From Thalia democratica (lineage: Eukaryota), in contig OZ241831.1 of assembly GCA_965202585.1 (NCBI GenBank), positions 31,248,001-31,312,000 on the forward strand: 64,000 nucleotides of DNA. The letters are read 5' to 3'. How positions within the stretch are numbered: position 1 is the stretch's first letter; every line of letters starts with the position of its first letter. Below the pieces are notes generated by a model. That model saw nothing but the letters and a program-made list of their open reading frames with translations, did not search any database and was not told the origin of the DNA. Below, piece after piece: positions 1 to 64,000 of this stretch. The position numbers and the translations under genes are program-made.

Positions 1-1882
1 CACTTACTGTCAACATAAATAAATTGTACAGTTTTAATGACAACTGATGTTTATGCATCAACGTATCTAAATATTAAAAAAAAAGTTACATGCTGTTCTT
101 TATTTTGAACCTAAGCTTTTTTTTATCTTTTTCTAGTATATATTAAAGCAACTTTTACGCGTTTAAGACCAGTTTTTCTACAAAAAGTTGTTAACCGGGC
201 CGCATTATATAAAAAGGTTTTCAACGACCTGAACTTTTTTATAATAGTTGAAGTATTTAATATAAAAATACTACTTTGCAATATGAATGTGACAAAATAA
301 GCAATAATAAATCAGTAACAAAAAAGAAGTATTAAAAGTTTGTGATACAAAAACTGTTACTTGTTATTTTCAAACCATTTTATCTATACAGAAAATTATA
401 CCCTAAGCTACAGGTTGTTGTTTTGCGCTTTTCATATAGATAGAAATTTAACAAACTTAATTAGTTTTATCAAGCAATGGTTAACTTTTTATCTAAGTCT
501 TTACATCTCTAAAGCTTTGCTAAAACCAAAAACAAAGGCATAATATATTGAAGGCAAATTTATTAACAAACCAGTATAAGACTCGACCTTTATATATACT
601 AATAACAATAAGATTTATACTGTATAATAAGATTTTTAAGACTAAATCTATACTTTTTCTTCTTACTAGCAAAACAATCTTATATAACCGTAAACATTTT
701 TAAAGTATATAATATTATTAAATACAGATAAAAGAGACCTATAAAACAATGTTTCAGCCTGTTCCCACTATATCAAGCTCAAAAATCTTAACAGTTTGAA
801 TTAATAATTATTAACTTAAATTAAACTTTTTAAAAAAATCTAAAAAGTATTTACTTTGTTTTTTAAAGGTTATATCTAATGATCATCACAGTAAAACTGA
901 ACACGTGTGACCTAATTAATCATCAACTTGATTGGCTGTCAGAGTGTTTAACAGCAAAATTTTATTTTATGTCGTGATGCTAAAACAAACTAAACTTATA
1001 CACAAAAACGTAACCACAACATATTTTCTTAAAATTATTATAACTTTGATAACTAAAAGTTTTATTTTAATTTGACACCATGTTTTAAAATATCATCAGT
1101 GTATACGTTAGGTTGAGTTTAAATATTATTAAAGACTTTTTTTAATTATTGCATAAAAATAAGTTTTTTGGGTTTAAAAATCATACTAACTAACTTGCAA
1201 ACATTTTTATCCGTTTATCGGTTTTAGGATCACTTTTTGTTGTTTTATTAGTAGTAATTGAATTTTTTATCAACATTGGCGGATAAAAATTTAGAAGTCA
1301 TCAAGTTATTATGAACCATAGTAAAAACTATGTTTTCAAATATTAGATATTTTACAAAATGCCTAATATTTTTTTCTAATAACTTTTATAAACTTCTAAA
1401 AAGTACTATATGGGTAGTAGCGTCACTTAAGCTAATCTAGTTTAAAAAAATAAAAAATTAAATTAAAGGTTTAAAAATTTATACTTTTTTTAACTACTAA
1501 AAAATCATTTTTTTTACTAAACTAAAATTTAGTTAAGTTTGAATGATAACAAATTTAATGTACTTTAATTTTTTGCTAAATCTAAAACTGCTAACAGTAT
1601 AAACACATTGTAAACAAATTTTTGAATGTTATGTAAATAAGCAAATTATTTCTAAATATCAGAAACCTGCATTATATTGAATCTATACTTTTTTAGCATA
1701 TATATATAACTGTTGTATTTAAAATGTAAGTGATGATAATAGCTATTGACGATAACTGATGATAAAAATGGTTCTTTGTTTTTAGATATACTTAGCTTAA
1801 AATAATATTTCTAAATGCTTCGAAGTATAGTTTAGTTTATTGATCGACGAAAAAAAGCACTCAAAATATTTGGTCCCTAGGA

Positions 1883-1985
1883 CCTAGTGCACGAAAAAAC
1901 CCTTTCGGTTATCCAGTCGCACACCACGGATACCTTTTAACATCTTGTCCAGGAAGTATATAAATAAGATTGAAATAAAATAAAT
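1883..1985 (+). repeat. Short interspersed repeat (SINE-like 3' core with A-rich tail), copy 1
   Basis: Core CTRGTGCAC.AA.AACC.TT..GTTAT..AGTCGCACAC.AC..A.ACC.TTTA.C.TC.TG recurs at 12420 and 25651; here it is followed by aataa-type repeats. Confidence 0.65.
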
Positions 1986-4222
1986 TCAAATTAATATTTA
2001 AGTATTGTTGTAACTGAACAAATTATTAAATTATTAGAGGCCCATACTGAAGCTAATAGCGCTAAGCTAAACACAATACTAATTTAATCGTTAACACTTC
2101 ATTACGCCATAGTTGCTTTTATTCGCCTATCAATAATATCGTGATTATATAAACAACTTCAAATAAAATACTAAAAAGATAGGGGAGGCTTGAAAGTGTT
2201 AGTCGAATTCGTAGTCTAAGTGACAAATTATTTGGCTGCTTTATATACATGCAGTTTTCTTTTGATAAACCTGTTACAGTTAATGTAATGTTACAGTCAA
2301 TTTTTGTTTGACTATGAGTTTGGTAAAGGTTGAAAAAATAGAGAATTATGAAATAAAATAAATAAAACAAGTTAACAAACTTACTCAAGCGCATCAGTAA
2401 AAAACTGCATGTATATGAATCAGCTACAAGTTCGACTGACACTTTTAAGCATCCCCTATATTTTTAGTTCTTTTAAAGTTAAAAAACTTTGGTACATTAT
2501 CACGAAAGCAAATAAAAGTTACGATTGCGTTATTAAGCATTTAGGATTAACCTAATATTATTTAGCTCAAAGGCGCAGAATAGCGAAAAGTTTTGCACTC
2601 TTGCTGCATAATATTGAAATAATTAGGTAAATTATCTATCAAAATAAATTCAGTTTTAAAGCCATGTTTCAAGAAAACCTACTTTACAAGGTCAAATAAT
2701 ATTTTAAAATGCCTACTCATTTAAATCAAAACACTTACTAATAACATTTTACAGTAATATTTCTGAATTTTCTAACTTTTATTATTAAGATATCATACAG
2801 ACAAGAAAAGCCTAAATTTAAAACATTTATAATATAAGATCTTACAAAATAATTCAAAATACAACTAAAATAAATTCTATAATAATGGAAAATAGTCCAG
2901 AATTTCGAACAATTAAAATTAGTCTACGTTTTTTTTTAACTTTAAACAAATTAGCTTATTTTTTTCAAAAAACTATCTAAAATTAAATCAATTTATATTT
3001 TTGTTAGTTTGTTTCAAGCAAAGTTGTTTTAATTTTCACTCAAACATAAATAAAAGTCAGAAATAAGCACATTATAGTCTGTTAATCAGATATCTTCGGC
3101 CCTCGATCAATTTTTTATATAAAATATAACTTCGAAACATGCTTTTAATTGAGTTGTGTTGTGAGTATAAACAGTACTTATTCGATAATAGTTCTCTTAA
3201 ACTATTGATATCATCTTTTTTTTAAATATTTAGTATAATTCATAACTACGTCAGCTTTCAAAAGACTAGTTTCTAGTTAATATGGTCAGTTATTTGTAAA
3301 TGTCTTCCGGTCCCTTGTTTTAGTTTATGCTGTTTTTTTCTTTGTTAGCCCTTGTATGCTAGATACCGCATTAAATAACGTGCAATTGTTTAAAAAATAC
3401 CTAGAAAATTAACCAATAGAAAAAAGTTTACATTTTGATACTAGGCTTATTTTTTTGTGTGAGTTTTTAAAGGTGCCATAATTGCAAAAAAAACGTTTGT
3501 TTCAGAGAAATGTTGACTTGCCTTAAACACTTAAATTAGCTATAAACTGTTAATATTTTTAAGCCATGCCTGACTTACCACTGAAGGGAAAATAAGAAAG
3601 AGTATAAAGGAACTTATAAAAAATGGGCTCATTGTGTACTTGTGTTTACTGGCTTAAACCTCTTATTTTGACGAGTGTGAAGTTAGCTTGAATAAATTTT
3701 TTTAAAAATGTCCAAACTTTAGATCCAATTATTTTCCTTATCTTAATAGCTAAATAAAAAACTATTTTTTTATTTTAGAGAGCTGTCCTTTGTCTTCAAT
3801 ATATAAAAAGTAATCCATTCGATTTGGACTTGACTTTTAGTGTGGGGCCTCTTAGAAAAAAACAGTTTTTTTTTATCAAATTTTACTTAGCTCGAATTTA
3901 AAAAATAAATAAAAAACAATTTTCTTTTTCTTTTAAAGTTTATAAAAAAATAGCAAATAAATTTTATATAACACTTTTATAAATTGTGTGTTCAATTCAA
4001 GCAATAAAATGTATAAAAAAATAATATTTCATGTTTAACTAAACGAACAAATATACTGAAAGATTACCTTTAAAATCAATTAAGCCTTCTTTATTAAAAA
4101 TTCTACATAATCAACAAAAAACATCGGAAATAGTCTGCAAAGCAAAAGCTTGGACTTTCGTTTGCAGTGAGACAAGCTCAAGTTAAACAAAAGGATTGAT
4201 CATGCCAATTCGATCATCAGAC

Positions 4223-4926
4223 CAGGGGCGTAGCGTGGGGAGGGACGCTTGCGCATAAGTGCCACCCAGAAAAAAATAAGTAAAAAAATGCAATATCTTT
4301 ATCCCTTATTGTTTTTTTTTTCTGCTTAATTTGCCTTTTTTCAACTATGTTTTTCTACTATTCGAAAAGTAAAACGAAAGTTCGAATACCAATTAGTGAC
4401 AAGTTAGGGAAATTACCCAGTATACTGATTCGGTGCTTAATTGCAAATGCGCACCGATGTTGATGAAGAACTCCATAAGGAAAAATTTTATAACTTCATT
4501 AACTTCATAAGAATTTAGACTCAAACAGTAAGCAACTAGTTAGTGCACTATAGTTAGTGTTAGATTTTTTTAGATAGACAAATGCTAACATTTTGTTAAC
4601 AAACCATAAAGCTAAACCTGTTTTATAGTGATAATGATTAAAGAATAAACAAACTGTAAAAAAATAGCATTAAACAACTGCTAATAAAATAAAAATAAAT
4701 TGATGATAAAAATAAAAAATACTAACAACATAATTAATTTAAAAGAAAAATAACAAAAAACAGAAAAAAAAAACTAAAACAAATAATAAACAAACAGTTC
4801 ATACTGTGATTACAGTTTTAATCTCACTATGACCCGAAAAATTTGCGGTCAAAAAGTTTTAATATAGGGGATTTTTTGAAAATAAATTTGCGCACCCCCT
4901 GACCAAAATACCACGCTACGCCACTG
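4223..4926. mobile_element. Non-autonomous hAT-type DNA transposon (MITE)
   Basis: Terminal inverted repeats CAGGGGCGTAGCG ... CGCTACGCCACTG; no intact ORF; 8-bp flanks (catcagac / ctacatat) do not match, so no TSD is preserved. Confidence 0.65.
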
Positions 4927-5831
4927 CTACATATACTTCAAACAAATTTGATAACTTTAAATCATGATAACTTTAAATGTTTTAAGTACTTTTAAGCTCA
5001 GACTGACTAAGGATAGACTTGTTTTTTTTTTTTAACTCAGGGTAGATTTAGTGGTTTTAAAAGCTTTGTTATAAAGCTTAGTTTCTATTAGTTTAAAAAC
5101 AATAAGAAAAATTTGTAAAAGAATTTAAAATGTTTATGATGACACATGAAATTTTAAAACTAACTCAGGACAGTTATTTTGACTCAAAGAGTGGCAAGGC
5201 AATCCTGATATCTTCAAAGTTAATTGTTTTTTGTTTTTTTTTTTGTAAAATATGTTTTATAATACTAAAGGAAAAGTAAACATTGTTTTCATTAATTTTC
5301 AGATTATTATTTAAATTAATATGCAAAGTAATATTGTATGGAATGTTGCAATTATAGAAATATGTCAGGTAGGAAAGTTATCTGAAGTTCAAAAGCTTAA
5401 AATGAAAAATAGCAGACCAACACCAGATATTACTATAACTCAAGACTGCAGTTTAAGTGGTATGAAATTTTTTATTTTAATTTTGTTTATATTTCAGATT
5501 TTCTTCATTTATTAGAATTTGTTTTGACAGTTTTATACTGTAGTATAGGTAAAAATGTAGAAGTTAAAAAAAACTAGCTCTTTAGACTTCTCCTACAAGA
5601 AATTTTAAATTTTCAATTTTAATACTAAAGTTTTAACATTTTTATATAAAAGATAAAGATATTAAGAGCTGCAACAAACTAAAAGTATGAGTTATTTTGA
5701 GTTTAATACAATTATTTTTTGTTAATATAAAATAGATATTGAACATTATTTAGAAATTCCACAGAGAAAAATCCTTTGAGGTATTAATTTTTATACTTAG
5801 TTATACTTAGTAGTACTTATTTGTAGTATAA

Positions 5832-6330
5832 GGCCATAGGGGGGTTAAGCCATGTTTTTTAGAAGTTGATCATATTTGAAATATTTCTTTTTAAGCTTTA
5901 AGAAGCTTTTTATTGTTTTAAAAAATTCGAATTATTTTTTGAGATATGACCAGTCAAAGTCGGGCGGCATAATAGGTTACCTATTGGAAGGAAAAACTAA
6001 AACAGCGAAAAAAGATTAGTTTGTTTAAAATCTATCTCCTCCTAAATTTTTCAAGCAAACTTCTTCAAACTTTAACAGTTTAATCTTTATACAATAACAG
6101 AAAAACCTTATTTGTGAATTTAAAAATTTTTAGTAAAAATATATTTTTTTTGAAAGAAAAAGACTTTTTTTTTTTTTGTGATAAAATTTTTATTTATTTT
6201 AATTATCTAAATATAATTAACATTTTTTTCTTGTAATTTAAGAAACATATTCTAAAATTTGAAGAAGATTACTTGAAAAATGAAGTAGGAGATAGATTTT
6301 TGGTAATTTTTTAAATTTTCGAGAAAATTG
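5832..6330. mobile_element. Truncated DNA-transposon end, Kolobok-like (GGCCATAGGGG terminus)
   Basis: Homologous over ~250 bp to 57410-57700, where the same terminus follows TTAA. A TTAA target with a purine-purine terminus is characteristic of Kolobok. No second end found. Confidence 0.4.
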
Positions 6331-6450
6331 ACCCGAAAAATTTGCGGTCCAAAAGTTTTAATTTAGGGGATTTTTTGAAAATAAATTTGCGCACCCCCTG
6401 ACCAAAATACAACGATACGCCACTGCTACATATACTTCAAACAAATTTGA
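6329..6450 (+). repeat. ~122-bp direct duplicate of 4830-4951
   Basis: Near-identical sequence tgacccgaaaaatttgcggtc...acgccactgctacatatacttcaaacaaatttga, including the right TIR of the 4223-4926 element plus its flank. Confidence 0.9.
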
Positions 6451-7539
6451 CAGGCAAACACTTTTTTGTAATATATAACAAGCAGCTTTTTCAAGGAAAT
6501 ATTTCTTCCGACATATAAAACACTTAGGAGTTCAAATCTAGACAATTTATAAAACTTATTCTAATATGATGAAATTAATAAAATACTTATACCTAGAATT
6601 AGAAATGGATATTTTTGAAATGTTATATAATAGTTTATAGTCATACGTTTAATATGTAGTTTACACTGCTAAATAATGTATAAATCAAAAAAATTGCTGA
6701 TAAAAATTAAAAGTTGGTTTTTATATAAAATTTGTAAGTTTGTTTAGATTCAAGGTAGAACTACTTGGTTTTTCTACCTGCACAGACTGTATTTTCATTA
6801 ATTAGTAAAATACTTAAACCAAAAATTAATAAATAAAACATGTTTACTAAATGTTATAAAACTTCTATTTTTAACTCTAATTTTAAATAAAATAAGAAAC
6901 ATTTAAAATAATATATTTCTATTCGTTTTGATAGCATTTTAATAACTTTTTTCAGAAATAATAAAATTAAATCGTATTTTTTCTATTAAAAATGATTAGT
7001 TATGTTTAATGTAATATTACTAAATTTTAACTTGTTAAAACAATATATTGAAGTATTAAAAACAGAGTAACCTATCCTTCGAAAAAAACATAAAATACAT
7101 TTAGTTTAAATTAAAAGGTACCTACTATATACCATGTATTTTTTTTAAACATTAATTTTAAACTAAAATATTAAAGAAAAAACGTCTTATTATTTCTAAT
7201 CATTTTTAAATATTTATAAACTTTTAGGCTTAGACCTCATTTTTTTTACTTTTAATTGATTAGGCAAATTCTTGAGTTAAAGTTGGCTAAAAATATTCTA
7301 AGCATATATATGACTTAGTAAAATATCATTAAAAACTTCTAAATATTTTTTTAGGTTTATATCTTAAGATCATAAATAAAAATTTGTTAGCTCGTAGGAG
7401 ATTTTAAAAGCATACTACATTAAAAATTTGTAATATCAATAATTATAACAACATTAGAAGAAACATTTAAAAAAGACAATTTCAAAGTTTTAAAGAGTTG
7501 AGTAAAATTATTTTTATTTTAGACAAACTTTTTTTTTAA

Positions 7540-8070
7540 TTATACCAATAAAGCAACTATGCTGACGTATTTGATTTAAATTCTAACCATTAATATTTTA
7601 AAAAGAGATAAGTTAAAGTTAAATTTGCTAAAATCTCACATGGTATAACTTTAATTAACATAACTACGAAGTTTCAAACGGTTTAGTTAAGAACTTTTTA
7701 TTTATTTATTATTTTTAATTATACCACTAAAGCAATTATGCTAGAGTATTTTAGCCATATTTTAACCATTTTTAATTTTAAAGTAATTAAGTCACGGCAA
7801 TTTTGCTGAAATCCAACACAGACAAACATTTCAACAGAAATATTACAAAAATTAAAAAGGTTTACTTAAGTACTATTTAAGTACTTTTTATATTTATTTT
7901 AGAATAGTTTTAAGAACTTTACATATATTAATGAAGCAACTATGCTAGCGTATTTTAGTCAATTTCAAGACATATGTAAATTAAAAAATAAACAAGCTAA
8001 AGTTTATTTTGCTAAAGTTCGACCTGAAGTTTCATTTAAATAACACAACTACAAAGTTTCAAATAGTTTA
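7540..8070. repeat. Diverged ~180-210-bp direct repeat, 3 units
   Basis: Motif aagcaa(c/t)tatgct...gtatt...ttgct(a/g)aa recurs at ~7550, ~7730 and ~7935. Confidence 0.55.
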
Positions 8071-10111
8071 TTATATTTCTTTTATATTTTAAAACAATTA
8101 GTTATTTTCTTATAAATTTTGATATACTGCGTTCATTTTAAAGCTTTTATACTTTATAAAGATTTAAATAGTTATGTTTTAATATTTTAAATATTTATAA
8201 TTATAATACAACATAAAATATATATAAATAATATAACTATAATATTATAACATAAAATATATTAATTTTATTTACAGTTATTATATCTTTTAATGTTGCA
8301 AGATTTTTTGTTTATTTTAAAATTGTCTAGTTTAGTTTATTTGAACACTCTATATTTATAACTAAATATCAAGCTAAAAATATTGTCCAGTCTGATTTTG
8401 TCCGGCAAAAAAATGACCATACCAAATTGGTTTTTTGGTTATTAAAATTTGCACCAGCTGATTTTTGACTCAATTTTAAAGTAAGTTTTTACACAATTTT
8501 ACCCTTTTTTCCGATATTAAACTGGCAAATACTTACTACAACACTTATATTTCATAATTTTCCCATTTTTTGTGAATTTTAACTATGAAAATCTAAACAT
8601 GTATAGACTTGTCATTATTCTTGGTTTTCTTTTATTTAAAAGTTAAAAATCACTGGTTAAAAAACAATGATATAATTTCCAAGTTAAACTTTAAAAAAGT
8701 TTTTTGTTGTACATGATTGGTTATCCTAATTCAATTTCATGATCGCCCCATTTTAATAAATTCAAAAGTAATCAACACTTTTTCTTGCAAACTCCTTCTT
8801 TTCTCCAAATTACTAAAATAATGTCAAAATATGGCTAATATTGCTATAGAGAAAATTTAAACTGATGTTTACTACCTTGAAAAAAAAAGGTTTATACTTT
8901 TATGCGGAATGTAAACCAAGGTTGTCACACACTCAGTATACTCAGGATATCTCGCAATATTTAAAAGTTTGATAAAATCTCAAGATGACTCAGGGTCACT
9001 AAAAAACTCAAGAAATAATAGATAATTTTGTTTTTCAACTTAGGCTGATTTGGATAAATTAGCTTTTTAACTCAAAGGACAGATCTGAATAAAATTCAGT
9101 TGATCAAGGTTCAACATTTTTCTACTTTAACAAACCAGTTTTGATCTTAAACTTGATTTTTAATAATTTTAAAATGTATACTAGTTTTTTAACTTTGTTG
9201 CTAGCTCTTAACTACTGCTACTCTATCAAATTACATTTGATAAATTTTTAAATTTAATAGAAAGTTTTGAGTTAGATTTCTTGTTCAACCAAGCGTTTAA
9301 GAGAAAGCTCTCAAATTCAAGTGTATTACCAATACAAGTTTTATAGAGTTTAGATAGGGATAAAAAAAGAGCAGTCACAAGTTTGCATTTCCATATTTCA
9401 GCCATATATAAACTGTCATCAGTTAGATCAGACATTCATTTCTAAACAAGCTTGCTGCTTCTAACCTGCTGTGCAAATAGACATTCGTATATTTTGTTGT
9501 TTAATTTAAGGTTCTTATTTAAACCTAATTTTCTTATTAAAATATTTTTTTTCTAATAAACATTATTTTTATAAATTTTAAGTAGTTAAATATTATATTA
9601 TTTTCAACAACTTTTAGAGTATATTCTCTCAAATTTAATTGTGTTTAACCCAATGTATTTAAAACACTCTTAAGCAAAGTTTTTATATTGTAATTCTTGT
9701 TTGAATGATTTTTAAATGCAATATGTTCAATAATGACATGCCTAGTTAAGTATACAGTAGCTAAAGTATTATTTAATATCCGTATTAGTTAGGTGAATAT
9801 ATCCTTTATTTTTTAAGGTCAACAATTTTTTTTAAATATCTTTTAGCAAGAAAGAATATTTTATAAGTTTACTAACATCCACAGGTTATAATTATGAAAA
9901 CTTAATAAACTATATAATTGTAGTTTAATTTATAATTTATTAAAATTACATTGTATTATATTTCCTTAATTCATAAATAAAATTGTTTTTTATAAGTTGT
10001 AAATACTTGATTTCTAAAATATTATCTTTAAATATAGCAATTTAAGAGATCAATTTTTTTATAATAAAAATGAAACAATTTAACAGCATAGTATTTTTGT
10101 CTTAAACAAAG

Positions 10112-10508
10112 CAGGGTTACCAAAAAACCTGAAATCCTGGAATTTGACATTTTAGGCTAAAAAACCCTTGAAAATGAGAAATTTTGATAAAAAAAAAGGA
10201 ATTTTGAACAAAAATATTTTAATACCTGAAATATTTAGCAAAAATCTCTCAAAAACCTCGAATTTTTTTCAATTATTATATGTGAGTAGTAAAATTTTGA
10301 TTTGATACAAAACACATTGCATAGAAAAAGATATTTTGTCAACATCAAGATTTTTTTTTTAAACACATTTCAAGAAGCTTCAAGATATCTATACAGTGTC
10401 ATTATTTTAACTTTAAACTAAAAATAGATACTAAACCTGTATTTTCAAAAACCTCATAGAAGTTTTGAAAACCAAGAGAAGATTTTCCAAAAACATTTTG
10501 CAACCCTG
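10112..10508 (+). mobile_element. MITE family A (CAGGGTTGCCA TIR, AACCTGGAA subterminal repeats)
   Basis: Ends cagggttacca / tgcaaccctg; body shared with the copies at 11932, 24966, 27491 and others. Confidence 0.75.
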
Positions 10509-10987
10509 AAAAGGCAACAAAAATAAACTCAAATTTGTACATCCAATAAGGACCCTATTGTACACTTTATTTTTATTATGCTATATCTCAAAAACTTGTT
10601 TAAAAAAATAATATCTTAAAATTAACTTGTAGCTTAGTTTAAATCCTACTAAATAAGGTCAAGTAGTGAAAAAATTTATTATTTATTTACTTACCCCTAT
10701 ACCCTTAAGTTGAATTTATCATTTTAGTATAAAAAGTTTATAAAATTAAAATAAATCTTTCTAAATAACTCAGAACAATCAGAATTTATTATAAGTTTTA
10801 GTATTTTTATTAAATTCTTTGCTCAAACAATTATACATAAGCACTTTCAAACTATTTTTGAAAATATAACCAGTTATTGTTTTTTTTTTTTTCTTCAAGT
10901 TATTTTGTAGTTGTGATGTATATAAATATATGCTACTGCTTTTAAAGCTTAGGATCTAATTTTTTATGAAAGTGTATCTCACTTTCA

Positions 10988-11391
10988 CAGTCACACACTC
11001 AGGTAACGCAGGGAATTCAGGGAAACTCAATGAACTTTCAAGTTATAAAAAATATCAGGGAAACTCAGAGAGTATTTATTCTTTTTTTTAACTCAGGAGA
11101 GCTCAGGGCAATTATGGTTTTTTCTAAAAATTTTAGGAATTTTTGAAAATCTTTGAAAATGTTTGCTATGTCTAGAAAGAGATTTAGTTAATCTAATTTC
11201 AATATTTTGTTCATAAAAAATAAATTTATTTATTTAAATGCTTATTTAGAAATTATTTAGTCTTGCGACTAGTTCTTCAATATTCTTAGAATTAACATTG
11301 GAATATTTTAATAAATAATAAAATTTCAAGGGGTTGAAAAAAACTCAGGGAAACTCAGGGAAGATTTTTTGACTCAAAGAGTGGCAACCCT
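10988..11391 (+). mobile_element. MITE family B (ACTCAGGG subterminal repeats, ...GACTCAAAGAGTGGCAACCCT end)
   Basis: Repeated actcaggg motifs and right end gactcaaagagtggcaaccct; related fragments at ~5035-5205, ~8925-9020, ~24440-24750, ~28100-28330 and ~29210-29410. Confidence 0.65.
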
Positions 11392-11931
11392 TGTATCTGC
11401 ACTTAGTTTGAAAAAAGTTTAAATATATCTAATCATATAAAAAGTAGTTTTGCATCAAAAAATACTTAAGTTTTAAAACTTTGTACTGAAGATTGTTCTA
11501 AAACTTTATTTTAAGTTATATGTATGGAGAGACCACTTAACATAAAATCCTGAAAAACTTTGAGTTTCAGAAACTTTTAAAAAATCTGAAACTCATAAAT
11601 TAGAACCAAAGTAGTATGGTATCATTATTGTTAAAAAGTTAAAAAATTGCCAGCAAGATTAATAGTTTTAGTAGTTATTTTTATGAATACTAAAAGTAAT
11701 TATTTAACAAGTAAACCCCATTGTGATACTCCATTCTAAAAAGCCTGTGTTGACTAGTAGTAGTATTTTACTAGCTGTTTTTGATTAACATATTTTTTTA
11801 TTTTGATACTAATTTTAATTTCGAAATACTCTTCCTATTATGTATTAAAGTATGATAAATTTACAAGTACAAAGTTCATTGACACCTTTAGTTATATTTG
11901 CCATTTAACCATTTAAAATTGTTAAATTAAA

Positions 11932-12336
11932 CAGGGTTGCTATTTTACCTGGAATCCAAAAAACTTGGAATTTGACAATTAAGGCAAAAAATTCTGGAAA
12001 ATTTTCGATTTTGGGAAGTATTTTAAAAAACCTGTAATTTTGAACAAAAATCAATAAGAAAACCTTAAACTTTATCAATGTTCACATGTTCAGTTGTAAA
12101 ATTTCGATTTGACTAAAAAATTCTATCATATAAATAAAAATCTTTTGTCATCATCAAAATTGTTTTTTACTAAAAAACATACTTAAAGTAGCTTTTCAGT
12201 ATCTTTTCAATGTTTTTATACTATATAGCACAGTTTTTTACCTTAAACTTAATTTTAAACTAAGATAAGTCCCAAATATGTGTATTTTTAATAATAGAAC
12301 CTGGAAAAAAATTTGAAAAAACGAGTGGCAACCCTG
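11932..12336 (+). mobile_element. MITE family A copy
   Basis: Ends cagggttgct / gtggcaaccctg; aacctggaa repeats; shared internal body. Confidence 0.8.
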
Positions 12337-12419
12337 ATAAAAAAGTTTTCTCTAAATTATATTTGATATATATAGTTTATTGAACTACAAAAAAGCGCTC
12401 AAAAAGTTTGGTTCTATAA

Positions 12420-12485
12420 CCTGGTGCACAAAAAACCTTTCAGTTATTGAGTCGCACACAACAAATACCTTTTAACATCCTGCAA
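12420..12485 (+). repeat. Short interspersed repeat, copy 2
   Basis: cctggtgcacaaaaaacctttcagttattgagtcgcacac matches the 1883 and 25651 copies. Confidence 0.65.
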
Positions 12486-13665
12486 TGATAGATTTTTTTT
12501 CTAATGTGTATTTTAACTCGCTTATTTAAACTATTTAAAATAATTGTATAACTAGGTGACTCAGAGACTTGTATAACTTTCTTTTTTCCTTAAATGCAAA
12601 CAAGCTTGAAATGTATCCATAGCCGCGAGCTAATTTTAGGAGTTTATTATGTTTTTTCTTAATTTTAATCATTTCGTGGCTTTCTTTAAACAATTAGTTC
12701 ACCTGTCCTGATAGCTAAAATTGCCCCAAGTGGTCATATTGATTATTTTAGAAAACCAGGTCTAGCTAGGTACACTACTAATAATTATCTATTACTACTA
12801 AAAAATTCTTAAAAACTTATTTCATTATCTTAGACATATGGAAGTTTTTATTTAATTAATATTAATACCCTTGTAAAAAAATAAAATCTGTATACGTAAA
12901 ACATCTTGTTGTATTTTATTTTGTTATAAACAATAAAAATCTTTAGTCAATAATGTTTATTATTTTAAGTTTGATTTAAATTGTGTGTCAGTATGTATAC
13001 AGTTGTTTTTTTACATGTATAAGCCGTAAATATAAGTTTTTTTTATATATTTAAATCTCATTGTAAAGATAAAGATTTAGTTAGTATACTTTTACTTACT
13101 GTATAAAAGATAAATAAGTTAAATTTTAAAAATTTAAGAATGTAACAAAGGAATTATACAGATAACTGAATTTGATATTAAACCTTTAAGTTTTACTTCA
13201 AATGTTTGATCATTATGCGCAAGTCTTATAATTATTTCCTGACCTTGCCGTATAAAAAAAATAAAAAAATATTTCATTAAGCTCAAATTAAGTTAGTATT
13301 TTAAATAAAGTAGTAGCTTTTTTAGAGTTGTCTAAAATTGCTATATGATCTGTTCTTAAACAAAATGATGTAACAATTACAACCAAAGTGTTTTTAAAAA
13401 GTTTTAAATTGAGTTTATTTCATGGTTTTTTATCTTATCTAAGTAACGTTGTGTCTTATAATGTCAACTGAATAAGAAAAAAAATGAAAAGTTTCAAAAA
13501 TTTAACCCTTTGATGAGTAAACTTCGATAGAAAGCTTTAAATGATTTTGAACATATATTAATTTTTAATGTTTTTTTTTTAAATACAAGCAATGGGAATC
13601 ATGAAACAAAAATATTTAGTTAATGTTTAGCTTATAAAAAAAATTGTAATTTAAAATATTTTGAC

Positions 13666-13798
13666 AAAACTTAGTAAAAAGCACTGTGTTTAGTGTTAAA
13701 AATCCAAAGCTGTCGGATTCAAATCTTCATTTTTTTTCTTTTAAATCCAACTGTCGGGGATTTTTTAACACTTAACACAGTGCTTTTTACAAAGTTTT
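13666..13798. repeat. Fold-back element (~40-bp inverted arms)
   Basis: Left arm aaaacttagtaaaaagcactgtgtttagtgttaaaaatcc is the near-perfect reverse complement of right arm ggattttttaacacttaacacagtgctttttacaaagtttt. Confidence 0.85.
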
Positions 13799-14115
13799 AC
13801 TATGGCAATATTGTTTAAAACACTATAAAGTTATTATAGTTTTATATAGAGATGTTTTTAGGGAAAATAAAGTATATTATTAATTGATTTTGGTTTCATA
13901 CAATGTAAAACTGAACAGTTTGAACAATGTAATTAATTTAAAAACTTTTAGTTTACTAACTAGTTTTTGTTGATTGAGTTTGTGAATTTTAATATCATTT
14001 TTATTAATGAAGTATTAGTATTAGTTAATAATAAATAATTTATACTTAACACAACATACGAATTTAAAAAAAGTTTAAATAAATAATACACAGGAGCTTT
14101 AAATAATAATTCAAA

Positions 14116-14802
14116 ATGTTAACAAATGTACTAGAGCTTTTATGTTTCCTGTTTGGACGTGCATTACCGATTGTAACTATTGTTGCAATAATACACCTGA
14201 TAAAACATGTTCTGGTACCTGATGCACCGAAAAAGTCATTGTCGTCAGAATTCGTTACTTTAGAGGAATATGAAAAGTTACTACAAACCAAAGATAGAAG
14301 ACCTGTCGAAAAAGTACTGCAAACCAAAAATGTAAAACCTGCTGAAAAAGTAGATGATTTGACATCTAAAAAAATTAAAAAAGAATTGAAAGATCTTTCT
14401 TTACACCCTCTTACTAACATTAGTGCTCGATGTAAGGAAAATGATTTCTTTAAATGGAAAGCTGTAATTCAAGGACCTCAAGGAACTCCTTATGAAGGTG
14501 GAAAGTTTTTATTGCGTCTGAATTTACCCAAGGACTACCCATTTAAGCCACCAAAGGTTATTTTCAGAACAAAAATATACCATTGTAACATCAACGGTGA
14601 AGGGCGTGTAAGTTTAGACATTCTTGGTAGAAAATGGTCGCCGTGTTTGACTATAGAAAAGATTCTGTTGTCAATTCAGTCTATGTTTACCGACTGCGAC
14701 CCTGATGACTGTCTTGTGCCAGAAATAGCAGCTCAGTACGTCAACAATCGCGAAGAACACGACAGAATTTGCAGGGAATGGACAAAGAAGTACGCAACTT
14801 AA
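14116..14802 (+). CDS. Intronless UBE2D/E-like ubiquitin-conjugating-fold protein, active-site Cys replaced by Ser, with N-terminal hydrophobic extension (228 aa)
   Basis: E2 motifs W.AVIQGP.GTPYEGGKF.L...P.DYPFKPPKV.F.TKIYHCNIN..G.VSLDIL...WSP.LTI.K.LLSI; HCN and TDC.P as in UBE2E; codon AGT at 14611-14613 sits where Cys is expected; AAAATG start context; AATAAA at ~14901. Confidence 0.93.
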   Translation: MLTNVLELLCFLFGRALPIVTIVAIIHLIKHVLVPDAPKKSLSSEFVTLEEYEKLLQTKDRRPVEKVLQTKNVKPAEKVDDLTSKKIKKELKDLSLHPLTNISARCKENDFFKWKAVIQGPQGTPYEGGKFLLRLNLPKDYPFKPPKVIFRTKIYHCNINGEGRVSLDILGRKWSPCLTIEKILLSIQSMFTDCDPDDCLVPEIAAQYVNNREEHDRICREWTKKYAT

Positions 14803-15747
14803 AAAGATGATATGTAGTGACTTCGATCAACGAACTACTTTGACTTCTTTGAAGTTTTGTAATTTATAATATTTTTGTAGGCCAAGTAGTATATTGATTG
14901 AATAAACTTTGAATAACAAAGTTATTACTGTTTTTATATTATCAAGTAGATAACAATTAAATAGTGAAAGTAGTGATATATTTAAAAGAATTAACAAAAA
15001 AGACGCTATTTGAAATATGGAATGATATGTTTCTAAAAAATCTTTTAAACTTTTTTGTTTAGTGTAAATTAAATTTCAAACTACCAAAAAATATTAATAA
15101 TTATGAGAAACATAATAATTATAAACAGATATAAATTTGTTATGTTAAATATAAGTTTTACACTTAAAATCAGTTCCTTAATATAGTGCTCAATACCGCT
15201 AACCAAGTTTTTATAACTATATTTTTTAATTTAAAGGTCTAAAAAATCGTTTTTCGAACTTCAAAAGCCATTATGTATTGTGTAGAATAATTATTGTTGA
15301 TAAAATGATTAGTAGTTCTATATCTAAAAGTCTATATCTAAGAGTCTATATTTATTTAAACTGGCTCCGCATTAAAACCGAACTTCACTTGACCCAAAAT
15401 TTCAGTTCATAATAAAAAGTTAGTCGCAGACTTTTAACAACCATTCGTTTTTTACGAGAATTTAAATCTGCATTATTTGTTATTACTCATAAAATAGCAA
15501 ATAGCCGCAGCTTTGGCATAAAAACTGTCTAGGTAAATTTAAATAATAGATGACACATTTAAGACTAAGTAAAACAAATTTAAGCAGCTTGAGCTCATAC
15601 ATCAAAATTTCTATTGACTAAACAAATAATAATATTTTTGTATCTAAAACTTTATCCTCTTGAAAGTATTTTAACGGCGTAAAAAATGTAAAGGGATTTC
15701 ATTGTAACGGAAAAACTAACAACAACTTTTTTAGGAAAGCTTTAAGT

Positions 15748-15935
15748 TAGGGTAAAGTGGGCGATAACGATTCCCTTGGGCATTTTTAGTAAGTGAGGGG
15801 CGAAAATTAGTAAAGGGGCGAAGTAGGCGGAGGGCGATTTAGGCGCCAAAGTGGGCGAAAAAGAAATGCAGATGAAGAGCAAAAAAAATAAAGGTAATAA
15901 GTCTTTTAATAGTAATTTTGGTTCTTTCTCTAGAT
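15748..15935. repeat. GC-rich repeat-element terminus (GGGCGA motifs, GAAGAGCAAAAAA) interrupted by the hAT insertion
   Basis: Several gggcga motifs; gca(g/a)atgaagagcaaaaaaa occurs on both sides of the 15936-19133 insertion (~15868 and ~19153). Confidence 0.4.
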
Positions 15936-18900
15936 CAGGGGTCGGCAAACTGCGGCCCGCGAAGGGTAAATCTGCGGCCCGCGAGCACATTGTTTTTTTG
16001 AATGGAATGTGGCCCGCGAGAGAAATTTCTGCGGCCCGCGAGCTACTAAATGTGGCCCGCTGAGCAAAAATAAATTTTGGTGAATTTTTTTTCGGGAATT
16101 TGGTTTAGATTGATTAATATCGTTTTAAGTCCCTGAATAACATTTTTAACAACTAAAAAACTAAATTGCTTTGACTTGAAATTGTTAAAAAGACAGATTA
16201 GCATTTGACAAGTGATTTTCTATCAGTTTCACAATAACTTTCTTATTGCATCTGTAAATTTTTGCTGAAAAAAGAAGTGCTTGGATGCAGTAGGTTGTTT
16301 ATATAACATTTATTTAGTTATTTATATAACAAACTAAACGCAAATGCTTTCCATGTAATGCACAGTACTTAATTAAAATTTCTTTCTGTATAGTTCAGGT
16401 ATTTTGTTTAACATGTAATTAGTACCAAAATTCTTTTATAAATGTTTTATCACAGTAATTTATATCTAAGTGTGCACAAAAACATTTGAAATAGCATAAT
16501 AATAAATAGGTTTATTTTATTTTCCATTTAAAACATATTAAATTTTAGAAGGATTGTGTGCAATTTAAATTAATTGCTATAAACACCAATGTACACAGAT
16601 GTTTAGAACCATTTTTTAAACTATTTTTTTAAATACTTAAGTTAGATTAAGTGAAGTTTAATCATATATATAATTTCTTTTTCTACTTGAAAATCTTAGT
16701 GTTTACAAACACTTTTAAAACAGTATATATGCAGAAATAAAAATTTATTTGTTATGTAAGTTGGTAGGTATACAGTTTCATTTTTCAAACAAAAGTTTTT
16801 GGTAGATCGAATTTATTTCTTTGCTTTCCACCCTAATATACATATATGCTATTTTTTGTAACTACGTATTTAAAATATATTATATTTAGCGATAGTAAAT
16901 TTAATAAATTTAAAAGTTGTTAAATTAAATAGTTCAAGTTCAAGCAATTAAGCAACTTAACTTTGCCACAATATTGGACTAAGTCAGTCATTGAATATTT
17001 TTCAAATTTCAGGCTAATTTAGACATTTTTTTAGTATTTACCTTGAATTGCTTTTTTTGTTCTAAAATTTAAATCTAAGTTATCAGGCTAGTTTCTGGCA
17101 CTCATTCAAAACTTTTTTGCTTTGAAGAGTGGCAAACAAACTTATGATTTATGTTTTGTTATACTCACAGTTGTGGTTATGATTATAATATATTTTAAGT
17201 CTTGCAGCTGCTATACTTTGAAATATTATTTATATTAATTTATAAGTGTGAACAATCAGTGTTGACGTAATAACTTAAATTTGACAATTTGCTTACAAAA
17301 ATCTTGAAATTGAGATTAAAAAAAAAAAGAGTTTTAAATGTTTTTTTCTTTTAAAGCTACAGATGCAGAAATGAACAGTATAATTTTTTCGTATGTGGTT
17401 CAAATGATCCTTCCCTTCATTAATTTCATTATTAATTCTTTTGCCATTTTTTGCGTTATTTGATAACTTAGGATACAACTTAATTTACAAAAAAAAAACA
17501 ACTTCAATCAAGCTAATGCACGCAGAAAACTTTGATTGTAAATGTGCGTTAGACTTTAACTTAACTTTTTTTGTGTAAGTGTTTTAGAATCTAAATTTAA
17601 TTTATAACTATTGAAGGTCAAAAAATTGTAGAAAAAAAATTGTCTGTGGGTTTTATTTGCATCTAGAAAGTCAAAATCTGTTATTAGTTTTATGTTTCAA
17701 AGGTTCGTTTATCTGAAACTCCAAAAGTTTTGACTTTGTTTCAAGTGTCATTATATGGCACCACATTTCATAGATAACTTGTTTTTTTATTGTAGTACCA
17801 AGTTAAGTTGCTAAGACAAATGTTTTAAAATGTTTTCAGTTCAAACGGTATCTTCTTTTTATTAATTACTTTTGCTACTTTATAAATGCCTTGAAAAAAA
17901 TTTTGATCAGTCTGTGGTTACTGAAGATAATCATGCGCTTTGTTAAAACTAACGTAAACATTTTTTCGTTTCTTGCAATAACTCCTAACCAACGTTTTTA
18001 TATTTTTATAGCTCGTCTAACATTTCACATTTACTATTTATAAATGCAAAATTTTTATTGCGATAAAGATTTGTTATATACTGAAAAAAAAACTTATTTT
18101 TATTAAATGGTTAATAATCTTTCATTTTTTCGTTAAAAATATTTAAAAAAGTTAAATATACATTCAAGCTGACTTGTAACGTTTATTTTTTTGTTTATAT
18201 TTAATCTGTTAATAAACTTCGTTTTTTTTTGTAAACTTTGTTATAAACAGGATTGCAAAAAAAAAGCCTATTTTAGAAATTTGTGTACTCAGACTAAATT
18301 AAACCTGTTTAAGACATTGTTGAAAACTCAGGTCTGTGTGAAATTTATTTTCAAGTACTTTAAGTAAATCTATCAATACTCATAATAGTTTTATGATTGT
18401 AGTGTAATTTATTTATTGTAATTTATTCTAGGCTACGTACATATTTTGTACTTTTTAATAATGATAATATTTTAGTTAGTTATTTAAGCTTGATTAACAG
18501 CAATTTTTAAGCTTTTTTAACTTTTAGTAAACTAAGACTGATTTTATATTACTAAAACATTTTTAGTTGTTAAAGTGACAACTATGTAAAAGACTAGTTA
18601 TTTAGTAATAAAGAATTCGAGCAATAATTATGTAAAAAAAATTTTAGGTTTCTTCAATACAAATAGGTTTTATTTTTATGTAAACTAATTACTGAATTTT
18701 TAAAAGAGTGCAAATTTTTAAAAACTTAAAATTTATTTTCAATAATTATATGAAAAAGTTTTTTATATGAAAAATTAGTTGATAACATAAAAGAATGTAT
18801 AAAAGTCACTCATAAAGTAATTTAAGCTTGGTTTTTATAAAAAGTTAAGTAAATATTAAGTTAAACTATTAACTGAAAAAAATAGTACATAGTTTATTAA

Positions 18901-19133
18901 GAATTAAATATACTAGTCAATGTAAATGTAAATTCTTTTTTTTTTTTTAATAAATAGTCTATGTAAAAATAAAAGCAAATCCAAATAATAAACTTAATAA
19001 AAGTTAACTAAAAGTGTGACTAAAACTAAAACCAGAAGATTATTTAAATTTAACTAAAACTAAAACTGCGGCCCGCGAAGTTTTTTGAAACTTGAAATTT
19101 GGCCCGCGAGCACCAACTGCCTGCCGACCCCTG
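15936..19133 (-). mobile_element. hAT (Charlie/Buster-type) DNA transposon, decayed, with TSD
   Basis: TIRs CAGGGGTCGGCA at both ends; GGCCCGCG subterminal repeats; 8-bp TSD ctctagat / ctttagat (7 of 8), matching the NTCTAGAN preference of Charlie elements. Strand inferred from the transposase fossil in the related copy at 59239. Confidence 0.9.
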
Positions 19134-22100
19134 CTTTAGATATTCTTGAGTTGCAAATGAAGAGCAAAAAAAGGTCTTAGGTGTCTTACATGTAGTTTTT
19201 TGAGCAATCTTGTTGGATTAGGCAATAGTTTTTTTTAATTTCTTCAAAGGGAGAATTTTGAAAAAAAAAGTTTAGAAACCTTGCTTTAAGTATTACCTAT
19301 AACATTTTTGATTTAATAAATTTAAAATTCAGTTAAATTTAAAAATAAAGTCGTAAATAAAATTATTTCTTTTAGAAAGCTAACAACAATAGTTTCTAGA
19401 ATTTAAAAACACCCTTGTAATAAATTACATACACTATTCACATTTGAAATTTAAACATACAAAAAGTTAATTTAAAGAACAAGAAAAAGCACATACTTAC
19501 TGTTGTGGAGTTTATAATTCAAAATGTTTTCGGTAAACAATGTGAGTACTCCCAAGTCCCAACATCGTTTCCTAAACTTTAGCAGCAAAAATACAATAGT
19601 ACAAAACAATAAGCCTAGGGTTAATAACACCTTAGGTTAAAGATGTAGTAATTTATTTACAACCAAATGTTAACTTTTCCCAAAAAAAAAAACTAACGTT
19701 TCTTGAACAAAATAAATTTTAGTGTTCAAAATTGTGTGCGATAATGTTTAACAAAATCATTTTTTCAAAAATATTTTAATTACCTTTGTGTTTTAAACAT
19801 AAAGCTATTTCCTTAAGAACAAAAAAAAGTTAAACAATTTGATATAACGTATGAAAATAAGACTTTTTACTTAAACAACATTCATGATTTATTTTTGTAA
19901 ATAAAGTTTTATTTAGTAAGCTTATGTTTAGCTCAATATACAAAATTCTATTAAAAACCTAGACAAAAATATTTTTAAGTTTTAACCATATCGTTTCATT
20001 ATCTAAATTCTAAACAATCATCAAACTTCGTGTTATAAGATTAGTAAAAAAAGGTCTAAGATTTTATTTACATTTAAAGTAACTTTTAAATTTTATAAAT
20101 GAAGTTTAGTTACATAAAAGTAATTGAAATTGTTAAAAAAAATTTTTAGCAGCTCTAATGTTAAATGTATAAAGTAAATTTGAAGGCCTTTTAGAAAAAA
20201 TATAATAAAAATTGAATTAGAAGTAATGCTTATTTACAACTATAAAAAGAAGCATCTTGTTATACTTTATATAAAATAAATTGCTTGGTAAGATTTTAAA
20301 AAAAAAATTATGTTTCTTATTGTCACACTTTTTGCACCTATTCTTTGAAAAGCGATTTACAATTTTTGGTAATTAACAAGCTAACTTTTTAATACTTGCT
20401 AAGCTTACTCTAAACAGAAATCTCCTATCAGGCGGCAAGTATTTAAATTAGTTTTAACATTAGGTATCAAAAAAAGCGAAATTTAATAGTTATTGCAACA
20501 AAACGCACTAGTACTTTTTAACTATTGGATCAAGAGCCTGATTGATAGTTTTATCAATTTAGTATGTTTTTAAATAAAGAATGCATTGCAAGCCGCAAAT
20601 TTTTGCTATGCGGTTTTTGGGGTCGCAGTCTGCTAACCCCTGCTTAAGATCATAATTACTATTGTGGCAATGAACTTATTGCCTAAAGTTACTCAGCCGT
20701 AAAATTTTAAAATTAAAATACTTTCAAATTTTTAAGAAATCAGAAATTTTGTATTTAGCAACCATGATTTGAATTCACTAATTTAAAATTGCTTTAAACA
20801 CTATTTGAAACATAGTTAGACTTTTTGTTAGATGTTAATACTAGTTTTTTTATTAAAAGTGTAACTGAAAAAGTTTTTTATTACTTAGTAATTACATTAA
20901 ATCAATTTTATGTTCTTTATGCTTTATTTAGAAAAGTTATTATACTGAAGACTTCTTTATATTTATATACCAAAAATCTTATGTTTCTTATTAAGATGAA
21001 ATTAAATTGTAATGTTTTAAACAATTAGATGGTCATGTAGTTAAATTTTCACAAACATTTTTTATTATCTAACAAGTATTCATGACTAGCTGTTTCAACA
21101 AATTTCTTTTTTTTTAACTTAGTTTTTTTCTGACACCTGTACCACAGTTTTTTAGACATAAAGGTACCAGGGGTATTAAAACATCTGTGTCTAGGGGCTT
21201 TTTTTAAAGAGGTTGCACAATTTTTTGTTCAACAACAGATTATTTATATTGAAGCATTAAAATATAGTATAGCTTTCTATTAGATAAATGTCTAAAATTT
21301 CTAAAGTGCATAAAAATTTTTGTATTTTGAACAATTTCAATACAAAATCTTAATATGTAATCCAGTTCTTTTTTAGTCAACAAAGTCTTAAACATAAACC
21401 TAATTACTGTTTTTATTGACAATGTAAAAATTTTGCCAGTACATTGTGAGGCTAACAGGAATAACAAAACTTTTTATACATTAAAAACTTAAAACAAAGT
21501 ACTAACCAAAAAAAGTAACTATATTGTCTAATTAATAGAGAAACATATTCAATGATACGTAAAATTACTTAACTAAACAGTTCAAGTTAAAATAATTTAG
21601 CTAAAACTCAATTTAAATCAAAAATATATTTTGTATTTTAAACTAAGAACAGACGTAAATCATTATTTTATAACTTGATGAAAAATAAAAACACATATTA
21701 AAACTACGGTTTATTTAATGTTCTAAAAGTAAAAACAGTATGTGATTTCGTCAAATGTTTTCAAAGTTGAAAATGAAACCCTTCGAGTTGTATAGATTTT
21801 CATAGATACTTTTTAAAAACTTTTGATTAGTTAATTTGTAGTAAAAAGTTTCATTTGTAAATAGTGCAATTTTCGTGGTTTTGAAATTTTTGCATAGTTT
21901 ATACATTTATTCGAGAAAAAACTTGTAAAACCACGTCTTTATAACTTATTTATTTAAAAAACATACACTAAACTTTACTTAATATAAAAATCAACTATAC
22001 TTGTAAACGATATCTTGTAAATAATATTGATTCGAACTTTTAGTAAAATACTTTAAATTAATACCAATTTTAACTGATTTTTTATGAGGGGTGCAAAGAA

Positions 22101-25100
22101 AACAGGAAACCAAAATAAGTCCCTCGAAAATACACTTTGAAAAAAGTATAAAAAGAGTAATTTTTCTTTTTTGTCAACGCTGCCTAAAAATTGAGCTGAA
22201 AGTCTAATATCAAAATGTCAAAAGTGTAAATTATCCAAGTTACATCAGTTAAATAATTGCATTTTTAGTTCTATAGCTTTTTTAAAGCTAAGATGCTTAA
22301 AATATATATGTTAAAAATTAAGTTCTTAAGTATGTTAAACATTTTTATTAACTTCAAGTTTTCTTTAATTATTAATTTTTTCATATTCATGTTGGATAAA
22401 AACAAAATGAGATTAAATTTTTCTTCTGTTACATTATTTTCTATTAGATAGTCAATGTTTATTTAGATTGAGTTTTACTTTATTTTGGTCTAGATTTTTA
22501 CATTTTTTCATATAAAGTTAAGAAATTGATCTTTTTTTTTAGCAAAAGTTTATTAATTAATGGCAAATTATCTTACTGTTCAAACTTTGATTAAACTTTG
22601 TAAAATATTGTAAGTAATTTGAATAAAACTTAATTTCAATTTGTAAAATCCAATGTGCATGATCAGTATGTAGTCCTAACATTAACATTGTCTTTCTAAT
22701 GATACTTTTGTTAAGTTTTTATTAAGTTTCACAAATACTTTTCAGTTTTTTGGGTAAAAAATGTTATGCTAAAATTATTTTTATGATAGGAGTATGAAAA
22801 ACTTAAACTTTCATTCATTATCTTTTACAAAATCTATTGAATTATTTAAGTAATGTTTAAAACTCATTTAGTTATTATAAAATAAATTTAACACACACTC
22901 AACTGATTCAGGCACAATATTAATGAAATTGATATAAAATAAAATACTATCAATGTACAAAATGGTTACCTAATTTTGGGTCCTATTTTAGCTGATTAAA
23001 AAAGCTCTTTAAATGACTAATATATTTAGAATACTTGTCAAGGACAAAACTTCAAATGTAGAGATGTTGTATATATTATTAATTGTAACTATAAATATTA
23101 TAAAAACTGTTATACTGTAAACATGGAAAATTGTGGAGAAAAATGTCAGATATAGAAAAAAAATGTAAATCGTAGCAAAATATGTACAATTTGGCAAATG
23201 TGACAAACTAAACTAAAAATCAATAAAATATTTTTATAACATCTATATTTCAAGTTTTTGTCCCTAATAAATCAGATTTAATTTAGAGGCTTTCTTAATC
23301 AGTTACAATATTGTTCTTTTATTTTTTAGGAGGGACATCTACAAAACTTTTAGGTTTTTTTTTAATTGTAATTTAATTTTATTGTAAGTTATCTGTCAAT
23401 ATCTGATTACTGTAGCATACTATTGTTTTCTTACCATGAATAATAAGATTAATTATCTAATCTTTTAACTATTTATTTAATTTTGAATTTTCTTAATGAA
23501 GTACAAGAAACTTAAACATATTTATGCATTTAACAATTTTCAATGCTTTTTGAAATAAGATGCATACATATTTGTGATTAGATATACTAAAAAAATGGTA
23601 TTAAAACGATAGTTGAATTTTTTTAATGTAAAAAAGATAAAAATTTACAACCATACTAACCTTTTTGTTGATATGACACTTGTAAGTTTGTGAGTATACA
23701 CTATACAGCTAAATAAATCAGTGTTGGAAAAAAATATAGAACTCTGAAATACCATGATTTAGACAATTTATTTCAGAAAAATCTGGAAAAACATAGAAGT
23801 TAAGAAGTTTTGATTAATGACCTGGTAAAACTTGGAACTTTGAACATAAATCACATAAAAACCTGAATTTTTAAACAATGATATATGTGATTTTATGAAA
23901 TTTAGATTAAATGCAAAAAAATCTTCTAAATGAAATGCATAAATTTTTTTTATAAGTTTTTTATTGAAAACATATTTAAAGTAGCATTACAGTATCTTTT
24001 GAATATCTATAAACCAATTCAGACAGTTTTCACCTTAAATAAAAGTTTTTACTGAAAATAAAATATAAGCTTTGTCTTTTTAAAACCTAAAAACATTAAA
24101 AAAAACCTGGATAAATATATAAAAATACACTTCTAAATGTAGAAAAAGTAAAAATGGCTTTCATTTTTCAAATGTGAATTTTAATAATATTTTTGTATTT
24201 AATATAAAATTCTTAAAAAAAATAACACAAACAATTAAACTTTTCAAACTTATTCAAAACTGTCTTTAATTTTCTTCGCCTTGATTCCAACTTCACAAGT
24301 TTACAATTATGAACATTCACAAGTTTATGATCACAAGTTTTCCCCTTCTTTGATTTTCCTTTATATTTATTTTTTCTTATTAAATACATGACAAACTTTT
24401 AACTACGTCAGATTGCATTACTTACATTACACTCAATATACTCAGGCATGGTCAAACTTTTGTATCAAGCTCAGGCTGATATAAAACTTAACAAGGTTTT
24501 GAAAATTTTCATACATTCTAGAGTATTTTTGCCCATGGATATTTTTCTTTATTAGTTATTAGTTTCTATGTTTTGATTAGTCTCTTAATTAATACTTTGG
24601 CTTTAATTAATATTTAAGCTTGATTATTTTTTTTGTTTTCATTTTGTGGCTGATGTTATTTAACTTCTTCTCCATGAATTCAGGCTAGTTTGATGTTAGT
24701 TATTAGTAACTCAGGCATGCTTTTTTGACACAAAAGTCGCAAACCTGTTATGTATACAATTATTTATCTTCAACTAAATTTTATATGGTAGTAAGGACTA
24801 CATACATTTTTTTAGTTTATCATAGCACCTAATCTAAACGGTTATAATTATTGTAAAAACCACTCATAAATATAAATGTGTAGATTTTAATAAAGTTTCA
24901 AAGATTTAACTGTTATTAATAGACTCTAGAAAAGCTTTTTATAAATTTTGAGTTTTAGCTCTGTTCAGGGTTGCCAAAAAGCCTTGAAACCTGGAATCAC
25001 CTGAACTTTAACAATTGAGACTAAAAAACCTTGAAAAACCTAAATTTTGAAAAATTAAAAAAAAAAACCTGGAAAAACCTATAATTTTTAACAATTCTAA

Positions 25101-25650
25101 CTTGTTTATTAATAAAATTTCAAATGACTCAAAATCTATCATACAGATAAAAAACGTTTGTTATCTTAGATTTTTATTGTTAAAATCACATTTAAAGTAG
25201 CTTTAGAGTATCTTTTTATTCTCTTTAACGCAGTTTCTTACTTAAAACTTAGCTTTAAACTAAATATAGATCCAAAAATGTATCTTTTAGAAGCTTGGAG
25301 GAAATTTTAGAAACCTTGTGAAAATTTGCTAAAAACATTTGACAAACCTGATACATCCATTAAAGTGAAAATAGTGAATTGTTGATACTAAATTATTTGC
25401 AGATTAGATTCTTTTACAGACTCTACAAATTAGTTCTACTTGTGAACTTAAAATATTTTCTTTTTTTAAATTAAAACATGTATTTAAATTTAATGTATTT
25501 CAATTTCTTGTAAGTCTTTAAAATTTTAATTCAACTATTTGTTTTTCATTTAAGTATATCAAATAATTTAAAATCTCTACAAATACAACTTAAATAATAT
25601 ATGGTTACAAAAGACGTAGAAACGATGCTCAAATTATTTGGTCTTAAGAT

Positions 25651-25730
25651 CTGGTGCACGAAGAACCTTATGGTTATTGAGTCGCACACCACAGACACCC
25701 TTTAGCGTCTTGTCTAGGATAAGAATAACA
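25651..25730 (+). repeat. Short interspersed repeat, copy 3
   Basis: ctggtgcacgaagaaccttatggttattgagtcgcacaccac matches the 1883 and 12420 copies. Confidence 0.65.
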
Positions 25731-26417
25731 AGAGACAGCAGTTGTTTAACAGATTTTTTAATTTTTAATTTTACTTTTAACAAAATAAAACCGTCTTTTA
25801 GCTCTAGTTTAGATGAAAAATAATGTATAGTAATATAAAACGTTTTTTTGAAAAGTTTAAAAATTTTTTGAACAACTGCTGCCTCTTAAACCTAACACTT
25901 TAAATACTTTATTCTATATTTATACAAATAAATTATTTTTTAAAAATAATTTTTAATTTAAACAAGAATCGCAGCCACTAAATCTGTATACTAAGAACTA
26001 CTTTCAGGATAACTCTGGATAATTTTTAAGATTTTTATTTACTTTAGGTGACTCAACACACTAATGCCCAGTTAAACACTAAAAAAAAGTAATGCTAACT
26101 AAGTTTTTATATTTTAAACTATGGGTAGTTTTAACATTTTTTTAAACTTCTAACTGTTTTTTTAGATAGTAAATGAGAATTTAATGAACGAGCAACAACT
26201 CTTTGTTATTAGTTTTTAATTTTATTGAAATATTTAGTTATAAAACTTAAGTTATTTTTTTATCCTTGTGGCTATCTCTTTTTTCACTATGACAAGTTAT
26301 CACAACATAACTTTAATAACAATCAAATATAGAAAAATTTACATATTTTCTGTTATTGCTTAAAAGAATAATAAACAATGAACTTCACCTCAAGATCAAC
26401 AACAGCATCTGAAACAA

Positions 26418-26460
26418 TCCTACGACCGGTTTCGTCCTATTTAGGACTCATCAGGCAGGA
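26418..26460 (-). ncRNA. Minimal type I hammerhead ribozyme (Penelope pLTR type)
   Basis: Minus strand reads UCCUGC CUGAUGA GUCC-UAAAUA-GGAC GAA ACCGGU C GUAGGA: intact core, 4-bp stem II, 6-bp stem I with one G-U, palindromic ACCGGU stem III, GUC cleavage triplet. Confidence 0.85.
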
Positions 26461-27490
26461 ATAGTTTAAAAGAAAAAAGTTTTAAAAGGTATTAGAATGT
26501 AGAAAAGAGTATATTCATTTATGATATGAAAAATCTAGTATAACTTAGCTAGTTTTAGGTAACAAAATATAGCTTTTAGACATTAAAGATAGTTTTAAAA
26601 CTTGAGAGGCAGCCGTATTTAAATTTTATGCTGAAGATGCTATTATTCTTTTTTTTTACATGATGGCCAAGTAACTTTGAAACCTGGAATTAAAAAATTT
26701 AAGTAAAAAACCTCCAAAAGAATTTAGACAATATTTTTTTTTGAACAAAATATTTTTCATATAAAAATAATCAATGTTGCCAAATAACCTGGAATCCTGG
26801 AAAAACCCTGGAACTTGTAATTTAGGCTAAAAAAACCTAATAAAACCTAAAAATTGAGAAATAAAAAAAACTTCCTGTAAAATCCTGGAATTTTGAACAT
26901 TAATACCTAAACACCTTGAGTTTTAAAAGTTTATACATATTAAGTAGTTTAATTTGGATTTGAAACAAAAATCTACAAAAGATCTCATATTAATTTTTTT
27001 TTGTCATAATCAACTTTTTTTACCACATAAAAAGTAGCCTACAGTATATTTTGAATTTTGTAATACTACTTAACACAGTTTTAACCTTAAACTAAAAATA
27101 AAACCAAAAACTTGAATCTTAAAAAACCTGAAAGAAATTGAGAAAACATGGAATAAATTTCTAAAAAAACAAGTTGCAACCCTTTTTGTTTTAAAGTGAG
27201 ATGAAATAAATTACAAAAAATTTTTCAAGACGTATGAATCGAGTTGCCACAAAACCTGGAATTTAACTATTTAGGATATAAAACCTGGAAAAAACTAAAA
27301 TTTAAGAAATTAAAAAAAACCTGGAACTTAGAATTAAAATCAGTAATAAATTTGAAATTTTATATAAGTACTACATGATAAGTATCACTATCTAATTTAT
27401 AAAAATAATTATTATAATTTAGTCTTGATACGAATAATTTACCATAAAGATAAAAAGTGTTGTCAGTATCAATGTTCTATTTTATCAAAA

Positions 27491-27862
27491 CAGGGTTGCC
27501 ACTTTACCTGGAATCCTGGAAAAAAATGTAATTTGACAATTTAGACAAAAAAAACCTGAAAAACATGGAATTCAAGAAAATTTTGACAAAAACCTGACAA
27601 ACCTTGAATTTTTAAGAACTTGAACATGTTCAGTAGTAAAATTTCGGTTTGACTCAAAAATATTATCGTATAGATAAAAAAAAATTTCATCAACAAATTT
27701 TTTTTTTAATACATTTTAAGTGGCTTTAGAGTATCTTTTAAATATTTTTATACTACTGAACTCAGTTTCTTACCTTAAAATTAACTTTACACTAAAAATA
27801 GTCCCAAAAATGTGTACTTTTAAAAACATGGAATAAATTTGAAAAAACGAGTGGCAACCCTG
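27491..27862 (+). mobile_element. MITE family A copy with perfect TIRs, nested in an older copy
   Basis: cagggttgccact ... agtggcaaccctg; the interrupted family body resumes after 27862 (acatttaaggtagctttaaagtatc). Confidence 0.85.
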
Positions 27863-30800
27863 TCAAATGTACATTTAAGGTAGCTTTAAAGTATCATTTT
27901 AACGTTGTTATAAAAAACATTTTTTTAGTTTGAAACTGAAAGTAGACCCAAAACGTGTAGTTTCAAAAACCTGCACAAAACTTCCCAAAATCAGTGGCAA
28001 TCTTAAAAATTAAACATAATTTATCTCTATTATTAAAAAAAATTCAAATTATAACTTAAATATTTTTAGGTTACAAAGATTAAAAATGCTTAAACTAATA
28101 GCAAGGTTGCCACACATAAGGGTACTCGGAATAACTCAAGACATTTTAAAAATCTAGAAATGTCAAGATGACTTTTTTTTTCAGGATGTTTAATTTATTT
28201 TTACCCGGATGATTCAGGAAAGTTCTTACTTTAATAAAAATCTTAGAATAGTTTAAAGATGTTATTTTTTTAAATATCAGGACAGATACCATCTAGAATG
28301 GGATTTAATTGATCCAGTTTCAATATTTTGTTGTTTTATATAACAAATTTTGTTTACGTATATAATTTTTATTGATTTAAAAATTAATATAATTATGTTT
28401 TAGCCATGGGAATACTTCTTCACTATTCATAGAAATAACAACTTAGTTTTTATTATTCTGAAATTAATATATATTATGATTTAAGTTAGTTCATGCAAGT
28501 GATTACTTTATGTTATAAAATTAAAGTTAGTCAATTAAAATTACAAAATAAAAATTCAAACAGTTTTCTACTCTATATAGAGTTAATTGACATAGTTGCA
28601 CAACATAATCAAAAATTTTTGTATTTAATTTTAATTGTTTTAAAACTTTAAACGTTAATGATTTGAAAACAGCTTTTAATAAAATGAGTAATTATCTAAT
28701 GCAAAAACATACACATGCAACCTTCAGGGTCAAAAAATTTGTAATTTATCAATTTAGACTAAAAAAACTAAAAAGACCTGAAATAGGAAATATTTAGAAA
28801 AAAACACCTGAAATTTCTAGCAAAATTCACTAAAATGGCTTAAAAAGCTGAAATTTAAACAGATTTTACATGTTAACTATTAAAATTTAAATTTTATCTT
28901 TAAATCTACAGTACAAATAAAAAAAATTTGTCATCATCAATTTTATTCATTAAAAAAACACACTAAAAATAACATTAAAGTATCTTTTCAAGGTTGATAT
29001 ACTAGTTTTTAACCTTAAACTCACCTAAAAACTAAAAATAGAACGGAAAAAGGAACCTTCCAGAAAAAATTGAAAAAACCTTGAAGAAAATTTTCAACAA
29101 AATTTGCAACCCTGATTCTTCTTTTTAATGATTAAGATAAAAAATAAACTTAAGGATTAAGTAGCTTGCGCCAGAGGAGAAATTTATTATAGAAGGACTT
29201 GTAAAAAATAACTCAGGATGATTTAGCACAATTTAAGGCAGGGAGAAAGCAGTGTAATATTTATTCAAGCGTGAAATTATTAACATGTAACAAACAAAAG
29301 TTTTATACGCTTTAGCACTTAATTGACATGAAAACTATTAGCATTTTACCAACTCTGGACTTCAAGGTCACTCAGAGACTAGAGAGTTTTTTTGAATCAA
29401 AGAGAAGCAAACATTTTACAGTAAAAGTTTGTTTATAACTGTTTTCTTAAATTAGAAAATTTAAGTTTAGAATAATTTATAAGATATGAACCAGTTAAAT
29501 TTAGTTATTCAGTAATTAGGAAACGTTTTTCTCATCATGATAAATTAAGATCAGGTGAATATTTGATTTTTGTTTAATTAATCTCAGATACGTTGTCTTA
29601 GAACAAAATTGTTAGTGTAAGTTAAAAAATATAAGTTATATTTACAAATACATTCAGTTTTATATAAATAAAGTAGATGCCTATCAATTAGTTGTAATAA
29701 ACCTTTTTTTTTTACTATTTTAAGAACGAGTTTAATGGCCAAAACTTATATATTTAATTGCTATACACTATTAACACTAAATTGAGCGAAAACAATAATT
29801 TGATACCTTTTGTAGGTTTTTTAAATAGTTTTTTTTTTAAATAACAAGTTCAAAAGTAAAGGTATGAAAAGTTTGTTAATTAACTTAACTAACTTTTACA
29901 TTTCATGAGCTGAACTTTTTGCTTGCTAAATTTTATAAAAGGAACAAAGTCGTAAATTAATTACGAAAAGGATATACATTTAAAAAGATAATTCAATTGT
30001 TAAATTAATTTAGTTTTTAGATAAAAATTATAGCTTAAATTTCAACAAAAATAAGTGGTCATTCAGTTTTTTATCAAACTTACAGCCAAAAAACCTGGAA
30101 ACCTGAATAACCTGAAACTTGACAATTTAGGCTAAAAAGCCTGGAAGATCTGGAATTTGAGAACTTCGAAAAAAATAACCTGGAATTTTGAACAAAAGTT
30201 ACTAAAAAACCTGGAATTTTAAACAATTTTCACATTTTTGATATTAATATTTCAATTGGACACAAAAAATATATCATAGAGATAAAAACTTTTATCGTTA
30301 TCAAATTTTTTTTATTAAGAAGCACATTTAAAGTAGCTTAACAGTATCTTTTTAATGTTTTTATATAGTGTAACACAGTTTTTTACTTTAAAATTTTTGT
30401 TTTAAACTAAGAAAAAACTCAACTTAATCTTTTCTAAACCTAAAGAAAATTTGCCACATACATCTGGCAACTCTGAATCTATTTGGTTAGTTTATGCAAT
30501 TTTGTAATTCAGTTTTTTTCTTAAACATTGTTTTTGACTGTCAATCAGTTTATCATTATTGCTTGAAAATCAATAAATTTAAATAATTACTCTTCTTTTA
30601 AAGTTAAGTATTTGCACAAACGAGGAATATATTTTTTCTAAAGAACAACTTAAGTAATCGATTTAAATGTTTCAAATTACAATTTCATTTATAACGTAGA
30701 TAGTTCATCTACTAGTCTGTGAATACAGTTCATTGTTTAAAAAGGCTCTTACTATTGTAGTTGAGGATGCAAATATTTCATAAACCATAAATTAAACAGC

Positions 30801-31419
30801 GTTGCTAAAAAAAACTGAAATTTGGTAATTTAGGCTAAAGTTACCTAGAAAGACATGAATATATTTTTGTTTAATTTGTAATTTCGAATAAAAATCACTA
30901 AAAATCTTTGAATTCTTAACAGTTTTTACAAGTATTAAGATTAATGTTCGACAAAAAAAATCTGTCGTATAGATAAATAAAACTTTGCCATCATCAATTT
31001 TTTTTTTTAAACACATTTAATCCATGTTAAAAAGAGATCTTTTCAAAAATTTCTATGCTATTTAACACACCTTAAACTAATTTTCAAACACAAAATAGAC
31101 CCAAAAGCGTGTAACTATGAAAAACTGGAAAATTTTTTGAATATTTGAAGCAAATTTGACAAAAAAAATTTGGCGACCCTTTCTAAACAAGCATCAACAC
31201 CATGCAGACGCTAATGGTGCATATTGATTGTGTCTGGATTTAATATTTTCTTGTATAGTTTAAGTTCAAAAAACATTAAAATATAAATAAGGTGGTGAGA
31301 TTTCCGGTTGAAACTGAAAATTGTAATAATGAACATTAGTAAAAAGTTTTAGTCTATCGAAAGTTTAATAACGAAAGGTATAAACAAACCTTGTTTTAAC
31401 TCGAGGTTGTTTCACGGCA

Positions 31420-31426
31420 TATAAAA
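31420..31426 (+). promoter_or_regulatory. Candidate TATA box of the second E2 gene
   Basis: TATAAAA in a locally GC-richer context (cacggcaTATAAAAgtccaggc), ~190 bp upstream of the ATG; weak evidence in so AT-rich a genome. Confidence 0.3.
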
Positions 31427-31617
31427 GTCCAGGCAAAGGCTTTGTGTTTTTTTCTTTATTTTTGTAGTTTATTTTAATTATACAGCAATATTAATTTGAT
31501 TTTATATACTATACTGAGTACAAAAACTCTACCAACTTTTTTTTCAAAAAAGAATATCATGAAAATTATCAGTATATACATAATGCAGCATTTGTTTAAA
31601 TATTGGTTTTGGTTATT

Positions 31618-32280
31618 ATGTCATCCAATCAAACAAACGAAATTGAAGACTATGTTAAGGAGTTAGATTTAAGGTGCTTTGAAGAAGTTTTTGGTACTGA
31701 AACTTGGAGCAATATTATCAATGCTCAGCGAAACGTATCGTCTTTGGATGCTTACAATAAGTCGGTACACTGCCAAAACTTCAAGATTGCTTCTGTAGAT
31801 GACAATGATCAGGAAACTACCGTTGCGAAACGAAGACTTCTAAAAGAGCTGAAAGAGATAAATATAAGCTCTCCAGCTTACATAAGCGCTTACTTAAAAG
31901 AAGACAACTTGTTAGAATGGGAAGCTTCGATTCAAGGACCTCTGAAATCTCCCTATGAAGGTGGAAAGTTTTTATTGAACCTAAAATTTTCTAAGGATTA
32001 TCCGTTTAAGCCACCAAAGGTTACTTTTAAGACCAAGATATACCACTGCAATATTAATAGCGACGGGTATATAAGCTTAGATCTTCTTGGTTCTAATTGG
32101 GCCCCTGCTATGTCTACAGAAAAACTTTTGTTGTCAATTCATTTGTTTTTTACCGACTGCAACCCTGTTGACTGTCTTGTGCCAGAAATAGCAGCTCAGT
32201 ACGTCAACAACCGCGAAGAACACGACAGAGTTTGCAGGGAATGGACAAAGAAGTACGCAACTGAAGAAGCTGAATTTTAG
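31618..32280 (+). CDS. Intronless UBE2D/E-like ubiquitin-conjugating-fold protein, active-site Cys replaced by Ser, with soluble N-terminal extension (~220 aa)
   Basis: RRLLKELKEI...WEASIQGP..SPYEGGKF.L..F..DYPFKPPKVTFKTKIYHCNINSDGYISLDLL; AGC at 32074-32076 in the Cys position; first ATG at 31618 (the ORF track starts at a TTG); 3' flank homologous to that of the 14116 gene through AATAAA. Confidence 0.92.
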   Translation: MSSNQTNEIEDYVKELDLRCFEEVFGTETWSNIINAQRNVSSLDAYNKSVHCQNFKIASVDDNDQETTVAKRRLLKELKEINISSPAYISAYLKEDNLLEWEASIQGPLKSPYEGGKFLLNLKFSKDYPFKPPKVTFKTKIYHCNINSDGYISLDLLGSNWAPAMSTEKLLLSIHLFFTDCNPVDCLVPEIAAQYVNNREEHDRVCREWTKKYATEEAEF

Positions 32281-33391
32281 TGACTTCATTGAATGAAGTA
32301 CTGTAATTTATTTGAACATTTGTAATTTATAATATGTTCCCAAGTTGAGTAGTACTTCGATAGAATAAACTTTAGATTAAATGTAAAACTGTTTCTATTT
32401 ATATGTGGGTAGTTGTATACAAGTTGCCTGAAATAAAGTACTTTAAGTTATAGATATAAGTTTTTTTTTTAAGTTTAAATTCATGCTTAAGTAACTTTGT
32501 GCAATATGCGTATACCCACAATGGTGATTATGATTAAAGTCCGTAGCTATGGACAATTCTTATACATAAATGTACACTGTAGAAATATTTTTTGTACATT
32601 CATGTATACAAAATAAAAAGTTATTAATATGTAAAAACTGATTTTTTTTTTACTTTTTGTTAATAAATTTTAGTTTAATGTATGCTAAAAGACAAGTTTA
32701 TATACTTGAATGATAAAATTTTAAAACAAAATCCTTAAACAAATTGCTCTGGTGAGTTACATGGTTCAAAATTTTGACTTAATATATGACGTAATATAAG
32801 AATTGAATTTGTGTAAATTTAAATGTTTCTTATCATTCGTGTTATTATTTGAAAACAGTTAACGGTAACTATTTGTTAAAGCTTAAGTTAGATGTCAAAA
32901 AACTGCGGCCCGCAATATCTAATTTATTTAAAAGCACACCTTTAGAAAAAAATTGTACTAAAACTAACAACTGGGCCTTAAGAAAAGTTAGAAATCTTAA
33001 ATTTTGTATTATTGCTTAATTTATAAGACTCGTGGTTTAAAAAAGTTCTTTTTATTGTTTTCTACAAATATTTCAAAAAAAAAATTGGTCAGTCAAGACA
33101 TTTTTAAACAGAGTAAAAATGCTTTTTCTAGGAAACTTGCAATTTATATAGCCTAGATAAATTGTAGTATTTATTCTAAAATGTATAAACTAGCCAAATA
33201 ATTTTATTTTCAATTAATTATATGCGTAAACTGTCGAGTTAGTTAGAAATCAAATAACAAGATTGATAATAAACTTTAATTTTCTGTTTTAATATTAGTT
33301 TTTAAAACATACATATTTTTAGATTCAAGCTAAACTACTTTAAATTTTAATAAATAAAATTTGCGTCTACTTTAATTACTTAAAAAAAAAT

Positions 33392-36063
33392 TTAAACAAA
33401 ACATAAATAGAAAAAAGGTGTAAGAATATATTTAATATATTAATTTGCCTAGAAAATTATACTTTTGTAGTTGATAAGAATAATAAAGCTTTTATAAACA
33501 AACAAAAACTCTTTTTAATTTTGTTTTGTATACATAAAACAAATACCTTATGAAAAGATGAATTAAAATAAAATTTACAAGCTAATATTTTTATAAATAA
33601 AGATGTTTATATTTTTAATATACGTAAATCAAGTAGTATAAAAAAATTCTAATTTGTTCAAAGAGTACATTAAGAAATTAAAACAGAACAACTTACAACT
33701 CAATAAAAACTTGGAAAAAACATATTTAAATTAAAATATACGTGTTCAATACCAAACAAAATGTTTAGAAACTAATTTGAACTCAAAATTAGGAAAAAAA
33801 TTAAAGCGTTGTAAGTTTTAACTAAGTATATTATATATAACTCATATTAAACTATAGTATGTGAAAGGAATTTAAAGCTTAACCAAAATTAATCTTGCAA
33901 ATTCTCAGCTTTATTTTTAAATGGCTAATAGGCATCTTAATTTATAAAAATTAATAATACTACACTAAATTGAAACGAAACTTAAAACTTTATTATTTGT
34001 CATCTGTTGTCGATAATTTCGATACTGTATGCTAAGGTTGAATATTGATTCGATATTCTAAAACAAATTACCAAAGACATTATTAACCACATTTTGGAAA
34101 CTTTTATTTGTTATATTAAACTTTCTAAATAAAGATTAACAACCGGTGATTCAAGATTAAATAGGTGTCTAGCTGCGACTTATCATCAACGATAGTTTCA
34201 CTTCTGTTTGGTCGTTGGAGTATTGGTTTAGACGTGAAATGGGTACGCTGAAACGTTTGTTAAATAATAATAAAGACACAGTTAACAAGGTTAAACAAAG
34301 CTAAACCTTACTGATCAGAAATGTTTTGAATATAGTTGAAACTACCATGTGTCGGTTCTGAGTCAAAACTAATTGAGAAAAAGATAGCTGACAAACCAAA
34401 GCTATTTTTCAGTAAATCCTAGGATTATTTTTACGTCTAAACCATTAATCCAACGATCAGGAAAAAACCCATTGTTAATAGAAGAAAAAAGTCTTGTAGT
34501 CTACTAGTTTAATAACAACTGTAAAAGTAGTTAAATTGGACAAACTTTGGGTCACCTAAAATGAATAATAGAGCATGTTCAAAAATGTATTATCTCAAAC
34601 ATCAGTGACAAAAAAGCTAAAAAACTGTAACAGTCGAAAATGCGATGAAAACATCAGCTATAGCTGAACATTTAGTAAACAATACTGGCTGTGGAAACAA
34701 ATTTGATTTTTCAAAATTTAGTATTACGAGTTAATGTTCAAATACTTTAGAGTCAATAAGACTAGACCCATTTTATACATTTGAATAAACCTTATTTATG
34801 CAAAAAGAAAAAAAACGTTATTATACTTGAGCCTTATTTAGTTAATAGCCGTTTTGTTTGAATTTCAATTTTACTTATAATATTACGCTTGAATTTAATT
34901 AATTGATGAACTAGTATGTTCTTTTAATATATATTGTTTATGTTTTGCTTTTTTTATTGTTTTAATTCTACTTTCTTACGAAAATTGATGAAATATTTTG
35001 GAAAAAAAAATAAAGTCATTTTTATTACTCGGAAAATTAAAAAAAAAGTTTTATGTTAAAATTATTAAAATAAAGTTTTTATCAATAAACAACAACTCTT
35101 TTTGTTTTCGTTTAAGAAACATTACACAAATACCTTATAAAATAATGTAATAAGAAAAATGTAATCTAATTTTTTTATGATTATAAACAGCTTTGGTTTT
35201 AATAAACATTACTTAAGTATTATAAGAAAATTTTAATTTAAAAAAAATATATATTATGATATTTAAGCAGAATAACTTATAATTCAATGGAAACTTGCAC
35301 AAAATTTAATTTAGATTAAAATATACATATCGAATTTAAACAAAATGTTAATAAACTAGTTTTAAACTAAAAATTAAGAAAAACATTGAAGGCGTTAATT
35401 GTTCTTAATAAAGCATATTAAATATTACTCAAAAAACTTATATGAATTGAAAGGAATTTAAAACATAGCTATAACTAAACTTACAACTACCACCCTTATT
35501 TTTTATATGGCTAATATGCATCTAAATTAAAAAAAAAAACACTACACTAAATTAAAAAAAACTAAAAACTATATTATTTTTTTCAAAAATTTTTTAGCAA
35601 TAATTTTGATACTTAATGCTTTGATTGATTATTGATTCAATATTTAAAAAAATCACCAAAGCTATTATTAACCATGTTTTCGAAAATTCGTTTTATTAAA
35701 CTCTTCAATTAAGACTTCAAAACCAGTGATTAAGTTTAAATTGAAAAATTAGACTATAAATAACTAGCTGTGACTTACCGTTAACGATAATTCCACTATT
35801 AATTATTTTATTAAACTATAATTTGATAGTACAAAGTTATTACTATTCAATACATATTTACTAAAAACAAGCTTTTTTTTTGTTGAACATTTTAGCTGTA
35901 GTTGCATTTTAAAATATTTATTAGTTAAAGTTTCTACATATGCTCAAAAAATAAACAAGTAAACCAGTTAATTCTTAATATTTATACTTTTAAGAGTTAA
36001 TTTTTTACGTAAAGTTAACGGAGTATATACATTTAAAAAATTTCATTTAAAACAGATTTAAAA
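33392..36063 (+). repeat. Tandem segmental duplication, unit 1 (~2.67 kb)
   Basis: Colinear with 36189-38859 throughout. Confidence 0.95.
34236..34845 (+). mobile_element. Penelope-like retroelement remnant (linker + GIY-YIG endonuclease), copy 1
   Basis: Decayed reading LKLPCVGSESKLIEKKI...VNPRIIFTSKP...KSLVVY*F...IGQT...SAIAEHL.NN..CGN.FDFSKF...KP.LCK, with stops and frameshifts. Confidence 0.8.
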
Positions 36064-36315
36064 AAAAGTTGTTTTTTTATAAAAGCTTTATTATTCTTAC
36101 CAACTACAAAAGTATAATTTTCTTGGCAAATTAATATATTAAATATATTCTAACACCTTTTTTCTATTTATGTTTTGTTTAAGACATCTTAAACAAAACA
36201 TAAATAGAAAAAAGGTGTTAGAATATATTTAATATATTAATTTGCCAAGAAAATTATACTTTTGTAGTTGGTAAGAATAATAAAGCTTTTATAAAAAAAC
36301 AACTTTTTTTTAAAT
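36056..36315. repeat. Perfect palindrome: 129-bp arms with a 2-nt (CA) spacer
   Basis: 36056-36184 is the exact reverse complement of 36187-36315. Confidence 0.95.
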
Positions 36316-38859
36316 TTTGTTTTGTATATATAAAACAAATACCTTATGAAAAGATGAATTAAAATAAAATTTACAAGCTAATATCTTTATAAATAAAGAT
36401 ATTTATGTTTTTAATAAACGTAAGTCAAGTAGTATAAAAAAAAATTCTAATTTGTTCAAAGAGTACATTAAGAAATTAAAACAGAACAACTTACAACTCA
36501 ATAAAAACTTGGAAAAAACATATCTAAATTAAAATATCCGTGTTCAATACCAAACAAAATGTTTAGAAACTAATTTGAACTCAAAATTAGGAAAAAAATG
36601 AAAGTGTTTTAAGTTTTAACTAAGTATATTATATTAAACTATAGTCGGTGGAAGGAATTTAAAGCTTAACCAAAATTAATCTTGCAAATCATCAGCTATA
36701 TTTTTAAATGGCTAATATGCATCTTAAATTTATAGAAATTAATAATACTACATTAAATTAAAACGAAACTTAAAACTTTATTATTTGTCATCTGTTGTCG
36801 ATAATTTCGATACTGTATGCTAAGGTTGAATATTGGTTCGATATTCTAAAACAAATTACCAAAGACATTACTAACCACATTTCGGAAAGTTTTATTTGTT
36901 ATATTAAACTTTCTAAATAAAGATTAACAACCGGCGATTCAAGATTAAACTGGTGCCTAGCTGCGACTTATCATCAACGATAGTTTCACTTCTGTTTGGT
37001 CGTTGGAGTATTGGTTTAGACGTGAAATGGGTACGCTGAAACGTTTGTTAAATAATAATAAAGACACAGTTAACAAGGTTAAACAAAGCTAAACCTTATT
37101 GATCAGAAATGTTTTGAATATAGTTGAAACTACCATATGTCGGTTCTGAGTCAAAACTAATTGAGAAAAAGATAGCTGACAAACCAAAGCTATTTTTCAG
37201 TAAATCCTAGGATTATTTTTACGTCTAAATCATTAATCCAACGATCAGGAAAAAACCCATTGTTAATAGAAGAAAAAAGTCTTGTAGTCTACTAGATTAA
37301 TAACAACTGTAAAAGTAGTTAAATTGGACAAACTTCCCGTCACCTAAAAACAAGAATAAAAGAGCATGTTCAAAATTGTATTATCTCGAACATCAGTGAC
37401 AAAAAAGATAAAAAACTGTAACAGTCAAAAATGCGATGAAAACATCAGCTATAGCTGAACATTTAGAAAACAATACTGGCTGTGGAAATAATTTTGATTT
37501 TTCAAAATTTAGTATTACGAGATAATGTTCAAATACTTGAGAGTTAACAAGACTAGACCCATTTTATACATTTAGATAAACCTTATTTATGCAAAAAGAA
37601 AAAACTTGATTATACTTGAGCCTTATTTAGTTAAAAGCCGTTTTGTTTGAATTTCAATTTTACTTATAATACTACGCTTTAACTTAATTAATTGATTAAC
37701 TAGTATGTTCTTTTAATATTTATTGTTTATGTTATGCTAATTTTATTGTTTTAATTCTACTTTCCTCACGAAAATTGATAAAATATATTGTAAAAAAAAT
37801 TAAAGTAATTTTTATTACTCGTTTTAATTAAATTTAAAATAAAGTTTAATGTTTAAATTATTAAAATAAAGTCTTTATCAATAAACAACAACTCTTTTTG
37901 TTTTCGTTTTAGAAACATTACACAAATACCTTATAAAATAATGTAATAAGAAAAATGTAATCTAATTTTTTTATGATTGTAAATAGCTTTGGTTTTAATA
38001 AACATTACTTAAGTATTATACGAAAATTTTAATTTAAAAAAAATATATATTATGATATTTAAGCAGAATAACTTATAATTCAATGGAAACTGGCACAAAA
38101 TTTAATTTAGATTAAAATATACATATTGAATTTAAACAAAATGTTAATAAACTAGTTTTAAACTAAAAATTAAGAAAAACATTGAAGGCGTTAATTGTTC
38201 TTAATAAAGCATATTAAATATTACTCAAAAAACTTATATGAATTGAAAGGAATTTAAAACATAGCTATAACTAAACTTACAACTGCCACCCTTATTTTTT
38301 ATATGGCTAATATGCATCTAAATTAAAAAAAAAAACACTACACTAAATTAAAAAAAACTAAAAACTATATTATTTTTTTCAAAAATTTTTTAGCAATAAT
38401 TTTGATACTTAATGCTTTGATTGATTATTGATTCAATATTTAAAAAAATCACCAAAGCTATTATTAACCATGTTTTCGAAAATTCGTTTTATTAAACTCT
38501 TCAATTAAGACTTCAAAACCAGTGATTAAGTTTAAATTGAAAAATTAGACTATAAATAACTAGCTGTGACTTACCGTTAACGATAATTCCACTATTAATT
38601 ACTTTATTAAACTATAATTTGATAGTACAAAGTTATTACTATTCAATACATATTTACTAAAAACAAGCTTTTTTTTTGTTGAACATTTTAGCTGTAGTTG
38701 CATTTTAAAATATTTATTAGTTAAAGTTTCTACATATGCTCAAAAAATAAACAAATAAACCAGTTAATTCTTAATATTTATACTTTTAAGAGTTAATTTT
38801 TTACGTAAAGTTAACGGAGTATATACATTTAAAAAAATTCATTCAAAACAGATTTAAAA
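36189..38859 (+). repeat. Tandem segmental duplication, unit 2
   Basis: Colinear with 33392-36063. Confidence 0.95.
37024..37634 (+). mobile_element. Penelope-like retroelement remnant (GIY-YIG), copy 2
   Basis: KLPYVGSESKLIEKKI...KSLVVY*INNNCKSS*IGQTSRHLKTRIKEHV...SAIAEHL...DKPYLCKKKKLDYT*ALFS: the VVY-x-YIGQT-x-RLKEH pattern of Penelope GIY-YIG domains. Confidence 0.85.
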
Positions 38860-39333
38860 TCGTATAATTAGATACGCTTCTTTTTTTAATTTGGTCTGTA
38901 AAAGTTTTAATTTACACTAAATTTTCTTAAAAATATCCTTTGCATTATCTGCACACATAACTTATTTTATTTTCCGTAACTAAACACTAGGTTTTTTAAA
39001 GAACAATATAAAAAAATTTTGAAAATTTGTTCATACATATAATTATATAAAAAATTGCTTTTAAATTTCGAAAATTTATAAACCAAAATTATATTAACAA
39101 ATGACCAATACATATATTTTATAAGTTCTTATACAATGATAAATGTAAAAGCGGCCAGCAGCTTATACTTTGAACAAAACATCAGACAAAATAAAAAATA
39201 AATCCAAGTTATAAATAAAATTCTCTAAGTTAGCTTTTAACTGTTGTCCAGATTCGAAGATCGTAGTTACAAGAAATCCTCCTCACTCAGAGTAAAAATT
39301 GGTAGCGGAAGTGGTTGCCTAGCAGCTTTTTAA

Positions 39334-41584
39334 TGCATAGCATTTCGTTGTGGACTAACATCTCGTTGTTGCATAGCAACTCGTTGTCGACTAACATCTC
39401 GTTGTTGCATAGCAGCTCGTTGTGGACTAACATCTCGTTGTTGCATAGCAACTCGTTGTTGACTAACATCTCGTTGTTGCATAGCAACTCGTTCTTGCAT
39501 AGCAACTCGTTGTTGACTAACATCTCGTTATTGCATAGCAACTCGTTGTTGACTAACATCTCGTTGTTGCATAGTAGCTTGTTGTAGACTAACATCTTGT
39601 TGTTGCATAGCAACTCGTTGTGGACTAACATCTCGTTGTTGCATAGCAGCTCGTTGTTGACTAACATCTAGTTGTTGCATAGTAACTCGTTGTTGACTAC
39701 TATCTTGTTGTTGCATAGCAACTCGTTCTTGCATAGCAACTCGTTGTTGACTAACATCTCGTTATTGCATAGCAACTCGTTGTTGACTAAAATCTCGTTG
39801 TTGCATAGTAGCTTGTTGTAGACTAACATCTCGTTGTTGCATAGCAACTTGTTGTTGACTAACATCTAGTTGTTGCATAGCAACTCGTTGTGGACTAACA
39901 TCTCGTTGTTGCATAGCAACTCGTTGTGGACTAACATCTCGTTGTTGCATAGCAACTCGTTGTTGACTAACATCTCGTTGTTGCATAGCAGCTCGTTGTT
40001 GACTAACATCTCGTTGTTGCATAGCAACTCGTTGTTGACTAACATCTAGTTGTTGCATAGCAGCTTGTTGTGGACTAACATCTCGTTGTTGCATAGCAGC
40101 TCGTTGTGGACTAACATCTCGTTGTTGCATAGCAACTCGTTGTGGACTAACATCTCGTTGTTGCATAGCAACTCGTTGTTGACTAACATCTCGTTGTTGC
40201 ATAGCAACTCGTTGTGGACTAACATCTCGTTGTTGCATAGCAACTCGTTGTTGACTAACATCTCGTTGTTGCATAGCAACTCGTTGTTGACTAACATCTC
40301 GTTGTTGCATAGCAGCTTGTTGTGGACTAATATCTTGTTGTTGCATAGCAACTCGTTGTGGACTAACATCTCGTTGTTGCATAGCAGCTCGTTGTGGACT
40401 AACATCTCGTTGTTGCATAGCAACTCGTTGTGGACTAACATCTCGTTGTTGCATAGCAACTCGTTGTTGACTAACATCTCGTTGTTGCATAGCAACTCGT
40501 TGTGGACTAACATTTTGTTGTTGCATAGCAACTCGTTGTTGACTAACATCTCGTTGTTGCATAGAAGCTTGTTGTTGACTAACATCTTGTTGTTGCATAG
40601 CAACTCGTTGTTGACTAACATCTCGTTGTTGCATAGCAGCTTGTTGTTGACTGAAATCTTGTTGTTGCATAGCAGCTTGTTGTGGACTAACATCTTGTTG
40701 TTGCATAGCAACTCGTTGTGGACTAACATCTCGTTGTTGCATAGCAGCTCGTTGTGGACTAACATCTCGTTGTTGCATAGCAACTCGTTGTGGACTAACA
40801 TCTCGTTGTTGCATAGCAACTCGTTGTTGACTAACATCTCGTTGTTGCATAGCAACTCGTTGTGGACTAACATCTTGTTGTTGCATAGCAACTCGTTGTT
40901 GACTAACATCTTGTTGTTGCATAGCAACTTGTTGTTGACTAACATCTTGTTGTTGCATAGCAACTTGTTGTGGACTAACACCTCGTTGTTGCATAGCAGT
41001 TTGTTGTTGACTAACATCTCGTTGTTGCATAGCAGCTTGTTGTTGACTAACATCTCGTTGTTGCATAGCAACTCGTTGTTGACTAACATCTCGTTGTTGC
41101 ATAGCAACTCGTTGTGGACTAACATCTCGTTGTTGCATAGCAACTCGTTGTTGACTAACATCTCGTTGTTGCATAGCAACTCGTTGTGGACTAACATCTT
41201 ATTGTTGCATAGCAACTCGTTGTGGACTAACATCTTGTTGTTGCATAGCAACTTGTTGTTGACTAACATCTAGTTGTTGCATAGCAACTCGTTGTGGACT
41301 AACATCTCGTTGTTGCATAGCAACTCGTTGTGGACTAACATCTCGTTGTTGCATAGCAACTCGTTGTTGACTAACATCTAGTTGTTGCATAGCAGCTCGT
41401 TGTGGACTAACATCTCGTTGTTGCATAGCAGCTTGTTGATGACTAACATCTCGTTGTTACATAGCAACTCGTTGTTAACTAACATCTCGTTGTTGCATAG
41501 CAGCTCGTTGTCGACTAACATCTCGTTGTTGCATAGCAACTCGTTGTGGACTAACATGTCGTTGTTGCATAGCAACTCGTTGTG
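39334..41584 (-). repeat. 36-bp minisatellite, ~62 copies, encoding MQQRDVS(P/Q)QRVA in its probable ancestral frame
   Basis: Unit gttgcatagcaactcgttgt(t/g)gactaacatctcgtt. The Gln frame is continuous with non-repetitive Gln/Thr-rich coding-like sequence upstream (41600-41850) and a unique tail (ARQPLPLPIFTLSEEDFL) downstream, but carries several CAA>TAA stops. Confidence 0.95.
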
Positions 41585-41662
41585 ATCCAGCAGCCTGTTC
41601 TTGGTCAGGAACTTGTACTTGCCTAATAGGATGTTGCAGATCAATCTCTAGCTGTGTTTTCG

Positions 41663-41962
41663 TCAACTGTGGTTGCATAGAATTTTTTGGTTCTCCAGTA
41701 GCTTGTTGTTGATCAGAAATTTTTGAATGTCTTGTACTTTCGGTTTGCCAAGAAATTTATAGTTGTCCAGTAGCTTGTTGTGGCCTAGAAATTTGTTGCT
41801 GCGAAGTAGTTTCGGATTTCCTAGAAATTTGTGGTTGACCAGTAGCTTGTTGTTTATTTGTGATTTTTCAGATTTTTTCATCTGCACAGTAGCATTTTGG
41901 AGTTGTCGTTGTTTTTTAGGTTTTTCTCGTCTGACTTTTGCTCTTCGGCTCCAAAACCAATT
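41663..41962 (-). CDS. Divergent homeobox gene, 3' exon (helix 3 NWFWSRRAKVRRE plus tail)
   Basis: Acceptor actttag|AAT TGG TTT TGG AGC CGA AGA GCA AAA; the W-F-x-x-R-R-A-K homeodomain signature; frame ends at TGA 41663-41665. Confidence 0.78.
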   Translation of the reverse strand, partial: NWFWSRRAKVRREKPKKQRQLQNATVQMKKSEKSQINNKLLVNHKFLGNPKLLRSNKFLGHNKLLDNYKFLGKPKVQDIQKFLINNKLLENQKILCNHS

Positions 41963-42157
41963 CTAAAGTTTTAATAATTAAAAAATAAAGCCATTTATTT
42001 TAAATATATGTTTTATAAAAGTCTAGATCTATGCCAATATTTTGTAACATCTATTCTATTTGATAATTAAGGTGCTAAATTTCTTTTAAAATTGCTGTAT
42101 ACAGTCATAGAGGCTTTTAAAAGTCTAAAAGTTACTAGTATACAGTCAATATCTAAC

Positions 42158-42382
42158 CGCTACACATCTCAAAGGCAGACGAATTTGATTTGCAATACGC
42201 TTTCTATTTTCTAAATCCGGATTCTTATTAATCAAGAATACACCTTTAAAAAAACCCCTCTGAAAATCATACAAACACTGATCCGGGGATAAAATTTTTG
42301 CGCCGGGCTGGTACCTTAAGGAGGCTCTGATATCGTTTGGCGACACTGAAGTCAATAATACTGGTTTATTACTCCTCATCAT
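42158..42382 (-). CDS. Divergent homeobox gene, exon with helices 1-2
   Basis: ...FFKGVFLINKNPDLENRKRIANQIRLPLRCVA|gttaga aligns with homeodomain positions ~16-46 (F20, P26, R31, A35, L40, V45); a 195-bp phase-0 GT-AG intron (41963-42157) joins it in frame to NWF. Confidence 0.75.
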
Positions 42383-42673
42383 AACTTAATTTGTTTTAGC
42401 ATGGCAAAAGCACACCTTTCTCAGTAAATAAAATAGATTTGTTTTTATTATTAGTTATTAAGTGTAACAAAATTAAGAACACAACGGCAGCTATGAAGCC
42501 TAAGTATAAGTAATGCCAAAAATAAGAGTTTTTTTTATAAGTTTATTAAAAATAAAATTAAATATTATAATAAGATTTAATTTAAAAACATTTAAAATTC
42601 TTCTTTCTTATGAAAATATTTATTTTGAAACATTATTTTTTGTTGTGGTTTCTAATCCAGTTAATTAAACAAA

Positions 42674-42876
42674 CCAGTAATTGGATAATTCGAATTTTGA
42701 GAAATAAAATGGTCCGGATTTAGATTTGGACGTTGTTGTCCAACAAAGTCGGGTGAAGTTATACCAGCCGAAGCGTAACCATGTAGGTGACTGCTGTTGC
42801 TAGGAGGAATTTGTTGTTGCCAGGATGCTGGAACTAAAGGAGCCTGGTGAAAGTTAGGAGAGCCTGTTTGAGGCAT
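42674..42876 (-). CDS. Gln/Pro/Ser-rich exon, probable upstream exon of the homeobox gene
   Basis: MPQTGSPNFHQAPLVPASWQQQIPPS... with AAAATG context and a coding-like GC rise. Possible phase-1 donor ACTG|gtttgt would join in frame to aag|TT ATG ATG at 42384, but that acceptor is weak. Confidence 0.45.
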
Positions 42877-44544
42877 TTTATTGAACCCTCTGTTTGGAAT
42901 TAATCAAAGTTTTTATTATAAAGTTTGTGTTTTGAATTAAAACTTATAAAAAATAAATCATGCATTATTATTTTTATAATTATTTCAACATAATGTTGTA
43001 TCAGAATTGCTTATAAAGAATAGTATTAAATTAAAAAAAAATCTGCTAAAATAATAAAAAACTTTTAATAAAAAGTTAACATATAATATAAGCTTTCACA
43101 AGACCAACCCTTGCGGTAGGAAAGCTTCCTCTGCGTCGGGGATCAACCTGAAAACCAGGACTTCTAGTTTGTAGCCTGTGAGGAGGGAAAGAGAGCGGGG
43201 GACTTCCCGGAAATAACTTTCTTTAATTTGGGGAATTTACCTGTTGTGGAAACCTTGGATTTGATTAAAACTAAATTTTACATTAAGAAAAAAGAACAGA
43301 ATTAAACGTTTGTAGTTAACTTGTGCTTCCTTAAATTAAGCGAAATTTAAAAATATTTTAAATTGAAAAAATAAAAAGAACAGTTGAACTCCTACATAAT
43401 CCGTTAATAGATGTTTAAAGACTAACATCACATTAAAATGTTTCCTTAATAAGTAATACTAACATATTTTTCAACAAAAAAACTTTTGTTAAGAGTGTTA
43501 ACGAATACAGCTCTATCGAAATCTACAAACTTTTAGTTTTTAGTGATTAAACATTAATGATTTTTATGTATTATCTTTTTAACTATTATTTCCAATTCAG
43601 TAAAGCGTCTTTTTATACAATTTTTGTTTAATACAACCTGCATAAACAATAAATTTATCGAAAAAGTTTATTTTGTTTATTGCGTTTCTAAAGCTTAGTG
43701 TAAATATGTTCATATTATTGATATTTTTAAACTTCTTTGTATCATCAAGAATAACATTCATCTTTTCAATATATTCAGTTGTATTTAATAAAACTTTTCA
43801 ATTTCCTTTGTCCATCTAAGACATTCCATGCTTTTATTTTGTGATAAATGTTTCAGTGTTCTGTGCACAGCTTTATTTTTTAGTTCTTATTTGTTCAGTT
43901 ACGTCATAAGATAATGTTTTGTTTTCATTTTTAGTAATTTGTTTAATTTTAGATTAAATTAAGCCATAATATTAATTTCATCTATGGTTTTTGGAAAAAT
44001 AGAATGCTTGAAGCCAACGTTAATGCATTTGATTCACTAATTGAAATTCATGATTACTGTTGTTTATGATACAGTTTCGAGTTTAACTTTTACTTTGGTC
44101 GTTCCACAATGAATCTAATTTCTTTTTATGTCACTGCTTTTTATCCAATATTATTTCTTTTAAGTAAATAGTTCTACCTTAAAAAAACAAGCGAATTATA
44201 GTTTATTTTTATTGTTACAATAAATATACGTGAAAAAGCGAATTCAAAATATAATAAGTTATAATTTAATTATTATTTTATCTGTTACATAATACAGTGT
44301 CAATATACTAAAGTTATAATTACACTTTATTCTTTAAAAACATAACTATAAATTATGTTTTAATACTTTATCAATATATATCTTATACTACATGTTTTTG
44401 AAAGTAACAAAAACATTTAAATAAATAAAGATATGATAATACGCTACCACATATATAATCTTCATACACTTTATTTATACATTTATAACCTTCTTACTGA
44501 CAAATCAGTGAGTTCTGAATTTACATTTTTAGTTTATAGGATCT

Positions 44545-45143
44545 TTAATGTCTGTTCCTGCTTGAATTCTGCGTAAATCTTCTTCCACAAACATCACATC
44601 CAAATGGTCTATCTCCAGTATGAATTCTATTATGAGTATTTAGGTTACTTTTGTGAAAACTTCTTTTTGCAAATATCACATTCAAAAGGCTTTTCTTTAT
44701 TAAGAGTCAACATGTGGCGTTTCAGATGATGATTTAGAGCAAACATCTTTTCGCAGACTTCACATTGAAAATCTTTCTTACCACTATGTGTCAACATGTG
44801 TCTTGTCAAGTCAGCTTTACGATTAAAACTTTTATCACACTGTTCGCAACTAAACGGTTTATTACCAGTATGTACTACTGCATGGCGTGTTAAATTACTT
44901 CTTCGCGAAAAACATCTTTTGCAAACATCACATTGATAAATCTTCAAATCGGAATGAGTAAGTTGATGTTGTGTCAATCTGATTTTCTGTACAAAACTTT
45001 TATCATTTGAAAGGTTTCTCACCAGAATTAATTCTTTGATGGCATTCCAGAATATATTTTTTCCTAAAACTTTTTCCACAAGTTTCACAAATATGTTGCC
45101 TATCATCATTTAGAAGCTTCAAACTAGATTCAGCAAAATTCAT
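44545..45143 (-). pseudogene. Intronless C2H2 zinc-finger pseudogene (~7 fingers)
   Basis: C-x2-C...H-x3-H fingers with TGEKPF-type linkers spread over three frames: MNFAESS...HICETCGKSF...KPFK (frameshift); DKSFVQK...KKFSQK (frameshift); [21 protein letters not shown]...RH*. Two fingers lack the second His. Confidence 0.85.
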
Positions 45144-46644
45144 GATTTAAGTTTATCGAAAAATAATTTTAATTAGCAAAGTACTAAAGACTATAAAAAT
45201 TAAATATATTTTTATTTTACTTATCTAACTTTGTTCATTATTAACACAACCAAAATTTTATTAACAGTTAATTGTATTTGTTTTTTTTTTCAATTGAGCT
45301 TTCTATTGTTGAATCATACTATTAACAGTTTATCAGTTCATATTAGTTTTACTTGTTGTATCATTTTTATAGGATAAATAAATTTTAACAACTATGTAAA
45401 CCATAAAAACACATAAAACAAGTTTAGGATAACTATGTTGTTACATACATGTGATAAAAATAATTTTTTTAACTTTGTTATGAAGCTTTTTATCTAATTG
45501 TATAATCTAGAGACAAAAATTATAAATAATATTTATAATATGTTATTAGTACAACAACATGCATAATATAAGTTACGGTTTATCAAAATGTTTTAAATTT
45601 ATGTCGATAAAATCAATACGATATGAAAATAATAATGCTTTAAATACTTATATTTTTTAATTGATCTACTGTACTATTACATTTAAATATTTGTAAATCT
45701 AAACTGTTATAGTTATTATATATGTTTGAGATGGCCATTCGTTATTACTATCACTTCAATTATAAAATTTTGAGTTTCTGTACTATTAATTAAGAAAATG
45801 TTGTTTAACATAATAACAATCAATGAAGCAATTACTTTTTTGAATTAAAGATGTTAATACTTAATAATAAACTATAGTGGTATACTTTAGTACCTTGTTT
45901 AGTTTATAAATATGTGAAGCTCGTTGGAACAATAACAAAACTTGAATGAAAAATTATGCTTTGCATTTAATTTCTCCATATAACAATTAGAATAACAAAC
46001 TGTATTTTTTCTAACATAACCTACATTATAAAATCTTAAATATTACAACAAACTACTTTGAGTTTATTTTTTACACCATTCACAAAGGACAATCACTGCT
46101 TTAATTAGTTATAACATTATCTTGATGGAAAATATTTTATACCATTAGGATAGCTATACTTATTTGATATAATTAAACAAACTGTAAAAATAAATTACTT
46201 TATTAGATATTTAGTATTTTTTATTAAACATTAGACTTTCAGTGATATTCATCAATACATATAAATTATTTCTTTTCAAACTTCTCTTTAAGCTTTCGTT
46301 ATTTGGTCAATATATTTTAAAACCAAATAAAACATTCAAGGTTTACCTTTCGGTCGGACTAGTGGTTGTAGTAAACAAAAACATTATTTTAGCTGAATTA
46401 ATAAAATCTGCTTTTCGACCTAAACCGGCCGGATAAGCGAGGGACCGATCAAGTGAGCACCGGATAAGTGAGGAAGCACTTTACTAACATGTAGATATTT
46501 TTGTAAAAAAGATTTTTTATTTAACTTTACACATTTATTCCAATAGGTTTACATCTCTCTATGTATAAATATAAAAAAGAAATTCAATTAGAAGTGCAAC
46601 AATCAACAAAATGATAAAAAGGCACGTGTGTCCATACTTATGTC

Positions 46645-46910
46645 TTTTGTTAAAAGTAAAAAAATAATTTAACAACAATAAGGCAATTTTGTTAAAAGTA
46701 AAAAAAATAATTTAACAACATTAAGACAATTTTGTTACAAATAAAAAAATAATTTAACAACATTAAGGCAATTTTGTTAAAATTAAAAAACTATTTTAAC
46801 AACAATAAGGCAGTTTCGTTAAAAATAAAAAGCTAATATAACAATAATAAGACAATTTTGTTGAAATTAAAAAACTAATATAAGAATAATAAGGCTATTT
46901 TATTAAAATT
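46645..46910. repeat. ~42-bp tandem repeat, ~6 copies
   Basis: Unit ttttgttaaaagtaaaaaaataatttaacaacaataaggcaa with progressive divergence. Confidence 0.85.
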
Positions 46911-47109
46911 AAAGCAACTTATAATATTTAGCGTAAAAATTTATCTTAACGAAACTAGAAAAAAAAAAACTTGTAAAATGTATGCTTTTTTAAAAAAACT
47001 TCTATAAATATTTCAAATAAGTGTCAACCAATATTGTTGTAACCAAAAACGTAAAAGTCATCTTTGTAAATTTGTTTAACTTTTGAAAAAGTAGTTTTAG
47101 GAAGCTTAC

Positions 47110-50100
47110 TGAGCATGCTTAGATGTTTTAGCGACTCGTGTTTTTTGTCCGTCGATGAAAATTCTACTTTTTGCAGGCACTCTTCTTTGCAAATGGTTCA
47201 GCAAGTTCTTCGAATCGCCGACCAGATTGTCAAAACTTATCACGTGATCGTAGTTGATTTGGCACGGCGAACACAAATCGACCATGTTTCTCCAATGAAC
47301 GTCTGCCTTCAAGTGGCCTTCGCCGTATTGACCTGAAACGATCCTGTGAAAAACATTCAAATGTCAAAGTTTTCAACGTGTAAATATAAAATATCTACGC
47401 TATCACATAGGCGAATGAAGTTATATTTGAATACAGTAACAAGACTAGTTGAATTTTTTGAACTACATCACTTTATTTACTTGATTAACAGTTTCTTTTA
47501 CAACTGATTTATAGTTTTTTTTTTAAACAAAACGTTGTATTCTTTAAAACAATCTGTAAAAAAAAATCGTCTCCTTACATGTACATAAGTTAAGAACTTT
47601 ATATTGTTAAATTTTAAGCAACTTACAATATCAAAAATGTTATATAAATAAAAAAATTCAATTTTATATCAATTGTTTGAAGTATAAGTCTGGAACGTTT
47701 TTAAAACGATTTACTTTTGTAGCTTAAACTGTAGTGGTTACTTTATAAATACTTCAAAGGAAAGTTGTCCTTTTCTTAACATGTTTACTGAATCCAAAAC
47801 TTCTTTTTGCTGAATAGACTTCAAGTTTTGAAATATTTTTGTTCCATTTAATTTGTTTTCAAAATTATTTTGATTGAAGTTTCTGTTAGAAGATTATAAA
47901 GCTCTTTAAAGAAATTTTACCCAAGTATTATAATAACAAAATTGCTAAAAAACTTATTAAAACACAGCAAATTTTTGATTTAGTATAAATGACTGCATTC
48001 TTTAGAATTTACTAAGCTTTAAGTTTGCTAATAAAAATATGTTTAAAATCAGAATCACTAACTAATCTAGTAACAAACTTGTCGTTATATTTTAAGTGAG
48101 GTTATAAAAAAATCTTTTAGACAGAGACTTTTAATCTTAAAATTTAGCTTGAATAAAAACTTAATAAAAGCACACTGAAATATAAGTATGGAAAAACAAA
48201 CTGCATATAAGTATGTTTAGATTAAATATTATAAAACTTAATAAATTTTTACATATAAAAGTCTAATTTCTTCAAATCTAACATGTTACTTGTTAACCAT
48301 GCTCTATATCAGGGTTTTCCAAACTTATTTTCACAAGCCCCCATTTAAAAAATAAAAATCCATGACAAGATTATTATGAAAACTACCATTAAATGAATCT
48401 AAAAACTTTTTTTTTGCACTTTATCATCAACTCAAAAATATTTAGTGCAGCAATTCATAACCTGGGATAAATCTACTTCTTAGGGTAATTTTTATTTCAA
48501 GGCTTAAAATTTCTTTATTATAATTGATTTGAGTTAAAGTTTATGAATTTTTATTAGTTAGTATTCAACTGTTTTTTTTTTTTTTGAAGATAAACAAACT
48601 CTTTAATTTTTACGAATTTTTGTGTTTCATGAGCCTAAAATTTAAATAAATTTAGTTTTTTTCCTCAAACTTAATCACTATTTTAGGTATTGGGGGTAGT
48701 TAGAAAAACACCTTCCATAAAAGGGTAAAACATGAAAAAAAGGACAAGAACCGCTAATCTAGTGTGAGAACTCGTAGATTAATTAACTGTAAACTTCAAT
48801 TTATGGCCTCATGGCCCTCTTTCGGCCCATTTCATTAACAACAACCCGCTCCCATTAGCCCCTTTGCTGCTTATGGCCCTAAAATGGCCGCATGGCTTGC
48901 TTTAGTAAACCCTGTTCTATGTTATTAGAAATCGTATATTAATAAAAAAGTTTTAGATTCTTCATCTTAATTTGACAACAACCCTTTATTTTGACTATTA
49001 CAGTTTTGAAGCTCAGAAGGTTTATTAAAACCATTGTATTTTAATTGACTTAAAAAAAATGGTCTGTAACATTTTTGAATACAAACTAATTTTTCAGTAA
49101 AAACAATAATTTGTTTTGTTTATGAAGTGTTATAAGGTTTTTTGTTATAATAAATAAAAGTGCATTATAGTATGAGTATAAAAGTATGAATATAAAAATT
49201 TAACCAACGGTTTTTAATTAACTTATTGTTTAAACCATATGCACAGCACAGATGTCTGATTATATAAATATTAATAGAAATTGCATTTAAAGTTCATATA
49301 TTCAAACATGTTTCTTGGTCAAGAACAACATTTTCATCATAAACTATTTCGTTCACCTGATCCTAACTCCGTGGACTAGCTGTGGCAAATACTTGTTGGC
49401 TGAAGGCTTGCCCACATAGTTTCTGTAATAAACTTTGGATGCTTTATTTGTGAACTTTGAATAATAAGCCGACACAAGCCTTTCAAAAGGATGTCGTTGG
49501 ACAAAAAACTTGGTGTAGTTTGTTAATCTTTGCTCCCTCTCTTCTTTGCTCAATGTCCTTAACAACCGGAATGTCTTATCATTATCAGTTAAAATATCCT
49601 CCCTCCTAGCCGTCTTATAATCAGGTTTACCAGCGAAATGCCACAAAAACCTTCTCCAGGTCGTGCTTGCCGCCTTAAAAAAAAATACTTATTTAACTTT
49701 CGGTTACACTAATGTGTGGTTTTTTTAGAGTTAGACTACGTAAATGAGCTTTATGAAAGAAGTTAAGTTCAAGTATTAAAAACAATCACAAGTTTATAAC
49801 ACAATGAGTTAATTAAAACATTTTTTATGTCTTTATTTTCATAGAAACAACATTGAATTTAGTTTTTTTTCAGCAGTTTAGCGTAAATTTATTAACGCAA
49901 AGAAAAGAAGAACATTTACTTTAGAGTTAAAAAGTTGATTGTTTAAAAGGAATTTATCACAACTAACATGTATTAGTTGAACTTTTTATAATAGATTTTT
50001 TTGGTGATGATTATAAACAAATCCCAATTAAAATTAAAATCTACAACTTTCGACTTCACGAATGTATAAAATAAAATGTAAACAATTAAATTTTTTGTTA

Positions 50101-50953
50101 AGTTTTATGGTTTAAACTGTTAACTATATCAAAAACGTAACAAAATAACTGACATTCATAAATAAAAACATGGGTAGTTTACGTTTAGGTATAGAATACA
50201 ACTTTAACTTCATTTTTATAGTTTTAAGAAAAGGTTGGAATTATAATTTTATGTTAGTTTATAGCTGCTGTAAAATTTTATCAGAAAGAAACGGTTATAA
50301 TGAGGAGCTTGATCCAAACAAAAATATTATAAGACTTCCTAATGTACTTAGTTAGCAATATTAAGCGCAAATCTTCTATTAATGATATTAAGAGTAATAA
50401 ATATAGAATACTTAATAATATTGCTAACGAATTGCAATTGATTAAATAGTTGCCACATAATGTTTTTTTCCAAAAAGTGCTAAGTTAAGAAATAACACGG
50501 GTCACAACTTAATTACTCGTAATTTGCTAGTTGCATTTCTTTATGGCGGAAAATTTTTAAATAAAATGTTGTTTTCTGCATTTAACCATTCAGTAACAAA
50601 GACTTCTGGAGTGACCTTTTCAGCGACGACGTCGCTGTCATCAAAAAATTTGATAGTTCAAGAAATGTTATACTCCGATAAATACTGGTATTTATTTTGA
50701 TAAAGCATATAATACCTCAATCTATGAAGTGTCCACAATATCATTTTTATCAAATAGAGTATTTAATAAAAAAAATCAAGAGCGTGTTCAAACTTTAGGT
50801 TTATTTTTAATTCACAAATCAAGTAGAAAAGAAATTTTCTATCATATTTTTTAAACACTTTCAAGTACTAATGGAAGATTTGATAAAACAAAAACATATA
50901 AATCAAACCTTTGGCCAATTATTTTTATTTTGCACTGACCAAAAAGCAAGTAA
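47110..50953 (-). pseudogene. Carbohydrate sulfotransferase (Sulfotransfer_2 / CHST8-14-like), multi-exon, probably pseudogenised
   Basis: Exon 49357-49673: AASTTWRR (5'-PSB after ..PK) and FVQRHPFERLVSAYYSKF (3'-PB). Exon 47110-47343: HWRNMVDLCSPCQINYDHV..FDNL. Upstream candidate exons 50909-50953 (LLAFWSVQNKNNWPK), 50517-50684 (2 stops) and 50184-50375 (KICA*YC...LYSIPK, several stops). Splice phases are mostly compatible. Confidence 0.75.
48310..48914. mobile_element. Non-autonomous hAT (Charlie-like) element in a sulfotransferase intron
   Basis: Ends cagggttttccaaa / tttagtaaaccctg; 8-bp flanks ctctatat / ttctatgt (6 of 8 match); GGCCC-rich subterminal region. Confidence 0.7.
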
Positions 50954-51578
50954 CTGTAAGTTTTTTAAATGAGACTTTTAATAACATAGATATATTTTTT
51001 TGCTATGTACACGTTCAAAAAATAACTTTTTAAAAGTTGCTTTTAAAATGGTTTTGTTTTAGCTGGCTACCTGCTTAGACAAAATACAAGCAGATACCCC
51101 TATCAGCTGTAGTTAAATTACAATACTTTTAAAAAATGCTGACTATTGCCCTTTGTAAATTAATATCTGTCACTATTTTTTTCAAAGTTAAAGTAGTTTG
51201 GAAATGTTATACTTAATATATATATACAAAACAATTTTTTGCAGTAGTAGTCAGCTTCTTACTATTAAGTTATAATAGAGTTCACCGTATGTACCCCAGG
51301 CTTAGTGTTGGTTATGTGTTCTTGGGAGGAACGTAAACGTAAAATTGTAAACTTAAAAATAATAAGGAAGACAAGCATGTCTATGAAAAGAAATCAACAG
51401 GGACTCTGTTTAACATACCTGACGAACAGGTCAGTTAAATTTTTTTAATTGATATGTAGAAGTGTATTACTCAGCTGTTAAGTCGTACAGAAACAAGAGT
51501 TGAAACTGCTCGAAAATGTTGCTTATAGTAATCAACGAGGGGTAAAATTTTTTGATCAACGAATAAAAAAATCAATGA

Positions 51579-52238
51579 TCAAAAGATGAGGAGTACAAAA
51601 GCGAAGAGGAGTTCTTCAATGATGATGAAATAAACGAAGGCGATGGACATATAACGACAGGAGGAGAAGAACATTTTTTATCGAGTATTAGCGATGGGGC
51701 CTGTTTTCAATTGACATCTGGATTAGAAGGAGATATGTATGACAAGATAGGAGAAGTGTTGGTTAAGCTCAATGATGCTGGATTGATACAAGCCTTGAAG
51801 GTAAGCAAGGTATCTGATAAGATAATAATAAGGAGTGACAATTCTTTAGTAAAGACCGGAGTGGAGTACACAACATCAAGTAGAATAAATCTAGATGAAC
51901 TAGTCCCCTGTGTTGAGAAGACTGGAGAATTCAGAGAGAGTAATCAATCAGATGTTGAACCGACACGTCAATACCCCAATTATTGCAAACCGGTCGATAA
52001 AACAATTGGAGAGCAAGTCTGTGCAGAGGTTCGAAGAGAAATAAGGAAAGGACCGTTCAAGTGGAAATCTGCCCCAGTGAGAGTAGATGTTGAGAATGGA
52101 ATCGCGCACTGGACCATACAAGGGATGAATAAAAAGAACAGGCCTATAAATGAGAATTTGGCCTGGGAGGAAGACGATGATAATGATGCCAAGGTTTCTT
52201 CTTTGCTCATGATACTTCTGAGTGGGAAGACGGGCTAG
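51579..52238 (+). other. Orphan open frame (220 codons stop-to-stop), acidic N-terminal part, no recognised domain
   Basis: The frame of the 51711 ORF is open back to TGA at 51576-51578 (DEEYKSEEEFFNDDEINEGD...); clearly GC-richer than background; candidate donor AAG|gtttct near 52194. Confidence 0.5.
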
Positions 52239-52379
52239 ATTATATCTCTCAAATGATGTAAGACACGTTATACAGAAGTTTAGGCAGGGATCATCTGGGC
52301 TTTTAGATTGTTAGAGACTTATCGCTACTAGAAAAAAAAAATGGTCTTTTTTAAGAGTTGATTTATGGTTTACAGACAT

Positions 52380-54709
52380 GTTAATAGAGATGTTACATTT
52401 AGTTTCGAAATGAAATTGGCAATAAGTGTTAATATATCTTGAGGGGCTGTATCCCATGATAGGTATTATTCATACATAAAACAATTAACTGGTGATTTAG
52501 AACAACTAATTGTAAAACCATTTAAATATATAAAAGGTAGATTGATTTTTTATATAGATAATAACATTCGCAATGCCAAAAGATATACATTTAGCAAACA
52601 TGAGTTTTAACTTAACCTGTGTTTGACAAGATTAAAAAAGATAAGGTTTAGTATAAGAATAAAAGTTGAAGAACTTTGGTTGAGAAAATGTTGATAAAAC
52701 TCTATTGGTGTTAATAATACTAAAGATTAGAAAGTTTTGTGATGAGAATTAAAAAAGTAAAACTTACTAATCATACAGCACCTTGTACTAAGCTAAGTGA
52801 AAAACTAAATAATAAACTACAAATATTATTCATCTGCAAGACTTTAAAAACAAGTTAAGTTTTCATATTTATATTCAATAGTAAATATAAAAAGGTTGCT
52901 CTCCAGCTATTGTAATCTTTAGAAACAGTGAAGGTTAATATTGCCTACAAACTGAATAAAAACAAACTAAAATTTAGGCTTGCTTTAAGTATGATTGAGT
53001 TTTTATTCATTAGAGTAAAGTGAAAATTATAAAGCTGTTTCAAAGCTGATAACTTATAAACTTTATCTATTTCTCAAGCAGTATTTTAAGTTAGGTTTCC
53101 TCAAGTTATCATTGGCTATTTTTCCAAAAGCATATTTAATACGATATACTATAATATTGCAAACAATAATTAACCACTCGAAATAATCAATGTTATTAGG
53201 AATCTTAAGGGTAGACACAAATTGAGTAGTCAATCTTTACAGACATGAGGAATTTAATAGAGCCTAAACCAGCTCACACTTTTAATTACGCAGTTTACAA
53301 ATGATTCAATATATAATTATACTAAGGCTTAAGCGTTTTTAATATATGACGTAATAATTAAATTTGAGTATATATTTTGCTTGAAATTTGAGCGCCAACT
53401 TTTGTATTTAAACCAAAATGTACTTTTTTACTTTACAAGATAACTCAAAGTTTTTTTGATAAGAAGATTAGAAGTTTAATTTTATGATTCGGGTAGGTAC
53501 AAAAATAAACGGAGCGTCACTTTTGCACGAACCGATCAAAGTTAAATCAAAAAAGAACAATTTTAAATTGAATAATCAAACTTTTTATTTATTGGATAAC
53601 AAGATTTTAAAGAAAAAAATTTAAGTATAAAAGTCTTATTTTTAGTAGAAAAGCACAAACTCCTGCAAAAGTGACGCATTCCCTTTTTGAAGTATTAATT
53701 ATTTGTGACCTGTTTTCTTATTTTATACAACATGAGTTGAAAATTTACTTTTGTTATAGTTATTTGAAATCGCAATTTTTAATCATACAAAATACCTATT
53801 TAAATCAAGCTTTCCTTAAATTCCCTAGCATTAAATTTAATAAGTTATTATATTGAGCATTATTATTTAGTTTATATATATTTTTTAATTTAGGCTTATA
53901 GTGTTCTTTATTTTCAAAAAGTTAAAAATCAATTGCAAAAACTATTGTACTTATAGTTTGGTAAAACTTTTGCTTGCTTAACAAACGATTTTGTATGAAT
54001 AAATGTTTTCGTTTTAATATTAACATCTACAAGTCAAAATAAGGTTGTAAAAATTAATACAAAAATACGCTGCTAAACATTGCAGTAAGAGTTTTTAGGG
54101 TTTTTGATTGTTATAAGTTTTTTCACCATTTGATAAATTAACTAGTCAATACTGAAATATATTTTTTAAATGGAAAGTTCAACAAGTGGACAGATATTTA
54201 CAATCTTACCGTATTACTTACAGAAATATTTTATGGCTACTTTAGAAGGAAACTAGAAATTCCTTATTTTGAATTTAACAAAAATTGAAAAGATATTTGG
54301 AAGGAAATGACCTATTTTTCAACAGAATTCCATTAGAGTTCAAAAACCTAGTTGATGGAGTATAAATTTGGTTGACGGTTGGTTTGTGTTTGGTTTTTAG
54401 TTTCTTAAAAATTAATATATTTAAATTTACATTGATTAAAAATCTAAAAAACACTGGCTTTGAGTATCGACCATAAATTTAAAAAAAAAAATTTCTAGCA
54501 AATACAATAGTTTTATACCATGAAATAATAAATAAACAAAATTTTATTAGACTGCCCTGATAGAAGATGGATTGGAGGTAGAAGCCAGCAAACGACCCAA
54601 TAATCTTGAAATTGAAAAGAATTATAAAAATCTAAAGCTTGAGTTAAAGGATCTGATTGATCAAAACGATAGAAAGTTCAAATTCGGTCAATTTAAGAAA
54701 CTGAACTAA
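52380..54709 (+). pseudogene. Decayed protein kinase gene (subdomains VIII-XI clear; I-VII tentative)
   Basis: 54151-54370 TEIYFLNGKFNKWTDIYNLTVLLTEIFYG (APE / DxWSxG-equivalent, with a stop). Exon 54551-54709 after ttattag|: ALIEDGLEVEASKRPNNLEIEKNYKNL (subdomain XI). Weaker: ~53030-53130 L*SCFKADNL*...PQVIIGYFSKS (HxDxKxxN / DFG-like) and ~52430-52520 IS*GAVS...LIVKPF. Confidence 0.6.
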
Positions 54710-55300
54710 GTAAATTTCTATGTCGTTCAGTAATTGAGTTTAAGTTTTCGAACAGGATTTTTAAATGACCACCGTTTATCGAATTGTAAATAGTTTTTTT
54801 TTTATGACATGCTATAAATATTTTTTTTTTAACTTTTTTTCGTTTATATGTATTTAATTTTAATTTTTTAGTTCAGTTCACTTTGACATTATTTTATTTT
54901 TTTATGTATGACTAGCTGTGCATAATGAATTATGATCAAATGTTATATTCGAAACTTATAAAAGTTTAACATTTAATATCCAAGTTATTTTTTTTTTTTT
55001 TTAATTATTGTTTTTTAATGCTTTTACAGTATGAACTTTTTCGTTTAAGTTTTAAGCAACATACTATTAAATATTTGATAAAATTATTTTTCAAGCTAAG
55101 TGAGGTGTATCTATCTTTTTTATTTGTATATATTGTATAATAAAATTCAAAACAAAACTTACTAATCTTTTTAAATGAGTTAACATAATTCATACAAATA
55201 AGTATTACGATTAATAAAAACAACAAAATGCAAACAAGTTAAATGTGACAGTACAATTTGTTATATCCTATTATTGATGTCATCATGTAACTATCATTAA

Positions 55301-56059
55301 TTATAACAGTGCAGTTGTAACAAGTGCAGTTGTAACAAATGCAGTTGTAACAAAAGAATCATTGCTCAAAATTTTTGATAAAGGTAATAAAGTTGTTATG
55401 TTTACAGATGTGTTAATAAAGGCTGAATCAGACTCAGTAGTTGTAATAAAAGAACCATTTCTCAAACTTTTAAAAGAAGACAATAAAGCTGTTGTGTCTA
55501 CAAATGCCTGTATCGAAGCTACTTCAGACTTGTAAGTTGTAAGAGAATCATCATTAGTGGAAGACAGTGAAGTTGATGCTTTTATTTTACTAGAAACTGA
55601 TAACTTGGTTAAGAATGTCATTGATGTTTTAGTCATGTTGTTTTCTGACTTTTTACATAAAAATATCATTCTATAACCACACTTTATTTTATAAACAGGT
55701 TTCATTTCCATCGTGTCTACAATCACTTCGTAACAGCTATCATTCTCATCATTCCCGTAAACTTCTATTTCCCCACTGGATATTTCATCATACTTTTCCC
55801 CATCAGCCCACTGCCCAGACCAAGTTCCATTTTCATTCAAGAATTTCAAGCCTATGCGCATAAAACCTCCAAACTGATGAGAGTACTGTAGGACATTACC
55901 AACAACCTCACCTTGCTTGATTTCTATCTTTGCGAGCTGATAGTTTTGATTTTTGCAAAACTCAACAGACTCATCGAAATTCAAATCTTTGTAGACAAAC
56001 AGAAATTCGCCGCACTTTACACGTCCTATGTTGTCCATGTAAACGGTTTTACAACTCAT
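55301..56059 (-). CDS. C-type-lectin-like domain + Ser/Thr stalk protein, truncated before the TM helix (252 aa)
   Basis: Close paralog of 62553-63848 (LNFDESVEFC...RIGL...W.GQWADG...SCY...KC...FLCKK). Diverges at FVTTA, which is triplicated (15-bp unit) just before TAA. Functional status unknown. Confidence 0.75.
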   Translation of the reverse strand: MSCKTVYMDNIGRVKCGEFLFVYKDLNFDESVEFCKNQNYQLAKIEIKQGEVVGNVLQYSHQFGGFMRIGLKFLNENGTWSGQWADGEKYDEISSGEIEVYGNDENDSCYEVIVDTMEMKPVYKIKCGYRMIFLCKKSENNMTKTSMTFLTKLSVSSKIKASTSLSSTNDDSLTTYKSEVASIQAFVDTTALLSSFKSLRNGSFITTTESDSAFINTSVNITTLLPLSKILSNDSFVTTAFVTTALVTTALL

Positions 56060-56774
56060 CTCAGTTTATCGAATACAGTTCAATTCAAAATTTGCTATTT
56101 ACACTTGAAAAAATAAAGAACAACTTAACCTTTTTCTGTAATTAATTCACAGCTTACTAATGTTTTAGTTTATCAATTAAAAGTGCATATGCAAAACTGT
56201 TTGACTGTAAGATGAAATAAAAATTGATAGTTAGAACACTATTATTTACATAAAAATATGAATTCGATACTAAAAAAAAGTTAAATGTTAAACAACTTTT
56301 ACTTATGCATATACTTAAAAAAATCTAAAGCTGTTAAATTATGATATTAAACTTTTAAAACTTATTTTTGTATTTATATAAGTAATTAAAGTTGCACTTT
56401 TTATTAACTTTATAGTAAAAACGTATAAAATAAACTTTAGTTAATAACATAAATCAATACTAATAAAACAAAGTCTTGTTATAAATGTGTATTTTTTCAA
56501 GTAAGAAAAATATCAGAAAATATACAAAACATATTTTTAAAGCATAAAAACTTGTTTTTGAACATTAAAAAGTAAATCGTGACATGAAATTTAATAAAAC
56601 TCTGGTACCCCAATAAATCGTTTAATGAATAACAACATTTTGCTTATACATTTTAAAAATCTCTTATTTAATAAATTTTTTGTGTCAAATCATTAAATGT
56701 TTTAAATATTTTTTGTAATTATTTATTAACTAATTTGCTGATATATTATAAATTTAAAAACCTTTTATTCAAAA

Positions 56775-58044
56775 CAGAGGTCGGCAACATGTGACCCGCG
56801 AGCATTTTTTTCATTTATAATGGGATGCGGCCCGTAAAAGGTAATTCTAAGGCCCGCGAGCTTGTTCGTCTGGTAAACTAAGAATTTAATTATAAGTTGA
56901 GTTTTTTGGTTAAAGTTCTGTTTTTTGGATTGTTCCATATTTTGTTCTTTATATAAAATACTCCACTATTTTAACCGCTTAAACTTAAAAAGTTAGAAAG
57001 ACAGATTGTACATTTATGATTTTTTCTTCATATTAGAAACATTAGGGTCTTACCTGCTTCTATTGATCTAAAGTTTCTGTTGAAATACTTTGCACCTTGC
57101 TTGGGCTATTCATGGATTTTGTAAGTTAATAAATTAGTACTCATTGAACAACTTTTATTAATGCATATTTTAGTAGTTTTCAATGTAATTTTAACCTTTG
57201 CACAGTTATCAAATAAAAAAGTACTTATTTAATCACACTAAGTATTTTGTTTAACGATTAATTTTTTTTTAGCTTTTCATCAAACAACTTTTTCACTGCG
57301 TTTGATAATTGATTTTTTGATAAAGCACTAAAGACATCATTATAGATACAATAATATAAAATCAATTATTTTACTTTTTTAAAGTATTATTAATTGTCAT
57401 GTATGTTAAGGCCATAGGGGAGAGTAAGCACTTTTTTTACATAATGATCTTATTTTAAAGATCTTTAACTTAACTAACAGTTACTTTTTACCGTTTTGTA
57501 AAATTCAAATTAGTTTTTCAGATATCCGTGTACAAAGTCGGAGAGCTCAATAGGGTCCTTATAAGAAGACCGAATTAAAAAGGCAAAAAAAAGACTATTT
57601 TATTAAAATCTATCTTCCCTTATAGTTTAAAAAAACTTTTTTAGTATATACTTAAATTAACAGTAAACAATTCTATTGTAGTTTGAACTAAACTATAGCT
57701 TTTTTTTTATTAAAAATGTTATAAAAAGAGATTAATAAGGACAGTTGAAAAAAATGACTTTAAATTACAATCTAAGCTCGTTTGTTTCGTGCTAGTAGGT
57801 GATAGTTAAGTAGTTAAATTACGAAATTAATAGTTAATTAGATAGGTAGTGAGTTCAGTGAGACGAAAATCACAATTTTTTCTTTTTGTAATGAACCCTA
57901 AATGCATATATAACTTATACTCAAGTATTAGACTGGTTAAAACTAAATGATTTTAAATTTTAGACTTAAACTAAAACTGCGGCCCCAGAACATGTTTTAA
58001 ATTCGAAATTTATTCTCCGAGTACCTCTAGCCTGCCGACCCCTG
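56775..58044 (-). mobile_element. hAT (Charlie/Buster-type) deletion derivative
   Basis: Ends cagaggtcggcaac / cctgccgacccctg; GGCCCGCG repeats; partial homology to 15936-16300; TSD not preserved; carries the Kolobok-like fragment at 57410. Confidence 0.75.
57410..57700. mobile_element. Kolobok-like element end nested in the hAT derivative
   Basis: TTAA|GGCCATAGGG terminus; homologous to 5832-6130. Confidence 0.4.
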
Positions 58045-58836
58045 GCTTAGAACAACTTTATTTACATTTTTGAACTTTTAAGTGTTCAAAAATCTTAAAC
58101 TTTTATTTATTTGTTTATCTATTTTTTTTAACTTTGATAGTCAATAGTTTGAATTTTATACGCAGTTTAAAATTATACCACATAAAAAAAAACTAGTACT
58201 ATGAATATTTGTAATTCAATTAAATAAACATCACTACAACTTTAATATATACACACACTTATCAGGTACTATATTAAACTAAGAAAACGTTTTATGTTGA
58301 AAAAATAATAAAGCTGTATTGTGTAAGGATAATTAAATAATTTTATTAGTTTACAATTTAATCTGAATGTAAACTAGAACAAATACAAAAATATATAAAT
58401 TAATGAAAAGTAGGTCTGTTTTTTTTTTGTTCGTAACAATTATACATTAAAACGATGAAATAAAGCTTTCAATATTAAAAATATATATAAAAAACTAAAG
58501 CTCATATTATATTACATAAAAATAAAAAGAATAATACTTATTGCGAACAACAAAAAAGAGTTTTACTTCTGTATTCTTAAAATTGAAAACATATTACGAA
58601 TACTTGATATAAAAAATTTAAAGTAATTCCAATATTAATGACTTCTGCATTAACATTTTAGTTGGAAAACTTAACTTTAGACGATGTTAACGAAACAAAA
58701 ACTCTTATCATACATTGGTTATCATATAAATAACTAATTGTAAAAGACAATAAACTTTGTTTCTATCTATTAATTTATACACCTTGCACCATACATTTAA
58801 AATTTAACACTTCACTTCGACATCAACGGTTTGTTA

Positions 58837-58994
58837 CAAAGTTTTATCAGGTTCATGAAGAAATTTCCAAAAATTAAACTAATCATGCCCGGACACAGAG
58901 TAAGTAGGGTTCTTTTTAGAATGACTTTACTCTGAGTCTGGGCGTGATAAGTTTAATTTCTTAAATAATACTTCATGAAACTCAATCAAACTTG
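58837..58994. repeat. Fold-back element (imperfect ~65-bp arms)
   Basis: taaactaatcatgcccggacacagagtaag pairs with ctttactctgagtctgggcgtgataagttta; outer ttcatgaag / cttcatgaa and caaagttt / aaacttg also pair. Confidence 0.75.
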
Positions 58995-59238
58995 TTAAAC
59001 TTATTCTCAAATAGCTACTCTTTGATATTTTTTTTGTTTAAAATATTTAAGGCGGTTTTAAAAATTTATTAACGCCGAACTTTTGTAAATAGGTAGATGC
59101 CAGTTTATGAAATTTTTCGCTTTTTTTGAAATTCCGGAAGTTTCTGAATATTTAATAAAAAATAACGTCTTTTTGTTAACTGACTGTAAGTATTTTTTAT
59201 TTTTGTGTAACCAGTTAAAATTTCACATCACGCTAGTT

Positions 59239-62090
59239 CAGGGGTCGGCAGGCAGTTGGCGCTCGCAGGCAAAACTTCAAGTTTCAAAAATCTTCGCGGG
59301 CCACAGTTTTAGTTTTAGTAACATTGCAATTATCTGTTGGTTTTAGTTTTAGTAACAATTTAGTTTACTTTTATTCAGATTACTATTTTAATTTGCTTTT
59401 AGCTACACATAGAATATCTATTTAAATTATAAACATTTATTGGAATCAAGTTTAAATTGACTAATACAATTAAGTCTTAATAAACTTTGTACTATTTTGA
59501 AAAGTTCATAAGTTAAACTTAATATTTTTATTATTTTACTTACAATCTAACTCTCTATAATTACCAAGCTTGAATATTTTTATGATTCAGTTGTATACAT
59601 TTTTTTTCGTTATAAACCACTTTTCATATTTGAAAAAATATTAACCGTTGAAAATAAATTTTGCCTTTTAAAAAGTTTGCACTCTTAAAAAAAACCACTG
59701 ATTAGTTAACTAAATAGAATTAATACCTGTTTGTATTGTAAAAAATTATTATAATTAATGTTCAATAGCTTATTAGTAATTTATTAGTCTTATACTTGGT
59801 TGTCTCTTTAACAGCAAAAATACCTGAGTTAAATCAGGCCAGTCTAAGTTTGTTAAAAGTTTATTGAAAAAAAAAAAACTAGCTGTAAATCAAGCTTATA
59901 TACCTGACTAAAATATCATCATTATAAACAGTACAAAATATGTAATTAGCCTGTAAAAAAACTACAATAAATAAACTACACTAAAGTCATAAAAACTATT
60001 CTGAGAATTCGAAGATTTACTCTAAGTACTTGAGACAAAAGTTTCACACACACCTAAGTTTTCAAAAACACCTTAAACAGGTTTAACCTGGTCTGAGTTT
60101 TAAAATTTTTAAACTAACCTGTTTGTTAAGCAACCCTATTTAAAATAAAGTTCACAAAATAAAGAAGTAACAAAGTTTTTTGACAGTAAATTAGATATAG
60201 GTAGAAAAAAATCTTTGCTCTGAGTCAGCTTCAACGGACAGTAAAGTTTCTTAAATATTTATAACGAAAATACAAAAATTAATTAAGCATTAATGAAGTA
60301 GAAAAACTTATTTTTTATTCAGCATTATAGCAATTCTTTATCTGCAGTAAAATTATTGTATTTTAAAAAAGTAAACATGAAATATAAGACGAACTATAAG
60401 AACTAAAAAACGTTTGTTAGGAGTCATTGTAAGAAACAATAAAATAAAAAAAACAAATTGCTTAAGCCAGTTTTAACAAAGCACATGATTATCTCCTTTA
60501 ACTACAGACTGTCAAAAAACTGTCAAGACATTTATAAAGTAGTAAAAGTAATTACTAAATTTAGAATTGAAAACTTTTTTAAAGAATTTGTCTCGGCGGT
60601 AGTAAAAAAAATCGTTTATTTTTTTAATAACAACAGAAGTCGTGTTTAGGAAATGCATGAATATTGTAAAGACGCATAAATTAAATTTATTTACTTTAAC
60701 CTATCTCCTAAGATCAGAGCACTGCTACAATAAATACTGCTCATCTGAGAATTCTTATTAGAGGTGCTTTTACTAACTTCGAAATTTAAGAACAATTTCT
60801 CGGTTTAGCTTCAATGCAAAGCACATCAATAGGTAAAGACATAACAAAAGCAATGGTGCAACGCACCATTATAATGGGTGTTGATCTTAAGTTTTTGTCA
60901 CAAACAATGTTGCTACTGCAATTATTGCTATATACATGATGGTAATAAGATTTTGTTTTAAAACCAGATCTTGGAACTATCTTGTTTATCAATTAATTTC
61001 ATTTAGTAATAAACTAAGAAGCATTATGTGCGAAGAAATCAAGCTCAATATTTATGAAATTAACAATTAAAGTTGTGAACACAGTTTTGTCAAGTGATTT
61101 TACCACTGACAGTTTTAAAAAATAGTCGACGAAGCGGAAAGTCAATACGTTGTCCTGGTTTACTTTTAGCTTGTTCTTTGGTTAAGCTTTTGCTTGATGT
61201 TAAAAAGAGTCTACAAATTAAGGAATAAAATTTAATCTTTTGTTGAAAGCATCAATATAAATGCTACTATGTATAAAGAAAAAAAACTATAGCAGCTTCA
61301 AAACTTAATATATAATATTTAAAACTAATATTAAAACCAAAAATTTTAATATAACAAACATACATCATAAGTTTTGCTTGCCACTCTTCAAAACAATAAA
61401 GCAAGCATGAGTGACCGAAAACTAGCCTGAATTTTAGAATAAAAAAAAGTATATAAGCTAAATACTGAAAAAATGCCTAAACCACCCTGAAATTTGCAAA
61501 TTGTTCAAGCTACCCTGACTTAGTCTAAATTTGTGGCAATGTTAAGTTGTTAATTGCTTGAACTTGATTTATTTTGGTTACCAATTTGTAGACTTAATAC
61601 ATTTACCATCTCTAAATCTGGTATACTTTAAGTAGGTATTTTCAAAAAATAGCATCTGTGTTTATTAGTATGCAAACAAAAGAAATATATTTGAATTTCC
61701 AAAAAGTGTTGTTTAAAAAATTAAAACTTTTATTTATCAAAAACTAATTTAATTTGTGTCATATATACTGTTTTAAATAAGTATATGTAATTACTTAGAT
61801 ATTACATATAGAAACAATAATAATAATAAATAATATTTTTACAAAAGTGAATCTCAATAAATATTAAATAAAAAAAAGGTAAGAAAATGGTTAAAAACAT
61901 TGCTGTACACTAATGTGCATAGGAATTAATATACTGCACAGAAACTTCTAATAAAAAATTTAAAAATCAAAATATAATAAACTTTAATTTTTATTATTCT
62001 GCTGTTTTAAATGTTTTTGTGTACACTCAAATACAACTTATAGTGACAAAAATTCTGTATAAGAAACTTGATATAAGTTAAATGTCAAAT
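59239..62090 (+). mobile_element. hAT (Charlie/Buster-type) element, inverted relative of 15936-19133, one end missing
   Basis: Starts CAGGGGTCGGCAGGCAGTTGG, the reverse complement of 19113-19133; colinear reverse homology continues to about 16400 of the first copy. Confidence 0.85.
60712..61250 (+). pseudogene. hAT transposase fossil (GTF2IRD2 / Buster-like)
   Basis: DQSTATINTAHLRILIRG...FEI*EQFLGLASMQSTSIG.DI (DESTD..TAQL.IFIRG), FHLVIN*EALCAK (HCIIHQEALCAK), ESQY..LVYF*LVLWLS..MLKRVYKLRN.I (EYGDLLY..EVRWLS); stops and frameshifts. Confidence 0.85.
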
Positions 62091-62552
62091 TTCGTGTTTT
62101 TGTTCAAGTTTTAATCAGTTTAATTTATTAAATATACAGGTGATCAGTACTATTGGTCTGAAAAGAGGTATTAAACAAAAAAATCTGTTTTTCAAACCCT
62201 GGTTGTATATACATAAATTTCTTAATCTTTTTTTTGTGACAGTTTAAATTTCAGTTTATTAGCTACTTCAGCTTATAAGACTAATATGTATCAGTTCCGA
62301 TAAAAATTCTTTATGTATCTTTACTATTTTCTGCAATTATTTAAAAGACAAATTCATACAGTCTTAAATTAAAATTAAGGAATAATAGTTTCATCAAAGA
62401 AAATAAATCAAAAGTAATATACTTTTTTGAAGTTTTATAGTTTTATTCTCAATATAAAAAAATTAATCACTTTTTACAAACTCAGAAACGTTAATCCAGA
62501 AGCTATAATCGTCATCGGGGTCAACAGAGTGTTTATTAGTTTATTTGTCGCT

Positions 62553-63848
62553 TTATTCATTAGTGTCAACATCACGCGTAATTATGACGTAATTTTTAGC
62601 AACATCACACGAAATAGGTGGTGAGGCTAAAAGATTTTCTAACTTCAAGTCTGCACGATTCAAACTTGCATCTGTTGTGACGTCATTTGTTGTCGATATG
62701 ACGTCATCATGAGTTGGACAAAACCGAGTAATGACGTTGTTGTGACAAGGGTTACACGAAATTGGAAGCAAAACGTCGATTTTGTGTTCTGTGTTTTTCA
62801 CGCTTGCAGCTGTTGTGACGTCATTCCTAGTGAGGTTGTTATCCGTTGGTATGAGGTCATAAAACTCAGTTTCAACTGGTGAGAATCGGATTGTAGACAT
62901 TTCATTATTTTTTTTATTCTTGTTTCGTTTTCTTCGTTTCTTACTTTTGATGTAATAAGCAAGTAAAAGGAGCAAAGTAACAAAAACTAAACACGTTGCA
63001 AAGCTTATCCCAAACAATAATTTTTTATTGTTATAAAAACTACGTTTATATGCATCAGTGTTTAAAAAACTACCTGGGTTTGAAGTTGTTCTCTTTGTAA
63101 ATTTCTTAGAAAATTCTTCATCATACTCTGCAGTTGTAACAAATGAATCATTTCTCAAAGTTTTAGATAAAGGTAATAAAGTTGTGGTGTTTACAGATGT
63201 GTTAATAAAGGCTGAATCAGACTCAGTAGTGGTAGTGAAATAGCTATTTGTTAAGCTTTTAGAAGAAGACAATAAAGCTGTTGTGTCTACAGATGGCTGT
63301 ATAGAAGCTATATCAGACTTGTAAGTTGTAAGAGAATCATCATTAGTGGAAGACAGTGAATTTGTTGCTTTTACTTTAGTAAAAGCTGATAACTTGGTTA
63401 AGAATGTCATTGATTTTATGGTCACATTGTTTTCTGACTTTTTACATAAAAAAATCATTTTATAACCACACTTTATTTTATAAACAGGTTTCATTTCCAT
63501 CGTGTCTACAATCACTTCGTAACAGCTATCATTTTCATCATTCCCGTAAACTTCTATTTCCCCACTGGATATTTCATCATACTTTTCCCCGTCAGCCCAC
63601 TGCCCAGACCAAATTCCATTTTTATTGAAGAATTTCAAACCTATACGCATAAAACCTCCAGTTTGATATGTGTACTGTAGGACTTCACCAACAACCTCAC
63701 CTTGATTGATTTTTACCTTTGCGAGTTGATAGTTTTGATTTTTGCAAAACTCAACAGACTCATCGAAATTCAAATCTTTGTAGACAAACAGAAATTCGCC
63801 GCACTTTACACGTCCTATGTTGTCCATGTAAACCGTTTTACAAATCAT
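62553..63848 (-). CDS. Single-pass membrane protein: C-type-lectin-like domain, mucin-like S/T stalk, TM helix, cytoplasmic tail (431 aa)
   Basis: CTLD cysteine / WIGL-like pattern; S/T-rich stalk with several N-x-S/T sequons; TM LLFGISFATCLVFVTLLLLLAYYI followed by KSKKRRKR; tail with YDLI and YVII. No signal peptide in frame. Confidence 0.85.
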   Translation of the reverse strand: MICKTVYMDNIGRVKCGEFLFVYKDLNFDESVEFCKNQNYQLAKVKINQGEVVGEVLQYTYQTGGFMRIGLKFFNKNGIWSGQWADGEKYDEISSGEIEVYGNDENDSCYEVIVDTMEMKPVYKIKCGYKMIFLCKKSENNVTIKSMTFLTKLSAFTKVKATNSLSSTNDDSLTTYKSDIASIQPSVDTTALLSSSKSLTNSYFTTTTESDSAFINTSVNTTTLLPLSKTLRNDSFVTTAEYDEEFSKKFTKRTTSNPGSFLNTDAYKRSFYNNKKLLFGISFATCLVFVTLLLLLAYYIKSKKRRKRNKNKKNNEMSTIRFSPVETEFYDLIPTDNNLTRNDVTTAASVKNTEHKIDVLLPISCNPCHNNVITRFCPTHDDVISTTNDVTTDASLNRADLKLENLLASPPISCDVAKNYVIITRDVDTNE

Positions 63849-64000
63849 CTCAGTTTATCTAACACAGTTTTAATCTAAATTTGCTATTTACACTCGAAAA
63901 AATTAAGAATAACTTAACCTTTTTCTGTAAGAAATTAATATCGTTATTAATGTTTTAGTTTATTACTTAAAAGTACATATGCAAAACTGTTTGACTGTAA

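Follow-up and report, generated by a model that had tools for sequence, protein, structure and literature searches.

E2 folds that lack the catalytic cysteine are known as single, ancient cofactors (UEV1/MMS2, TSG101 and COP10); UEV1/MMS2 and TSG101 act as cofactors or adaptors, and in Drosophila Morgue the site is occupied by Gly, as it is in the Gly subfamilies described below. COP10 has Ser at its active site, is reported to be unchargeable and acts by binding, and human UBE2E2 C139S supports CRL4-DET1-COP1 equally to wild type, catalysis being dispensable there (PMC11864197). The same substitution in UbcM2 (UBE2E3), C145S, leads to a stable oxyester that accumulates in cells, with 1–10% of the protein loaded in 3 h in vitro (PMC2172591).

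Two intronless open reading frames (ORFs) with Ser in place of the catalytic Cys are found in the window analysed here, a stretch of 64 000 nucleotides from the pelagic tunicate Thalia democratica (GCA_965202585.1, contig OZ241831.1, positions 31 248 001 to 31 312 000 of the forward strand). The mitochondrial code of this genome is that of a tunicate; a search for GH6, a tunicate marker domain, gave no match, and its controls gave none either. The ORFs and the codons of interest within them, numbered from the first letter of the window, are as follows.

14116–14802, + strand: ORF A, 228 aa, an intronless UBE2E-derived E2 variant and an atypical family member
31618–32280 (stop 32280), + strand: ORF B, 220 aa from the family-typical ATG, an intronless UBE2E-type protein and typical main-clade Ser-E2
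14611–14613, + strand: AGT Ser codon at the catalytic-Cys position of ORF A (direct sequence reading, alignment)
32074–32076, + strand: AGC Ser codon at the catalytic-Cys position of ORF B (direct sequence reading, alignment)
14710–14712, + strand: TGT Cys codon for the Pro of DPLV in ORF A (catalytic +33)
32173–32175, + strand: TGT Cys codon for the Pro of DPLV in ORF B (catalytic +33)
14770–14772, + strand: TGC codon for Cys at catalytic +53 of ORF A, where canonical UBE2E has Ala
32233–32235, + strand: TGC codon for Cys at catalytic +53 of ORF B, likewise replacing Ala
31738–31755, + strand: S-S-L-D-A-Y motif of the ORF B N-terminus, conserved within a fast-evolving, low-confidence extension
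32089–32115, + strand: L7 loop of ORF B, in the place of the canonical S-P-A E3-binding motif and hypervariable between paralogs

Both ORFs match Pfam UQ_con (PF00179; E = 1.7e-45 for ORF A and 8e-40 for ORF B) over positions 1–139 of the 140 in the model, and for both the nearest solved structures are UBE2E1, UBE2E2 and UBE2E3 (E = 1e-54). Alignment with these three proteins puts the ORF Ser on the catalytic Cys, with V-S-LDIL facing I-C-LDIL. A preliminary description made from the letters alone, which had reported two intronless UBE2D/E-type ORFs with Ser at the catalytic Cys, is thus confirmed by the Pfam match and the UBE2E alignments. The differing Ser codons and the shared DPLV>DCLV change that it listed were read directly at the positions above, and its estimate of roughly 65–70% identity agrees with the 68% DNA identity of ORF A and ORF B over the first 110 UBC-domain codons (the proteins are 60% identical). 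Two of its readings require correction: HCN is not a change but the native UBE2E form of the HPN motif, and ORF B, there started at TTG 31603, most likely begins at ATG 31618 (MSS...), as judged from the matching starts of the paralogs.

An AF2 model of ORF B built on a deeper alignment reached pLDDT 93–97 over the UBC domain (residues 70–215), a model from a shallow family-only alignment (pLDDT 56) having been discarded. The best Foldseek matches of the retained model are UBE2E1/E2, with TM 0.92–0.97 and rmsd 0.8–1.1 Å. The nearest named proteins to both ORFs are UBE2E, the HCN and TDCNP signatures are present, and the derived variant clade attaches to the canonical UBE2E group, with moderate basal support (57/79). 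A separate canonical Cys UBE2E in the genome (L049) groups with metazoan UBE2E, and all variant copies belong to the derived clade; the AU test for all non-Cys members as one clade gave p = 0.088. Neither ORF matched Pfam UEV at E ≤ 0.01 and the HCN motif is retained, which sets both apart from classical UEVs. Little or no variation was seen across the family in HCN, in Leu-Asp or in the Asn and Asp of the gate loop. The S-P-A L7 loop that is conserved in canonical UBE2E is not kept (entropy 1.5–2.3 bits versus 0 in the canonical proteins), and the N-terminal extensions range from 44 to 237 aa.

The two genes, presented in the preliminary description as a pair, turn out not to be isolated: a UBC-domain search of the genome returned 150 scored matches, and the residue at the catalytic position was Ser in 54 (AGT 34, AGC 19, TCA 1), Gly in 7, Lys in 1 and Cys in 7. 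Five further Ser were read in decayed copies, giving at least 59 Ser-bearing copies in the genome; the thioester-position cysteine is therefore replaced by Ser in ORF A, ORF B and at least 57 others. Sequencing error at the Ser codon, a misread TGT or TGC that the preliminary description had named as a way in which it could fail, is excluded because so many independent copies read Ser. Its proposal of a lineage-specific family was correct but understated, the genome search having found a family of about 60. Two cysteines are new to this family. The Pro-to-Cys change (TGT) at +33 occurs without exception in the 43 copies of the group made up of the array described below, the window and L042, while other Ser subfamilies retain Pro; the Ala-to-Cys change at +53 is fixed across the derived family and also found in 41 of 42 members of other derived subfamilies. 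Sister subfamilies bear Gly, Lys or Cys at the catalytic position.

Most Ser copies lie in a 2-Mb array on another chromosome (C4), interleaved with a divergent homeobox family, and at least 17 of its approximately 52 loci are visibly disrupted. Three further features connect the window to this array.

30480–31617, + strand: ORF B upstream region, homologous to the upstream DNA of paralogs on the other chromosome and part of a 2.3-kb duplication unit
20907–25035, no strand: DNA separating the two E2 genes, collinear with C4-array spacer (81–83% identity to L096)
42146–42382, − strand: divergent homeobox gene amplified alongside the E2s, first homeobox exon (Pfam Homeodomain E = 0.004, under the gathering threshold)

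The homeobox exon is convergent to ORF B and about 10 kb downstream of it. At least 24 homeobox paralogs were found, all within C4:30.9–32.36 Mb and interleaved with E2 copies.

Selection on the family is uneven along the protein. For the UBC domain of 32 intact paralogs the maximum-likelihood omega is 0.364, with lnL −4693.6 against −4780.1 at omega = 1, a gain of 86 lnL units; omega = 1 is rejected for the family as a whole, which places the UBC domain under purifying selection. Between pairs of copies the median dN/dS is 0.29 for this domain, compared with about 0.86 for the N-terminal extension. Constraint is strongest in the active-site segment (omega about 0.07–0.11; dN 0.063 and dS 0.93 in the active-site window), and in segments defined beforehand omega is 0.11 at the active site, 0.18 in helices a3–a4, 0.46 in helix 1 and 1.25 in the L7 loop. 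Among 41 main-clade copies the Ser codon has switched between AGT and AGC at least eight times with zero residue changes, and on the tree of these flips the SPA-loop positions changed 9–12 times each. The claim of the preliminary description that selection keeps the Ser is upheld by these values. Evolution is free or diversifying in the L7 loop, which in canonical proteins binds RING and U-box E3s, at the residue beside Phe62 and along the N-terminal extension.

A second kind of conservation is confined to the 3′ end of the genes.

32152–32262, + strand: closing 37 codons of ORF B, in which synonymous sites are conserved to an unusual degree (ORF A equivalent 14689–14799)

Here the family mean third-position identity is 0.855, versus 0.71 upstream, and dS is 0.2–0.27; between ORF A and ORF B the corresponding identities are 0.97 and 0.56. 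RNAalifold gave only −1.2 kcal/mol for this conserved coding stretch, which argues that it holds no RNA structure, and an Rfam search returned an unrelated hammerhead only. Identity in the upstream region (0.73) is no higher than at third codon positions (0.71), so that no extra promoter or regulatory constraint can be claimed.

We postulate, at about even odds (probability roughly 0.5), that the Ser-E2 family consists of pseudo-E2 regulators, non-catalytic or very slow holders of ubiquitin and not normal enzymes. The intronless, lineage-specific family derives from the class III E2 UBE2E and has been amplified in tandem. Early in its history the catalytic Cys would have become Ser by a single base change (TGY to AGY), and selection has held the Ser since. 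The UBC fold is intact, and HCN, the Leu-Asp after the site, the gate loop and the C-terminal helices are strongly constrained. The most probable mode is that of pseudo-enzymes, in which binding would have taken the place of ubiquitin transfer. Such proteins probably lack catalysis and probably occupy or scaffold the proteins with which UBE2E works, using the conserved face formed by the active site and the C-terminal part; COP10 and UBE2E2 play a comparable part in the DET1 complex. A single multi-exon DET1 gene and a single UBA1 UFD locus were found in the genome. Any charging by E1 would at most be slow and would lead to a ubiquitin oxyester that is long-lived and essentially a dead end, like that of engineered UBE2E3 C145S, and the variable surfaces could confer paralog-specific specificity. 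They may, as the preliminary description had suggested, be inhibitors, ubiquitin traps or adaptors. That the Gly, Asn and Lys sister lineages are maintained argues that the family, taken overall, can do without a nucleophile. The genes form a birth-and-death array together with the divergent homeobox family, and this co-amplification suggests a stage- or tissue-restricted role, for example in the germline or early embryo. Several points weigh against the pseudo-E2 reading. First, an invariant Ser (and not Ala or Gly) in an intact active site, as in the main clade, fits a chemical role equally well. Second, a single scaffold partner such as DET1 leaves about 30 intact paralogs unexplained. The outcome of the transcript searches described below, the lack of extra constraint upstream and, for ORF A, the missing upstream region and relaxed constraint count against it as well.

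The first of these points leads to a different proposal, possible if somewhat unlikely, in which Ser is a working nucleophile and slow E1 charging yields a long-lived E2-O-ubiquitin oxyester as the functional species. The oxyester could be a nuclear cargo of the importin-11 type, a ubiquitin reservoir or trap, or a donor for dedicated E3s only. Consistent with this are the invariance of Ser in the 41 main-clade copies despite the silent flips, the position of the active-site segment as the most constrained, and the retention of the HCN Asn, the Asp after the site, the gate-loop Asn/Asp and the crossover-helix residues. Helix 1, which contacts E1 and E3, is partly kept, as its omega of 0.46 indicates, and UBE2E3 C145S forms a stable oxyester in cells and is bound in its loaded form by importin-11 (PMC2172591). 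However, the Gly, Asn and Lys lineages keep HCN, the Asp and the gate loop and are still constrained (dN/dS 0.26–0.51); the constellation of surrounding residues therefore does not speak for chemistry. Charging is moreover reported not to occur in COP10, which also has Ser at this site (PMC11864197), and the charging of C-to-S E2s is slow, with a product that has been called a dead end (PMC2172591). A broader and more speculative version, which we think unlikely, has a family of about 60 copies built on oxygen-ester ubiquitin chemistry, where slow-charging E2-O-ubiquitin would be a signalling or nuclear-import species or a trap for fast-evolving E3s, the Lys-site relative would perhaps form an isopeptide, and the whole would be a germline or early-embryo module co-regulated with the homeobox genes.

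It is doubtful that the window copies are non-functional relics of the birth-and-death array whose frames are open by chance, although the level of decay in the array (at least 17 of the approximately 52 loci) and the transcript searches lend some weight to the idea. No RNA sequencing run containing ORF A was found. In four RNA runs chosen via mitochondrial COX1, comparison with window positions 31000–33000 gave only cross-matches of 31–58 bases to the E2s of other organisms; the RNA searches for the two ORFs thus yielded no RNA evidence in either direction, and the protein searches gave no family member from a transcript-derived source. Among the first 121 protein matches retrieved, 28 have Ser at the site, all of them ENA records, and those that were traced are Tara Oceans DNA contigs; exact look-up of 11 family and canonical proteins in the protein collection found none, and no report of the present family was found in the literature. 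The preliminary description had held that absent expression together with dN/dS near 1 would undo its proposal; omega = 1 is rejected for the whole family.

The relic explanation bears differently on the two ORFs, which are not equivalent. ORF B is a typical, constrained member that looks functional: its open frame alone is not improbable under neutrality (P 0.15–0.27), but its dN/dS to the nearest paralogs is 0.15–0.20, its terminal-branch omega about 0.23, a distance-based estimate, and nearly all family-invariant residues are present. ORF A is atypical and faster-evolving. Its DNA homology to the paralogs begins only at 14446, and it has lost the family 5′ region, N-terminus and acidic C-terminal tail; a novel hydrophobic N-terminus (residues 8–26) reaches a Kyte-Doolittle maximum of 2.43. 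On its terminal branch dN is 0.115 and dS 0.205 (omega about 0.56, distance-based), which favours decay, yet dN is below dS and the probability of no stop if neutral is about 0.03 over that branch with indels not counted. ORF A may be a divergent offshoot, either neofunctionalised or in early decay.

Very improbable, in our judgement, is a relocation of catalysis to the +33 Cys, the +53 Cys or the HCN Cys, which would make these proteins true thioester-forming E2s. The fixation of two new cysteines (+33 in 43/43 copies of the group defined above, +53 near family-wide) argues for it, as does the +33 position, which by established E2 structure is in the loop flanking the active site. Against it, we know of no relocated E2 active site, other Ser subfamilies still have Pro at +33, and canonical UBE2E natively carries the HCN and TDCNP cysteines yet depends on its catalytic Cys, normal function being lost in both C145A and C145S (PMC2172591). 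Lastly, a mobile element or virus carrying an E2 was rejected, as the copies are arranged in tandem in AT-rich units of host-like character, the spacers are collinear, and a homeobox family of the host accompanies them.

The mutation used by biochemists to freeze E2–ubiquitin complexes has a natural counterpart here. In a close vertebrate relative it is fixed, amplified to dozens of copies and under selection. A frozen active-site face beside a free-running E3-binding loop is an unusual selection map and predicts the working surface. The natural variant series of Ser, Gly, Asn and Lys, with a possible Cys revertant in the Cys-bearing subfamily at C4:83 Mb, offers a probe of what a non-transferring E2 is for, and the association with amplified homeobox genes hints at a programme of development or reproduction.

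The case is less novel than the preliminary description implied: a natural Ser-site E2 variant had already been described in plant COP10 (PMC11864197). Arabidopsis COP10, of the CDD/DET1 complex, shares with the family a UBE2D/E-type UBC fold and Ser for the catalytic Cys, but it arose independently, in plants, and serves a single partner complex. The present family is animal and UBE2E-derived, with an N-terminal extension, about 60 copies and a diversifying E3-binding loop. UBE2E3/UbcM2 C145S and UBE2E2 C139S represent the same E2 subfamily and the same substitution, but are laboratory mutants, whereas here the change is natural, ancient and selected, and is accompanied by two new cysteines and the loss of the conserved SPA loop. 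UEVs are ancient single genes that have lost the HPN motif, in contrast to a family that keeps HCN and the active-site loop. With canonical UBE2E1/2/3 the family shares 52–59% identity in structure-based alignments, an rmsd of about 1 Å, HCN, TDCNP, an N-terminal extension and the WTKKYAT end; it differs from them in being without the catalytic Cys, and the canonical copy L049 is kept separately in the same genome.

Both E2 genes of the window, ORF A and ORF B, give full-domain Pfam UQ_con hits (E=1.7e-45 and E=8e-40, respectively), and the closest solved structures to both are human UBE2E1, UBE2E2 and UBE2E3 (E=1e-54). Alignment to the UBE2E chains places Ser in the catalytic Cys column of each (V-S-LDIL and I-S-LDLL vs I-C-LDIL). 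The window features are as follows, with the Ser and DCLV codons read directly.

14116-14802, plus strand: ORF A, intronless, 228 aa
14611-14613, plus strand: Ser codon of ORF A, AGT
14710, plus strand: DPLV to DCLV codon of ORF A, TGT
26418-26460, minus strand: complete type I hammerhead ribozyme between the E2 genes (Rfam RF00163, 41 bits, E=1.7e-7)
31603-32280, plus strand: ORF B as open frame, intronless
32074-32076, plus strand: Ser codon of ORF B, AGC
32173, plus strand: DPLV to DCLV codon of ORF B, TGT
42146-42382, minus strand: first homeobox exon of a divergent homeobox gene (weak Pfam Homeodomain match)
44645-45109, minus strand: C2H2 zinc-finger ORF
55301-56059 and 62553-63848, minus strand: two paralogous C-type-lectin-domain ORFs, one carrying a stalk rich in Ser/Thr plus a transmembrane-like stretch

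These readings uphold the preliminary description, which had reported two intronless E2 ORFs with Ser at the catalytic Cys and a DPLV to DCLV change common to both. The HCN sequence was not counted as a change because it is the usual UBE2E version of the HPN motif. The start codon of ORF B is almost certainly ATG 31618 (MSS...), in line with nearly all of its paralogs. In an AF2 model built on an 80-sequence alignment, the UBC core of ORF B has a pLDDT of 93-97; the model fits UBE2E1/E2 with an rmsd of 0.8-1.1 Å, and confidence is low over its first 63 residues.

The window corresponds to C7:31248001-31312000 of the source assembly (802 Mb, nine large chromosomes). Searching that assembly with the ORF A UBC domain yielded 294 candidates and 150 scored matches; we retrieved 90 loci and determined the residue at the catalytic site of every one. 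At least 59 copies have Ser (AGT in 34, AGC in 19, TCA in one, plus five decayed copies), so the further Ser E2s anticipated from the window pair do exist. Gly is found in seven copies: six nearly identical genes lie at C9:9.5-9.7 Mb, and the seventh, of 387 aa, is at C4:77.5 Mb. Lys (AAA) is found in one, the intact 262-aa gene L045 (G000:C1:85047395-85047820, minus strand), whose dN/dS against its relatives is 0.26-0.32. The Lys site parallels engineered C85K E2s, made to obtain isopeptide-linked E2-ubiquitin. Within the UBE2E type, Cys is confined to the canonical UBE2E gene (L049, C4:21.25 Mb) and one subfamily (C4:83.0-83.6 Mb); the remaining Cys copies (L070, L071 and L091) are members of other E2 families. 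The main array, about 52 loci at C4:30.33-32.35 Mb, is a birth-and-death array: about 30 copies remain intact at full length, another 4 are truncated at the N-terminus, and at least 17 carry disruptions.

Trees place L049 with canonical metazoan UBE2E and all other copies in one derived clade. Ser is at the site in 28 of the 121 proteins first retrieved, and Gly or Asn in a few; the site-variant proteins among them are all ENA records, and those traced are Tara DNA contigs. All close relatives of the family derive from Tara Oceans plankton data, and protein searches found no named member from an annotated genome. The guess of a lineage-specific family holds. Two of the Tara proteins from related plankton species, P0001 and P0002, have a tandem pair of UBC domains, with Ser at the site in the C-terminal domain and a degenerate N-terminal domain (Asp at the site in P0002). 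UBE2D-like proteins of Gossypium (P0012, P0018, P0031, P0032 and P0106), some with tandem UBC domains, have Gly, Asp or His in the catalytic column; Cys-less E2s seem to have expanded separately in plants. Tara unigenes (87-92% identity) are also nearest to the mitochondrial COX1 (L072, G000:C1833:8315-9631), which has 32 AGA/AGG codons at Gly positions conserved in other animals; under the tunicate mitochondrial code (TGA as Trp, AGA/AGG as Gly), identity rises from 51% to 57% and classical motifs are restored. The code and the plankton matches together identify the source animal as a pelagic tunicate.

Several subfamilies lie away from the main array. The Cys subfamily at G000:C4:83.0-83.6 Mb (L051, L052, L056, L063 and L088-L090; codon TGC) has a changed gate loop, DPHRPLV, and in the tree nests next to the Ser gene L064 within the Ser clade (support 100/99). 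This placement suggests a Ser-to-Cys reversion; the alternative, a single clade of all non-Cys genes, was not rejected (AU p=0.088). A 196-aa Ser subfamily at G000:C8:28.6-29.6 Mb (L046-L048, L053, L057, L062, L066 and L067) has a two-residue deletion ahead of the site and has lost the Asp after it; with a dN/dS of 0.9-1.1, it appears to be evolving either neutrally or under diversifying selection. A short TGA-TGT-ACGTCA-like motif lies directly 3' of the stop codon in L054, L064, L051 and L049, that is, in deeper subfamilies and canonical UBE2E; the main clade is without it.

Homology between ORF B and its paralogs L018 and L019 spans 2.3 kb of DNA and takes in the ORF together with 1.1 kb of upstream and 0.5 kb of downstream sequence. 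Since it reaches beyond the ORF, the copies were made by DNA duplication, which rules out retroposition of bare mRNA as their origin. Paralog comparison revealed no conservation of the upstream region above that of synonymous sites. The spacer between the window E2 genes (20907-25035 and 27050-27878) and the homeobox gene region (41668-43233) are collinear with a stretch of the C4 array. At least 24 paralogs of the homeobox exon are present, all of them confined to C4:30.9-32.36 Mb, where they alternate with E2 genes in convergent pairs 7-14 kb apart, an arrangement repeated in the window. The window is therefore a transposed fragment of an E2-plus-homeobox array, and the two families amplified together. 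The nearest tree partners of ORF A (L004, L003 and L007) and of ORF B (L018, L019 and L023) are all on C4, and thus the window genes are not each other's nearest relatives.

ORF A is the atypical one of the pair. Its DNA homology to paralogs starts only at 14446, a novel hydrophobic segment forms its N-terminus, the family motif S-S-L-x-x-Y-E persists as a degenerate copy, and the acidic tail is cut off by a stop codon. Its terminal branch has a dN of 0.115 and a dS of 0.205, vs 0.016 and 0.070 for ORF B, which shows a dN/dS of 0.15-0.20 against its nearest paralogs. The probability that the UBC frame of ORF A would still be open after that much neutral change is ~0.03, so the gene was constrained during at least part of its history.

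Constraint along the family protein is very uneven. Across 493 pairs of intact main-clade genes, median pairwise dN/dS is 0.29 for the UBC domain (<0.5 in 98% of pairs) and 0.86 for the N-terminal extension. A codon model gives an omega of 0.364, with omega=1 worse by 86 log-likelihood units. A sliding window over the active-site stretch gave a dN of 0.063 and a dS of 0.93. Omega was also estimated for structural segments set beforehand, pooling 14 independent pairs: the active-site segment is at 0.11 and the last two helices at 0.18, values of 0.31-0.49 apply to helices 1 and 2, the sheet and the L4 loop, and the L7 loop reaches 1.25. Canonical E2s bind RING, U-box and HECT ligases through the S-P-A motif of L7, which does not vary among canonical UBE2E sequences from cnidarians to mammals. 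In the family, the motif has an entropy of 1.5-2.3 bits, and each of its positions changed 9-12 times on the tree; the L4 residue following the conserved Phe is as variable. In 41 main-clade copies, the Ser codon switched between AGT and AGC at least eight times with no amino-acid change, which together with the active-site omega bears out the proposal that selection keeps the Ser. Relative to canonical UBE2E, the fixed changes include Cys-to-Ser, Pro-to-Cys 33 residues later (main clade only) and Ala-to-Cys 53 residues after the site (whole derived family).

Synonymous sites are strongly conserved in the last 37 codons (14689-14799, 32152-32262 and the matching stretch in all paralogs). Third-position identity between ORF A and ORF B is 0.97 there vs 0.56 upstream, and is still 0.6-0.8 against distant subfamilies on other chromosomes. 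We found no RNA structure or Rfam family to account for this; possible explanations are gene conversion and a shared target, of small RNAs or otherwise at the nucleic-acid level.

We favour the reading that the Ser-E2s act by binding, presumably with the conserved face made up of the active site and the C-terminal part, and that specificity may come from the N-terminal extension and the variable L7/L4 surface. We think that the nucleophile is not essential to the family, judging by the Gly, Asn and Lys lineages, which keep the same active-site surroundings at a dN/dS of 0.26-0.51. A serious rival, because the Ser itself is so strictly kept, is that it forms a functional ubiquitin oxyester. UBE2E3 C145S slowly builds up a stable oxyester in cells and is 1-10% loaded after 3 h in vitro; its authors term this product, which is bound by importin-11, a dead-end complex (PMC2172591). 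Relocation of the catalytic cysteine is possible, the two new fixed cysteines being its sole support.

A binding role would have counterparts in known systems. Plant COP10 has Ser at its active site, is not chargeable and partners DET1, and in the DET1 complex human UBE2E2 serves as a scaffold without catalysis, its C139S mutant being equal to wild type (PMC11864197). With a single DET1 locus and a single UBA1 UFD locus, the genome shows no parallel expansion of these partners. Literature searches found no published description of the Ser-E2 family. E2-fold pseudo-enzymes, including one natural Ser case, are already known; new in the Ser-E2 family are the descent from an animal UBE2E, the extent of amplification, the pattern of selection and the coupling with a homeobox array.

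Follow-up and report, generated by a model that had tools for sequence, protein, structure and literature searches.

The two-exon homeobox on contig C7 is, with a probability of about 0.7, a young unprocessed pseudogene or truncated relic, a stray duplicate of a homeobox family on contig C4. It lies in the 64,000-nucleotide stretch of DNA analysed here (the window), which is very AT-rich (GC approximately 24%) and belongs to a genome of 801.8 Mb. The anatomy of the locus, its family, a deletion in its tail and its pattern of substitution were observed in the DNA, and together they suggest that the C7 copy is non-functional. For the tryptophan and serine at homeodomain positions 50 and 51, decay is a likelier explanation than a new code of DNA binding.

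The original prediction described a hidden homeobox split by an intron, and this structure was recovered. Splicing of position 42158 to 41962 across a GT-AG intron joined the two parts of one homeodomain in phase 0 (Table 1). The donor at the end of exon 1 reads GCG/GTTAGA on the minus strand, the intron closes with TTTAG (…AACTTTAG) and exon 2, starting at 41962, opens with the codons AAT TGG TTT TGG AGC CGA AGA. These encode N47 W48 F49 W50 S51 R52 R53, so that residues 50 and 51 are Trp and Ser as had been read from TGG and AGC. The joined peptide is …LPLRCVA/NWFWSRRAKVRREK…, with exon 1 ending after A46, and the homeodomain was numbered I1 L S P D5 Q C L8 Y D F Q12 R G F F16 K G V F20 … V45 A46, followed by N47 beyond the intron. 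The predicted phase 0 intron between residues 46 and 47 occupies the same position in the paralogs. An upstream ORF (42661-42876) was considered as a 5' coding exon and rejected: it gave no Pfam match, its identity to the relatives is at the level of the flanks, its ATG falls within an insertion unique to the C7 copy and L005 carries a 4-nt indel in it.

Table 1. Features of the C7 homeobox locus, in positions of the window
Feature	Position	Strand	Basis
Upstream part of duplicated unit, 83-87% identical to L002/L003/L005 flanks	42383..43264	(-)	
Non-conserved ORF inside upstream part	42661-42876		
Exon 1, ATG ORF, 75 codons	42158..42382	(-)	ORF and sequence
N-terminal family motif, 29 residues (MMRSNKPVLLTSVSPNDIRASLRYQPGAK)	within exon 1, after ATG	(-)	alignment to 9 paralogs
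Homeodomain residues 1-46 (exon 1 part)	42158-42295	(-)	sequence, weak PF00046 match alone
Intron, 195 nt, GT...AG, phase 0, between residues 46/47	41963..42157	(-)	sequence
Exon 2, homeodomain residues 47-60 (NWFWSRRAKVRREK)	41921..41962	(-)	splicing adds 21 Pfam bits
W50, TGG	41951-41953	(-)	
S51, AGC	41948-41950	(-)	
Remainder of exon 2: basic linker, then 62 codons in wrong frame of Q-rich repeat (…INNKLLVNHKFLG…)	41663..41920	(-)	
Site of 7-bp deletion relative to paralogs L002, L003, L005	41854..41855	(-)	DNA alignment
TAA stop in ancestral Q-rich frame; CAA in L005	41757..41759	(-)	
Stop TGA ending present exon 2 frame	41663-41665	(-)	
Tandem array, 62.5 units of 36 bp (read as MQQRDVSQQRVA in old frame)	39334..41583	(-)	TRF
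C-terminal motif relic (…FTLSEEDFL-stop)	39267..39296	(-)	comparison with paralog motifs

The spliced 67-residue peptide matched the Pfam homeodomain profile PF00046 with 37.4 bits (E 2.2e-9, profile positions 11-57), above the curated gathering score of 22.9 bits, compared with 16.3 bits (E 0.009, profile positions 11-44) for exon 1 alone. The alignment was ungapped and placed 47 residues onto 47 profile positions. An AlphaFold model was calculated with a 43-row alignment (A3) of the spliced peptide and homeodomain units of metagenomic multi-homeodomain proteins, all rows being homeodomains. The model, which depends on this alignment, had a mean pLDDT of 85.1 and the three canonical helices at homeodomain residues 10-22, 28-38 and 42-59. 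A model from the single sequence was poor, giving a two-helix hairpin with no fold match, and was set aside and not counted as evidence. The top 50 PDB fold matches to the alignment-based model found by Foldseek were all homeodomains, with rmsd values of 0.5-1.2 Å over approximately 51 residues, and were led by PHOX2B, CRX, ALX4, goosecoid (GSC) and LMX1A. The profile and structure checks proposed for the spliced peptide both came out in favour of a homeodomain, and only the suggested insertion of approximately seven residues in helix 1, after SPDQ, has to be withdrawn. Paralogs (…RFDDFQRGVLEREF…; …RFDDFQRGVLEREFLMNQNP…) align without gaps to the C7 copy over homeodomain residues 1-60, and the Pfam alignment and the AlphaFold helices agree with this. 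The apparent insertion arose because the Gln of SPDQ was taken for Q12, while the true Q12 is the Gln of DFQRG.

The homeodomain hallmarks W48, F49, R52 and R53 are present, N51 is replaced by Ser (AGC), and the N-terminal arm I-L-S-P-D-Q-C has zero basic residues, with Asp at position 5 in place of the hallmark R5. Judged by these residues, the C7 copy has retained the fold signature and lost the DNA-contact signature. The specificity of homeodomains is set primarily by positions 47, 50 and 54, and conservation of Asn51 is high (Chu et al. 2012, PMC3460184); on this established knowledge altered DNA binding would be plausible for a domain with Trp50 and Ser51.

When the PDB was searched by phmmer, the LIM-class Lhx9 came first with 28 bits, followed by ceh-37/Otx, DUX4, OTX2, CRX and GSC with 25-27 bits. 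The nearest neighbours of the homeodomain are mostly of the PRD class, yet a LIM-class protein heads this sequence list. The intron between residues 46 and 47 is found in many PRD-class homeodomains (Holland et al. 2007, PMC2211742). Residue 50, which is S, K or Q under the PRD criterion, is Trp in the C7 copy and R, Q, K, Y, I, H or T in the paralogs, and Pfam detected no PAIRED domain in either exon or in the ORF upstream. The C7 locus is PRD-like at most, and not PAX.

The original prediction implied a solitary gene, and in this it was mistaken: the C7 copy belongs, as a dispersed member, to a cluster of at least 40 copies. A six-frame search of the genome with exon 1 gave 32 matches, and a profile of ten exon-1 peptides (alignment A2) gave 43, with the C7 copy scoring 131 bits. 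On contig C4 the interval 30.86-32.36 Mb contains 41 family matches, a few of which are second pieces of one exon. Beyond C4 there is one match on the unplaced contig C1678 (L006) and one on C7, the copy studied here, which is the sole match there; two remaining weak profile matches, one each on C9 and C6, belong to other homeoboxes. The homeobox family of the C4 cluster was not found described in the literature searched. A first look across the whole genome gave 870 homeobox candidates.

In alignment A2 the C7 copy is 36-71% identical to nine paralogs over 75 residues. It agrees with the N-terminal family motif, M-x-x-S-x-K-L-V-x-L-T-T-G-S-P-N-N-I-R-A-S-L-x-Y-Q-P, which the homeodomain follows directly. 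An AG acceptor is situated immediately before codon 47 in every copy with an identifiable exon 2, and a splice position shared by more than 25 paralogs is not due to chance. The intron is usually approximately 180-200 nt long, and up to approximately 320 nt in a few second-homeodomain copies. Full-length members begin with the N-terminal motif, continue with the homeodomain and Q-rich repeats, and close with an acidic motif that is conserved at the C-terminus; the Q-rich repeats share an exon with helix 3, and the open frame of exon 2 runs for approximately 100-190 codons. The consensus of the C-terminal motif is …RQPLxRPxxTxSE(E/D)(D/N)(F/Y)x-stop, and it ends the paralogs as …ARQPLRRPNITQSEENYS-stop, …PNITQSEENYS-stop, …PNVTQSEDDFS-stop or …PILNVTDEDFF-stop. 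The frame is kept to this motif at five paralog loci (L007, L014, L024, L026 and L030), with the motif intact in two of three copies at L026, and L035 carries a degraded form (…TLTAKDFL-stop). Two homeodomains, both split at 46/47, are encoded by each of L012, L013 and L015, compared with one in the C7 copy.

The recognition helix varies widely between copies. Residues 48-53 read WFRNRR in at least 9 copies, WFQNRR in L030 and L038, WFKNRR together with WFQDRR in the double-homeodomain genes, WFRERR in L006, L007, L008 and L035, WFYYRR or WFIHRR in L015 and L041, WFHYQI in L009, L011 and L029, and WFTNQR in L037. The proposed search for paralogs of the unusual helix was successful for Trp50, which defines a four-copy subfamily with WFW(N/S/H)RR (the C7 copy, L002, L003 and L005), and returned Ser51 in the C7 copy alone. 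Variability was ranked over the 60 positions of 24 distinct stop-free family homeodomains, in which one pairing of the first homeodomain of L010 with a helix 3 is doubtful. In these sequences F20, P26, I38 and W48 do not vary, and L16, N23, V45 and F49 hardly do; position 50 came 3rd in variability, 47 came 4th, 54 came 8th and N51 came 15th. Some of the copies compared are broken at other sites, and for that reason the pattern is a lead towards diversifying selection and not proof of it. In the WFRNRR subfamily the informative pairs gave omega values of 0.26-0.44 and exon divergence was 2-9 times below intron divergence, a pattern that points to constraint on these sequences. The subfamily is nevertheless not certainly live, since its ancestral ATG is not in register with what follows in exon 1.

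The closest relatives of the C7 copy are L002, L003 and L005, all on C4. Homology to them spans exons, intron and flanks from approximately 43,264 down to approximately 33.7 kb, in pieces, and the retained intron indicates that the C7 copy is a segmental duplicate at the DNA level rather than a retrocopy. The flank containing an E2-like gene (29000-33500 of the window) matches dozens of places in the C4 interval, typically approximately 10 kb from a homeobox copy, which indicates that the unit of the array is a homeobox plus an E2-like gene and that part of this array has been transposed into the window. The nearly equal positions C7:31.290 Mb and C4:31.287 Mb had raised the idea of homeologs or haplotypes, which was discarded because the flanks beyond the duplicated unit match many scattered places on C4 and are not collinear.

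Identity between the C7 copy and L002, L003 and L005 is 0.86-0.89 in exon 1, 0.83-0.87 in the flanks and 0.78-0.86 in the intron, so that exon 1 evolves as fast as intron and flanks, with no extra conservation. Polarised against the outgroups L004, L006 and L008, the exon 1 changes that fell on the C7 branch form a small count of 11, of which 9 are nonsynonymous and 2 synonymous. Pairwise omega was 0.71-0.94 overall and 0.63-0.93 in the homeodomain, values near 1 that can also arise from positive selection.

The second line of evidence is the tail. The 7 bp that follow KKSE-K-SQ in all three relatives are absent from the C7 copy, and as a result helix 3 is no longer in frame with the Q-rich repeats but is followed by 62 codons of …NNKLLVNHKFLG… that end at a TGA. 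The 36-bp array further downstream, which contains 7 stops in the old frame, is a copy-specific expansion of one tail repeat and is absent from L002, where the sequences flanking the array are contiguous. The relic of the C-terminal motif is unreachable from the homeodomain frame, and the combination of an in-frame Q-rich tail and C-terminal motif that characterises the family was not found in the C7 copy.

The sister copies form the third line. L002 carries two exon 1 stops and a further stop in place of W48, L003 is without the ATG and has a stop in the tail, and L005 is without the ATG and has a frameshift in exon 1. All three, which share Trp50 with the C7 copy, are overt pseudogenes. Residue 51 is Asn (AAC) in L002 and L005 and His in L003; the Ser codon (AGC) arose by a single A-to-G change, AAC to AGC, that is private to the C7 copy. 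The original prediction had left two alternatives, a specialised homeodomain with altered or lost DNA binding and a gene in early decay. The second fits far better, on account of the neutral-like substitution, the frameshifted and stop-ridden tail, the dead sisters and the private single-base origin of Ser51.

Independent DNA was found in three indexed runs that cover this stretch of the locus, none of them recorded as RNA: X1, and X2 and X3 from one sample (S2) with a different organism label. All behave as genomic contigs over 41600-43300, and in none of the contigs is 42158 joined to 41962. An 850-nt contig of X1 covering 41955-42804 (exon 1, intron and the start of exon 2) has 1 difference, and a 98-nt contig of the same run over 41883-41980 (codons 47-60) has no difference. 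A 280-nt contig of sample S2 over 42028-42312 has three differences in exon 1, all nonsynonymous, of which K46N is present in both runs and G43V and Y38D in the X2 contig only; 130 nt of the intron carry zero substitutions and one 5-nt indel. Two further S2 contigs, approximately 95% identical to exon 2, carry the 7 bp, each with a further 1-nt indel, and are alleles or extra copies.

The description of the homeodomain as fast-evolving and lineage-specific is upheld, the second part of it by an exhaustive profile search of 1.84 billion representative proteins, which gave only 42 matches at E<=0.001. The close matches are short ORFs on ENA contigs from marine metagenomes. Three of them (P0002, P0005 and P0006) were traced to Tara Oceans marine-metagenome contigs (PRJEB4352) and read through the same donor site, indicating that the intron position is conserved there too. 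In COX1 on the mitochondrial contig C1833, AGA or AGG is found at a universally conserved Gly (RRRDPVLFQHLF for GGGDP…) and TGA encodes Trp. We take this codon usage (AGR as Gly, TGA as Trp) to be the ascidian/tunicate mitochondrial code, which marks the genome as that of a tunicate. The COX1 proteins nearest to it, 92% and 88% identical, are entries of a marine eukaryote catalogue, and identity to all others is approximately 50%.

These observations are best explained by a history in which a DNA segment of at least 10 kb, probably with the neighbouring E2-like gene, was copied from the tandem homeobox cluster on C4 to C7. After copying, the segment would have drifted without detectable selection, with the ATG, both splice sites and the open homeodomain remaining. 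The 7-bp deletion, 30 codons past the homeodomain, has severed the Q-rich repeats and the C-terminal motif, and the abandoned frame has gathered stops and the runaway expansion of the 36-bp repeat. The DNA-reading residues are damaged as well, with the basic arm absent, Trp at position 50 and Asn51 changed to Ser. If transcribed, the locus would yield a product of 174 residues, comprising the N-terminal motif, the crippled homeodomain and 62 out-of-frame residues.

Such a truncated product might instead be functional, as a modulator that binds DNA weakly or not at all and that might, like HOPX or other homeodomain-only proteins, compete with full-length members for partners. We regard this remodelled gene as unlikely. 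It would account for the integrity of the C7 copy, in which the ATG, donor and acceptor are intact and the frame stays open for 108 codons, past the homeodomain and the basic linker, making it the sole member of the four-copy subfamily to have kept its ATG where three sisters lost theirs. The simulated chance of no stop arising under drift was 0.2-0.4 with indels ignored, so that the intact frame is only mild evidence for constraint. The fold-determining residues L16 (here F), F20, W48, F49, R52 and R53 are kept and the AlphaFold model folds confidently, but neither exon 1 nor the homeodomain is more conserved than the intron and flanks, and helix 1 carries nonsynonymous polymorphism. The alternative tail frame is also used by L006 on C1678, over 240 codons, but the absence of stops from the repeat unit in this frame is the sole reason for its being open. 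On the same side, the spliced peptide matched no protein on record in a word-indexed search, where no entry shared even three 5-residue words.

A broader and still less probable reading is that the family is a tunicate counterpart of the mammalian Dux, Obox and ETCHbox genes, with positions 47, 50, 51 and 54 under diversifying selection and the C7 copy a live homeodomain-only regulator. The double-homeodomain members and the copies abandoning Asn51 may then belong to the same pattern, within a PRD-like family of at least 40 copies with a conserved fold.

That the C7 copy is a working transcription factor which gained a new DNA specificity through Trp50 and Ser51, as part of an adaptive diversification of the recognition helix, we consider highly improbable. 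The three positions known to set specificity in homeodomains, 47, 50 and 54 (PMC3460184), are among the most variable in the family against a conserved structural core, and some homeodomain units of unrelated proteins with several homeodomains (P0001) have Trp50 as well. However, the variability table takes in decayed copies, all other Trp50 copies of the family are pseudogenes, Ser51 is confined to one neutrally evolving copy, every basic minor-groove residue of the arm is missing, and the activation-type tail has been lost together with the C-terminal motif. The very AT-rich context makes short ORFs and GT and AG dinucleotides common, but the idea that the locus has no homeobox ancestry and arose by chance or through misassembly is refuted by the Pfam E-value, dozens of paralogs with the same exon structure and matching independent contigs.

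Read as a young pseudogene or relic, the C7 locus is a homeobox that the helix 3 intron hides from ORF-based annotation, and as a single locus it is of modest interest. It offers a dated snapshot of decay, in which arm, Asn51 and tail are lost and the fold signature survives. The C4 cluster matters more, as a large PRD-like birth-and-death family with its own domain architecture in the genome of what is probably a pelagic tunicate. Lineage-specific expansions of PRD-class genes are best known in mammals, where they act at embryonic genome activation. A PRD-like expansion in the sister group of the vertebrates would, given expression data, let the generality of the mammalian pattern be tested.

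The closest parallels to the C4 family are the eutherian ETCHbox genes (ARGFX, LEUTX, DPRX and TPRX) and rodent Obox and Rhox, which likewise have the PRD-type intron at 46/47 (PMC2211742). They also resemble it in forming tandem birth-and-death clusters with dispersed and dead copies, and in being fast-evolving and confined to one lineage (PMC8208926). ARGFX shares an unusual residue 50 with the C4 family, most members of which have Arg50. The C4 family differs from these genes in belonging to a tunicate and not a mammal, with no orthology to the CRX-derived genes, in its N-terminal LTTGSPNNIRASLRYQP motif, Q-rich 12-residue repeats and acidic C-terminal motif, and in the interleaving of its array with E2-like genes.

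DUXA and DUXB contain an intron in each homeobox. The DUX genes resemble L012, L013 and L015 in having two tandem homeodomains, each split at 46/47, whereas the C7 copy has a single one. DUX4 is among the best PDB sequence matches, but the match is weak (25.6 bits) and no better than those to OTX2, ceh-37 and Lhx9. The double homeodomains of L012, L013 and L015 are most simply explained by independent internal duplication and not by DUX kinship.

HOPX is a homeodomain-only protein of the PRD class that does not bind DNA. Like the C7 copy it is short, with little beyond a divergent homeodomain, a PRD-type intron and compromised DNA-contact residues (PMC2211742), and by this analogy a homeodomain-only product of the C7 copy could still act, as HOPX does. 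HOPX, however, is ancient, conserved and under selection, whereas the C7 locus is a young duplicate with no sign of constraint.

The paired-like homeobox family of the window was followed to a cluster on contig C4 of the same genome, which contained at least 41 exon-1 copies, both intact-looking and broken, with double-homeodomain genes at three loci (L012, L013 and L015). Positions 47, 50 and 54 of the homeodomain, which contribute to helix-3 specificity, ranked among the most variable across the cluster. At locus L026 exon 1 was identical in all three gene copies and the introns were almost identical, suggesting that the gene was triplicated in tandem very recently. The UQ_con (E2) paralogs in the window are members of a family with dozens of copies within the cluster interval, at a distance of about 10 kb from the homeobox copies. 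The E2-like and homeobox families appear to have been amplified jointly as a single unit. The coordinates of the features are given in the table.

Coordinates of the homeobox family members, neighboring genes and related sequences
Feature	Location	Strand	Details
Paired-like homeobox cluster	G000:C4:30.86-32.36 Mb	mostly minus	loci L002-L015, L024-L043
L026	G000:C4:32017700-32025700		three complete copies of a family gene, head-to-tail, 2,226-bp period
E2-like ORF (UQ_con)	window 31603-32280		inside 29000-33500
Second E2 paralog region	window 14116-14802
Tandem array	window 39334-41583		36 bp x 62.5, 92% matches
71-codon ORF	window 42661-42876	minus	upstream of homeobox gene
C2H2 zinc-finger ORF	window 44645-45109	minus	zf-H2C2_2, 99 bits
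C-type lectin domain and sulfotransferase-family regions	window 55301-56059 and 62553-63848; 49353-49646	minus (all)	two C-type lectin domain ORFs, one sulfotransferase-family exon
COX1, mitochondrial (L047)	G000:C1833:8315-9631
P0001 (L023)	ENA contig k119_2290662		1666 aa

The 36-bp array in the window arose from a single repeat in the Q-rich tail of the homeobox gene and was not present in the closest paralog. A contig from the independent sequencing run X1 omits 126 bp (window 41732-41857), which suggests that the degenerate repeat zone is polymorphic in length. The 71-codon ORF contains a WQQQIPP stretch resembling the IPWQQQ tail repeats of the family, its ATG falls inside an insertion found in the window copy only, and it may be a relic of the tail from an adjoining array copy. 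The zinc-finger ORF adjoins the homeobox unit on its upstream side; since its DNA has at least 40 matches in the 4-11 Mb interval of C4, it belongs to a large ZNF family.

Across the whole genome, Pfam Homeodomain gave 870 first-look candidates. Several further arrays of near-identical homeodomain copies were observed, including C6:69.83-70.22 Mb and C4:36.18-36.71 Mb, where all copies scored 60.3 bits and were spaced roughly 20-60 kb. Long open frames, each with several homeodomains, were seen at C7:50.9-51.8 Mb.

The mitochondrial COX1 reads AGR as Gly and TGA as Trp, which is the tunicate mitochondrial code. COX1 fragments riddled with stops, at G000:C4:56.84-56.94 Mb and on contig C757, look like nuclear mitochondrial insertions.

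The metagenomic proteins P0001, P0008, P0013 and P0015 are each encoded by a single intronless ORF and contain 8-17 homeodomains. Asn51 is absent from many homeodomain units of proteins of this type, and Trp50 occurs in two of their units (RQWFWQHRY and NQWLWRERW).
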